A stretch of 64,000 nt of DNA. Origin: Macrostomum lignano (Eukaryota). The stretch covers positions 124,001 through 188,000 of the forward strand of contig NIVC01000013.1 of assembly GCA_002269645.1 (NCBI GenBank). Direction: 5' to 3'. The first letter of the stretch is position 1; every line of letters starts with the position of its first letter. Below, one piece after another: positions 1-64,000 of the stretch. The translations under genes were made by a program, and so were the position numbers. The notes under the pieces are model-generated. The model did no database searches and was not told the DNA's origin. It was given only the letters and a program-made list of their open reading frames with translations.

Positions 1-960
1 CTATCTATTGTCCTCATATTCACACTCTCTCGGATAATCTGCATTTGTTAGCCTCCGGGTGCGGAGAGAACACTGGGAGCTGTCCCTCAGCCCCGCACAT
101 CAAGGCGATCAGTCTAATCCCTCAAAGCCACCAGTCGATGCCGCACTCACCAGCCCGAGAAGACACTCGGGGAGTATCCTGTTTCTCATGCATACGAACG
201 TACAGAGATCTGCGTTAGTAATCTACTGAGGCTAAGTCCTACTACCCTAATCTGTGGGCGGATTTCTAAAATGCATAATAATAAAAAACAACGACGACAA
301 AAAGCCTTCAGGGGTGATAGACTAGGCTAACATTATCCACAATCCCTAGTTATTAAAATCCTTAATACTTCATGCCGTCACACATGCAATAAATCTATAC
401 CTTAATGCCTATACTACAAACTAAACATTGAAGGCGCAAAATAGGCATTGGGGTAGAGATAGATACAGGGATAGGCTACATGTAGGCCAAGTAAACATGA
501 GAGTTACTACTGGTGCTGTTACGTAATAACCAGAGAAGCCGTGTGTACAGCATAGCCCCGTGTCAGGGCGTGGCGACATGCCAGATGACGTCCAGCGCCT
601 CTTTTGTTTCCCGCTCTCCTAGTTCCCTCTCTTTTCTCTCGCTTTTTAAAAAAATCCTGCAACACTCTCTGTCTCTTCTAAAAGCACTCAACAAGAAGCT
701 ACGAGATCTATGCGCACAATAGCAGTCAGTATCTCATTAATTGTTGTGCCTGGCATGCACAGACAACAGCAATTACCTTGCTAATCTGTCTGGTTATCGA
801 TTTTTATGTCAGCTACTTTTATGGAGTTCTCTTGCTGTAAAGTGTAAAAAATAAAAAAAAAGATTTTACATGGGAATACTCTGTTAGATTTAATGGGGAT
901 GCGTCAGATTATGAGAATAAGATCAGTAAGAACTGATCTGGAATTTTTCGCGGTAGTTTT

Positions 961-1703
961 CTACATGGGTGTGGGATCATCTAGCTTGGTGTGGGATCAT
1001 CTAGCTTGGTGTGGGATCATCTAGCTTGGTGTGGGATCATCTACATGGGTGTGGGATCATCTAGCTTGGTGTGGGATCATCTAGCTTGGGGTGGGATCAT
1101 CTAGCTTGGTGTGGGATCATCTAGCTTGGTGTGGGATCATCTAGCTTGGTGTGGGATCATCTACATGGGTGTTGGATCATCTAGTTTGGTGTGGGATCAT
1201 CTACATGGGTGTGGGATCATCTAGCTTGGTGTGGGATCATCTAGCTTGGTGTGGGATCATCTACATGGGTGTTGGATCATCTAGTTTGGTGTGGGATCAT
1301 CTACATGGGTGTGGGATCATCTAGTTTGGTGTGGGATCATCTAGCTTGGTGTGGGAGCATCTACATGGGTGTGGGACCATCTACATGGGTGTGGGATCAT
1401 CTAGCTTGGTGTGGGATCATCTAGCTTGGTGTGGGATCATCTACATGGGTGTTGGATCATCTAGTTTGGTGTGGGATCATCTACATGGGTGTGGGATCAT
1501 CTAGTTTGGTGTGGGATCATCTAGCTTGGTGTGAGACCATCTACATGGGTGTGGGACCATCTACATGGGTGTGGGACCATCTACATGGGTGTGGGATCAT
1601 CTATCTTAGTGTGTGATCATCTAGCTTGGTGTGTGATCATCTGCATGGGTGTGGGATCATCTAAATGGGTGTGGGATCATCTAGCTTGGTGTGGGATCAT
1701 CTA
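961..1703. repeat. 20-bp minisatellite (~37 units)
   Basis: Head-to-tail GTGTGGGATCATCTAGCTTG / GTGTGGGATCATCTACATGG variants with no unique spacers. Confidence 0.97.
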
Positions 1704-2280
1704 AGCTATTTTTAAAAAAAATCTTAGTTGAAAAAATCTTGTGCAGCAAAATTCAAGTATTTTCTTAAAAAAATTAGTGCGTTTATTTTATTTGAAACAC
1801 ATTTCCCGCGAATACTCGTAGTATAAGTAAAATACTTTATAAACAGTTTAAAGTCAATTCGCCTTGTGCAAAAGGTTCCGCAAGATGTTATTAATCTTCC
1901 CATAACCTCTTCCCACTTTCGAAGAATTCGCACAGTCAGAATCTGAGGGTCAGTATTGGCGAAAGAACAACAAGGCAACTGAAAGAGAGGCCAAGCAAGC
2001 CAGCGGCAGGGAGACGGTGTGGCATAGAGGGGCTCCTTCCTTGTCACAAGTTGGAACCAGCTGTGGGCGGCCAAGGTATGGACCAAAGACTCCTAGCTAG
2101 AAGCAGGAGCTGGAGTAACAACTCTTACTGTAACCGCCCTAAATCCAGATAATTTTTGGGAAATTTTAGACAATTCTGTGAATTTAAATTAGACAAGGCC
2201 ACAGTCTTAAAGGGGGTCCTCTTGGTTGGGCGCCCGTCTCTTGGGTGGGTCTCCTAGGCCGGTGGAGACGGAAATAGAGA

Positions 2281-2940
2281 GGGAGACGGAGACGTAGACC
2301 CAGAGGGAGAGGGAGAGGGAGAGGGAGACGAAGACGCAGAGGAAGACGGAGACGCAGAGGGAGAGGGAGACGCGGAGAGAGGGAGACGCAGAGGGAGAGG
2401 GAGACGCAGAGGGAGAGGAAGACGGAGACGCAGAGGGAGAGGAAGACGGAGACGCAGAGGGAGAGGAAGACGGAGACGCAGAGGGAGAGGGAGACGCAGA
2501 GGGAGAGGAAGACGGAGACGCAGAGGGAGAGGAAGACGGAGACGCAGAGGGAGAGGAAGACGGAGACGCAGAGGGAGAGGAAGACGGAGACGCAGAGGGA
2601 GAGGAAGACGGAGACGCAGAGGGAGAGGAAGACGGAGACGCAGAGGGAGAGGAAGACGGAGACGCAGAGGGAGAGGAAGACGGAGACGCAGAGGGAGAGG
2701 AAGACGGAGACGCAGAGGGAGAGGAAGACGGAGACGCAGAGGGAGAGGAAGACGGAGACGCAGAGGGAGAGGAAGACGGAGACGCAGAGGGAGAGGAAGA
2801 CGGAGACGCAGAGGGAGAGGAAGACGGAGACGCAGAGGGAGAGGGAGATGGAGACGGAGATAGAGACGCAGAGGGAGAGGAAGAGGAAGACGGAGAGGGA
2901 GAGGTGGACGGAGACGCAGAGGGAGAGGTGGAGAGGGACA
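2281..2940. repeat. 24-bp purine-rich minisatellite
   Basis: Unit GACGGAGACGCAGAGGGAGAGGAA repeated about 20 times with degenerate flanks. Confidence 0.95.
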
Positions 2941-3594
2941 GAAGGGTCGATAGAAGCTGCTGGAGAGTGAGAGGGCGAATCGGAGCGACAGAAGCAGGCT
3001 AGGAAGCAGACTCTGAGCCAGCCCCATCCGCAATCCAATGGGAGAGGAGAAAAGCCAGGCTTATAAGCAATTCAGACAACTCGTCAAGGCCCCGAAGCCG
3101 GCTTCAAATTGAGACTTTGGCAGATCGCATCAGCCGCATCAATGCTGTCATATCTGTGCCACCGCAAGCATCTGCACAAGTTGTTGGGCCCTTACTTAAT
3201 TCGGCTCACACGCAGTTCTAATGCATTCACACACTTATGAGATGGGATGTGTCGGCATTAAATATTACTTTATAGTCTAGAATATAGTCCCCGAACTTCT
3301 CATTGGTGTCAACATTTAGTCGAATGTTGGCAATTATTACTGGAATATAAATAAATTTGTTATTATTTTTCTCAATTTCTGCTATAATAAGTTTCTGTTC
3401 AGTTTTTGCAATACGTAATGTTTTTCTACTTTAAGTAGCATCGCATGCATTTTTGAACAAACATTAAAGTATAGTAGATATCACCAGATGCTAAAAATAT
3501 TTACGATTAAAGCTAATTTCTCAAAGTCTCTACCAATATAATCGATGCCTAAAAAACAAATTCCCTAAACACCGAGATCTTCGAATTTCGGAGC

Positions 3595-4350
3595 CTAAAA
3601 CCCAGATCCCTTCTATTTAAAAGATCCCAGATCCCATATCCCCAACCATCTAAAATCCCATGTCCCTACTATCTAAAAGATCCCAGATCCTATATTCCTA
3701 CTATCTAAAATCCCAGATCCCTTCTATCTAAAAGATCCCAGATCCCATATCCCTAACCATCTTAACCATCTAAAATCCCAGATCCCCACTATCTAAAAGA
3801 TCCCAGATCCCATATCCCCACCATCTAAAATCCCAGATCCCTACTATCTAAAATCCCAGATCCCATATCCCTTTTTTATTAGAGGCAGGGGGGTTGTGTG
3901 CACCCTGGCGCACTTTAAGCGACATAGGCACACAACCGGCGAGAGGCATTGCTGCCCATTCCGCCGACTCCCCTGAGCAGGCATACAAGCGCGCGGATAC
4001 GTACACAGGCACACACTCACACAGGAGTGTACAGCGGCCCTAACTTTATATTATCGTTAGGCATGTACACTTCACTGCGCCTTGGGGGGTTGGCTCTCAA
4101 GGCCGCTAATTGCACGAGCAGAGCCAAGCCGAGATTCCAATTCAGCCCCAAATTAATGTGACTGCACTTGGAATCGAGCCTGGGTCGCTGGCACACCAGA
4201 GCAGCTGCGCTACCGCTGGGCTACGGCCCCCTCCCATATCCCTACTATCTAAAATCCCAGATCCTAGATCCCTACTATCTACAATAAAATCCCAGATCCC
4301 TACAGTCTAAAATCCCATGCATAGCAATCCCAAAATATCCCATATCCCAA
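3595..4350. repeat. ATCCC-rich composite minisatellite, interrupted by a SINE
   Basis: Repeated CTATCTAAAATCCCAGATCCC/CATATCCC blocks on both sides of 3872-4231. Confidence 0.9.
3872..4231 (-). mobile_element. tRNA-derived SINE (~360 bp) with 11-bp TSD
   Basis: Minus strand starts GGGGGCCGTAGCCCAGCGG (A-box), has GGCTCGATTCC (B-box-like) and ends AATAAAAAA. Direct repeat TCCCATATCCC at 3861-3871 and 4232-4242. Confidence 0.88.
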
Positions 4351-4366
4351 ACACCTCAAAACACAG

Positions 4367-4782
4367 GTCGAAGCCGGACAAGCTGACCCCAGCCATGCTG
4401 GAGGATCCCAGCGCCGGTTTCCGTCTGACAGTCGCGGCGGTCACGGAGCCTCAGCGCCGCGGTCCGGTCTGCCCCCCGGCCGCCAAGCTGGAGCAGTCAG
4501 GCTCAGTTCGAAACTCGAAGTCGTCTGCTAGTGATCAGGAATCGATACTCAGACTGTGCCGATTTCTACCAGCAAAACCGATGAACATCGGAAGTGGCAA
4601 CGGCGGCGACGAGGCGTCCTCGTCGAAGAGTCACCGTCAGCGTCGACAAATCGACGCGGCGACTCCATCTTTGATGGTCAGCTGGTGCCTGCCAAAGGAG
4701 GCTCTGTGCGACGGCGTGGTGCACTGCCCTAACGGGGCCGACGAGAGATCAGAGCTCTGCCTGCTACTGGGGCAGAGAGACG
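4367..4782 (+). CDS. Internal exon of a single-pass membrane protein with an LDL-receptor class A motif
   Basis: AG acceptor 4365-66, GT donor 4783-84 (phase 1). Encodes WCLPKEALCDGVVHCPNGADE..C (LDLa C-D-G-x3-C-x-x-G-x-D-E pattern). The upstream SAGFRLTV resembles the end of a CUB domain (weak). Confidence 0.8.
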
Positions 4783-4819
4783 GTCAGGATGGGGATTAAG
4801 GATGGAGATTATCTGTATT

Positions 4820-5420
4820 AGGGATTTGAATTTGAGGATTTGGAATTTGAGGATTTGGAATATGAGGATTTGAGGAATCGAAATTTGAGATTTAAGGATT
4901 CGGAAATTGGGGATTTGAGGATTCGGAATTGGGGATTTGAAGATTCGGAATTGGGGATTTGAGGATTTGGAATTGGGGATTTGAGGATTCGGAAACTGGG
5001 GATTTGAGGATTTGGAAGTTGGGGATTTGAGGATTCGTAAATTGGGGATTTGAGGATTCGGAAATAGGGGATTTGAGGATTCGGAAATTGGGGATTTGAG
5101 GATTCGGAAATTGGGGATTTGAGGATTCGGATTTGGGGATTTGAGGATTCGGAATTGGGGATTTGAGGATTTGGAATTGGGGATTTGAAGATTCGGAATT
5201 GGGGATTTGAGGATTAGGAATTGGGGATTTGAGGATTCAGATTTGGGGATTTGAGGATTCGGATTTGGGGATTTGAGGATTCGGAATTTGAGGCTTTCGA
5301 ATATGAGAATTTAGACTTTTAGAATAGGGGATTTAAGGATTTCGGATTGTTGAGATTTGAGGTTTTGGAACTTAAGGATTCGGGATTTAAGGATTTAAGG
5401 ATTTGAAGATTCGGAATTTG
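4820..5420. repeat. ~22-bp intronic minisatellite
   Basis: GGGGATTTGAGGATTCGGAATT units fill the intron 4783-5533. Confidence 0.95.
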
Positions 5421-5533
5421 AGAAACTTGGGATGATATGAGGAAATACAATCTCAGAATATGACACATTGACGCATATCGCATAAAATAAGGATTAAATT
5501 GCTTCCAAACCAACTTCCTTGCCTGTCCTGCAG

Positions 5534-6348
5534 GCACCAGCATGCCAGGCCAATACGATCCCAGCATCGGGGACTCCGCGGGCGTCGGGCAGGGCAGCGG
5601 CCTGGTGTCCCGCCTGCTCGCCAGCTTCGGCCTGGCGGCCTCCGTTGCCATCGGCGTGGCGGCGGTAGCACTGGGGATGGCCTGCCTGCTTGGGCTCGCC
5701 TGCTGCTGCTACCGCTGCCTCACCGGCCAGTTCGCGGCGGCCTGCCGATGTCGCTCGTCCAGCACCTCGTCATCGACTCCGACGTCGATCTACCGACATC
5801 AGCAGCATCAGCAGCAGCAGCAACAGGAGCATCAGGAACTAGTTACAAATCTTCTGCTTTTGCACAGTCCAGCAACCATTCGTCGACCGTATCAGCAGAG
5901 CACTGGCAATGGTTCCTCACTGTCTTCGAGTGTCTGCTTTCAACAGCAGCAGCAGCAGCAGCAATCGCCGAAGCAGCAACAGCAACAGCCGTTGGCTTAC
6001 TACCAGCATCAGCTGCTGATGCAGCAGCATCCGCACCCAGCCAGCCACACTGGCGGTTTCAACTCGCCTCACGGAGTCGCCTGCCTGACGCCGAGCAGCT
6101 CAAGGAGCGCCAAAAGTGCGCGCAGCTGTCAGCATCCAATCGCTACTCAGCTGCATCATCAAGTCTACCAGCATCATCAGAACTATTATCAGCAGCTGCT
6201 ACAGCATCAGCAGCATCAACAGTCCAGTCCGATGCGATTCTATTCAACAAGTTTGCAGGCCACTCAGATGACTTTGCCGCCGCAGCAGGAGCAGCAATCG
6301 CCGAGCATTGCTGGCCGGGAGAAAATTGTTTACCCTGTTCAGCTTTGA
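5534..6348 (+). CDS. Terminal exon: TM helix, Cys cluster, polyQ/His cytoplasmic tail
   Basis: Pyrimidine tract plus CAG acceptor 5531-33, phase compatible with the upstream exon (G+GC=Gly). Hydrophobic FGLAASVAIGVAAVALGMACLLGLA then CCCYRC; ends YPVQL-TGA. Confidence 0.85.
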
Positions 6349-6580
6349 ATAGAAAATCCATTAAGTTTACTGCACCAACTGTCACCCCAGTAGATTCTAA
6401 AATTAGAAGGCAATCCCATGTAGGGCGTACAGAAGCATGTACACTCTCTATGCGCCAGCTTTTGTGGGCGCGAATCTCGCAACAAGACCCCTGTTTTACG
6501 TGTCCGCGGCACTATTGATGCAATTATTGCACACTTCTCTAATGTGTACTGTTAGTGTACATGATATTGTGTTGCAATTA

Positions 6581-6586
6581 AATAAA
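6581..6586 (+). terminator. Polyadenylation signal AATAAA
   Basis: AATAAA about 230 nt after the stop codon, overlapping ATTAAA at 6577. Confidence 0.55.
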
Positions 6587-6834
6587 TAGCTATATGTATG
6601 CCGCTAAACACATTACTGAACTGCACAACGCCTCATGGACTTAGGAATGCACAACTATAAATGACACTCATTTGCAATTTTTAATATCGATTTCAAATAT
6701 AGTTTGAAATATTAACAAAATTTTTACTCACTAAATCACTTTATGGAAATCAATTTTTTTTGCTGTTGAAGCTTCAAGTGTAAATCAACATAGTTTTGCT
6801 AGTGTACTTCTTTGAAAAGATTTTTTCAAAGACG

Positions 6835-7485
6835 CATGTGGGAATGGGATTCAGAGAATGGGATTCTGGGAATGGGAATTTGGGAATAGGATTATGGGAA
6901 TGGGATTTGGGGAACGGGATTTGCGGAATGGGATTTGCGGGATTAGATTTGGGGAATGGGATTTGGGGAATGGGATTTGGCCATGGGAATTTGGGGAATG
7001 GGATTCTGGGAATAGAATTTGGGGAATGGGACTTGGGGAATAGGATTTGGGCATGGGAATTGGGGAATGGGATTTAGGAAGTTGGAGCGGGTCACGTGAT
7101 ATTGAAGTTGGAGTGGGTCACGTGATATGGAAAAGGGAATTGGGGAATGGGATTCTGGGAATGGGATTCTGGCAATATAATTTGGGGTATGGAATTTGGG
7201 GCATGGGATTTGGGTAAAGGGATTTGGGGAATGGGAATCTGGGAATGGGATTCTGGCAATATAATTTGGGGTATGGGATTGAGGAATGGGATTCTGGGAA
7301 TGGGATTCTGGGAATGGGATTTTTGGAATGGGATTCTGGCAATAGAATTTGGGGTATTGGAATTGGGGAATGGGATTCAGGAAATGGGATTATGTGAATG
7401 GTATTCTGTGAATGGGATTTAGGGAATAGGATTTAGGGAATGGGATTCTGTGAATGGGATTCTGGGAATGAAATTTGGGGATTTG
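6835..7485. repeat. GGGAAT/GGGATT G-rich minisatellite
   Basis: Repeated GGGAATGGGATT(T/C)(G/T) blocks. Confidence 0.95.
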
Positions 7486-8077
7486 GTTAATGGGTTGATG
7501 GAGTAAAATTCGGTTAGCCAGATTGACAGGATGCGATGTTAGAGAACAAAAGATACAATTTTGAGTGTCAGTTTTGATAGTGCTATAGCTACAGGGACTA
7601 AAGCAAGTCGCATTCAAGTTGCATCCGCATTTTATTCTTCGAGCAAAGCAGGAATTAGGTGCTAAACGTAAAGCAGTTGAATCCAACGCTGACGCCCCCC
7701 CTCCCTCGCTTCTCAGGGAGAGAGCAAGGCATTTATGCGCCTAACAAATTTAGCAATAGAAGAAAAAATGATAAGCAATTTTCTTTTGTGCCTATTGTGT
7801 AAACAAGTCTGCAGTCTCACACAGAAGCTGTACAGGGCTATGCATACAGTACAGGTCTGTTTTTCTTTTTTTCATCTACAAGGACCAGGATGAAGCGTGC
7901 AAGCCGATAAGTGTTTTTCGTCAACATCCCCGATTCTGAAAAATACACTATGAAGAAGAACCTCGTTTGACGTCGACAACTTGTGTATAAATATAACTTG
8001 CGCATGAGCTAAAACTACGAGCTTTAAACCAACCTGTTTTAAAAGCTTCGGCTCAATACCATAGACACAGTACAGGA

Positions 8078-11000
8078 ATGAGAACTTTTCAAGCGAGCAA
8101 TCGACTGCTTCTGGGCCTCATTGCTATGCTGACTATGTTCGAGGACCTTGGTGAGTTTCATTCCCCGCCTGTCTTGGTGGCTTAGTGTGATAGTGTCTTA
8201 GAGGATTAGTATTTTTAAGTGTCCCCATTAGTGTCTTAGCGTACGCGCATTAGTGCTCGTTTTAGTATCTGTATTATTGTTTGAGTATCCGTGTTAGTGT
8301 CTTAGTGTCTTCAATAGTTCATTTGTGTCCGAAATAGCGTCCGAATTAGAGTCCGTATCACTCTTTCAGTTTTTTTACGCCAGCATTAGTGCATTAGTGT
8401 CCAAATTAGTGCACTAGCATCCGATTTAGAGCATTAGTGTCTTAGTTTCTGCATTATTGTACGAATTAGTGCATTAGTGAATTTTTGTTCGCATTAGTGC
8501 CTGAGTGTCCGCATTAGTGTCTTAGTGTCCGAATTAGTGCAATAATGTCCTCATTAGCGTATTAGTGTCCTCATTAGCGTATTAGTGTCCTCATTAGCGT
8601 ATTAGTGTCCTCATTAGCGTATGTGTCCTCATTAGTGTCCTCATTAGTGTATTAGTGTCCTCACTGTCAATCATTTCAGTGTGTGGCTGGCAGTCGCCAA
8701 AAGTCTCTGACAGGTCCACAACCGACACGAGGATCTACGGATTTCAGTTTAGAGAAAATCATCAAGAAGTGGCGCTTTTCTTCACCGGCAGGAGCCACTA
8801 CAAGCGACTGGGCGTGGTTGAGGGCGTCGTGTTTCTAACGCCACACTACATTGCTCACAGGCCTCAGAACAGCTTCTACATGCTGAAGAACAGCGTGAGT
8901 CAAATTCCTAATACTCGTAGAGTAGTTCGGAGCCCTAGCCTCTTTAACCCCAACCTAAAATCCATGCGACTCCAACCTAAAATCCGTTTAACTCAAACCT
9001 AAAATCCGTTTAACTCCAACCTAGAATCCGTGCAACCCCAACCTAAAATCTGTGCAACCCCAACCTAGAATCCGTGCAACCCCACCTAAAATCCGTGCAA
9101 CCCCAACCTAAATCCGTGCAACCCCAACCTAAAATCCGTGCAACCCCAACCTAGAATCCGTGCAACCCCAACCTAAAACTCTTGTCGCACGAACCTGGAA
9201 AACTTTTTAAGACCGTAAAATGCAGAGCGCTCGTGTTTGTGTCTCTTTTAGAAGCTAAACTGCATTGGCGGCACTGAGTACTGCTACATCATTGAGACTT
9301 TGCCACGGAACTGGAAAAAATGCACTTTAGTATCAGCTACTGTGAGTAGTTGAATCTTGTTGTATGTTATCTTACCAAAATGTTTTTCTTTCAACTGAAC
9401 TACCGGTATTAATGAGTGATCTCAATTAAAAAAAAATTAGTCACTCTATCCATGTAAAAATCTGCCATCGGTCGGTTAAAATTATGTTAAAATTGATTTG
9501 AGCAATCTTGGAGCCGCGGAGCTGCTGGTGGCAACTTTTAGCGACTCGTAGAAACTTTTTCAAGGACTTGTTGATACGCTCCGTGATGCCGTTTGCCCCA
9601 GGATGGTATGGCGTGATTTGACGGTGGCTAGTCCCGTGATTCTGGATAAAAACTGGCAAACACTTCCGAAGAGAGTGGTGGGCCGCTGTCCGTCACTTTT
9701 CGGTGGTTGACTTTATTGCAATGACGATCGGATAGCGCAAATGATTGGTCGACAATCACCAAAAGTCGTCATCTGTTGATGGGGTCAAGAAAGTCGATTC
9801 CTATGATGGACCACAGTGACTCAGGCAGGTCGGTTGGTTGTAGGGTGCTGCTGGGACTTTCAGATGATGATTTGCGGCGGCGCACTCTAGGCACTTCGGC
9901 ACGATTCTTTTAGTCTCAGCCGAAATTCCTGGCCACCAGAATTTTGAGTTGAATTTGAATTGCAGCAAAGTTATTGTCTCGCCTTGATGACCTTTGGTAC
10001 GCTAACTGAAGAACAGTCGACTGCAGAGCTTCATGGATCACAAGTTGCTGGTCTCATAGAAAAACTCCTGATGCCTCCGTCAGCTCCTATCGAACCGCAT
10101 GCATTCGCCGAATGTTTCCGTTCGCAGATACCAACTACCGGTGCGCAATGAGGACATTGCCAATGAAAGGATGGCATCTCACGCCGTCGCTTCCTTGACT
10201 TGCAGCAGAAACAGTACTCTTGGTGTCGCTGCTTGTCTGGTGTAGATGCTGCCGATGTAGTTGGTGTCCAGCATCTCGCCGAGCTGCAAATCCCGGATAC
10301 TGCGTGCCATGCGTTCGATGCGAGGGGGTAGACGCGAGCCAGGCTTAAACATGAAGGTCAGCGGCTTATGATCGGTCCCGATTGTTAACTTTTTGCACCG
10401 TTGAGGTAGTGCTGAAACTTCAGACATCCGTACTTGATTGCTAGTGCCTCTCGCTCTGTCTGTGAGTGTCTGGACTTGACCGCAGAAAAAGCTCTACTCG
10501 CCTTTGAGAATACCAGAGTGGTGTTGCATGCACGCCAGTCCCGGATAGTTTGAAAGGCCTTGGCTTGCTGCGATCGATACACTGCCAGCTTGAGCATCTT
10601 TTCGTCAGGTCCTGCAGTGGCTTTGTCATGTCTGCGAGGCCCGGAATGAAACAACTGACGAACGTGATCAGGCCAAGAAAACAGCGAACCTCTGCAGCGT
10701 TTGTCGGCTCGTTTGTTTTTTGTGTTTGTCGACTTGACTCGGCAGGCTGGATCTCAAGAATTCGTCACATAAACGGCAGCAGCTGGCAGTTGTATTTACT
10801 AGCGTGTATCACAAACAACCAAAAAACGAAGTATTAATTTCAAAATCATTGACAGATTCGCGGCAGGCATTTCCGAAACGGGTCAACTTGCAGTCCTGAA
10901 GACTGTCCGAATATGAGCACAAGCGAAAATTGCCCCATCATTGGTGAGCCTTTTTGACTATTTTACTATAGCTTTTTGCAGCCACGCATTGAATTTAATC

Positions 11001-12791
11001 CAATATATGTTTGTCAAAGTAATGAAGCTTTTGTATATGGTAGCAAGGATGGCACAGCAGCATTTAATTTGGTCTAACAAGCATCAATTCGGTCCATAGT
11101 CTCTCCTTCCGTCATGTGCATTTAAATTAAATTGTCAGGTAACTGCATCAACCCATCCTCTCAATCTCTACATTTCAGCGACGTCAGCCGACCAAGAATG
11201 CAGATTTCCGTCAATATCCTGCCAAATGCCAAACCGGCTGAAGCAGATTTTGGAATTTCATTTGCCAAAAACTTTTGTAACTCCGAACTTAACTGGAAAC
11301 TTGCGAACCTCGTCGTTTATTTCGATTCTGACAGCTACATTGCTTTCTGCTTTCGCCATTCTGATGCTGATTATCTGCTTGTACGTCCAAGTAAAGTAAG
11401 TCTCTTTTCATGCTTTTTCCTCTAAATCTGTTCTAAAAGCAGGCATGGATTGCGGGAGGCTCATTTCTTAGATTCTTTATCCTTTCAAATCTCATCCGTA
11501 TCTTTCTTTCACCCATATCTCCTTCTCACTTCTATCTCCTTCTTACTCCTATCTAACCCTTTTACTTCGCACCCACCCACTGGGAAAATCTGATAGCGGG
11601 CCGCAAGCGGCGTGTTACACAAAGAACACATGCATATCAACTCCATCTATCAATGTATTTTAACGTTTAGCAAGCCACCCAAGCAAATATGCGCGAGAAT
11701 TCAATTTTAGAAAATCGCCGAGAACCACCCGTGTGAAGGCGGGGGCTTCAAGTTGCTGCAAAGACGAAAATGAAAGCGGTCAAACAAGCCTCATAAAGTA
11801 AGGCTCAATTAGCTAGACTATCCCCTCTCCCTAATGTCTTCCCCCTACCATTCTCTTCTCTCTCTAATGTCCTTTCCCCTACCCTTCACTCTCTAATGTC
11901 CTTCCCCCTATCCTTCACTCCCTAATGTCCCTTCCCCCTACCCTTCTCTCCCTAATGTCTTTCCCCCTATCCTTCACTCTCTAATGTCCTTCCCCCTATC
12001 CTTCACTCCCTAATGTCCCTTCCCCCTACCCTTCTCTCCCTAATGTCCTTCCCCCTACTCTTCACTCTCTAATGTCCTTCCCTCTACTCTTCACTCTCTA
12101 ATGTCCTTCCCTCTACTCTTCACTCTCTAATGTCCTTTCCCATACCCTTCACTCTCTAATGTCCTTCCCCCTACTCTTCACTCCCTAATGTCCTTCCCCC
12201 TACTCTTCACTCTCTAATTTCCTCCCCCTACCCTTCTCTCCCTAATGTCCCTTCCCCCTACCCTTCTCTCCCTAATGTCCCTTCCCCCTACCCTTCTCTC
12301 CCTAATGTCCTTCCCCCTACTCTTCACTCTCTAATGTCCTTCCCTCTACTCTTCACTCTCTAATTTCCTTCCCCCTACTCTTCACTCTCTAATGTCCTTC
12401 CCTCTACTCTTCACTCTCTAATGTCCTCCCCCCTACCCTTCTCTCCCTAATGTCCTCCCCCTACCCTTCTCTCCCTAATGTCCTCCCCCTACCCTTCTCT
12501 CCCTAATGTCCTCCCCCCTACCCTTCTCTCCCTAATGTTTCTTTTTTCTCCTATTTCTTTACCTTTCCACCAACCTCTCTCCGATGCTCAAACTGGTAAG
12601 AACAAGACAGCGAATGCTCAGAAACTTTCAATTTCAGAAACTCGTCATCAGACAGTTGCTGCACAGTCCGTGAAACTAGTGCCGAGTCAGAGAACAACGC
12701 GAGCACTTCGTCTGCACAGGTTATCAGAGACTCGTCTTCAGAGACTGATGAAATTCCGTATATCGAAGACGAGCCGACTGTGCAAGATTGA
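8078..12791 (+). CDS. Orphan type I membrane protein, copy A (6 exons, 278 aa)
   Basis: Exons 8078-8150, 8680-8894, 9252-9341, 10856-10943, 11179-11395, 12638-12791, all GT-AG and phase-consistent, open to TGA. N-terminal hydrophobic signal (MRTFQASNRLLLGLIAMLTMF), Cys-rich ectodomain, TM (FISILTATLLSAFAILMLIICLYV), tail ending EIPYIEDEPTVQD. Paralog B confirms every boundary. Confidence 0.85.
8200..8665. repeat. TTAGTGTC-type degenerate repeat in intron 1 of gene A
   Basis: Repeated ATTAGTGTCC/TTAGTGTCTT; a shorter homolog is in intron 1 of gene B (17790-17900). Confidence 0.85.
8945..9185. repeat. ~22-bp minisatellite in intron 2 of gene A
   Basis: CAACCCCAACCTAAAATCCGTG units, about 10 copies. 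Confidence 0.9.
9441..10660 (-). mobile_element. Degenerate Ty3/Gypsy pol fragments (RNase H, integrase) in intron 3 of gene A
   Basis: YSQTEREALA-like (HSQTEREALAIKYG), TDHKPL and integrase PYHPGANGITERIN motifs on the minus strand; absent from gene B. Confidence 0.8.
11820..12540. repeat. ~29-30-bp pyrimidine minisatellite in intron 5 of gene A
   Basis: CCTTCTCTCCCTAATGTCCTTCCCCCTAC units. Confidence 0.95.
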
Positions 12792-13213
12792 GAAGAAAAA
12801 GTCTATTTTCTGAGACCACTGATGCTGTAATAATATATAATCCATAACTCTTTATACTAATACTGTTATGCTTATTCATTCAATTTTAAATTAAATACAG
12901 TTTGAATTTCTACTTCCCATAATTTCCATCATCAATTGATAATGCTCATAGTTACCTTAAAGCTAACAATGCATTTACTTATACTTTTTAAAGGCACGAG
13001 TAACGTCTTAAACTGGATAAGCGAAATAGGACTAAATTTTTAATGAACTAAAATTGAAGAAAACATCCAATTCTGCTATAAAGCTGAACATGATTGTCAG
13101 ATTGGTGATTTGACGTTACATGCATCCGTTAATTAGTTCAAAAGTGCGTAAGAAAAAAGGAAATTATATGCAGGCTTTCAAAAGTTCTGTAGAAACTATC
13201 ACAATGATTTTAA

Positions 13214-13412
13214 TTGACTTACTTGACTCAGCTGTAGGGGCGCTCCGGACATCCGGATACAGGGGCGTTGACTCAAATTCCGCTAACCCCTGGTGACCAC
13301 GGAGAGCTGGTGCTGCGGTGTCGCGCAGAGAGATCCGGTGGTGCAGGTGTCCGCAGCGCGGTCCCACTCCGGTAGCCCTTATGTAGCGGACGAGCTGGCA
13401 GAAATTCTCGAG
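13214..13412 (-). mobile_element. 3' end of a LINE related to the element at 34695-40521
   Basis: Minus strand reads ENFCQLVRYIRATG (vs ENFNQLMRYLRATR at ~40335) and ends CAGCTGAGTCAAGTAAGTCAA (vs CAGCTAAGTCAAAGTCA). Confidence 0.7.
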
Positions 13413-13414
13413 CC

Positions 13415-13693
13415 CAATTAATAATTAATTAATTACACCTGGCTCAACGGGCAGATATGCAACCGACAGCTCAACCGCAGCTATTGCATGGCAAATCTGA
13501 AGGCTGCGTACGGCTGCTCAGTCCGAGAACTGGGGGTCGCCACTCTCAATTACCTGAGCTAATGCTGGCACCCATTTTATAGCTGGATGAACTGAAGCAA
13601 TGTAGAGTTAGGTGTCTTGCTCAAGGACACAAATTGTTCCAAGTCGACCTTCAAGTCGTGAGTCCGAAGCTCTAACCACTAGGCTACGACCCC
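13415..13693 (-). mobile_element. tRNA-derived SINE with a conserved-core-like domain
   Basis: Minus strand GGGGTCGTAGCCTAGTGGTTAGAGC (A-box; B-box eroded), then TGTGTCCTTGAGCAAGACACCTAAC...CATCCAGCTATAAAATGGGTGCCAGC, which resembles central domains of widespread metazoan SINE superfamilies. Confidence 0.75.
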
Positions 13694-14099
13694 TGAAAAC
13701 TTCGGAGAGGTCCGGGTTTGGGTTAAGTTAGGCGAGCCTGTCCTGAGTAAAGGCAGGGCATTCACAGATGATGTGCTCCGCATTCTCAACACCCAAGAAA
13801 CATAATGGGCATTCCTGACTGCCGAATTTTCCCTAGAGGTAACGGTTCCTGGCAAAACACATATGGCCTGAGAGGGCCATGGTTACCGCCCTGATTTCCC
13901 TGCGTTTAAGTTCAAGCAGATACCTTCAGAGGGCGGGAAAGGTAGAGGGGGGCGGTAACCCACCTTTCCCTGCGCTTTGAAGTCAGCCACCCCACAGGCT
14001 AATCCGAGTGGTGAACCATGATTTTAATGGAAAAGCATTGTTTTAAAATGAGAAAAACATTATAGAAGAGCGTAAAATTGAATCGCTAGAGAATATTCT

Positions 14100-14400
14100 C
14101 TTGTACGAGGGAGAGTAGATATCTAAATATACTAAATCTTCACAATATACTAAATCTCTAATCCAATATACTAAAAATGGTCTGTCTGTGTCTATCTATC
14201 TATCTATCTATGTGATCGATTAGAGAAAAAATGGCTTAACCGATTTTCATGAGACTTGCACTGTTCGATCAGAAATTTTCCCGTGACGGTACATGCATCG
14301 TGGCTATGAAATTGCTCGATGCTAAAGGCATTAAATATTCGAAAAACATGCTTTTTTGCAAAGGTCAAGCAAACTTTTCGACTTGAAATGCATTGTAAGA
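14100..14400. mobile_element. Possible Helentron-associated (DINE-1/HINE-like) non-autonomous fragment
   Basis: (CTGT)/(CTAT)n microsatellite followed by AACCGATTTTCATGAGACTT, similar to the DINE-1-type core motif as recalled. Confidence 0.4.
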
Positions 14401-14664
14401 ATGCTAGAGAAAAAACTGACTGGTTGAATTCTGATTCTGAAATAGATTGCATCATAACTGAATTGTAACTCTGACTTGAATTGCGTCACAGTATTGAAAA
14501 TGCAGTGTGGAAGCGTAGCACCAGACTTGATTTAGATTGCGTAACCATATTGTCAACTTTAATTGAGACTGATACTGACTTGCCTGGGAATTGATTATGT
14601 CATAACTGCTTCGTGAGTGAGTGTTGAATTATATAAGTGCTACAATTTCACTTATAAATTCGAT

Positions 14665-14730
14665 AAGATCTAGCCTAGAAGTTAACAGACTGGACTGCTA
14701 ATGCAGCGACCTGGGTTCGAATCTTAGTAG
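14665..14730 (+). ncRNA. tRNA-Ser(GCT)-like Pol III head (pseudo-tRNA or SINE head)
   Basis: TAGCCTAGAAG A-box, GGACTGCTAAT anticodon arm as in tRNA-Ser(GCT), GGTTCGAATC B-box; no acceptor stem. Confidence 0.6.
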
Positions 14731-14734
14731 TAAG

Positions 14735-15925
14735 AAGCGTCATGTAAAAAATCATAGAAGCGTCATGTAAACAATCATTGAAGCGTCATGTAAAAATCAT
14801 TGAAGCATCATGTAAAAATCATAGAAGCGTCATAAAAAATCATAGAAGCGTCATGTAAAAAATCATAGAAGCGTCATGTAAACATTCATAGAAACGTCAT
14901 GTAAAAAATCGTAGAAGTCATGAAAAAATCATAGAAGCGTCATGTAAACAATCATAGAAGCGTCATGTAAAAATCATAGAAGCGTCATGTAAACAATCAT
15001 AGAAGCGTCATGTAAACAATCATAGAAGCGTCATGTAAAAAAATCATAGAAGCGTCATGTAAAAAATCATAGAAGCGTCATGTAAAAATCATAGAAGCGT
15101 CATGTAAAAATCATAGAAGCGTCATGTAAACAATCATAGAAGCGTCATGTAAACAATCATAGAAGCGTCATGTAAACAATCATAGAAGCGTCATGTAAAA
15201 AATCATAGAAGCGTCATGTAAACAATCATAGAAGCGTCATGTAAAAAATCGTAGAAGCGTCATAAAAAAATCATAGAAGCGTCATGTAAACAATCATGGA
15301 AGCGTCATGTAAAAAATCATAGAAGCGTCATGTAAAAATCATAGAAGCGTCATGTAAACAATCATAGAAGCGTCATGTAAACAATCATAGAAGCGTCATG
15401 TAAACAATCATAGAAGCGTCATGTAAAAAATCATAGAAGCGTCATGTAAACAATCATAGAAGCGTCATGTAAAAAATCGTAGAAGCGTCATAAAAAAATC
15501 ATAGAAGCGTCATGTAAACAATCATGGAAGCGTCATGTAAAAAATCATAGAAGCGTCACGTAAACAATCATAGAAGCGTCATGTAAACAATCATAGAAGC
15601 GTAATGTAAAAGCATAGAAGCGTCATGTAAAGATCATAGAAGCGTCATGTAAAAAAATCATAGAAGCGTCATGTAAAAAATCATAGAAGCGTCAAGTAAA
15701 AAATCATAGAAGCGTCATGTAAAAATCATGGAAGCGTCATGAAAAAATCATAGAAGCGTAATGTAAAAAATCATAGAAGCGTCAAGTAAAAAATCATAGA
15801 AGCGTCAAGTAAAAAATCATAGAAGCGTCATGTAAAAAATCATAGAAGCGTCATGAAAAAATCATAGAAGCGTCATGTAAAAAATAAGGAAGCATCATGG
15901 TAGAATAAAAGAAGCGTCATGTCAG
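14735..15925. repeat. 23-24-bp minisatellite (~50 units)
   Basis: AAGCGTCATGTAAA(A/C)AATCATAG units. Confidence 0.97.
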
Positions 15926-16017
15926 ACATAAAGGGTGTCATGTAAAAATTAAATGCAGCTATAATGCTGTGCTGGGGAGAAAAACAGACGTAAAGGCTCT
16001 CAGAGAATAACTGAGAT

Positions 16018-17045
16018 TACGGGGGTGGGGTTTCTGAGATGTCAAAGCAAAAGCCAGAAGCTACTTCAAAGTTCATGTACTTTACTCAATTTTTTTATTG
16101 CATTCTTTGTTGGCTCGCCACGGGGGGAGGCGCTGATAGAAGAAGAGTCATGTAAAAAATAAAAGTGGCACTATGTATACATAAAAGAAAAGTCATGTCG
16201 AAGTTAAAAGATTCATTTGGGAATTGCTACGATGTCAAAGCTTGGTGGAAATCGTTATAGTGCTGTGATTCTTAAAGAAGGAATCACTAAAATGTCAAGG
16301 CTTAGGGGAGAAGAATTGCTAAGATTTCAATACTTTAGGTTGGGTTAAAGTTAGGTTTAGGTCAGGTGCGGGTTGAGGGTTATATTTTATCGGGTTTCAA
16401 GTTTAACAGGGGTTTTTTTAGATTTCAAGGTTTTTTGGGGGCCATCGCTGACATGTCAAGGCTTACGGGGGGAATAGCTGAGATGTCAAGGCTCACGGGG
16501 GTATAAATGAGATTTCAAGGCTAAAGTCAAAAGCTACATGTAGTTTATTGAAAACTTTTTATTACATTATTTGATGCCTCCTCAGGGGAGGGATCGCTGA
16601 TAAAAAAAGCGTAATGTAAAAAATTAAAAAAGCTTCATGTCGAAGTTAAGAGATTCATTTGGGAATCCCTACGATGTCGAGGCTTGCAGGGAATCGCTAT
16701 AATGCTGTAGTAGTGCTATAATGACTCTTAGAGAGAATTACTGAAATTTCAATGCTTTAGGGTTAGGTTAGGGTTAGGGTTAGGGTTAGGGTTAGGTTTA
16801 GGGTTAGGGTTAGGCTAGGGTTATAAGGTTGATTGACAGATATTTTTAGATTTCCAAGGCTTATTGGGGGCATTGCTGAGATGTCAAGGGGGGAAGTTGA
16901 TATGTTAAAGCTTGTGGGGGGGAATTACTGACATGTCAAGGCTTACAAGGTTTGACAGGAGATTTTTTAAGATTTCAAGGATACATGTAGCTTATTAAAA
17001 AAAACGTGTATTGCATTTCTTTGGCTCCCCAACGGGGGGCGTAGA
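16018..17045. repeat. Degenerate ~460-490-bp tandem duplication (~2.2 units)
   Basis: Matching blocks GAGATGTCAAAG..TTTATTGCATT..GGGGAGG at ~16018, ~16509 and ~16969; internal GAGATGTCAAGGCTTA sub-repeats. Confidence 0.7.
16756..16822 (+). repeat. Interstitial telomere-like (TTAGGG)n tract
   Basis: About 11 units of TTAGGG/TTAGG, several perfect in a row. Confidence 0.9.
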
Positions 17046-17153
17046 TTGCTAGTATATTCTATATTTTGGGATTTTAAAACTGGCTTCTCTTAAAACAAGG
17101 AAACGGCCAAGCAAAAATTACTTGCTTGAGGGATAAGAGACAGAGAGCTAGCC

Positions 17154-17157
<4 letters not shown>

Positions 17158-17199
<42 letters not shown>
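17158..17199. repeat. (GA)n microsatellite
   Basis: About 21 AG units. Confidence 0.98.
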
Positions 17200-17202
<3 letters not shown>

Positions 17203-17661
17203 TGGTTGAAAGAAAATGTTTCTTTTTGGGTAGCAACTAATTAAGCAACAAATCCTGCCTTTCCAAAACGAGTTTTGACTTCAGATTGCATAGAACGTGG
17301 CTAGAAGTAGAAGATAGGCATCTAATGTTATTATATCTATAGTTAATAACAGAAATCCGAAGGCAAAAGCTAAAAGTGTGATATCAGAGGGAAACAAGTT
17401 GAGAAATTGTGTAAAATTGGTATCTAGCATGCATTTTAAAGCCGCATATTCAATCCGTATATTTTTACGACGTTGATGTGGTTCTCTATAAACCGGCTAA
17501 CTGGTTGACAGAAAGGCACGCTTTTTCGCGTCCGTAGTTCTGAAAAGCAGAACCTCGCTAGAGAGCGAGAACTTGTGTATAAATATGGTTTCGTACAACT
17601 GCAAGCTACAGACCCACCTGCTTTAAAAGCTTCAGCTCAATACAATATACACAGTACAGGA

Positions 17662-19902
17662 ATGAGAACTTTTCAAGCAAGCAATCGACTGATTCTGGGC
17701 ATCATTGCTATGCTGACTATGTTCGAGGACCTTGGTGAGTTTCATTCACCGTCTGTATCTTAGTGGCTTAGTGTGATAGTTTTTTAGAGGATTAGTATTT
17801 TAAGTGTCCGCATTAGTGTCTTAGTGTCCGAGCATGAGTGTCTGCATTAGTGTTTTTGAGTATCCATCAGTGTCCGCAGTAGTATCGTGGAGTCAGAATT
17901 AGTCAGAATCTGTCTGGCGCTGTCAATCATTTTAGTGTGTGGCTGGCAGCTGCCAGAAGTCTCTGACAGGTCCACAACCGACATGAGGATCTACGGATTT
18001 CAGTTTAGAGAAAATCAACAAGAAGTGGCGCTTTTCTTCACCGGCAGGAGCCACTACAAGCGGCTGGGCGTCGTTGAGGGCGTCGTGTTTCTAACGCCAC
18101 ACTACATTGCTCACAGGCCTCAGAACAGCTTCTACATGCTGAAGAACAGCGTGAGTCAAATTCCTGCAACCCAGCCCAAAATCCTTGGCGCCCAAACCTG
18201 GAACACTTGTTAAGATTGTAAAATCGAGAGCGCTTATCATCGTGTTTTTTAGAAGCTAAACTGCATTGTCGGTACCGAGTACTGTTACATCATTGAGACT
18301 CTACCGCCGAATTGGAAAAAATGCACTTTAATATCAGCTACTGTGAGTAGTTGATCCGTCTATATTTCACTAAATTTTTAATATAGATAAGTCCATTAGC
18401 AAATTTGCCACTGTAATTATTTGGAAATAAACTGATTATTCGCAATCGTTTTATTACTAAATGGCAAATTGATCAGATATTTGGACATTACGGCGCTCAG
18501 ACATAGAGGCGTCAAAGATAGACGCAAAGCCACAAGACTAATACCATCAGACACTAATCCTGTAAGACACTAATCCTGTAGGCCTAATCCCGTAAGACAC
18601 TAATCTTGTACGACACTAAACTGTGAGACATTAATTCTCTAGGATACTAATCCTGTAAGACGTTCACTAAGACACTTGAAAATCCATTAAGACACCAAGA
18701 CAGTAAGATACTGTAAACAATTAAGCAAACGAACGCTAGCTTAAGAAACTAATTAACCAAGTCCTACTTGATTCAATCGTCAGATTCGCGGCAGGCATTT
18801 TCAAAACGGGTCAACCTGCAGTCCTGAGGACTGCCCGAATATGAGCACAAGCGATACTTGCCCCATCGTTGGTGAGCGTCATTTACCATTCAGATGCAGT
18901 GTTGAGTTGTTAATTTTTAAACGTCTCGCGGACGAGTTCGAGATCCCAGGCATATTTTTCCTTTGCCCTCTATCCTGCATCTTTGCTTCTTGCCCTTTTC
19001 CCCACTCGCCTTCCCTCTTCTTGACATCTCTTCCTCCACGTCTATTTACATTCCACTGTCAATTGCATCAACCCATCTCAATCTCTCAATTTCAGTGAAG
19101 TCAGCCCACCAGGAATGCAGCTTTTCATCAGTATCATGTCAAATCCCGAACAAGCTGAAGAAGATTTTGGAATCACATTTGTCCACAACTTTTGTAACTC
19201 CTAACTTTACGGGATCATTTTATGATATAAAATTCTACATGGCTATAATGCTGATAGCTATACTGCTTCTTGCGTTCGCCCTTCTGATGCTGACTCTCTG
19301 CTTTTGCGTTCACATAATGTAAGTCCTTTTTATGCTTTTAACTCACTTTTCCGTCTGTTCTAAATGCAGGCATGGGTTATGGGATGCTCCATTCTGATTA
19401 TTCTTCATACTTTCCCATGCATCCTTATCTTTCTTCTCTCTCTAATGTCCCTTCCTCCGGCCCCTACTCTTCTCTCTGTAATGTCCCTTCCTCCGGCCCC
19501 TACTCTTCTCTCTGTAATGTCCCTTCCTCCGGCCCCTACTCTTCTCTCTCTAATGTCCCTTCCTCCGGCCCCTACTCTTCTCTCTCTAATGTCCCTTCCT
19601 CCGGCCCCTACTCTTCTCTCTCTAATGTCCCTTCCTCCGGCCCCTACTCTTCTCTCTCTAATGTCCCTTCCCCTTACCCTTCTCTAGGGTATGCTTTTCT
19701 GTCCCTTTCCCGATACTCAGACTTGTAGGAACAAGACTGAAAATTCTCAGAAACTTTTAATTTCAGAAACTCATCATCAGGCAGTTGCTGCACAGTCGGT
19801 GATGATGTTGCCCAGTCGGAGAACAACGGGGGCACTTCCTCTTTTCATTTAATTCAAGAGACTGACAAAATTCCGTATATTGATGATGCAAATGTAGAAT
19901 AA
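17662..19902 (+). CDS. Orphan type I membrane protein, copy B (6 exons, 274 aa)
   Basis: Exons 17662-17734, 17936-18150, 18253-18342, 18784-18871, 19096-19318, 19767-19902; same intron phases as copy A; TM MAIMLIAILLLAFALLMLTLCFCV; tail ends KIPYIDDANVE-TAA. Confidence 0.87.
18540..18715. repeat. TAAGACACTAATCCTG repeat in intron 3 of gene B
   Basis: Short degenerate tandem, related by reverse complement to the TTAGTGTC family. Confidence 0.75.
19430..19685. repeat. 36-bp minisatellite in intron 5 of gene B
   Basis: CTCTTCTCTCTCTAATGTCCCTTCCTCCGGCCCCTA, about 7 copies; shares the CTAATGTCC core with the gene A intron 5 array. Confidence 0.95.
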
Positions 19903-20829
19903 AAGAAATCATTTTCAATATTATTGACTGTATTTTTTATAAGCACCTATTTAATTTTTAGTTAAAAATTTTTATTGCTTTCTATTAGTCATAATTTCCT
20001 CCTGAATTTTACTTGTTCTATTAATACCTTAATTTTTAATGTTCATACACAAGAGCTGATCAATTAGCTTTCAAAAGCTGGCAAATATTTGCATGCATTA
20101 GCGAGATAGAAACTCTATTATATTGAAAGAAAAAATCTGTAAAAAAAATTTTAATGTAGCAATAGGTTAACAAAAACTTAATTAAGCTTTAAAATCTGTT
20201 GCTTAATAGTTTTTAACTGCTTTTTTAAACATGAGTATTTCTTCAATATAATTCATTGTACGTTCTTGATAATACAATATACCATCTGAAATAAATTGTT
20301 ATGATTTGAGTTAAACAAAACTGCCAATTGTTGACTGGCATATCCATATTATCAGTTTCATGGATTTCTGGTCCAATCGTCATATTCCTTTCCGCCGTAA
20401 AGGATGATTAAGAGATCAATTATGTCGTATTTTACTAATAACTGGATACTTATGTTACTTCGTCATAAAAAAACCAGAGAAATTAAGGTGAAACTGCTTT
20501 GTAACGTTCATAATGAAGGTATCAGTTCATTTTGGCAACAAACTTTCCGGCAATATATGACAAGAAGTAAAATTTTAAACAAATTGCTGTGTTTCATGTT
20601 TTTTGCCTCCCGTTTTGCAAGCTTACTGTTTGACCGTATTTTGTTATCTGACGGTAGAATCTCTTTGTTGCAATGTTTGTCTTGCAGTGCCAAATACTCT
20701 CTTTACTCACAATCGCTTTGTCTTAGCCAAGGCATTAAAGGAAATGAAATTATAACTGATAATAACTATCATACGTGGTCTGTCGCCGAAATGCTTATCA
20801 CTGAAATGGTTGTTAGCAAACACATCATC

Positions 20830-20986
20830 AAAGTATTTGAGCAATCTCAACAATCTCAATGTATCAAGCATGAGATGTCTGTGGGCCATACTCCCAAGCA
20901 GAATGGAGTTGCAGAGCGAATGAACCGCACACGAGAAGAATCAGCCAGAACCATGATCGCTCATGCTAAGCTCAGCAATGCGTACG
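20830..20986 (+). mobile_element. Ty1/Copia integrase remnant, left half
   Basis: IKHEMSVGHTPKQNGVAERMNRT..ARTMIAHAKLSNAY matches the Copia TPQQNGVAERMNRT motif. Confidence 0.85.
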
Positions 20987-21575
20987 AGTAGTAGGAAAAT
21001 GGTACAGTTTGGCGAACGTCGCTGATTGGCTGACTGGCCAATCAGCGAGGGGGAGCCAATCAGTGATGAGGAGGCCCCGAAGGCGGGGTGGGGCAGGCCG
21101 GAGGTGGGGCAGGCCAGAGGTGGGGTCGAGCAGGCCAAAGGTGGGGTCGGGCAGGTCGGATGAGGGGTCGAGCCAGCCTAGGGGTGACCCAGAGGTGGGG
21201 AGCAGGCTTAGATGAGGGGTCGGGCAGCTAAGTGTCTGGTAAGTGTCCATTGGTAAGTGTCCTCTACCGCGTGTGGTGACACGGAAGACAGTTTAATGTT
21301 ATCGGTCAACGGGTTCGTGTCTGTAAAGGGTCCGATTGCATGGAATTTCCGAGTAGAGGGGTATTGTGAGGGAGGAGATTCTATTGGTCCAGAAAGCATT
21401 TTAAGTGATTTCCTCGGAATTTCCGAGTATAATGTGGGGAAGGGATTGTATTGGTCGAGAGGTCCTGTCGGTCCGAGCACGATTTGGTTGGTCAACACAC
21501 CCCGCAGGAGAAAGGGTCCAGTACCCTTTATAAGCAAAGCACCTTGCGCTCGCTAAGCTTCATGCAATTTTTAAA
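20987..21575 (+). repeat. Polinton left TIR
   Basis: Inverted homology to ~30270-30815 (GC-box sub-repeats, GTGTGGTGACAC, GGAATTTCCGAGTAGAGG, ATTGTATTGGTCGAGAGGTCC). Confidence 0.9.
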
Positions 21576-22090
21576 ATGAATTTTTTTCTGATAGCGTTTA
21601 AAGAACTACTACATGGTTATCGCATCAGCCTGGTGCCGGACACACAAACCATCAGTATTAGAAAGTGGTTCAAGTCTGACGACGAGGATCATCGGCCAGG
21701 TCTGCCCGGCATGGAGCTCACCACCCATCAATTCCGACACCTGGCCAGCTTGACCAAGCGCTTGGAGGAGTTCGCTGACAGGAAACTCGATGCGCAATGG
21801 CTTCTGGGTGGCAACAGGCAAGTGGTGGTCAAAGATGGTGCAATCTCACGCTGGCGCCCGTACTGCACTTGAGACACGCCCTGTCGCTACCAACTGAGCA
21901 ATGGCGACAGCTGTGGCAACACAGGCAATGAATATTGGAAGAACTTGAAGGACCAGCCAACCCGTGGTGGCTCGGAAACTACCCATCGGAGCCCGAAGAG
22001 TGCGCGGAGTGGGCGTCAAAACTCTCGATGGACCAGCTAGTGATGTGGCCAGAGACGCAGCCAGCAGAGTGGGATGACCATTGAGAGGCA
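21576..22090 (+). pseudogene. Tandem PC4/Sub1-like (ssDNA-binding, coactivator fold) gene, frameshifted
   Basis: ISIRKWFKSDDEDHRPGLPGMELTTHQFRHL aligns with PC4 [26 protein letters not shown]. After a frameshift near 21850 a second repeat reads HALSLPTEQWRQL. Confidence 0.7.
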
Positions 22091-22458
22091 TGACAGGCAG
22101 TCCAGACCGAGTTCCAAAAACGCTATAAGCCATCAGCGGAGTCCAGCCAGCAAGCTGAAACTCCCACGCCATCAATGAAGCGCGCGCGCAAGAATTGACT
22201 TTCTCTCACTGTAAATAGTTGTTTCGGGCCATAATACTGCCCATGTGTTTTTATGCTTTGATTCGGGGCGATAATACTGTTTTGTAAATACATGCGACGA
22301 GCCTTAATGCTGCCCCTTTTGTTCTTCATTCATCTTACCACGCGAAAACATTGTATTGTATTATTTTAAAAACTCAAAAAGTGTATTTTACAGAAAAGCA
22401 TTTTATAGTAATATTAAATGATACAGGGCTCACTACTGCTGTTATGCCGTTAACGAGC

Positions 22459-23028
22459 TCAGTCAGAGTCCGGCAAAGTAGGCTCGGATGCTTGGTCTGC
22501 ATACAAAATGCGGAAGAGGGTATCAGCTGCAGTCTGAGCCTCAACCACGCTGCAAGCACCAGCTATATACAGCGATATGAATGAAACAAAAATCAACTTT
22601 ACAGAGACAGTTAACTCGAGCACAAGCCCATTTAACATTTTCGGCTCGTAGGTACCCCACTTAGACTTGACTTCCCTCAACCGGAGTGGATGGCGACCCG
22701 CGAAAAAGGCCGTCACAGAGGTAATAGTCTTGATGCGAATCTGGGGCAGACTGGTCAATCGCAAGAAGTCCGCACACAGCCTCACAATCTTCTCCGTCTC
22801 TGCGAGAGCCTCCTCCATGCTTTTGGCTCCACAGACAGACACTTGTCCAGTCGGATACACCAGCGCGGTTACTTGATGCTGCTCGCTCTTCATCACCACT
22901 GCCAGTGTTCGAGGATGAACCAGGCGATGGCGGATTGTGTGATACTGAGGCAGATGAAGAGTCAGGAAATTCGCTAGTTGTGACAGAGCCACCCGGGTCG
23001 CCAGATCGGCTCCTGTTGTTGCGACCAT
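22459..23028 (-). CDS. Divergent TATA-binding-protein (TBP)-like protein, 189 aa, intronless
   Basis: Both TBP repeats are visible: AVVMK..VTALVYPTGQVSVCGAKSMEEA vs TBP AVIMR..[22 protein letters not shown], and YEPKMLNGLV..LIFVS..LYIAGA vs YEPELFPGLI..LIFVSGKVVLTGA. Length equals the TBP core. Confidence 0.85.
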   Translation of the reverse strand: MVATTGADLATRVALSQLANFLTLHLPQYHTIRHRLVHPRTLAVVMKSEQHQVTALVYPTGQVSVCGAKSMEEALAETEKIVRLCADFLRLTSLPQIRIKTITSVTAFFAGRHPLRLREVKSKWGTYEPKMLNGLVLELTVSVKLIFVSFISLYIAGACSVVEAQTAADTLFRILYADQASEPTLPDSD

Positions 23029-23074
23029 CTTTAGACAATCGATAGTAATGTCAGTGTGTGCTGCAGATCGCTAC

Positions 23075-23083
23075 TTTTTTATA
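23075..23083 (-). promoter_or_regulatory. TATA box upstream of the TBP-like ORF
   Basis: TATAAAAAA on the minus strand about 50 nt before the ATG at 23028. Confidence 0.5.
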
Positions 23084-23089
23084 GACCCG

Positions 23090-23661
23090 TAGCCAATCAG
23101 CGTACAGCGCCACCTTGGCCAGGGCGCAGGGTAGCACGTACTTTGAGGCACTCGGAAATGCCATGTGTGCTAGGTCGTAGACAGGCTGTAACAGCAGGCG
23201 CGACAGGAATGGCACTTGACATCCCCTTAGCTGAATATCGGGCCTTGCAAGTGAGAAATATCGCTCCAGAGACAAGAGTAGGGTCGGAACCCACTCCAGT
23301 CCCAGTCTAGACCGGAGGCTTATTGGTGAGCCAGTAGCAGGTACGTTCGTCGCTGTCCTCTATCAAAGAGCTCAAAACTGTGCGGCGACCGGTAGCAATA
23401 GTAATGAGCCGTCGTTTGAACGCATGCAAACTCAACCGATGCAATTTCCTTAATCAAAAAGTCCTCTGTTTTGTAGAGGTGCGGAAATCCTTCAAAATCA
23501 ATGACAATTTGACCACTTTTCTGAGACTGCGTCTTCTTATAGTCTTGCAGCCAAGGCTTTTTCGGACTACAATTTTCTTCCCGGGGCTTTTCCAGCAGTT
23601 TTGTTACTACCAACTGCAGACAGAGGCACGTTGTTTTCCTGAAGACACGTAACAAACGCAT
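23090..23661 (-). pseudogene. DEDD-type exonuclease-like Polinton ORF, disrupted
   Basis: IVIDFEGF...FLIKEIA...YRSPHSFE...SGLDW, then stops and a frameshift; C-terminal PCALAKVALYADWL lies in another frame. Confidence 0.55.
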
Positions 23662-24510
23662 TACGTATGTATTATGTAAAGTACGTATCTTTAACTATGA
23701 AATTCAGCAGGTCCAGCAGGCTCAGCATTTCAATAGTTTAAATTCAGTATTGAAATGTATTTCAATAGGGATTTTCACTCGAACTTGTGCATGAAAATTG
23801 ACGCATGTTGTCGAAGAATTCACGGCATATTGCGTGCTTTAAATCACTGTGGACGAAAACTTACATAATTGTTCACAAAACATGTATTTCAAAGGGGATT
23901 TTAACCTGAACTTATGCATGAGAATTTACTCATTATGACAAAAATATTAACATGAAAGAGCATTTTCTCTACTGCAGCGTATTGAATATCATGAGTAAAG
24001 CATCTGTATATTTTCAAAATATACTATGGTTGTATTAAATATGCATATACTGCTTAAATCACAAAAAACGTTTACAAAAAAATTAGGAAAAGTGTTGCAA
24101 AATATTAATGTTGTAAAAATTGTCCAATTAAAATCAATCAGACGGGCAGGGGCGCTTTCGGGACTGCAGACGGTAGTGGCCGTAGGGTAGACTCTCGTTG
24201 GCGGAGATCCAAGCGCGCTTGTCCTCCAATGAGAGCGCGCTTGAGAGTGGCAACTGTTTACAGCTCATGCCGCTCACTGGCGATGCCACAGATCAAGTAA
24301 TATAGCTAGACGGCGCATGCGGATGTTCCCCACACTAAGGGGTGCGTGTCTTGTTTGTCATAGAGGAAATGGCACCCTTAGTTTTCCTTCCCCGATTGAT
24401 AATGTAACAGTGGGATAGTGGGATGCCCCTGGCCTCCACGCAGTTCTTCTGTCTAAAATCTCATCAAGCGCACATATGGTTGTACTGACTGCTAAGTACA
24501 AATGAAATGC

Positions 24511-25826
24511 GATACTGAAAGTTTTGAGATACGGCTGACTCATAAGTCACAACTGCACAAATTTTTATGTATGCATACTCTACTACCCTTAAGATGATTG
24601 GGTATAAATTTTCAGTGTTTGCGCTCTCGTCGATTTTTCACAATCACTCTTTAAAGTCAATACCCCCTACCAAACTGTACTTGCTCCAATAAAGTTGACA
24701 AACAGCGACTTTCGTGCCATGATAGTTTACGACCAGCGAAAAGGTCTCACGCAGGAACAGTGCGTTGAAAGTTTACGTGCTGCTTTTGGAGACCAAGCCC
24801 CTTCACGTGCCACAGTTTTTCGGTGGTACAGCGAATGTAAGTGGGGCCGAAGCAGCCTTGATGACGTGCCTCGGACGGGACGTCCAGCTTCCGCAGTCAC
24901 TGACGAAAACATCGCTGCTGTCCGAAGAATGATTGATGAGGACCGGCAAGTGACCTGTGCAGAGATCAGAGAGGCTCTCGGCATTGGATCGGCAGCGGTT
25001 ACAACCATCCTGCATGACAAGCTGGGAGCCTCCAAGCGGTGTGCCCGCTGGGTGCCCCACAACCTGACGGAAGACCAGAAAGCGGAGAGGGTGCGTTGGT
25101 GCGAGTTTATGCTCGAAGGATTCAATTTTGGGACCTTAAAGCGACGCTGGAAGATTAGACAGGAGATAAGATGAGACAGGTGATGAGACCTGGGTCTACC
25201 AGTACGACCCGGAAACCAAGCAGCAGTCGGCAGTTTGGCTCCTCCCGGACGATGCCACCCAACGAAGGTCAACCGGTCCGCAGTGTCGGGGAGCAGATGG
25301 TGGCGACTTTCTTCAGCCAGGCTGGCCACTTGGCAACTGTAGCGCTCCAAAACAGACGGACAGTCAATGCCGACTGGTATATCAACCAGTGCCCGCTGCT
25401 CGTGTTCGATGCGTGGCGCAGACGCCAGCCGCGCACCGGACTTCGTGGCCTGCTGTTGCACCACGACAATGCCAGTGCGCACACGGCTGCTGCAACATTG
25501 GCATTTCTGGCCGAGAATGGAGTCCAGTTGGTGACGCATCCCGCTTATTCCCCTGACCTGGCACCCTGCGACTTCTTTCTCTTCCCTTTGGTGAAGAACC
25601 AACTGCGTGGGACTCGGTTTAAGAGCCCTGAAGCAGCAAGATTCGACTTCGAGCGGGTGGTGTCAGCAGTGCCAGAAGAACAGTGGGCTGGAGCCTGGAC
25701 GCAGTGGTTTCACCGGATGAGGAAATGCGTACAAGCTGGCGGCAACTACTTCGAAAAATGTTGGCAGATATTTGCTTCAGACATTTGTGGTTTCGATGTA
25801 TCTCAAAACTTTCAGTATGCCCCTCG
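24511..25826 (+). mobile_element. Mariner (DD34D) transposon with frameshifted transposase
   Basis: HTH region, WVPHNLT, TGDETW (split by a small duplication near 25165), HHDNASAH, YSPDLAPCD with 34-aa D-D spacing. TIR ATACTGAAAGTTTTGAGATAC at both ends, right end CCCCTCG-TA; the left TIR lacks its outer ~9 bp. Confidence 0.92.
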
Positions 25827-25890
25827 TATATGGTTGATGAATTAAGAAAACTGATGAATGTGTAGCGAAAAATTATTCAATCAGCCTACC

Positions 25891-27165
25891 ATGCAGCAAG
25901 CTAATAAGCCAGGAAACTGTCACTTCTGCACAGCATTTGGTTGTAGCAACAGTGCCTCAAGTTCGTCAGCAATCTCATTTCACTCCTTCCCGAAGGACAA
26001 TGATGTTAAGAAAAAATGGATAGCTGCTCTCAACCGCAAAGATTTCAAACCCTCTGAGCACTTTACTCCAGTGTTTTGTGCAACCTGTAGAAGGATTTCG
26101 GCCATTGGAACGGAAGCGACTCTATCCAGAAGCAGTGCCCTCCATTTTTCCCATTTTCCCGAGTAATTTGAGTAGCACTCCTGCGAAGACGAGAAAGACA
26201 ATGACTTCGGCTGCTGCTGGCCAAATCGACTTCTCAAACTTCATCAAAGATGCAGAGAAAAATGCGCCCTGACAGCTGGCTGAAGAGGAAAGTGCAACCT
26301 CGGATCAGCCTCAATCTGAGGCCGCACCCGCTGATGACTGCTACCAAAACTGTGTCAGTAAGGAGCTGCTTAACAAGAAAGTGAAGGCTTTGAAAAATCT
26401 TCGGTGCCGGTACAGGAGGCTTACACAGGCAAGTGACGATTTTAAAGTAATGACCCGTTCTTTGCAACCTGCGCGTGAGCAACTGGAGAGAAAATATAGA
26501 AGAATTCGCCGTCTGCGGTCCAATAATTCGCGCTTAAAAAGTAAGGCGAAATCACTGCTTCAGCTGATCACGTCGCTAAAGGGACAGAATATCCTTTCTA
26601 CAGCTGAGGCTTCGCGACTGAACTTTCTGGCATCCAACTCTCTTCTTAACAGTTTGGTGTCCCAGAAGAATTCGCGCTCAAAGAAATTCTCTCCTGAGGT
26701 TTGCCTCGACATTGCACCTTTACAGTGCAAAGGCGTACCAGTATGTCCGTAAATACTTTCAACTTTCTCATCCTGCTACACTTCGCCGATGGACATTAAA
26801 TGTCAAATGTCTCCCCGGATTTTGCGAATTATCTTTCCAAGAGCTTTTAAGACGACGCAACTCGCCTGGTGCAGAAGCATTTGCCTACTGTAATGTGGTG
26901 GCAGATGAAATGTCGCTTTAGAAGCTGATCGAATGGGATTCCTGTGACAGCAAGTTCTTTGGCTACGTGGGCAAGGGCGACGGAGCAGTGACTGAAGAAA
27001 AGGCCACCTCTTCGCTTGTAATTATAGCCGTTGGACTCAAAAGTAACTGGAAGCTGCCCCTTGGTTACTTCTTAGTCAATGGCGTCTGTCCAATGTAATT
27101 AATTGAAGAGGCAATTGCACGCTTGTATCAGATTGGCATTATTGCGGAATCTTTCATGCTAATTT
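25891..27165 (+). mobile_element. THAP/P-element-type transposase, 3'-truncated pseudogene
   Basis: THAP: CTAFGCSN..FHSFPKD..W..AVPSIF; core: DEMSL*KLIEWD..FFGYV..NWKLPLGYF. Confidence 0.85.
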
Positions 27166-27213
27166 TTTTGAGAACATGCATGATATGAATTATATAGAGT
27201 GCACATGAATAAA

Positions 27214-30200
27214 TTAGCCAGACAGTATAGGGTGCTTAATGCTTCCATAAGGGCAGCGCCAGTGGGCGATGCGCCTGGTCAGCCACCTCTTCTCCACAAG
27301 CATGTCAAAAGTCTCCCTGTGGTCCTCCCTATGGGAGATGTCGTTTTTGACCACAGCCCGCTGAACGCCCTTGGCTTGTCGCTTGTCCTTACCAGCAGCT
27401 GAGGATGCAAAGGAGTACAGCTTCGAACGCAGCAAAATCCACTCCTGGCAGTTGGCCACGCCGTCACTCTCATTCTTGACACACCCCAGTTGGCCTTGCG
27501 CTCGTTGGAGAACAGAGGGTGGTCCTTCGGCTAATTGGACGTATCCAGCAGGAGCAGACCCTTGCCGCACAGCTCTGGCAGAAACCAGCCATCTGCATCT
27601 GGATTCTCGAGGTGAAGAAAAAACGAATCCGTGTCACCACCGAGCAGTCGCAGCATTGCATCGGGCTTCTGTTGCACCAGAGGCTTCAGGTGCCGGTGCC
27701 ACAGCTCATACATGATGAGCTTGCTATTGTCCAGAACTCACTGGCCGATATACACTGGCTTGTTGAGCACAACCTTGTGCACAAGCATGTGCACTAGAAC
27801 TAGATCCTCGCTGAAAGTTACCTGCTCACGGAACGTCGGCTTGGCCACAAGCTTTTCCAATTTTCCTGTTGAATTAACCAGGCGGTAGTCCACTCGCTTG
27901 CGAACATTCTCCATGGTCTTTCCAGACAGGGAGTTGTTTAGCAGCTTGTTGTAGTCCTTCTTGAACACATTCTTGGCCTTTACACGACGCTCGCTGTTCC
28001 GAGGAAATATGGCTCAAAGATGTGCCCCTGCTGGAAGCTCAAGACTTTGTGGACCTTGTTCAGCCACATGTCTTGGCGCAGATAAAACTAGAATTTTTGC
28101 ATGGGCTGTGTATTGCACCTTGTCATGGCACGTCAGCAAGAGCTTTAGACTGTTCGACCTATACTCTTGACCCACCTGCCCACACCGGTCGATCAGGACA
28201 CCCCACAGCTGCTGCTGGTAATCGGGCATCCGAGGTAAGCGGCTCCTTCTCGGGAGCAAATGGGAGGTCAGCCGTCTGATCATGAATCTCCTTTGGATCG
28301 ATCGATATCAAATCTACCGTAAGGATGTATCCAAGATCACCTTCCGGATCGAACTCTTCTAAAAGTCAGTGTTCCACCTGCTCAGCAGAGTCAAAAGCTA
28401 CGAATATGAAGTCATGCCGCGGCAGCTTCGTGGACAAAGCATGACCGTAAAGATTGTTTGCGTCGACTGGGATAAGGTGACACTGAGGTCGTTCTGGGTC
28501 AAATCCGTCAACAAGACCAGCATGGTTGGCCGTCGAAATGTGTGAGTTGACAAAAGTCATGCCACCACGAGTACCATCTTCAAACATGTGGTACATTTCC
28601 GGGTCGTAAAGGAGTTCCAACTCGAGATGGAAAAACTTCAGTGCCGCATCGAACGACATGCCAGGCGTGGTAATGTAATGCACCGGGTCGAGACCATCCA
28701 AAGTTAGACTCGTGTGTCTAAAGGCCTCGAAGACATCTGCGAGTTGGCGAATATCCATCTCGAGATACGCGAGCATGTAGTCCCGCATGGACTCACACTC
28801 GAACTCCCTCCAGGCCCTGTGAGCAGTAGCGTAATCCTTGTTGGAGTAAGCCTCTCCCGTGAGAACATTTCTGAATGCCTCTTGTGGGGGCGGCTGAGTA
28901 TCGCGCAGCCTCTCCACACTGGTTGTATAGGAGTAAGGAAATACACCCTTTTGCAAGAGAATGTCCTCAGAGACTCATGGGTAGCGCTGCTGCATAGCCA
29001 GCGTATGGGTGCAGCAATCCCGCTCGAGGTTCTTCAACAGCTGAGCCAGGCTACTTGCCGTGAACTGATACGAGTCGAGAAAGCGCAATCGCATTAACTT
29101 GCGTACCCAATTGTCTGCTCCAGCATCGAAAGCCTCCTCCACCATGATGCGGGCCACTAGTGTCATGTACCGCTCCTTGGTCTAGGCGATGACACAGCTC
29201 CCAGTTCTTCTTGCGACCAATCGCTGTGTTGCATAGCAAATGCATGTCGTAGCCGCGAAGATTGTGGAAGGAGACTGGCAGCGGGTCCCGCATGGGAACG
29301 GCCGCATCGTTACACTCGGGGCAGGATGCGACGAATAGCTTGCCGTTCAGATGGTCATGGAGAGGTGCCGAGAATCATTGACTGACTGGTCGCACAAGCA
29401 GCACCGTGTAGCACTTCGTAACCTTTCTTCCTCCTCAGGAGGTCGGAGGGCCTGCTGATGGCTGCAGCGCTTATTCCAGTGATAGGCCTTTACTGCAACA
29501 CCTTCGAGGGCATCAAGAAATCGAATCATGCAGGCATCGCCATCTTCGCCGGCAACCCTGTGCAAAAGCATTAGCGGTTCCTGATAGGCCGATTTGACGA
29601 TCAGGATTTTTTTAATGCCATCGTCAATGTGGAGAAACACCAAAACGCATACTTAAGGCAATCTGCCCCGTTTGAGTAGGAATTAATTACTGCTTTTTTA
29701 CCTTTAACTAGGCTGGCAATTAAAACTTTGCTGCTCCCTGCGGTAGATAATAAATAGCGGTCAACACATCAACACACCGAGTGGTCCTGATTACCCAGCC
29801 ACTGCCATTGCGTAACTACTTCTATATCCGGCTGAGGATAGTCTGCATGTCGCTAGAGAAATAGTGCTCCTCCTCGCTCCGGAGAAGAGAGTGGGCCTTG
29901 GCAGCAAACCAGGCGGTGTTCTCGGTGGCGCAGCTACCATTAATGATACGCTGCATCAGGACACCGAGGCGCAGCTGAACCTTGATGGCGGTTCCTGGCT
30001 CACGTTGATGCTGAGTGATCAAGTCAATGAAAGCTTGACGAGTGTTTTCCAAGACATTCCTCGGGTCTCCGCATGCACTGGCCCTGTAAAGTCGGGACCT
30101 GCCACTAAACGCCTCCTTGATCAATTGGAAATGTATCCTTGGGGAGGCCTCTTCGTCTGACTCAAATAGTGCTGGTATTGCGGGGCACAACGCATAGAGC

Positions 30201-30253
30201 TCCTCAATGCCTCCGACTACTGATGACTCGCAGAATTCGCAAGTTATTGGCAT
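27214..30253 (-). pseudogene. Protein-primed family B DNA polymerase (Polinton pPolB), multiple frameshifts and stops
   Basis: KKAVIN, C-x2-C before the exonuclease region, FHNLRGYD, RFLDSY, KGVFPY, TPGMSFDA, RGG, DANNLYG, KLLNNSLSGKTMEN, GDTDS, KGV..VVK, PYG, all in the expected order. Confidence 0.95.
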
Positions 30254-30269
30254 TTTTATGTTGTATTTT

Positions 30270-30815
30270 ATCTAAAAAACCTATGGGGTGCAATGCATCT
30301 GGGTGCTTAGTTTATAAAGGGTCCTGGATTCAAATACTGCACGGAGCACCAGGGACCTCTCGACCAATACAATCCCATCCCCATAATACTCGTAAATTCC
30401 GAGAAAATCAGCACCCTTCTAAATGCTTTCTTGACCAATAGAAGCCTTTCCCCCACTATATACCTCTACTCGGAAATTCCAAGCAATCGGACCCCTACAG
30501 ACTGATTACATTGAAACTCTGTCTTGCGTGTCACCACACGCGGATAGAGGATACTCACCAATGGACACTCACTCAAACTCACCCTTGGACACTCACCGGA
30601 CACTCAGCTGCTCGACCTCTCATCTGGCCTGCTCCCCACCTCTGGGCCTGCTTGACCCTACCATGGCTGATCGACCCCTAGGCTTGCCCTTCCCTCGGTC
30701 TGCCCCCGCCTCTGTCCTGCCCCACCTCCGGCCTGCCCCGCCCCGCCTCCTTGATCATTGATTTGCCCCCCTCGCTGATTGGACGTGCGCCAGACTGTAC
30801 CGTTTTTCTACTACT
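30270..30815 (-). repeat. Polinton right TIR
   Basis: Reverse complement of the left TIR; ends CTACTACT. Confidence 0.9.
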
Positions 30816-30998
30816 CGTACGTAAGCTATCAACACAGCGGCATATGTTCAAAATTCAGTTGTGACATCCGCTTAAGTTACTGATAACTCCGTTTGAAATG
30901 TGGTACGAAACGAAGTCAAATGTAACGTCCTTTCGAGTTTTCGGTTGTACAGTATACGCTCACATATCAAAAAAACGACGGAAATTTGACGAGAAGAG
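30816..30998 (+). mobile_element. Ty1/Copia integrase remnant, right half
   Basis: AINTAAYVQN..TPFEMWY..FRVFGCTVYAHI..KFDEKS continues the left fragment colinearly. Confidence 0.85.
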
Positions 30999-30999
30999 C

Positions 31000-33480
31000 T
31001 TCCGACTCAGCACAACGAGCTCAACCGCGTCGCAGTTCGACCCCTGCTTTTTACAGGAAGTCACCGGAGATCTGGTTTAAGCAGCTGGAGTCACAATTCG
31101 CGCTCGCCAACCTCACCAGCAGCTCCATCAAGTACTATTATGCTTTAGCAGCCCTCCCAGTGGACATCACGTGCGAACTCAACCTCGACGGCAACGACTA
31201 CGACGCATTAAAGGCAGTGGGTGATAGCCTGTGTGCTAATCGGCATCAGCTAATCGAGGAAGCCATTTCCGCCGTGGAACTTGGTTTTTGGATCCCAAGC
31301 CAACTTGTCAACGAGATAAAACTTAAATTTACCTAGGTCGGCCTGAGGTAAACGACGTCATTGTCAAGTCATGCCTCATCTTTGCGTTGCCGTCCCACAT
31401 TCGCTCCGCACTCGTCGGACATGGGCACAGCACAGCCCGCTGGATAATTTTGCCAAGATCGCGGACAGCATGCGGGCAATGGCCGGCCGGCCCTCACCAT
31501 TCACCGACATCAATCAGTTTTCCACTGTTGCTAATGCAGAGCAGCAACTGGCCCGGCATTTCTCCCGGTGACCCGACCCTCCGGCTCACGACGCCCAGCC
31601 TCGCAGATGGCAGCGACCACTCGTTTGCAATTCGCACATCTATGCCGGCAGGGCTCGAACTTGCCGTTCCTGGATCAAGTGGCCGGGTCAAAAGCCATCG
31701 AAATCGCTCCGCCAAGGTCAGTGCCAAGTGTCTCCCACGGCCTCGCCGATCCCAAACGAGTGTCATGTGCAGCGGCCGGGCCACCTATCGTTTCCACTCA
31801 AATACTAAGTTCCTGTTTCATTCCTCGTTGATACCGGTGCGGAAAAGTCCTTACTGCCTCCATGTTTCGTTCCGTTTAACCTCGTCACCCCCTGTAACGT
31901 TCAGCTTCGCGGGGTCAGCGGGCACAACGTCTGAACCCAGGGGAAATGCAACGCTTTGTTTTCGGTAAAGGGTTTACGTCGCACCTTTCAATTCAAATTC
32001 ATCGTCGCAGACACAGTCCCCATTCTCGGATCGGATTTTTCGGTTTATGGTGGTACGAGATGGCCAAGTCAGAATTTGACAAGCTGCATCGATGGGCATC
32101 GTCCGCCCGTCCTGCAGCCCTTGGGCGTCACCACTCTATATGGTGAAGAAAGCCGACGGATTGTGGAGACCCTGCGGGGGACTACCGCGCTATGAACAGC
32201 GCGACGGTGCCGGACAGGTACCCACTACCGCACTTCCGGGATTTTCACCACCAACTTCGTGGCACCAACGTTTTTAGCAAATTAGACTTGCTCAAGGCCT
32301 AACATTTCAGACCAGTCACCAAGGATGACATTTCCAAAACAGCAATCTGCACGCCATTCGGTTCTTTTGAGTACGTCCGGGTGCCATTCGGGTTTCGCAA
32401 CGCCGACAACATATTTCAATGCTTTATCGATTCGATGTTCCGAGACCTGACCTATGTCATCACATACGTTGGCGATATACTGATTCACAGCAAGTCAAGG
32501 GTAGACTATCACAACGACATTTAGATCGTGCTGCAATGCCTACACAAAGAGGGTCCCCGAGTTCAACCCGCAAAATGCCAGTTCTTTCAGATTAGCCTCG
32601 GATCATTGGTCATTTAGTCTCTAAAGACGGAATCCAGCCACTACCATCCGACCTCCGGCACCGGCATCACCTCCGGCAGACTTCAAGAGCCTTCAGCGCG
32701 TCCTCAGCATGTTCCGTTTCTACCAGCACCACATTCCGAAACACGCAAGCATTGTGCAACCGCTGCGATCCTCACCGAAATCGATATCATTGGTAAGCCG
32801 AACATGATGCCGCTTTCTGAGAGCTTCAGGATAGCCTAGCAGCAATGGTAACTCGCCATCCCGACCTAAACTGGCACATTCACCATCACGTCGGATGCAA
32901 GCTCGTTCGCCTTGGGCGCCTGTTTGCACTAGAATGAAGATGGCGATTCGGTATCCATTGTGTTCTATTCACGGAAACTTACCAAAGCGAAAACGGCATA
33001 CAGCGCGTTTGATCATGAACTTCTAGGCATGTTCGCCGCTGTCAAGAACTGGCGACACATCATTCACGACCACTCCACGACCGTTTTTAGCGACCACAAG
33101 CCGTTAGTCGGTGCTTTCAACACCAACAAGGAGCGCCTATCCGATCGTCAGCTGCGCCAGTTGGCCACCATCTAAGAATATGTGATCGACATCATTCACA
33201 TCCCGGAAGCCAAGACCGTGGTCGCCGATACCTTATCTCGAGACACAGTCAAGCCTGGTGAGCACACAGTGAACACTGTTCAATCGGAAGATTGCAAATA
33301 TTGCCGTTACCCGCAGATTTCCCTGCGCTCGCCAAGGCACAGCGAGAAGCGGGGCTCACGAGCAGTGACCGTTACTGCCCATTCGAAGTCGGGTTATCAG
33401 ATTGTCCTATGTCCTGCGAAACTTCGCAACCAAACCCATACCAGAGCAAATGCGCCGTCAGATTCTACTAGCACTGCAGG
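31000..33480 (+). mobile_element. Degenerate Ty3/Gypsy element (CsRn1/Kabuki-like gag-pro-RT-RH)
   Basis: gag PAFYRKSPEIWFKQLESQF; protease FLVDTGAEKS; RT SPWASPLYMVKKADGLWRPCG, TPFGSFEY, YVGDIL; RH FYSRKL..HELL..SDHKPL; many stops. Confidence 0.88.
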
Positions 33481-33714
33481 ACATCGCCCATCCAGGCGAC
33501 AAGGCCACGCTGCGTTCCTGACGGTCTTATACCCCTATTTATTAGCCAAACTCAAAGAACCAAACCTTTAATAAATACGCTGGTATTTCCTATTAGCAGA
33601 AATCAACACCACTTGTGTGTACTATTTCATTATCTAAATTAAATGAGCTACTTGAGCCGTACTACTTGACTATCTGACAATCGCTCGAATATCTAACCCC
33701 CTCCCCCCAACAAT

Positions 33715-34000
33715 TCAGCCATCTCCCATGAGCCTTGATATCTGAACAATTTCCCCAGTAGGCCTTGACATCTCAGAAATTCCCTTAGTAAGCATTAACA
33801 TCGCAGCAATTAAACATCTACGCAATTCTCCTAGCCCAGTAAACTTTGACATCTCAGCAATCCCCTCAGGAAACTTTGAAATCTTAGCAATTTCCTCAAT
33901 AAGCCTCGACATCGCAGCAATTATACTTCAGCCTTGACATCTTCGCAATTCTCCCAGCCCAGTAAGCCTTGACATCCCAGGATTCTATTCACCAACGTAG
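33715..34000. repeat. Degenerate CCTTGACATCTCAGCAATT repeat
   Basis: Reverse-complement relative of the GAGATGTCAAGG sub-repeats at 16-17 kb. Confidence 0.7.
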
Positions 34001-34577
34001 CTTGCTAGACTATTTCAGCATATTTTTGACACAGCCGTAGCCTGCGATAGCAGGCTGCTTAGCTTATACTCGTAGCAATAAAGGATAAACATGAAAGCAA
34101 AAAACAAAGTGGAGTGGAGTGTGAGGCGGCGTTTGACTTTAACTTATTTGAATGACTCGATGAACTTATGTGGATTTGAGCTGACTGACTTATTTTGCAT
34201 CGCAACTTGTTTATTATATTTTCTGTTCTTACTATTTTATTCCTCATTTTCATACTCATTTTCTCTAGTACACTCTGTCTACCTGTGTGCGCCTTGCCCA
34301 CCACCCCAAATATTGTCACCTTCCACCACTCTCTCCTGATCGCTATATAATATTTTGCTATTGACTATCGCTCTTTGAAATAAAGAATTTATCTCGCCTC
34401 GTTCTAAAACTCACAGAATGAACTTTTCTTAGTCATTTGCGACACAACAGAGTGGATGGACGGGTGGGTGGGTAAATGACACAGCAAAATTGTGGGATTC
34501 ATCAAATCAAGAAAGCTTGAAGCTACATGATAAAATTCAAGTGCCAATTAGTTAATTGAATCATCGATCAGCAGCTT

Positions 34578-34694
34578 TAGTAGACGGGTACAGTAGGCAA
34601 AGTAGACTGGTACAGTAGGCAAAGTAGACAGGTACAGTAGGCAAAGTAGACAGGTACAGTAGGCAAAGTAGACAGGTACAGTAGGCAACGTAGA
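34578..34694. repeat. 22-bp tandem repeat split by a LINE (continues 40522-40582)
   Basis: GTACAGTAGGCAAAGTAGACAG units on both sides of the LINE. Confidence 0.9.
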
Positions 34695-35218
34695 GCACGC
34701 GAAGGCGTATTCAGCATGCCAGTGAAGTATGAGACAGACTAGGCCCATGGGCTAAGGTCTGCGATGCTTCACGCCTGCCCCTATCTTCAGCAGGTCAAGG
34801 CTGGTGGGAGGTCTGCACCCTCTATTTGCCTCTGGCAGCCGCAGATCCCCCCCACGCTGTCTCGCAAGTCGACCCAGGGTACTCGTCCCCGCGTGTGTTC
34901 AAGGCAGTCCCTAGGGCTGCTGGACAGACTGGGCTCCGGCGCTGGCGAGTGGCGACCCTATCCAGTGGCTTCGGCCGAATTTGGGTATGCGGGTCTGGCT
35001 CGCCAACCTGCAGGCCGTGGTACTGCTCAACGTACTCTCTAATGCCTAAGGTGTTGACCGTGCCGATGGGCTGGAAGGCCGGGGAGTAGTCCGGTCGCAA
35101 GCGGTCCCCCTCCTGGTGTCGGGCCAGCCTTGAGGGTGCTATTGGCCTACTGCCCGGTCAGGTGGAGCGGCCGGGTGGGTACCGCGCCCCTTTGAGGGTA
35201 GCCCACCAACCTTTTATC

Positions 35219-36403
35219 ATGGCCTTCGAGCCGTCTATGGATAATCAAGCTAACTCTAGGGACGGGGACCCTTCTAAACCCCAACCTCAGTCCGAAGGAC
35301 CGGCCGGCCCTGCTGGCAGATCCCAACTGACTGATTCAACTGTGGCAAAGGAAGGACCGGCTGGCTCTGCTGGCAGATCCGACCAGAGCTACCAAACTCA
35401 AAATACCCAAAGACCTGCCAGCTCCGCTGGTGGATCTAAGGGAACCGCGAGCTCTGAGTCTAAAGGACCGGCCAAATCTGGCAGATCCGATGAAGCTCAG
35501 CGGGCTCGGCTTGAGCGCAAACGCGCTAAACAACGCGCCAAAAGGCAGGCCAAGAAGGGAGCTGCGGGGGCCAAAGCGGCGGCGTCCACCATGGATGCTG
35601 AAGCGACTGGAGTCCCAAGGCAACCAGGCGGGCCGGCCGGTGGAAGCTCCAGTAGTTCAGCGGCGGCGCTCCCTGGAGCTGCTGCCGCGGCTGCTGAGGC
35701 CGAAACCACGGCGCAACAAATGGCCACTGCCAACAAGGAGGTTCCTTCGGGAGCTACCTTTGCGGCGAAGGCCAAGGCCAAAATCCCGGGAGTGATCATC
35801 CAAGGTCGCGACCAGGACTGGACCACTGATCAGCTTCAAAAAGTGTGGAGTGCTGTTGACTCCTATCTGATTGAGCTGACTGTCGAGGAGGGAATCTCCA
35901 TCGGCATTGAGCGGATGGTGCTGCGAAGCGCATTCGTTCTTATTGCTCCTAGCAGCGAGGAGGACGCTCGGCAGCTGCTCCAGCGGCTACCGACGGTCTC
36001 CTTGGATGCTGACCTTGGCGGAGCTCTTTTTCTTCGCGAGGGCCAGCGTCCAAAGACGATACCCTATGTGGTTTTCGTCCCTGCTAAGAGCACCGCAGCT
36101 GGACCAGACGTTATTTGCCGGGTCCTACTGCGTCTGAACCCCGACCTCCCTGCTAGTGGACTGGTGTATCACCGTAAAGTCCGCAGGGGGGAGACGGGCA
36201 ACTCAATTGTCCTCGGCCTTTCCAGCACTTGGGCGAGTCGGTACCCTAATGGATCCTCTTTCCAGCTGGGTGCCCTCAAGCTCAAGATGCGCCGAGGAAA
36301 GTCTGCGGGGCGCAGTCTAAGGCCCAAGGAAAGGCGCAAGCCGATCCCAAAGCCAAAGCTGCATCTCGCCCCTCTGCTAGCAGCAGTTCGGCGACCGCGG
36401 TAA
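35219..36403 (+). CDS. LINE ORF1 (probably continues to 36696 via a frameshift)
   Basis: Long ORF upstream of ORF2 with low-complexity N-terminus, basic RLERKRAKQRAKR segment and globular C-terminal half. Confidence 0.75.
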   Translation: MAFEPSMDNQANSRDGDPSKPQPQSEGPAGPAGRSQLTDSTVAKEGPAGSAGRSDQSYQTQNTQRPASSAGGSKGTASSESKGPAKSGRSDEAQRARLERKRAKQRAKRQAKKGAAGAKAAASTMDAEATGVPRQPGGPAGGSSSSSAAALPGAAAAAAEAETTAQQMATANKEVPSGATFAAKAKAKIPGVIIQGRDQDWTTDQLQKVWSAVDSYLIELTVEEGISIGIERMVLRSAFVLIAPSSEEDARQLLQRLPTVSLDADLGGALFLREGQRPKTIPYVVFVPAKSTAAGPDVICRVLLRLNPDLPASGLVYHRKVRRGETGNSIVLGLSSTWASRYPNGSSFQLGALKLKMRRGKSAGRSLRPKERRKPIPKPKLHLAPLLAAVRRPR

Positions 36404-36719
36404 CGGCTCCGGCCAAGCCCCGGGAACCAAACCTGCCAGTCGGAGAAGGAGTTGAGGACGAGGCCGGGTCTTCGGAATCCGAGCTCTCCTCGGCCACCCT
36501 GGTGGGGTCTGAAGGTAAAGATGCAGGTGAGGAAGCCTCCTCCATCCTGTCATCGGAGCCTGAGGACTCTGCTGGGGGGGCGGTGGGGGTGAGGAGGCCA
36601 TGGACGTCGACCAACTCCCATCTCCCAGTCAAGCCCCAGCGGCCTGGGACGAGGACGATCTGTTGTCCAAGTCTCCTTGATGGCCCTGGGCTCTAGCCAG
36701 AAATTGCATTTAATACAGT

Positions 36720-39700
36720 ATGACTAAGCTCCACGCTGCCAAAGGAGCGACATTCTGTCTGCAAATTAATTTACAGCATTGCGTATCTGCGTCAGTAAAT
36801 CTGATGAAGATTGCTGAGCTGTACAGGCCAGGCCTCATCCTGATCCAGGAACCCTGGATGCGCAACGGTAAGTTGCCCAACATTCCCTCTGGCTACTCTG
36901 ATTTTTATGTGTGTGGCCCGGGGAAAAGCCGCCCTAGAGCGGCTATCCTCGCTGCTAGCCATCTCCAGGCTTGGCTGAGGACTGATCTCTCTGATGGAGA
37001 CCTTTGTGTCATCCAATCTAATCATTTCTCTCCGCGTACGTGTCTTGTTGCCTCGGTTTATATCCCAGGCGACAGAGACCCTGCTCCTGAGAGTTTACTG
37101 CGCCTCGCGCAGTACTGCGAGTCCCAGAACGCTGAGCTGTGCTTAGGGGGCGACCTCAACGCGCACCACAAGCACTGGGGCAGCAAATATACCAACACTA
37201 GAGGAGAGGAGCTTCTGGCCCTCGTCTCTAACACAAACCTCATGCTCTGCAACCGCGGCAGCACTCCTACCTTTAATAATGGCAGATGGACCGAGGTCCT
37301 CGACGCCACACTCGTTACCCCAAGACTCTTTGACAGAGTTGAGGAGTGGAGAGTCTGGTCTGAGGAGCCCTCCCTGTCTGACCACTGCTTTATCGCCTTT
37401 AACATCGCGGACACTAAAACCCAGTCTCCGATCACTTGGAGACGCAATATCCGCAACACTGATTGGGCGGCCTACAAGGCTGCCCTTGATCTGCACCTGC
37501 AGGAACTCACGGACTTACGTCCGATTGAGACCTGCGAGGATGTGGATCATATGGCTGAGACGCTGACAGGTTGCATTATTGAAGCCTACGAAGCGGCTTG
37601 TCCTGCTCGCGCCTACAAAGGCAAGACCTCGGCGCCGTGGTGGAACCCGGAGCTGGGGAAACCCAGGCGGAAGGCCAAAAGCCTTCATCGCCGTGTCATG
37701 AAGACCGGAAACCCGGAGGACATGGAGCTTTTCCGGCAAGCCTCCCGCAATATCAAATCTGAAGTGCGCAAGGCCAAGGAATGTAAGTGGCGCCAATTCT
37801 GCAATGAATTGGATCAAGACAGACCTACTTCTAGGCTTGTCAAGGCCCTTACAATGGACAAAATGTCCAAATTAGCCATGATCAAAAAAGATGATGGCTC
37901 TCTTACTAAAGACCCTGAAGAAGTGCTTCAGCATATGCTTAGCACATTCTTCCCGAGGGTACCTACTGCTAGACCGGAGCCCAACCATTCGATGGATGGA
38001 GCCACCCTAGCGGCGGGCATTGTCACTGAAGACCTAATCGCTCGTGCGGTCAGAACCTTCAAACCCTTCAAATCTCCTGGACCTGATGGTATCTACCCTG
38101 TTCTCCTTCGTGAAGCAGCCAAGATACCCTCGTTCCTGAGACTCACCCGCAATCTTATGCGGGACTCTATCCAGCTGGGATACGTTCCCAAATGCTGGAC
38201 TGAAGCTCGGGTAGTCTTTATTCCCAAACCTGGGAAGGGTGACTACCAAAGCGTCAAGGCCTTCCGGCCTATTAGCTTAACGTCAGCAATGCTTAAGCTC
38301 ACTGAGAGGCTTATTCTCTGGCGGCTGCTGTCCTGCGAGCTGACAGCGATGCCCCTCAGCAATAATCAGCACGCCTTCCGTACCGGGAGGTCGACTGACA
38401 GCGCCTTGCATGCGATTGTCGAGAAGATTGAAAGGGCGGTACTGGGTGACGGTTACACTCTGGCTCTCTTTCTTGACATTGTTGGCGCCTTCGACAACGT
38501 TATCTTTGAAGCGTTTCAGAGGGCCCTTCAAAATCGCAAAGCTCATGCTACCCTCATACGGTGGATCATGTACATGATCTCCAACCGTACGGTCACTGCC
38601 CAACTTCTTGGGCAAACTGCCTCCACCAGAGTCTGTAAGGGTGGACCCCAAGGCGGAGTCCTCACCCCGACGCTCTGGAACCTGGTCATGGACGCTCTTT
38701 TGAGTGACTCCCGACCCGACCCCGTCTTCAAAGTCGGGTATGCTGATGACGTCACGGCCATTGTGGCAGGACCGTCTCCCAGCACGCTCAGGGATCTGAT
38801 GCAGAGCTTTATCCGCAAAGCAGAATCCTGGGCCAATGACAATGGTCTGGAACTCTCTGAGCCCAAAACCGTTGCCATTATGTTTACCAGCAGACTACAC
38901 TGGAACATACGTCCTCTGCAGCTCTACGGTAGAGATATTGCCTTCGCGCACCAGACCAGATGTCTCGGGGTCATACTTGACCACCGGCTCAACTGGTCCT
39001 CCCACGTGAAAGCAAAAGCCAAGCGTGCCTCAGCCATCCTGGCCCAGCTCCGACGAGCACTTGGCACTTCTTGGGGTCTATCCCCAAAGCGGCTTTGGTG
39101 GATCTATACTTCCGTAGTTAGACCTGCCATTACGTACGCCTCTGTTGTCTGGGTTAGCGCTACCCAGGTCAAAAGACATGCAGACCTGCTCAACACGATC
39201 CAAGGCAGAGCGTGTAGGCTCATCTGCAACGCCACCAGGTCCACCCCCTTTGCTGGCATGGGGGCCTTCCTTAATCTTCCGCCTCTTGACCTCTTCATCA
39301 GGGGTGAGGCGGCTAGAACGACGCGGCGTCTAATTGATGCCGGCGTCAAATTCATTTACATGAGAGCACCTGCTAAGCGGAACCTTGTCCCGCATGGCGA
39401 TCTGTGCCTCAACTTTCTCAACGAGTGTCAGGCCAATCGCGTCTTCACCGACGGCATTGCCTCAACGCTCAACCTGAGACAGCGCTACTCCGTAGCTATC
39501 GACTCGCGCGATAACATCAATGACCATTGGAACCCTGGTGAGCTTCATTGCTACACCGACGGTTCTAAGCAGTCAGCCAACACCGGCTTTGGTGTTGGAA
39601 TCTTTCTGAACGGGAGGGTCATCGTTACCCACGCTCAATACACTGGGGTCAACTCCAGTGTTTTCCAAAATGAAGTTCTGGCCATCAGCTCCTGCACTGC

Positions 39701-40178
39701 AGAGCTTCTCGCCACTGGCGTTACTGGTAAGAACATCATTTTCCATTCGGACAGCCAAGCTGCCTTGCACGCCATCAGTGGCTGCAGCACCAACTCTGCT
39801 ACAGTCCTTGACTGTATCAAACTCCTCAATGTGTTGGGTTCCGCCAACAAAATTACCCTTAAGTGGGTTCCGGGGCATGTGGGGATCCGAGGAAATGAGT
39901 TGGCTGACACCCTTGCAAAAGTTGGTGCCTCCGGCTCCTCTCTCGGCCCCGAACCTCTTGTCCCGATTCCTGGCTGTGTCATCGACTCGCGCATCAAAGC
40001 GTGGATCAGGACTCAGCACCGCTCGACTTGGGCGAACTGCACTACCTGCAGGCAATCCAGAGGCGCTGTCCCTCAGCCCTCTCACCAGCTCCGGAAGCTC
40101 CTCTTGCGCCTCTCGCGCAGAGACATCCGGGCTGCCACCATGACCCTCTCTGGTCACGGCTGCTTCTCCAGGCACTAG
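36720..40178 (+). CDS. LINE ORF2: APE endonuclease, RT, RNase H (premature stop before the CCHC finger)
   Basis: QINLQH, LIQEP, GDLNAHH, SDH (APE); PGPDG, FRPISL, PQGGVL, YADD (RT); YTDGSK, SDSQAA, WVPGH..GNELAD (RNase H). In frame after the TAG: CSFC..ETAEHFVSIC, to a stop at 40452-54. Confidence 0.95.
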   Translation: MTKLHAAKGATFCLQINLQHCVSASVNLMKIAELYRPGLILIQEPWMRNGKLPNIPSGYSDFYVCGPGKSRPRAAILAASHLQAWLRTDLSDGDLCVIQSNHFSPRTCLVASVYIPGDRDPAPESLLRLAQYCESQNAELCLGGDLNAHHKHWGSKYTNTRGEELLALVSNTNLMLCNRGSTPTFNNGRWTEVLDATLVTPRLFDRVEEWRVWSEEPSLSDHCFIAFNIADTKTQSPITWRRNIRNTDWAAYKAALDLHLQELTDLRPIETCEDVDHMAETLTGCIIEAYEAACPARAYKGKTSAPWWNPELGKPRRKAKSLHRRVMKTGNPEDMELFRQASRNIKSEVRKAKECKWRQFCNELDQDRPTSRLVKALTMDKMSKLAMIKKDDGSLTKDPEEVLQHMLSTFFPRVPTARPEPNHSMDGATLAAGIVTEDLIARAVRTFKPFKSPGPDGIYPVLLREAAKIPSFLRLTRNLMRDSIQLGYVPKCWTEARVVFIPKPGKGDYQSVKAFRPISLTSAMLKLTERLILWRLLSCELTAMPLSNNQHAFRTGRSTDSALHAIVEKIERAVLGDGYTLALFLDIVGAFDNVIFEAFQRALQNRKAHATLIRWIMYMISNRTVTAQLLGQTASTRVCKGGPQGGVLTPTLWNLVMDALLSDSRPDPVFKVGYADDVTAIVAGPSPSTLRDLMQSFIRKAESWANDNGLELSEPKTVAIMFTSRLHWNIRPLQLYGRDIAFAHQTRCLGVILDHRLNWSSHVKAKAKRASAILAQLRRALGTSWGLSPKRLWWIYTSVVRPAITYASVVWVSATQVKRHADLLNTIQGRACRLICNATRSTPFAGMGAFLNLPPLDLFIRGEAARTTRRLIDAGVKFIYMRAPAKRNLVPHGDLCLNFLNECQANRVFTDGIASTLNLRQRYSVAIDSRDNINDHWNPGELHCYTDGSKQSANTGFGVGIFLNGRVIVTHAQYTGVNSSVFQNEVLAISSCTAELLATGVTGKNIIFHSDSQAALHAISGCSTNSATVLDCIKLLNVLGSANKITLKWVPGHVGIRGNELADTLAKVGASGSSLGPEPLVPIPGCVIDSRIKAWIRTQHRSTWANCTTCRQSRGAVPQPSHQLRKLLLRLSRRDIRAATMTLSGHGCFSRH

Positions 40179-40646
40179 TACCTGCAGGGCAACGCCACCA
40201 ACGCCACCTGTAGTTTCTGCAACTCAGGTGACGAAACCGCTGAGCATTTCGTCAGCATCTGTCCCGCCTTCACGCGGGCCAGACTCACTTACCTCGGGCC
40301 ACACACATCTATTACTGAAGCGTGCAAACCCGAAAACTTTAATCAGCTCATGCGCTACCTTCGGGCCACCCGCAGGGCTGAACTCTCCTTTCCAGAGAGC
40401 ACCATAGGCGCCAACCCTCCGTCCATAGCGACGCGTCGGCCGTTCAGGGACTAGCGGAATGGGCGCCCGCGCCTTCCCGCTGTGTCCCCTCCGGGACAGC
40501 CCTGCAGCTAAGTCAAAGTCAAGGCAACGTAGACAGTTGCAGTAGGCAAAGTAGACAGGTACAGTAGGCAACGTAGACATGTACAGTAGGCAAAGTAGAC
40601 AGGTTTTAGTGCAATGATTTCCAAGTATCGGATAGTGTTTGTCATG

Positions 40647-41450
40647 GCTGCTCAAGTGCATTTTGATTCGGATACCGACTCCGAACTAGAGGAGGAAAGC
40701 TGGCTAACAGCGGATGAGGGTGAAGATGAAGAAGAGGACCTGCATCTCCAGCCAAATGAAGACGCTGGAGGCTTTCCCGAATTCTTGGGAATGCCTGGGA
40801 TGGATCCTGACTCCTGATCTCCTGATCCTGATCTGCAGGCAACATGGTTAAACTATTTCGCGCGCTGCCTCGTTGCCCTACCAGCAAAAGAAAAGGAAAG
40901 AAACGAAAAAGTCTCTTAGGGCAAAATTGTACTCCGGTATTGAATAAGCGGCAACAAAGTCCGTTGACACTGACGAGTCCTGAAGATAGCTGCAGGCTGC
41001 AGGACTTGAACTTCAGAGTCACTGCCTGCTGCATCTGCTCAGCAGATGCCTTTGTGCGCGAGCAGCCAGCCGATGGTGTTCAGCCTGCTGCATCTGCTCA
41101 GCTGAATGCCTTTGTGACTGCAGCCAGCCGCTAGTGTGCAGTCTACTTCTGCTTCTGCTGGTAATGGTAATTCGCACTACTGGGAGAGCAATGAAGAATT
41201 CTGTCTTGAACTCGTCTCACCACGCTTGATGCAGTGCGCCGGTTATCTGCACCGAATGGTATTTTTAGCTTCAGTCGCAGGAGAGCGGCTAGTACGATGT
41301 ATAACACGCTGAACATTTTCGTATCCCACTGGCACTTCTCAAGACAAGTAGTCCAGCACCAGGCTTACAACACGGAAGCTAGAATGTCGCTTCTACCATG
41401 TGCGCCATGTCTGCATTTTCCGTTGCTTCCATGAGGCATACTTTGCACAA
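40647..41450 (+). mobile_element. Possible piggyBac-like transposase remnant (N- and C-terminal ends only)
   Basis: Acidic N-terminus plus FPEFLGMPG..WLNYF; later EFCLELV and RKLECRF..VCIFRCFHEAY resembling the C-terminal Cys-rich domain; catalytic core absent. Confidence 0.35.
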
Positions 41451-42062
41451 ATGCCCATTCGGCTTGCCAGTGGTGTTCGAGCTGAATTGACGCGAGATCC
41501 AGTAGACTTTTGCACTTTTTGACTTGATGACTTTATTTCATTAGTTAGTATTCACAATTTACAAGTCGTATATTCCAAGTACTAATTATTGACTTGCTTT
41601 TCATTGTTGGTGTGACTGCCCTGCCTATTGACGTCCCCAGGCGCGTAGCCAGGATTAAACATGGATGAATAATATAGCTGGATCGCCAGAAGCTCGATTT
41701 TTTTTGTCCTATCCATAGACAAGCACCAGCATCACAAGAAGCTCAGAATGCCGTACTTTTCGGCAAAGTGCCGTACTTAAAAAGAAGCAGCAGACAAAGC
41801 AACAGGAGCAACAGGAGCAGCAGACAACGCAACAAGAGCAGCCGCAACAGCAGCAGGAGAAGCAGGGATGACAGTTTGCGTTGTGCATTTTGACTGCATT
41901 TGGACTGCGTATGTTAGTTTTGTGCCGTACTCGTACTTTCACACATAGACAAATAGCCGCTGCAGAAGCTGCAAACCTTTATTTATAAGTATTCTACGAG
42001 CTATTTTATGTCCAAGCACATGCTCGCAATATATGCAGGGCGGCAAAAGATGGCTTCGCGAG

Positions 42063-43591
42063 ATGAATAAGGACGTCAGAATTTGTGCTGCAATCGGATG
42101 CCTATCCAAAAGTGGACAAGGCACGAAACCTGTCACCCTTTTTTCTTATCCAATCGGTGATCCGTATCGACTAGCGCAGTGGAACAGCAATGTGCAAGCA
42201 AAGCCACATTTCAAATTCGGAGCTCGTAAGTTTCTTTTGTGAGCTGCACTTCGAACAGCGAGACATGCAGGCTCATGGGAGGAGCAAGCGACTGATGACT
42301 GGCGCAGTTCCGAAGTTTAAGTGGACTAAGCTTGAACCGCAAGAGCTCACTGACTTCCACGATCCAAACTCTTATGCAAACGAAGCTACTGGCGACTGAG
42401 TTTGAGATGCCGATGCCTGTCAGTTGCAGCGCGGCAACCACACGCACATTAGTTGATCCACCACCAAACACCCGACAGCGCCTGTTGATGCGGCTGAAGC
42501 ACAAGAAGCGCACGATTAAGACTTTTGGTCCACGCGTTGCAAAATGGAAAAGTACCGAAGCGACCTTAAAACATGTAAAGCAAATGTTGACTTCTGAAGG
42601 TCTCAAGCTGTTTTCTTTACGACCACGAAATATCACAGGTGGTTTCAATAACCACGTCAAAGACTTCGCCGAGAGGATCAACTTCTGCTCTCCAAAAGCA
42701 TATCGAGAGTTTAGAAAATTCATGCACCTCCCTTCGCCGTCAACCTTGCGGTCTTGGATTGGAGCAGTGGATGGCAGGCCTGGCATTTCCATTGCTGGAG
42801 TCAAGAAGGTTGGAACCCTATCGAAACAGATCTTTGATGGCGTCGCTTGCAACGAATGGACTCTAGTCATTGATGGCATGCATCTTCGAAAGGAGTTGTG
42901 TTGGGAAGCTAGCGAAGGAAGAGTGGTCGGCTATTGTGACTCAGGGATCCATGAAAATCTAGGTCACAAACTTGTGTCTGAGGCAATCGTTGTCATGGCC
43001 TGCCATCTTCAGCGCCCGTGGAAAGTGCCAGTTGCGTACATTTTGGCCACTGCAACATCCCCGGTTCAACAAGTGGAGCTTTTGACGCGTACTATTAGCG
43101 CACTGAACGATGAGGGCGTCGTTGTACGCGCGCTCGTGTCGGACGGTTGCTCTGCGAACCTTGCGACGTACAGGAAACTTGGAGCTGAGCTGCCGTCTAG
43201 TCCTTATTTCCAAATCGGTTCGCAACCAGATCGCATATTCGCATTCATTGACAACAGTCATTTGATAAAGTTGGTGCACAATTCGCTGGCCGATTTGGGA
43301 GTATTCGTTGTTCACGATCGCATCATCAACTGGCACTATCTGGAACTATTGCACAATCTGCAAGAAGCTGAGGAGGTTCGAATCGGAAATCGGCTGACAA
43401 AGAAATGCATTGAATTGTGGCAGCGACACAAGATGAAGGTCTGCTTGGCTGCACAGACAATCAGTTCGTCCGTCGCTGACGCTCTCACATTCCTAAAGGA
43501 GCTTGGAGTTTCGGATTCCCAAAATTGTGATGAAACGGTCCGCTTTATTGCATTAATGGACCATCTGTTCGACATCTTCAACTCGAGGTGA
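42063..43591 (+). pseudogene. THAP-P-element transposase, 5' part
   Basis: THAP CAAIGC..W..CELHF..AVPKF (frameshift); core LPSPSTLRSW, IDGMHLRK..GYCD, WKVPVAY, SDG, HLIKLVHN, KMKVCLAAQTIS, DIFNSR, followed by a probable donor AG/GTGAGC. Confidence 0.9.
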
Positions 43592-43614
43592 GCCGGTATA
43601 TTAAACCAAAACAG

Positions 43615-44848
43615 TGTGGTGATCCAGCATAGCTAGCATAGGCTGCTCCTGGGATCCCCTCTTAGTCAGTTAGTGCTTGGGCTGCAGCAGTGGGAGCTGG
43701 GCATAGGGCCTGCCCCTTCCTCCTCTTCCCTTGTGCAGGCTCAGGTGTGCAGCTGTCGCGGGACAGGGAGAGAAACTCTCTCCCCCTCTCCCCCTGGCGC
43801 AGTCTGCAATGGGCTAAAAATAGAAACATTAGTCAGTGGGATATTTCTCCCTTAGTACATGCTTATTTAGTCAGCGGGAGTGAGAGCATAGCTCTCCGCC
43901 CGGGGTAGGCTCTCGTGGGGTCTTGGTGCACTCCTTGCATGCCGCAACATGCAAGCAGTGTACCAGCAGGCCATGCGGAGGCTGCATGATGAGGCAGATG
44001 TCTTATGGACATCTCCAAGATCGCTCCTGGATCCGGGTAGTCCACGGAACTGCCATGGGATCTGCCACGGAACTGCCTCTGAGCTTCCCATTGGCCCTGA
44101 GACCCCCGAATTTTAGTATAAATACAGAGTAGGTGAGGGCCCGATGAGACCATCCTCGTTCAGGAGACGATCTCGTTCTCGATCCGAGACCGCCTGCTTG
44201 GCTTCGAGCAAAGGCTAGATTCCTAGATGCTTTTCCTAGACGAACTAGCTTAGGAAAATTCGCTAGACGCTTTTACTAGGGATAACCTGCTAACAAACCT
44301 TTGTTGCAGCTGCCATTTGCTCTTAAGACTGCCGCAGGTCTTTGTGTCATTAGCTCGCCAGACCTTCAACACCGTCTGGACCTGGTCTCGCGGTTTACAT
44401 CCTACGCTGTTGGGCAACATTAGTGACACCTAATAGGGTTTAGGGAACGTACTGCGACACCAGTGGAGTTACTAAACGATAATTTAGGATCGGCCTGTGA
44501 CCGTCATTCACATTAATAAACGCTTTAATGACTTGTTTTGTCTCATTTATTTTCTACTTATCAGTAGGCCTACCTAGGGATAACCTGTCGAGGATATCAC
44601 CTGTAGACCTACAAGGTGGCAGCAACCCAACTACCAATACTCGGTTTAATATCTAATTGTACTCTGTAGAGACTAAGAGGGGTTAATTCGGACCATAGTG
44701 CTAGACCACTCAGGCCAGCCACCGGCCGTGCAGGCTATTGAGGACAGACAGAGAAAGTAGTAGGCAACAGCAGTAGTCATCAAGGAGAAGGGGATCCACA
44801 GGCCATTACATTGATGTGATCCAAAGGGCCACAGGAACCAGCATTACA
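43615..44848 (+). mobile_element. 5' LTR (~1.23 kb) of a Gypsy element
   Basis: TGTGGTG...CATTACA termini, TATAAATA at 44117, AATAAA at 44515, followed by a PBS. Confidence 0.8.
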
Positions 44849-44849
44849 C

Positions 44850-44867
44850 TGGTGGCAGCGGTGGGAT
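44850..44867 (+). promoter_or_regulatory. Primer binding site, tRNA-Leu type
   Basis: TGGTGGCAGCGGTGGGAT is complementary to the 3' end ATCCCACCGCTGCCA-CCA of animal tRNA-Leu(AAG/TAG) as recalled. Confidence 0.8.
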
Positions 44868-45084
44868 CCGGTAAAACGACCACGTCAATCCATCGTCCAC
44901 CTACGTCTTAGTCTCACTTAGTAATCATAGCAATGTCTATTGCCAGCAGTCGTGCTTCAATGGCACCACCTGATGATGGTGCTGGAGCTGGGGCTGAGGC
45001 ACCAGTACTAGGCGAACGTCTGGATCGGTCGCCGATGCACTGGAGCGCCAGCTTGGTATAGGCCAAGTCAGGCAGCATGTCAAG

Positions 45085-45903
45085 ATGGCTAAATACACGC
45101 CATCCCAAGACATCCGCACGTGGATCAAAGCCTTCGATCTTCGCTGCGATACCGAAGACATTCGTGCCTGCCACAGGAAGGCGGAGTTGCTCGCCAACCT
45201 TGACGTGCACACGGCGTATGCTTCGGTCTTGCGCCTGAACTTGCCAGACCATCTGGATTATGAAGAGTTTAAGGAAGCGCTGATTGAGAGATTCTCAAAG
45301 AGAGGCGGCTCGCAGGAATTCCGAGAAGACTTCCGCTGCCGAACTCGGCGCAAGAACGAGGACATTGACGAGTTCGCAGATGCTCTCCGCGAACTTGGAG
45401 AACTCGCGTACCCTTATCTCTTGCCAGCTCAGCTCGAATCAGAACTTGTTGATCAGTTTCTGAAAGGCGTCAGAACTACAATTGAGGCGAGAGAACGGCT
45501 GTACTGGGGTCGTCCAGAGACTCTTCAGGACGCCAAGTTCGCCTTCAAGTGCATCGAGACAGCGCGTGAGCTTGCTGCCCGCAGCAAAGACGCACCCTGT
45601 CGCAGCCTAGGTGGGGACAAAGCTACGGTTCCCCGACAGGACGATGAGCTTAAGAATCTAATCAGACATCAGAATGAGGTTCTGCAGAAGCAGCAGCAGA
45701 TGCTTGAGCAGCTTCTCAAGCAGACGCCAGCCGCACCTGCCAGGGATAGGCTGCAAGGCATTGTGTGCCACGAGAGGACTGGCCACAAACTAGGCCACAA
45801 GAGGACTGACTGGCCTAAGTTCAAGGCTCAGAAGCCGGGAAACGTCCGGGCGGGGGTTGCCAACCAAAACCCTCTCCAGGGCCAACCCCCGAAGTCGCAC
45901 TAA
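45085..45903 (+). CDS. Gypsy gag
   Basis: W..F......FKEALIERF..FRCRTRRKNEDIDEFADALRELGELAYP..QFLKG (retrotransposon gag pattern); degenerate zinc knuckle. Confidence 0.85.
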   Translation: MAKYTPSQDIRTWIKAFDLRCDTEDIRACHRKAELLANLDVHTAYASVLRLNLPDHLDYEEFKEALIERFSKRGGSQEFREDFRCRTRRKNEDIDEFADALRELGELAYPYLLPAQLESELVDQFLKGVRTTIEARERLYWGRPETLQDAKFAFKCIETARELAARSKDAPCRSLGGDKATVPRQDDELKNLIRHQNEVLQKQQQMLEQLLKQTPAAPARDRLQGIVCHERTGHKLGHKRTDWPKFKAQKPGNVRAGVANQNPLQGQPPKSH

Positions 45904-46013
45904 AGCAGTCTGGAGAGTCTGGCGATACCGTAGACTCTTCCTTTGTAAATAATGTATATAACTCTGGTGCTGATCCTTATGTAACTGCGCTTATTTTCGG
46001 CCAACAGGTTCCC

Positions 46014-49000
46014 TTGCTTCTCGACAGCGAGAGCAGACTGAACCTGATGGGCCTTTCTACTTGGCGATTGTTATCGCGCAATACTGCACATGCATGCGTA
46101 GTTACACCTACTTATTCCGATCGTATTCTAACCTATGATGGTTCTGAATTACAGCTAACCGGTAAGGTTATGCTTGATGTTGTCTTCGGAGATTTCTCAG
46201 CTGAAGCTGAATTCTACATTGTAAGCGGCGATCAGGAGAATCTCCTAGGCATTGATTTTATGAGGAAGCACTGTCGGACCTTGGAGTTCCAGACAGGAAT
46301 GCTTACCCTCACTACTGGTACTTGTGTACCTGTGCGCTATACGCGCCGTGAGCCAACCTCGTGCAGTCTATGTTGCCGGAAAACATCAGATTCCTGCTCG
46401 AAGTTCTGGCCTTATATCTGTGCAACTGGCACGTGGCAAAGAATCGAATTATGGAGTGCCAGCAGTGGTTGAACCACTCAGATCTGGACTCCGCGCTGGG
46501 CTTTCCCAGGTCCGCGCATCTGCAGCATTGGTAACGATGCATGAAGGCAAAGGCTACATGGAAGTCGTTAATCCTAACAACTTTCCAGTTAATATAGCCA
46601 AAGGAGCCTTGGTGGGCCTTGCCACACCGCTCCGAACGCAAGACCTCGAGTACTATCCAGAGCTGAAAGCAACACCTGTGCGTAAGTTGCACCTAGACGA
46701 TAACGTCAATTCAGCCAGTGACGATTGGATCAATGAGATAGAGATAGGCGATTCGATCACGGAGGACCAGAAGTCCCAGGTTCGTGAGCTGATCAGAGAG
46801 TCGCGTAATGCGTTCTCCACGCACACTCTTGATCACGGTCTGACTCACCTGGTGACCCATCAGATCGTCATGCGAGACGAGACTCCAGTTAGGATCCCAG
46901 CTCGCAGGGTCCCCCCGCACCTGCAAGATCAGGTTAATCAGCTGCTAGATGAGATGCTAGAGAAGGGCTTGATCAGGCCATCTTATTCAAGCTACAGCTC
47001 TCCTATCTTAGTAGTGCCTAAGAAGGATAAATCAGTCCGCATAGTCCACGACTATCGCGAGCTGAATGAGCGATGCGAATATCGACCGTATCCGTTGCCA
47101 TCTATCCAGGAGATGTTTGCATGCCTCTGTGGATCTCAATGGTTCAGCAGCTTGGATCTTGCTCAAGGATTTTATCAGATCCCGTTGCGTGAAGAGGATC
47201 GTTTTCGCACAGCCTTCTCAGTGATCAATCGGGGTCAGTTTGAGTTTAACGTCTTGCCTATGGGACTTCGCGATAGCCCTGGAGCCTTCCAGCGATGCAT
47301 CAATATGCTGCTAGACGGTATCACTAAGTTCGCCTTAGGATACATGGATGACATTGTCATTCATAGTATTGCCTTCGAGAAGCACCTCGAACATCTTCGC
47401 GAAATGTTCAGGCGGCTCATCGAAGCCAATCTTAAGCTAAAGCCATGCAAATGCCATCTGTTTAAGACAGAGTTGCACTACCTTGGACATGTAGTCGACA
47501 GACGAGGCATTAGGACTAATGAAGACAAGGTACAGCAGATACTAGACTGGCCGCGTCCTCAGACAGTCAAGCAGCTGCAGAGCTTTCTAGGTCTCTGTAA
47601 CTACTATGCCAAATTCGTCAAGAATTACGCCGAAATTGCTGCCCCGTTGCATCAATTGACTCGGAAGAACCTTGTTGGGTTCAAGGGGCTCTGGACAGAG
47701 CAACACTCGAAAGCCTTCGATGAGCTCAAGAAGAAGCTGTGCTCTACCGAGGTCCTCGCGTACCCAGAGTACAACACAGACCCAGACACAGTCTTCGTCC
47801 TGGATTGTGATGCCTCCGGTTTCCGAATCGGCGCCTGTTTAGGCCAGCGCCAATCCGATGGTGCGGAGCGGCCTGTTGCCTATTTTAGTCGGAAATTGCG
47901 CGAGCCTGAAACGAGGTACAACAACACCAAGCGTGAGCTTTTGGCCGTTGTTGACTCGATGAGGCATTTTCGATATTACTTAATCGGCAAGAGATTTGAG
48001 GTTAGAACAGACCACAGGGCTCTTCTTTGGCTCATTCGCCAGACTGAAGCCGAAGGGATCTTGGGTCGTTGGGTTGAACGGCTAAGTGAATTCGACTTTG
48101 CTGTCATTCATCGGAAGGGAAGTTTGCACCAGAACGCAGACAGTTTATCAAGAAAGCCGGACGGTCCGGAGTTCGATGACTGTCGTCCTGGAGCACGGAC
48201 ACCCAACCAGACAGACAATGAGGCCACTGTACCCTCAGCCCTCAGATTAGTCGAAGACACCAGCCAAGTAACCTCCAGCAGTTCTGCCTCGCAGGAATCT
48301 CGTATTGCCGTCGCCGGCTCATCATGTTGTCCCTCAGTGGACCGATGTCCGACACCCGTTATTGCGGCCGTTTCTGCCGACTCAACATGTTCCTCAGTGA
48401 ACCGTTGTTCGGCTGGAGCGTCCGAGGCTGTCTGCCAGACTGATGCGACATGTTGTCCCTCAGTGGACCGCCGCTCGGAATGGGCAGCCAAGGTTGCTGG
48501 TTTAGCTGTGGACTTTGCCCCAGTTGGACGCCACACTACCGCACCTACGGCCATAGAAGCTGTTCGCCCTCGTGTCTCAGGTGACCTGACCGCAGAGATC
48601 CAGACCGACGACGCAGCAAGGCCATTATCTGCTTCAATAATGGAATCAGCGAGCCGTAGCGTTAGTGAGGATGTTCCTCCACGCTGTCGTGTTCTGCTTA
48701 GTGATTTTCTGTCCGAACCTCTGAAGCGAGACCGACTGCTCCTCGAGCAGCAGAAGGACCCGGACATTGAGTTCGTAATAAACCTTTTAGTGACTAGTTC
48801 GCCCAAGCCGTCTTTTGACGCCCGACCACGTCTTAGTAGGGATACGCGCAACCTACTAGGCTACTTTGAGATGTTGCGGCTAGTAGACAACCTGCTCGTC
48901 TACGATGAAGACATAGCAGACCGTCCACCGCGCATTGTGCTGCCGAAGAGTCTAGATGACCAGGTGTTCAAAGAGCTCCATGATGCTCCCTTGAGTGGAC

Positions 49001-49907
49001 ACCTTGGGGAAACTAAGACCTATCTTCGGGTCAGACAAAGGTTTTGGAGGCCGTCTTTGAGTAAAGCGGTTAAGGCCTACGTGGCACGATGTCGAGTCTG
49101 CCTGGAGAGCAAGACTCGCCGTTGCGAAGCTGTGCCTGTGCAGAGCTTCTTAGTCTGTGAAGTAATGGGGCGGCTACACTGCGACGTGGTCGGCCCAATC
49201 TCGCAGCCTTCGCGAGCTGGCCACCGCTATATTCTGACGCTATGCGATGCTACTTCAAAATACCCCTTTGCGTTCCCTATGCGGAACCAGAAGACCAAGA
49301 CCGTAGTCAAGATTCTTCAGGAAAGGTTGTTTCCGGAGTATGGTGTACCAGCGTGGCTGCACACCGACCAAGGAACGAATTTCACTGGAAAATACTTTAA
49401 GAAGTTTTGTGAGCTGTACGGCATTAGGCACACGACTACAACGCCGTATAATCCTAGTTCGAATGGCCAGGTGGAAAATCTCAACAAGACAAGAGTGTAC
49501 TCACGTGCTTGCTGGAGAAGAATCACCAGGATTGGGACACCTTCCTCCCAGCATGCATGATCGCTCTGCGATCTAGCGTTCACCCGGTTACAGGGTTTAC
49601 GCCCTACTTCTTGGTCTTTGGAAGAGAATACCGGATGCCCATTGATAATGAGCTTCGGGTCCCACCTGAATATCCGGACTTGCCAACCTACGTCCAAGAC
49701 TTCCAGAAGAGACTAGAGGAAGCTAATAAGTTAGCCCAGGACCGTGTGAAGCTGCATCAGGAACTTCGCGATGAACATTATGAGAATCGCCCGAAGGCCA
49801 AGCAGCTCTCACCGGGTGACTTAGTCTTCGTGAACAACCCAGTCTTAGATCAGTCTTGGGAAGCGCAGAAATTTCACAGACCACGCAAGGCTGTGTATGA
49901 AGTGTAG
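46014..49907 (+). CDS. Gypsy pol (protease, RT, RNase H, integrase; frameshifts near 46320 and 49500)
   Basis: LDLAQGFYQ, PMGL, YMDD, DASG, YFSRKL, RELLA, TDH, H-x7-H..C-x2-C, HCDVVGP, TDQGTNF, PYNPSSNGQVE; 1078-aa open frame. No 3' LTR found. Confidence 0.93.
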
Positions 49908-51772
49908 AGCGCAAAGGAGAAGTTGTCTACAAGATCAGACCTCGCCTCCGGAATCCTAGGGCTCGTCGAGAGGAGTTGGTGGTGCACCGTCGCAATATGC
50001 TACCGGTTCCGCAAGCTGACTATCCAGAGCCAGCTGGCCGGGCAGCTGAGCACCGTGCTGGGCCGCCGCGTAAGCGTCGCGTTGCCATAGAAACCACTGC
50101 CTCTCAGAATACCGGCGAAGCCGCCGATGACGTTGACGAGCTCGATGACGATGATGATGACTGGGCTCCGCGCTACTTTCTGCGTCCGGCCGCAGCATTA
50201 GCAGCGATCCCAGAAGTCGCCGAACCTGCAACGAATAAGGATGGGGAAGCTGTTCATGAGCAACCTGAAACACACAGGGAAATAGAACAGCCAGAAGCGG
50301 TGCCCCCGGACCCCTAGCCTGCTGCTGAGCGCCCTCAGAGAGACCGCCGAGCCCCAGATAGACTAGTAATGAATCCTAGAGCTAAATCTTATGTCGCTAG
50401 GATCAAGGATGCGTTAGCCTCTACAATAAGGCGCATTTTTCCGCATTCCAGCTTCAACATGAGCGACGCTGAAATGCCGTTGGAGCAACAGCTCTCGTTA
50501 TCCGCATCCAATGATTCCTTCGAGCCAGCGGACACTTCATCACCATGCCCGGATGCGGGGCGAATATCCACGAAACCGTCACCAATACCATCGGGCCCGC
50601 CAGTCACGGCTCCCATCGGGGTTGTCCGGCGCACACTGCTGCAGGTGGACACCAACGTCCAGACCTCAGTTGGGCCCCGGACAGAGCCCCCACCAAGGAA
50701 GACAGCGCTGCTCGACCACCCCCCGGCCAGAGGACGAGGTCGCTCTGCAGCGGGCGGCTCGCGAAGCCGCTCTGGCCAACGGGCGGCAAATTGGCGTTCC
50801 GCAGAACGCCCATCGGTTCAGGATAGATTAGGGGGGCGAAGCCGCTCCCCTCCTCGCAAGGTGGCACCGGCCAGCATTGGCGGGACGGCCTGTAGCAGCC
50901 AGTCGCAGCCGGCCAAGGAGCCCATCAAGCATATGATCGCGGCCATTCTGCTAAAGGCCGCGTATACCGGAGAAATAACGGTCTGGCCCACACCGCAAAC
51001 CATTGCACTAAAGGCTGTTTTGTATTAATTCCTTTACATATTCGTTTTCTTCTTTGCTTGCCTTCACATTTGGAATATTTTCACTTATCCTACTAAGTAT
51101 TCTTATAAATAAAGGTTTGCAGCTTCTGCAGCGGCTATTTGTTTATGTGTGAAAGTACGGCATTCTGAGCTTCTTGTGATGCTGGTGCTTGTCTATGGCA
51201 AGGACCAAAAAAATCGAGCTTCTGGCGATCCAGTTATATTATTCATCCATGGGATTAACGCTAGAGGGGGGTGGGCGGAGACATGAATTTATCTCATTGA
51301 AAGCAGATGGAAGCAAAAAAGCTGTAAAAATTTGTCCTCCCTCCACGTCCTCGATCCGCCTTAGGCTACGCCCCTGGTCGTCCTTGGGTTAGTATTAATA
51401 ATCATAATTTCATTTGTGTTTCTTTAATGTCAAACAAATTGTCAAATTGTCACTTATAAATTATCTTTACTTTTATTACATAAACCTTAGCTAAATACAG
51501 TTTGCAGTTATTTCGTCTGCTGCCTTTTCGTCTGCTGGCAGACGAAACAATTTTTTCTAGCAGACAAATCGAACGCGGGTCCTAGAATTTTCGCGGTCTG
51601 CAGTGAACGGCCTGTTAATGAGTTTAAGCAAACATACGTAATTTACTTGTTTAAATAGAAATTGTATAAGTTATCTTTGAAACAATTTTTGTACTTAATA
51701 TGCATACCAAACACAATTAATTTTGCATTAGTGAACAATGCAAATCATAGCACTTACAAATCTGCATGCTAC

Positions 51773-52756
51773 TGTAGTGACTGGCTGCTAACTGGCTATT
51801 TCAGCAGCATCCACTGGCTTTCCTTAAGAGCTCCGTGTTCCGCTGCACAGCAGTTCAGTCCACCTGACCTAAAGAGAGCTAACCTGTGCTGGGCCTGAGT
51901 GTTTACTGCCCGATGACTCATCGCCCGGGCAGGCGCGGGCAGCCACACTCAATGTCTTCCCACTTTCCCACTCCAGCTGAGGAGGCATAGCAGGATTCCT
52001 CATCACCTTCCCTGAGTGTAAAGGCTGCCTAGAGGGAGTAAACAGGATGACTCATCCACCCAAATCTTTTTTAGCACAGAATAAGCACGTGACTGTGCAC
52101 GCTAGTTGTGCGTGGCAGCTGACCTTGAGTCACGCCACGGCGGCGTGACAGGGCTACCTTTTTTGAAGGTTGGCCTTGAGTCACGCACCTCTTGCGTGAC
52201 TCGGGGGACCAAATAAGGAAGATTCACGCGCTCACCGCATGAAACTCACGTGACTTTTGGGGGTCCGCTTGGCTATAAATACAGAGCAGCTGGGAACCGT
52301 TTTTCCCCAGACCTCGCGATTCGTGCCGCCGCGCTTGGACCTCGTCCGGAGATGCCTCTCTGCCTCCGAGCACTCCTCTCTCTTTTCATGATTTCAGGTT
52401 TTGCAGGTTCGAGCAGCAATCGTAGGAACGATCAACTGTCGAGACATTTTCAGATTTGCCTTGCTCCGAGCGATTTCGTTATTTTATTTCAGGTTACGGA
52501 TAGACAACTCTGCCGACGCGTCGAGTCCGCAAACCAAGGTGGCAGCAACCCTACAGAGTCTAAGGCTAACGTTTTAGGCTTTCACAGGCAAATCGATAGG
52601 TAGTACAACGTTACTATCTAGCTACTTTCGGAGCAGCGAGTTCAAATTTAGGTACATCATCAAGAACTCGGGAAGGAGCGTAACACTACCAGGGTTAGCG
52701 AGTGAGCATAACACACACCGACATAGACTAAAGTTTCAAGTTGAGTTGTTACTACG
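51773..52756 (+). mobile_element. Solo LTR (~980 bp)
   Basis: Starts TGTAGTGA and ends TTACTAC(G); near-TSD GCTAC/GCCAC; TATAAATACAGAG and CAAGGTGGCAGCAACCC shared with the LTR at 43615. Confidence 0.65.
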
Positions 52757-53399
52757 CCACTTGTATAAATTATAGTTGTAACCTTAAAGAAAGGCCGAAA
52801 TTTTCGAATCAGTACAATTGATATCTAGGTGCTTATGACTCGCCTGAAAAGTGCACTGAATGCCGCGTTTAATTTTGTATTCAAATTTATTGCAAATAAT
52901 ATTTATAACAAATTAATACTGTATTGGATTAAAATTGCTCATATTACGAGTTCTGAGTGCCACAACTTAATACTATATGTATCAGCATGAATTTTAAATG
53001 TGAAAATTTTCATAGTAAACGAAGTGAACAAATTGGCAGACGAAATGACTCTACATGAAAATTAGCAGACGAAATCACCATCAACCATTACATACTAGGC
53101 CTTGTAATATAAAACACCCGTATATACACTTTTGGCCGTATATATCACGTAAAAAGGGCCAGTTTTGACCGGAATATCATGATATATGATACGGTAGCAC
53201 GGTATCATAATGCAAAAAGCCTATCCTTTTTCGCGCAATTTCAAATGACTTATGCCTGCAGTTTCATTTATTGCTTGTAGGATATTTAATTTCATTGTAG
53301 AATCTAACGGCGGTGCTACTTCACCAGCTCCTACTGGCTAGCTACTTTTCTCCATGTACACAGTGTATTACGTTTATGTTTTCTCCCTTTTAGCATGGT

Positions 53400-56398
53400 G
53401 ATTGTTGGCTGTGGGCAGCGGCTAAAGTCCGCAAGCTGCGCCATATGTCTATGGCTCAAAAAGCTGCTACAGACCGCTTGTGTGTATGCGTTGTCTAGCC
53501 GAGCTAAAGAGCAAGAAAGGAGGAGGAGCGTTTTAGAGTTGAAATAAATAAGAGCCAACATCAACCAACAATACCAACGTGTCAACTGCCTTAGTGACTC
53601 AACCAGGAGACCAACGACAGACTAGCAATGGCGACGAGGATCGGTGCAAGGCAACTGGAGATACTGAATGTCGTCGAGTGCCCAAAGCGCTGGTTCCAAA
53701 GGTTCGAGATCATCGCTTCACTTGAAGGTTGGACGGATGATACGAAAAGGAAGGCATTCTTGGCGTCCATCGGTCCGAAAGGATTTGATGTAATCGCGGA
53801 TGCGGTTTCCCCTGATGAGCCAACTTCCAAGTCGTACGAGCAACTGGTTGGAGTATCGAAGAGCCAGATCAAGCCGGATAAGTTAGCGATTGCACTGCAC
53901 TATGAATTTCATCAAATAAAGCAAAAGAAAGACGAAGACACTGCATCTTATGCAAGAAGACTGAGACTGGATGCTGAAGGATGCCAGTTTACAGACATCA
54001 ACGAGCGACTTCGTGATCAATTCATTTTCGGATTGGAGAATAGAGACATCTTGAGGAAACTGATGACAAAGAAGCTGGAAGACCTAACTTGGGAAAGGTC
54101 ACCACAGTAGCGTCAGCATGTGAGGCTGTCGGCAGAGGAGAACAATACATGTCAAAGGGAGAAGTTTTTAAAGTCCAGATGAAGAAGAATTTCTTATCTT
54201 CGAGTGCATCAAGCAAGTGGACACCGAAGCCTACTCAGCTCAGAAGCAAATCTGCGCAGAAGCATGAAGCAAGAGTCTGCTATTGTTGTGGTAAGCCAAA
54301 CCACTCCAAGGCACAGTGCAAGTTTAAAAACTTCAAGTGTGGACTCTGCGGAAAGGTTGGGCATCTGAAGGCCGTGTGCAGTGGCGGTGGAAATTCTCTG
54401 ACAAAGAGTGCTACTATCAGTGCAGTTACCGGTAAGACACCTGAACCTGTTGACTGTGATAATTTTCTCAGCCTTGCCGGCGAACGGTTCAAAAGACAGG
54501 TGGTCATAAATGGTACTCACGTTCAAATGTTGTTGGACACAGGGTCTGACGTTTCACTTATGTCACTTGCTGAATTCAATCAGCTAAAGAAGCACACGCC
54601 AATAGAGACCACAACTCGCAGGTTCAAGGATTACAACGGTAATGATATTGGACTGCTAGGTGTCTCACACGTCAGTGTAGTGTATTGAGGATTCAGAGGA
54701 AAGCTTTCACTGTGTATCGTGAAATCTAGCAGCACTGTTTTTGGTGTTGAGTGGCTCGATGCTGCAGATACCGAGCAACTGGTGAGAGTGGCATCATCAT
54801 CAACTAAAGTGTCAATCACATTGGCTGAAGGCACTAAGCCAATTTTCTTCAAACCACGAGCTATTCCATTTGCCATTCGGAACCAAGTGAAGGAAGAACT
54901 CGAGAATCTGGAGAAAGAAGGCAAGATAACCAAAGTGGACGACAGTGACTGGGCAACACCGATTGTGTGCGTCCGCAAGCCAAATGGTAAAATCCGAATT
55001 TGTGGCGATTACAAAGTCACTCTGAATGAGCATCTGAACAGGATAGTCACAACTACTCCGGCAGCAGATGACATTTTCGCTGAGCTGCATAGCTCAAAGA
55101 TATTTTCTACTTTGGACTTGACAAATGCCTATTTGCAGTTTGCGGTATGAGTCTATTTATGTATATTTGCAGTAATTTGCAGTATGAGTCTTCCAAGTTG
55201 ACAAAAATTTCAACACCGTTTGGACTCTTCCGATACAACTTCCTTCCGTTCGGAATCAAGCAGAGTCCTGCCATCTTTCAAAGTTTTATAGATCGAATTC
55301 TGTTTGGCATGAAGAATGTGCATTCCTATCAGGATGACATACTAGTGCATGGAAAGGAATAGCAGAGTCACGATCAGCAGCTAAAGGCCGTTCTGAACAG
55401 ACTGAAAGAGCACAGTCTGACAGTGAAAATGGAGAAAAGCAAAATTGGACAACTGGAGGTGGAGTTTCTGGAATTTCTGATTAACCAGCAAGGAATTCGA
55501 TCCAACCCGAATAAACTTGATGTCATTTTGCAATTCAAGGAGCCAACAAATGCAGCTCAATTGCGATCGTTCATTGGCATGATGGAGTTTTATTCTAAGT
55601 TTCTGCCAAACCTCTCGGAAGTAAAGGAACCACAGAGTGAGCTACTCAGGCAGAAGACACGTTGGTCATGGCAAGCAAGTCAGAAGCAAGCTTTTGAAAA
55701 GCTGAAGCAAATGCTAGCCAGAAGTAACATCTTGAAGCCATTTAACCCGAGCGACAGGCTATTACGCTTGACATGTGATGCTTCCCCGCACGGTGTTGGT
55801 GCCGTTCTGGAACAGTCTGAGGGCCCGGTGCTGTTCGTATTAAAGACGCTTACGTCAGCAGAGAGAAATTATGCACAGATCGATAGAGAGACGCTGGGTA
55901 TTACGTGGGCTGTCAAACGCCTGCATAAGTACCTTTTATGGTCGGCGCTTTACGTTAGTGACGGATCATCAACCTCTCAAGTTCATCTTTAACCCAGGAA
56001 TAGGAATTTCGGCAGTTGCAGCAGCAAGGATACAAAGACTACGACATTCAATGTCTGCGATCTGAGGAGATCTCGGTTGCAGACGCACTTTCACGGTGCG
56101 AAAGCGAAGCAGCCAAGGCACAATCTTTTGAAGTGAATAAGATTCAGTACACTTCAGTAGAGCTGCCAATTTCCAAGAAAGAAATCCGGGAAGTCTCTAA
56201 GCAGGATCAGGAGATGCGCCTTTTGTTCAAGCAGCTAAAGTTTGGATGGACTGAAGAAGGAAGAGTAAAGCTGTCGCACTTCCGTAAAATGACAGACGAA
56301 CTCAGCCTAGACGACAGTATCATCTACCGAGGGAATCGAATAATCATTCCACAAATGTTAAGAGAAAAGGTGACTGAGATACTGCATGAAGGACATGC
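53400..56398 (+). mobile_element. Mag-like Ty3/Gypsy element, 3'-truncated
   Basis: PBS TGGCGACGAGGAT (tRNA-Ser type) at 53629; gag with CYCCGKPNHSKAQC and CGLCGKVGHLKAVC knuckles; LLDTGS; RT YQDDIL; RH CDASPHGVGAVL; ends at the integrase LHEGH. LTR limits uncertain. Confidence 0.9.
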
Positions 56399-56399
56399 A

Positions 56400-57150
56400 G
56401 TACTACCTACCCTATTACTACCTACACTCCTTGCTATTATTTACCTTCCCTACTGTTCCATCTTCCCTTTTATTCCACCTTCCCTACTGTCCTGCCCCAT
56501 AAAGTTCTACCCTCCATGCAATACCCTACCTACTATCCCTCCTCTACCCTGCTGCTCTACCCTTTCTATTGTCCTACCCTCCATCCCTCCCTGCTGTCCT
56601 ACCCTACTGCTCCACCCTCTTTCCTAAATCTTGATGCTCCAACCTCCCTGTTGCCCCACTATCCCTCCTTGCTGCTCCACCTTCCCTGTCAATCCTTTCT
56701 ATTCCACTCTCCTTGCTGTCCCACCCTCGATACAGCTCCACCCTCCCTGCTGTCCTACCCTCCATACAGCTCCACCCTCCCTGCTGTCCTACCCTCCATA
56801 CAGCTCCACCCTCCCTGCTGTCCTACCCTCCATACAGCTCCATCCTCCCTGCTGTCCTACCCTCCATACAGCTCCACCCTCCCTGCTGTCCTACCCTCCA
56901 TACAGCTCCATCCTCCCTGCTGTCCTACCCTCCATACAGCTCCACCCTCCCTGCTGTCCTACCCTCCATAAAGCTCCACCCTCCCTGCTGTCCTACCCTC
57001 CATACAGCTCCACTCTCCCTGCTGTCCTACCCTCTATACAGCTCCACCCTCCCTGCTGCAACCTTCCCTACTGTCAAACCCTCCCTGCTGCCCTACCCTC
57101 TTTACTGTCCCACCATCCTTGCTGTCCCACCTTTTTTCCTGCCCCACCAC
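56400..57150. repeat. 34-bp minisatellite with degenerate flanks
   Basis: CCCTCCCTGCTGTCCTACCCTCCATACAGCTCCA, about 10 clean copies at 56705-57050. Confidence 0.95.
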
Positions 57151-57834
57151 ACTCTTTCTCTACCACCTATATCTTTCCTACCCTCCTTTTTCGCTATGCT
57201 GGATTGTTTCTTCTTTCATGGCAAAAATTGTTGCTGTTTTAATATTTTTAAAAATTTTCTGCTTTCCGAATGTCTTGGAAGGAGCATTGTTGCCAAAACT
57301 TCACTCCTGGTGTTAGTATTACGCGTGAGTGATACTTAATGATCAAGGAATAGTAGAAGCATTTTTTCTACTAGAATTATTTTTAAATCAGTCGTTTTCT
57401 CGCCGTTTTTAAAGTGTTGTTTGCCAGGCAGTGTACCCCTGAAATTTTTCTTCTCTTTTAGTAGCCATCCTATAGATGCTTCAATGGATCTCTATATGTA
57501 ACTATAAATACTGCTATTTTGCACCGTGTCAAAATTCAAAGCAATCCTTTTCCTGCCTTTCAGACCAGATTGACAGTTTGCGCGCATCTTACGCAAACTT
57601 AGGAGATGCGGAGCGCATTTTTTGGAAAATGCTGCTGCTTAACGAAAAAGTTGTAGAAAAGATTTCACGGAAAATAAGCTTCGAAAGGCTGCCAAGAAGC
57701 TTGTAATGATAAAATGATTACAATTTTATTAAATAAGGAATGTTTCTTTGTTTCTTTCAATGTTAAAGTATGGCTTCAGAAGTTAATTACTCTCCTTAAG
57801 AAATTTAGTTCTACGAGAGTATATGGAATTTCAG

Positions 57835-58208
57835 ATGGATTCTGCTGACACAGCTGGTATGCATGCCGTCGTGCTGCTTCACCCAAAAAGCGGCGGAGAA
57901 ACCAGCGTCTTCGAGTCGGACGTTATGGGGTTCTGCGAAAAGCGAAACATTGCTTCGGTAAGATATCCACCGCATATTCGTGCGGATTTTCGGAGCGTGT
58001 GTAAAATATTTTTTGTGAATTTAAGAAAGAGGGTATTACAGTGTGGTTTAGGATAAGCCATTCACAATATGTTGCTGAATGTAGCCACAACGTTTAACCT
58101 AACTAATTTTTTAGGGCCTTCAATCTGCGGTGGCAAATTCTGGGAGTGGCCCTACTACCGCAGCTGGCCTTCGTATCGCAATTAGCGAGCTTTTGCAAAG
58201 AAAATTTT
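57835..58208 (+). CDS. Two probable coding exons of an unidentified gene (57835-57957, 58115-58208)
   Basis: TTTCAG acceptor / GTAAGA donor; CTAAC branch-like motif plus TTTTTTAG acceptor / GTAAGC donor; the frame joins: ..MGFCEKRNIAS|GLQSAVANSGSGPTTAAGLRIAISELLQRKF. Confidence 0.45.
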
Positions 58209-58514
58209 GTAAGCATTTTTCTTATATGTGTTTGTGTTTTGCTGCTTTGCAACTCAGTTTGATGTACTGTGGCGCACAACGAATTAGAACCACCGAACAC
58301 AAATTAGAACTTTTCATTTTATAGCCTACACAGAATGCGGGATCTAATCAGTTATAGATAACTATGGTATCGATCAATTAAATTAATGATGTATTAGGTA
58401 CTTGCTCACAATTGAGTGTCTTTAACTTCAGAATTTAGAAAGTCACAGATTGATAAGACCACTTATTTTTTGGCTTAAAATGTGCTATAAAAAGTTCTCA
58501 AACTCTCCTTGAAT

Positions 58515-59123
58515 GGAGAAAGACAAAGCCCTATCGCCTGAGCTGTGTTGTTTGTGAAAGTCGACAATGTGCGTCCAGCAAGCACTCAGGCGCCTCAGCA
58601 GCACTGGCAGCACAGGCTGTGCCCCAAGACCTGGAAGGGCACAAAAAACTGACCTCCGACTGGATCAACGAATTGTTCTAATGTCCGAATCCAACCGTCG
58701 GCTTCCGCTGTGGTATCAACCGTGAAGTTCTGGTGTCCAGCTGCACCCCATGACTGTCCACTACCATCTATCTGGTAGCTGCTGGACTGAATGGCCGCAT
58801 TGCTAGGAAAAAAACATTGATTTCCGACTAAAAGCAGAAGCGGCGCTTGAACTTTGCCTGGCAGTTGGACGCCCTAGGACTGGACCAAGGTCATCTTAAG
58901 TGACGAGAGCAAATTTTCCCTCACTGGTTCTGATGGCCGCTGGCATGTGCGCGTCCGAGCGAGCTTGTGCGGAATTCTATCCCAGGTGCACCCTTGGCAC
59001 CGTAAAGCATGGAGCTGGAAGTTTCATGGTGTGCGCTGAATTCTCCAGGGCTGCACCTGGGCCATTGGCCAATAACTTGCATTGAGGGCATTATAGACAG
59101 TCAGAAGTACTCCACATCCACAG
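58515..59123 (+). mobile_element. Tc1-family transposase remnant
   Basis: RPGR..T..DQRIV, GRIARKK, WTKVILSDESKF, TVKHGAGSFMV, IEGIIDSQKY; multiple frameshifts. Confidence 0.85.
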
Positions 59124-59606
59124 TGTGGGGCGACGTAATACTATCTGTCATATTGCAAACTATACTCACTGGGGTCGTTGCACTCTCCTGGTGATCCGGC
59201 AGCTCTTCTGGCAACTGTCCTGGCAGCTCGGCGGCTCTCCTGGCGACTCGGCTCTCGGCTCGGCTCGGCGGCTCGACCAGGCCCGGTAGCTCGGCGGTAG
59301 CGGCACTGCGGCAGCGGCCCGACGACTCGGCACCGGCTTCCGCGGCGCCAGGCCTCGCCCAGCAGCTCTTCATCGGCCAGACCGGCTGCGCGCGATCTGT
59401 TTCTCGGCGCCAGGCTTCCTACGCTTCAGGCCGTATAGCTAGCGCGTAGTCTAGGGACATTTATTGTATTTAGGCAACTTTTAACAACTTCCAGTAGCAG
59501 TATACAAGTTTTATTTATTTTTATAGTTTTACAGTTTTATAATCAGGCCGCTGTTTTATTAAGGCCTCATGGAAGTAGATAGTAACAGTAAGCGTAGCGC
59601 TCCACG
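59124..59606. mobile_element. Possible LTR-like segment
   Basis: TGTGGGGCG ... CGCTCCACG near-inverted ends truncate the Tc1 remnant; no TSD or PBS seen. Confidence 0.3.
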
Positions 59607-59695
59607 CGACACCGACTCACCACCGAGCTTGAACAACAAAAAAGGCTAATCACCGAGATTCAGCCGGCCCGAGTCGCAAATCCGAACCAAGAACA

Positions 59696-60290
59696 ATGCT
59701 GTCTCCTTTAAGTGCGCCGCTACCTGAGACGCCTCCTCAAACTGGTGCAACCAAAGGTGAGCGGGCTGTGCCCATGCCTCCCCCTAGAAGGGACAGCTTA
59801 GAAATTAAGACAAAAAGGCAAGACAACAATTATTCGAATTCCGATTCCTGACAAGACTGATAGCAAAATCATTAATCTACCGAACAACAGCAATATTAAC
59901 TATTATCCGTCAGCTCTTAAGAGCTCTGAAAAACAGATAACGAAAATACTCACTGAAGAAATCCAGGCAAAAGCTTTTCATCATCACACCAACGGCCGAC
60001 CGGAAGCCCGGAAGGTTGTCTGGTATGGGCCTGAATACAGCTATGGTGGGTCTAAGATTCCTGCCAACGACGACTGGCACCAACTAGTCATCAGCCTTGC
60101 AACCTGGCTCAGGGCAGAGTTCAAACTTCCTGTCTTCAACTCTTGCCTCATCAACTACTACAAAGATGGGTCGATCCACATCCCATGGCACTCAGATGAT
60201 GAAGCCGAACTAGTGAATGAAGACGCTGTCGTCTTCAAAGGTGGGACGATGGTTTATATTGTGTCCATTATTGTTTATGGCTTAATTTAA
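59696..60290 (+). pseudogene. AlkB-family (ALKBH2/3-like) 2OG-Fe(II) dioxygenase fragment
   Basis: Frame starting 59802/59826 reads RKVVWYGPEYSYGG..W..FNSCLINYYKDGSIHIPWHSDDEAEL (N-x-Y and H-x-D motifs). Pro-rich 51-aa ORF upstream in another frame; homology stops near 60229. Confidence 0.85.
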
Positions 60291-60460
60291 ATTATAAAAA
60301 AACTAAGAAGCTTAGTTGATTATACAAAGTTTATGCATAACTGTTGAAATATAATATTAAAAATATTTATATAGCAAACATAAATTGCAGGTATATATTT
60401 ACTGCTAAAATACATCTTAGTGACCAATATTTCTAAATCCTACCTACCTACCTACCTAAC

Positions 60461-60690
60461 GTAGATCTGTTGCTAACTGATAGAAGCGATGCGTGATTAG
60501 ATCCCTGAGTAGATCTGTTGCTAACTGATAGAAGCGATGCGTGATTAGATCCCTGAGTAGATCTGTTGCTAATTAATAGAAGCTAACTGATGGAAGCGAT
60601 GCGTGATTAGATCCATGAGTAGATCTGTTGCTAATTGATAGATGCGTGGTTACATCCATGAGTGGATCTGTTGCTAATTAATAGAAGCAT
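60461..60690. repeat. 48-bp tandem repeat (~5 units)
   Basis: GTAGATCTGTTGCTAACTGATAGAAGCGATGCGTGATTAGATCCCTGA. Confidence 0.9.
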
Positions 60691-61274
60691 TATTAGATGC
60701 TAGATGAATTTACCAAGGACGATAAATATCACGCTTATATTTACACCAACATGGTAAATGTGTATAGGCAACTGTGTTAAAAAATTACTTAAAATTAAAA
60801 GCAATGTCGTGAAAAAATTACTTGTCATTATCTAAAAGTTGGACTAAACATAATGCTAGATAGTGGTTGCTTAAAAACGTTTTTAATTGAAGTAAATCAT
60901 TGTTCAATACAAAATTTTAAATTTACAAACAGAACAATAGAGCTTAAGGGGCATTGACTAAGCAGAGAAGCCTACAAGCGACAACAATTTACACGTATAA
61001 TGAAGTGTCAAATATTTTGATAACAATAACTAAGGGAGAAATTATTAGACTTGATTGAAATTCAAGCTCGACGGCCAAAATAGTTTTTTTAATCAGAAAA
61101 TGCTGTACCTAGTAGAGACAAGTAGAGACAAAGCCAGTAACAGTTCAAGTCAATAGTGGATACAGTAACTGTTTGAACAATTTTAAAAATGCTCAACAAA
61201 AACAAACTAAAAATTTACGCGATTCAAACACAGGTTTTCTGCGGTCAGGCCTCTTACAGAGACCGGGTTGGGAC

Positions 61275-61515
61275 CGGGACTCACGGAGGTCACATGGGGT
61301 CAGGATTCGCATAGAGGCTAGGTGGGGTCAGGATTCTCGTAGAGGTCACATGGGGTCAGGATTCGCATAGAGGCTAGGTGGGGTCAGGATTCTCGTAGAG
61401 GTCATGTGGGGTCAGGATTCTCAAAGAGGTCATATGGGGTCAGGATTCTCAAAGAGGTCATATGGGGTCAGGATTCTCAAAGAGGTCATATGGGGTCAGG
61501 ATTATCACGGAGGTC
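61275..61515. repeat. 28-bp tandem repeat
   Basis: GGGGTCAGGATTCTCAAAGAGGTCATAT variants. Confidence 0.9.
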
Positions 61516-62100
61516 GTCTCTCTTCTGTCCTTCTCTCCTCTTTGCTCTCTCATCTCTAATCTCTCCTATCTCCTCTCTGCTCTCATCTGCTCGTTTATCT
61601 ATCATTTCTCATCTCATCTCTCATCTCTCATCTCTACTCTCTTATCTCTCCTTTCTGCGCTCTCATATCTACTCTCTTCTTTCTCCTCACTACTTTTTCC
61701 TCTCTCCTCTTTTATCTCTTATCTCTCCTCTCCTTTATCTCCTCTCTGCTCTCTCATCTCTCTACTTTCTACCCTCTCCTCTCTCCCTTATCCTCTCGCT
61801 TCTCTCTCCTCTCCCTCCCCTCATCTCTACTCATTTATCTCTTCTCACTCGTCTTTCGGCTCTACTCCCTTCTGTCTCCTCTTTCACCTCTCTTACCCCC
61901 TCTCCTCTCTCCTCTCAATTCCCTCATCTCTTCTCTCGCCTTTATTCTCTTTTTTTCTTTTCTTTAATCTGTCCCTTTTAATTCTCTCTTTTCATGTTCT
62001 CTTTCATCTAATATTTTATCTACTCTTTCCTTTTCTCTATTCCCTTTCATTTAGCCATTTCATCCTGTCTATGAAACAGATATCATCAAAATCCTCTCCG
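61516..62100. repeat. CT-rich low-complexity tract (similar at 62330-62470)
   Basis: (CT)n/(CTCAT)n degenerate runs. Confidence 0.9.
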
Positions 62101-62877
62101 TTAAACTGCAATCCAGCGTGTATCATCTCCTTCAAGCTACAATCCATCAATTTAAAAAATATTATCTTTATCGAATTTCAGTCAATCAAGACTATGACAC
62201 TGAAGTCTATAAAAATATGCTTTTTACTTGTTTGAGTATACGTCAAAAAATCTTTAAAATCCTCCATAAAACCTCTGAAATATCATAGCATGTTTTCTGT
62301 TTGCAAAAACTGACTGCCATGGTCCAGACTGAGACTCTCTCCTGTCTCCTCTCTCCTCTTTGCTCCTTTATCTAATCTCTTCTCTCTGCTCTCATCTCCT
62401 CTCTCATCTCTACTCTTACTTTCTTATCAATCATCTCCCATCTCTCAACTCTCCTCTCTGCGCTCTCATCTCAGTTTTGCATGCATCTCTAGTATGCAAA
62501 ATTTCATAGTATTAACAGCTATAACAATTAATAATATTAGCAATACAAAAACTGGCAAAATCCTCTATTTATTTTTACGGGAATAACTGGGAAGATTGCA
62601 GCCTAATGAGCGATATGGCAAGCATGCCGAAGCACCATTCAATATAGTTAGGAAAGTGCAAAACACAAAGGCCTGACAGGTACAACAAAAAACTGATATA
62701 ATTACTAAAAGTTGCGTACCCTATTGTCCCGTGCATATTGGCAGTGTTGGGCACTGTAGTCTTATAATAAGCAGTGATTGCCAATCTAGCCTCACTAGCC
62801 AGCAAAACCAGCCTAAGCAACAGAGCCAAACAAATCAATCTAGCTCTAATCAACCTAGCCTACCAAATTCCGCAACT

Positions 62878-64000
62878 ATGAACTACCAACCAAAAACTAA
62901 TAACAACTCTAAATCGGCTCCAGTCATTTTCGAAATTGCACAAGAAGGAAAAGATTCTATTAAATTTGAATGGTTCCTAAAATTAAACTTCCCAGCAGTA
63001 AGAATTAGGTCAGTTAAGGACCTCTACCATAGCTCAGGCTATGTAGTAACGCCGGATCATCCTAAGGACTTTAATACAATACTATGTGCTAATCTTAAAA
63101 CTAACAAAATAAATAACTGCAAAATCACAAGGCGAACGGCAGCTAAAAGGCCAATTAGACAAGGGGATGACCAGGTGCGTGCACCACTCAAGTCACTGAC
63201 ATCTTACTCATTTATTGTCAAGCATGTACTTATCACCGTTGACGCACACGAATTAGCAAAACATCTAGCTGATTCAGAACAACAATTGCCGATCGATAGC
63301 GCTGTGCGCATCGTTTCAAGGGCAACAAGTGCACCGACTCCACATATCCGCCTCTTCACTAAGTGCAAGGGTGCGATGAAGCGGTGCATCCAGGATGGCG
63401 TCTATCTCGGATACAGCAAATTCAGGTGCGAAGAATCAATCAATCTTGCACCAGTAAAAGCAGTCCAGTGCAAAAAGTGCCAAAGACTGGGGCACCATGA
63501 AAGCAAATGCGCAGCATCAAATCAGTGCAACAAATGCACAGGAGAACATTTTTCCGCTGACTGTCCTAAAGACAGTAAGTTCAAATGTGCTAACTGCGGG
63601 GGCGAGCATCCAGCCTACTCAAACAGATGCAACAAAATCAAAGAAGCAAATGAAATTGCTACTAAAAAAGCTCACGAAAGAATCAGGGAACAAAAAGCAA
63701 AGCAAAATAACAACATTTTCGCTAGTCAGTCCCTGGGGGAGGCATTTGGTGTACCAGGTCCTCTCTCTTACGCCGACGCATCGCGACCCGGACTATCCAA
63801 ACCGATACTGGGGCCTATCCTGTATTCGAACCGCGCTGCCACTGCCGCTGCCGCTGCCGCTGCCGCCCCATCGGCCGAAGCGCCGGCGAGTCGACCGGCT
63901 CCGGCCAATCCGGCGGCAACGTCAATCTCCGCCAATCCGCCCACACTGCCGGCAGTTGTCTCCGACTCCGTCACTCCGGCCGTGCCCAAACTAGGAGTTG
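62878..64000 (+). mobile_element. Non-LTR retrotransposon ORF1 (I/Jockey-type, three zinc knuckles), runs off the window
   Basis: Open frame to the window end: QCKKCQRLGHHESKC, CNKCTGEHFSADC, CANCGGEHPAYSNRC at ~63467-63630. Missing from the ORF track, probably because it has no stop in the window. Confidence 0.88.

Follow-up and report, generated by a model that had tools for sequence, protein, structure and literature searches.

TBP-fold genes are a fixed and selected component of several Polinton (Maverick) families in the genome of Macrostomum lignano. The window, i.e. the whole stretch of 64,000 nucleotides that was analysed (contig NIVC01000013.1, positions 124,001 to 188,000), carries one decayed copy, a fossil whose family appears to display a testable pairing of TBP and promoter box. 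The original prediction that a Polinton encodes its own TBP-fold factor is borne out by more than 100 ATPase-linked copies, by the TBP fold, by purifying selection and by a separate clade in the phylogeny. Judging from sequence patterns, the TBP of the element probably drives the late genes, similarly to the TATT-binding factor of herpesviruses.

The Polinton copy in the window spans positions 20987-30815. It is delimited by imperfect inverted repeats of about 480 bp with approximate inner ends, the left one (20987..21465, plus strand) beginning with AGTAGTAG and the right one (30353..30815, minus strand) finishing with CTACTACT. The 6-bp target-site duplication CGTACG was found on both flanks (20981..20986 and, as an identical hexamer beyond the right end, 30816..30821). 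The TBP-like ORF is thus enclosed by Polinton termini, as predicted. The same hallmark, long terminal inverted repeats starting with AGT or AG together with a 6-bp target-site duplication, was detected in the window, C255 and C1157 elements. On the plus strand, a putative TATA-like box with a presumed function, TATAAGCA (21529..21536), lies 5' of a broken PC4-like gene (21576..22200, end approximate), which matched Pfam PC4 with an E-value of 7e-4, below the cut-off; the corresponding protein counts 231 aa in family copies. On the minus strand, the TBP-like ORF (22459..23028, 189 aa), still open but decayed, is preceded by a broken exonuclease-like gene (23051..23515; DEDD-type motif recognised by eye), which overlaps the TBP 5' region. 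A canonical-type TATA box, TATAAAAA (23076..23083, minus strand), is located 55 nt upstream of the TBP start, and TATAAAAG stands at the same site in the family copy L004. A further box read from the sequence, TATAAGAA (23534..23541, minus strand), lies 5' of the exonuclease-like gene and is the sole inner-gene box identified in the deleted window element; family copies have it at position -52. Of the conserved block gene that stands 5' of the exonuclease, here labelled PZ-like, a 3' remnant is left (23516..23715, minus strand), and the block deletion starts within it.

Two remnants foreign to the Polinton are nested in the element, namely a mariner-type transposase (24719..25845, plus strand) and a THAP-domain transposase (25858..27150, plus strand, end approximate). 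They are followed by a broken gene for a protein-primed DNA polymerase B (pPolB; 27240..30253, minus strand) with a putative TATA-like box, TATAAACT (30309..30316, minus strand), 63 nt upstream of its start. The window pPolB matched PF03175 weakly, below the cut-off, while relatives display long open pPolB frames. The flanking pPolB, PC4-like and exonuclease genes had been described as disrupted, and all three are indeed broken. Genes for rve integrase, packaging ATPase, protease and capsids were all absent between 20987 and 30815, and the element is an internally deleted, non-autonomous Polinton copy. By eye, the surroundings of the Polinton insertion (20400-20980 and 30822-31000) read like a remnant of a copia-type integrase. 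Two further elements were recognised by eye at 35219-40178 and 41660-51251: a non-LTR retrotransposon that is open and has an RNase H-like end, and, inside a THAP/P-like transposase remnant, a gypsy-like one.

The window ORF matched Pfam TBP (PF00352) in two stretches with an E-value of 4.7e-14 and 52.4 bits (cut-off 22.9), in agreement with the proposed presence of both TBP direct repeats, and it matched solved TBPs at an E-value of about 1e-8. Its description as an intact ORF of 189 aa holds for the open frame on the minus strand (22459-23028) and fails for its integrity. Compared with family copies, a 21-nt deletion near 23016 takes out the first beta strand including a conserved Asn, a 9-nt deletion is located near 22658, and a brief stretch (about 22566-22592) is read out of frame. 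The view of this copy as intact or selectively spared is not supported. The out-of-frame stretch contains the residues LIFVS, to which the one retained hallmark Phe had been assigned. None of the four Phe is present at its homologous position, one of them being replaced by Tyr. Both C-terminal Phe, which are retained in undamaged family copies, and one stirrup Glu are missing. Prediction from the single sequence without alignment gave an uninformative model (pLDDT 51). Among the 30 closest loci, all three hallmark stretches of the protein of about 199 aa were found in 17, and the window type in three. We infer that the window's own TBP copy is non-functional now.

A genome search with the window TBP delivered 185 candidates; 150 of them were scored and 150 of 150 matched, about 40 being close pieces and about 110 showing 33-37% identity. 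The TBPs of the two families defined here, A and B, are about 35% identical. A TBP match was located 1-4 kb downstream and on the same strand at no fewer than 114 of the 137 ATPase loci listed, and at least 114 of the 153 TBP loci among the matches listed were linked to an ATPase; both counts are lower bounds. Pieces of the ATPase locus list were merged by hand. The host TBP and the TRF2-like gene were each recovered at three equal-scoring loci (L048-L054), suggesting duplicated chromosomes or haplotypes, which would inflate copy counts.

In family A, for which C255 and C1157 are examples flanked by target-site duplications, the gene order is pPolB, integrase, penton, a small basic gene, major capsid, protease, ATPase, two small genes, exonuclease-like gene, TBP, and PC4 facing back. 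Family B displays an identical ten-gene block with the PC4 and pPolB ends exchanged. The order from integrase to TBP is common to both families, and TBP closes the ten-gene integrase-capsid block. In these parent families, Pfam matches were obtained for the integrase (PF00665), the protease (PF00770) and the P-loop of the ATPase; a search of the genome with PF04665 gave no ATPase match. The capsids had no informative Pfam match, and the capsid and small genes of both families are presumed to be such from position and likeness. A candidate third family at C414 turned out to be a family-A copy without TBP match. In one family-A copy (L057 and L004, C1277), the segment from the small genes to PC4 is inverted relative to the capsid genes. 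Two types of pPolB, about 89% and 66% identical to that of the window (27240-30270), occur in family A with different termini around the same gene block (C255, C1157), so that end modules have been swapped. A GT..AG intron of about 100 nt apparently interrupts the family-A integrase (L058, about 445-545, by eye), which would mean spliced nuclear transcripts. In both families, the exonuclease-like ORF remains open in a different frame over about 130 codons of the TBP gene (L004:1712-2590, minus strand; L034:3703-4557, plus strand); its nearest Atlas clusters are mostly arthropod, with a weak lead to Maelstrom.

Selection was evaluated on eight family-B TBP copies, as the original prediction had proposed. 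The dN/dS ratio was 0.15-0.50 in 28 of 28 pairs, which are not independent of each other, and the family-B TBP gene is under purifying selection. A mosaic was observed in family-B TBP (L032-L043), with dS of 0.06-0.7 in the N-terminal half and of 1-3 or saturated in the C-terminal half of the same copies. This difference between the halves suggests recombination near mid-gene.

The family-A copy L004 matched Pfam TBP in two stretches with 68.2 bits (cut-off 22.9). Its predicted model (pLDDT 85) adopts the saddle fold with ten strands and four helices, and matched TBP structures at an E-value of about 1e-13 and a TM-score of about 0.7, one of the fold matches being a G(-26) variant TATA complex. 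Of the searches that had been suggested as a check, the profile search points to TBP for both the window ORF and L004, and the search with the predicted structure does so for L004. Viral TBP structures matched the family copy at an E-value of 1e-12 with at most 18% identity, cellular TBP structures being closer by identity. In the undamaged copies of lineage 1, i.e. the TBPs of families A and B, the equivalents of Asn69, Leu114, Phe190, Phe207 and the acidic stirrup are retained (yeast numbering). Phe116 is changed to Tyr, Val122 to Ser or Thr, Thr124 to Cys, and Asn159 and Val161 to Thr or a close residue; the equivalent of Phe99 is Pro or Thr, in an uncertain alignment register. In place of the canonical four Phe and central Asn/Thr pairs, the family copies display two Phe, the Tyr and one Asn. 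The loss of Phe99 and Asn159 could mean weak or no DNA binding. The acidic stirrup residues of TBP play a role in the contact with TFIIB.

The host genome carries its own TBP and TRF2-like gene, and the element TBP shows 23-31% identity to the host TBP. In an IQ-TREE analysis of 48 hand-picked rows with long branches, lineage 1 formed one clade (99/96) outside the clade of host TBP and TRF2 (96/81). A FastTree analysis of 153 rows (15 near-duplicates, fusions or fragments skipped and five rows dropped by length) also separated lineage 1 from the host. The element TBPs do not nest with the host genes in these trees. Polinton TBPs share the two-repeat saddle with cellular TBP and TRF2 (PF00352), but lack the N-terminal tail and form a separate clade.

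The motif WTAAGAA was found 5-160 nt upstream of 7 of 10 block genes in B1, 8 of 10 in B2 and 6 of 9 in A. Outside the gene-upstream zones it occurred 0, 1 and 1 times, and in antisense 0, 1 and 0 times, respectively; we read both stray sites, which lie at locus edges, as standing just 5' of the next gene. Binomial P values were 2e-5 (B1), 7e-6 (B2) and 1e-4 (A); B1 and B2 are related, and the values are optimistic because the motif had been noticed by eye beforehand in these very A and B sequences. Among all 6-mers, TAAGAA ranked second in B1 and first in B2 and A. The motif lies on the sense strand, mostly 30-110 nt 5' of start codons, and no like enrichment was detected elsewhere within the gene block. 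Its sites lie in each of the three frames of the upstream gene, at stop codons and between genes, and five of them entail the rare Leu codon TTA (6% usage), which argues that DNA rather than protein is constrained. A function as poly(A) signal was ruled out by sites located up to about 400 nt inside upstream ORFs, and a function as splice acceptor by several sites without pyrimidine tract (by eye).

Two inner genes deviate from this pattern: the protease lacks WTAAGAA wherever its start was scored (B1, B2, A), and so does the PZ-like gene in all three sets (B1, B2, A). The terminal genes carry TATATAAG, TATATAAT or TTTATAAA instead, and TATAAAAG stands before the family-A TBP gene. The family-B TBP gene stands behind an inner box in 14 of 14 loci and would need a starter. 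Taken as putative promoters, these boxes show that a variant TATA particular to each family is common to the inner genes (integrase, capsids, ATPase and others), and that pPolB and PC4 mostly carry ordinary TATA-like boxes. The split between early and late is blurred by the terminal PC4 gene of the window, which has TATAAGC, the inner box of a second lineage.

This second, very remote TBP lineage was observed in other Polinton families (L097:6242-6856, plus strand; L098-L105; L106). Its TBP-like gene gave 72 matches among 79 genome candidates. Four of five relatives scanned were at or over the Pfam TBP cut-off, L097 itself giving no match, and the profile probability against canonical TBP was 97%. 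The frames lack an initial Met and follow a pyrimidine-rich AG, a pattern suggestive of an intron. Genes for a deoxynucleoside kinase, a dUTPase and a phospholipase-A2-like protein are found in the neighbourhood. In L106, a full lineage-2 element, TATAAG, mostly as TATAAGC, precedes 6 of 9 starts, with one site elsewhere and one in antisense (P 5e-4); the unrelated 6-mer GGAAAG ranks level with this box, and sense WTAAGAA is absent. In the partial element L096, where only three starts were called, TATAAG was not significant (2 sites in, 5 out), all seven matches being on the sense strand. The Polinton L094/L095 has no TBP-like ORF in 17.5 kb, and neither WTAAGAA nor TATAAG was enriched in L094, a single, partial (17.5 kb) and AT-rich control element.

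The two lineages differ at a residue that is predicted to read the box. The equivalent of yeast Leu114 is Leu in 11 of 11 lineage-1 rows, for which box position 7 is A, and Gln in 6 of 6 lineage-2 rows, for which it is mostly C, a covariation of residue and box that rests on these two TBP lineages only. According to the accessible part of PMC13566119, the Leu which clashes with C or G at TATA position 7 is Arabidopsis Leu72; it corresponds to yeast Leu114 by a numbering offset of 42 from structure alignment. The equivalent of Val122 is Ser or Thr in both lineages, and both boxes have G at position 6, which Val122 should line by two-fold symmetry.

Outside of the genome, named protein relatives of the TBP were annotated as Macrostomum lignano proteins. 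Seven relatives from other data sets (P0001, P0003-P0006, P0008, P0009) are 29-63% identical to family A; they are sequences without genomic context and candidate Polinton TBPs. Scans of IMG/VR with two Polinton-TBP alignments and the host TBP returned 13, 25 and 7 pattern stretches and no confirmed relative. A metagenome scan yielded 26 loci of 22-29% identity, in none of which tblastn detected a Polinton marker gene, and the lineage-2 profile gave no protein match among 3236 candidates. Contigs from four runs guessed to be RNA cover 29, 15, 28 and 30 of the 30 bins of L005, a hint that the Polinton TBP is expressed. One X1 contig omits 297 nt at GT..AG directly behind the TBP stop (L005:2089-2387); this joint was absent from the genomic loci compared and is a possible 3' intron.

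In the proposed activation of late genes, host TBP would start the terminal genes and, in family A, also the TBP gene. The element's TBP would bind the variant box via the minor groove and, through its kept acidic stirrup, recruit host TFIIB and RNA polymerase II, and virion and integration genes would thereby be turned on. A single general transcription factor, captured by the element, would in this way control the passage from early to late genes. The original suggestion of an alternative TBP for the element's own promoters gains indirect support from the shared upstream boxes. With somewhat less confidence, at close to even chances, the face with which the single captured TBP reads DNA may have evolved, separately in each lineage, together with a private TATA variant (WTAAGAA in one, and TATAAGC in another in the same host) to form a minimal temporal programme.

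Host TBP could also read the boxes itself, since ordinary TBP accepts G at position 6 (PMC1636458) and all boxes at issue are structurally allowed for it, as far as the accessible parts of PMC1636458 and PMC13566119 go. The element's TBP would then be a decoy or repressor that sequesters TFIIB, TFIIA, NC2 or Mot1 of the host, or that lowers the transcription of host or early genes. This is rather unlikely, but it fits the binding of G6 boxes by host-type TBP, the G(-26) variant complex among the fold matches, and the loss of Phe99, Asn159 and Thr124 on the DNA-reading face next to two kept acidic stirrup residues. It does not account for boxes that differ between two TBP lineages in one host, nor for a change at Leu114 that tracks position 7, and lineage 1 retains Phe190, Phe207 and Asn69 as well as an aromatic side chain at 116. 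A service in replication or packaging, in which the TBP and the PC4-like protein would bend AT-rich DNA close to the termini and another factor would use the upstream motif, is improbable. The TBP gene does neighbour either PC4 or pPolB in both family A and family B, as well as pPolB in the lineage-2 loci L097 and L106, and the replication origin of KSHV also contains a site for its TATT-binding factor (PMC8360532, accessible part); against this, the motif is TATA-shaped, on the sense strand, mostly 30-110 nt before starts and not enriched elsewhere in the block.

Domestication by the host, which would keep the damaged window copy open as a TBP variant that does not bind DNA, has very little probability. 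Four indels in the window ORF jointly keep the frame, whereas the adjacent exonuclease gene has 7-8 indels, none a multiple of three, and in X5, which was guessed to be an RNA run, one contig terminates in the deletion junction of the window type. Substitutions among the three window-type copies (1 synonymous to 5 non-synonymous; 2.5 to 14.5) are, in these small counts, not of the purifying kind, and one other window-type locus shares its flank with the window copy, which makes it the same insertion. The window copy has lost its first strand, one stirrup Glu and the two C-terminal Phe, and it was selected for study because it was open. The least probable explanation, in which host TBP or TRF2 was retrocopied a single time into a Polinton and the motif is a by-product of Lys/Arg-rich protein ends, is largely refuted by linkage, selection, motif frames and the tree. 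Lineage-1 TBP genes are intronless, and several motif sites translate as L-R-K or Y-K-K in the upstream gene, but the motif occurs in three frames and between genes. An identity to host TBP of just 23-31%, the separate clade, more than 100 linked copies and purifying selection also speak against it.

Late-gene activation by the element's TBP has a counterpart in the herpesvirus late factor (HCMV UL87, KSHV ORF24), which recognises TATT in late promoters and brings in host RNA polymerase II (PMC8360532, accessible part; see also PMC6541308). A shared non-canonical TATA before structural genes, the trait of such a late-promoter switch, is present here as a sequence pattern. UL87 and ORF24 are large proteins of a six-member complex in large viruses. 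The Polinton protein consists of the TBP core alone (about 190-200 aa) and is encoded by a small element, and no set of partners was found for it: no such six-member set was recognised by Pfam among the block genes, two small ones of which have no family. Nucleocytoviricota and mirusviruses also encode divergent TBP folds. These TBP-bearing viruses are large and mostly have their own RNA polymerase, a gene seen in none of the Polinton stretches examined here. Mirusvirus-like algal elements contain TBP genes as well (PMC10675990, accessible part).

The elements described here share pPolB, rve integrase, ATPase, protease, candidates for the major and minor capsid proteins, AGT-type inverted repeats and 6-bp target-site duplications with Polintons/Mavericks as presented, in its accessible part, by PMC8502044 (adintoviruses). 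Full novelty of TBP in Polintons is not supported, since it is named in a figure legend on polinton-like viruses of that study (Starrett et al., 2021; preprint 10.1101/697771). In the accessible files, the main text has a single occurrence of 'TBP' with no mechanism given, and one supplement file has none. Relative to these files, what differs here is that TBP is a constant gene of several families integrated in an animal genome, and that each of its two remote lineages comes with a matching box upstream. TBP is not mentioned in PMC12220804. In the literature consulted, outside of which lie subscription papers and Repbase, no paper was found that treats TBP as a routine Polinton gene or ties it to a promoter box, and none on the switching-on of animal Polinton virion genes. 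No animal Polinton virions had been observed as of PMC8097293, in its accessible part.

A switch made of one protein and one box can be tested directly and cheaply. If true, it would show a virus-like gene cascade for an integrated element. It would also provide natural TBPs of altered specificity, or orthogonal pairs of TBP and promoter, and bear on the evolution of TATA recognition. Should the co-evolution of TBP and box hold true, it would be sequence-level evidence that these Polintons have a genuine lytic late phase for which no helper virus is needed.
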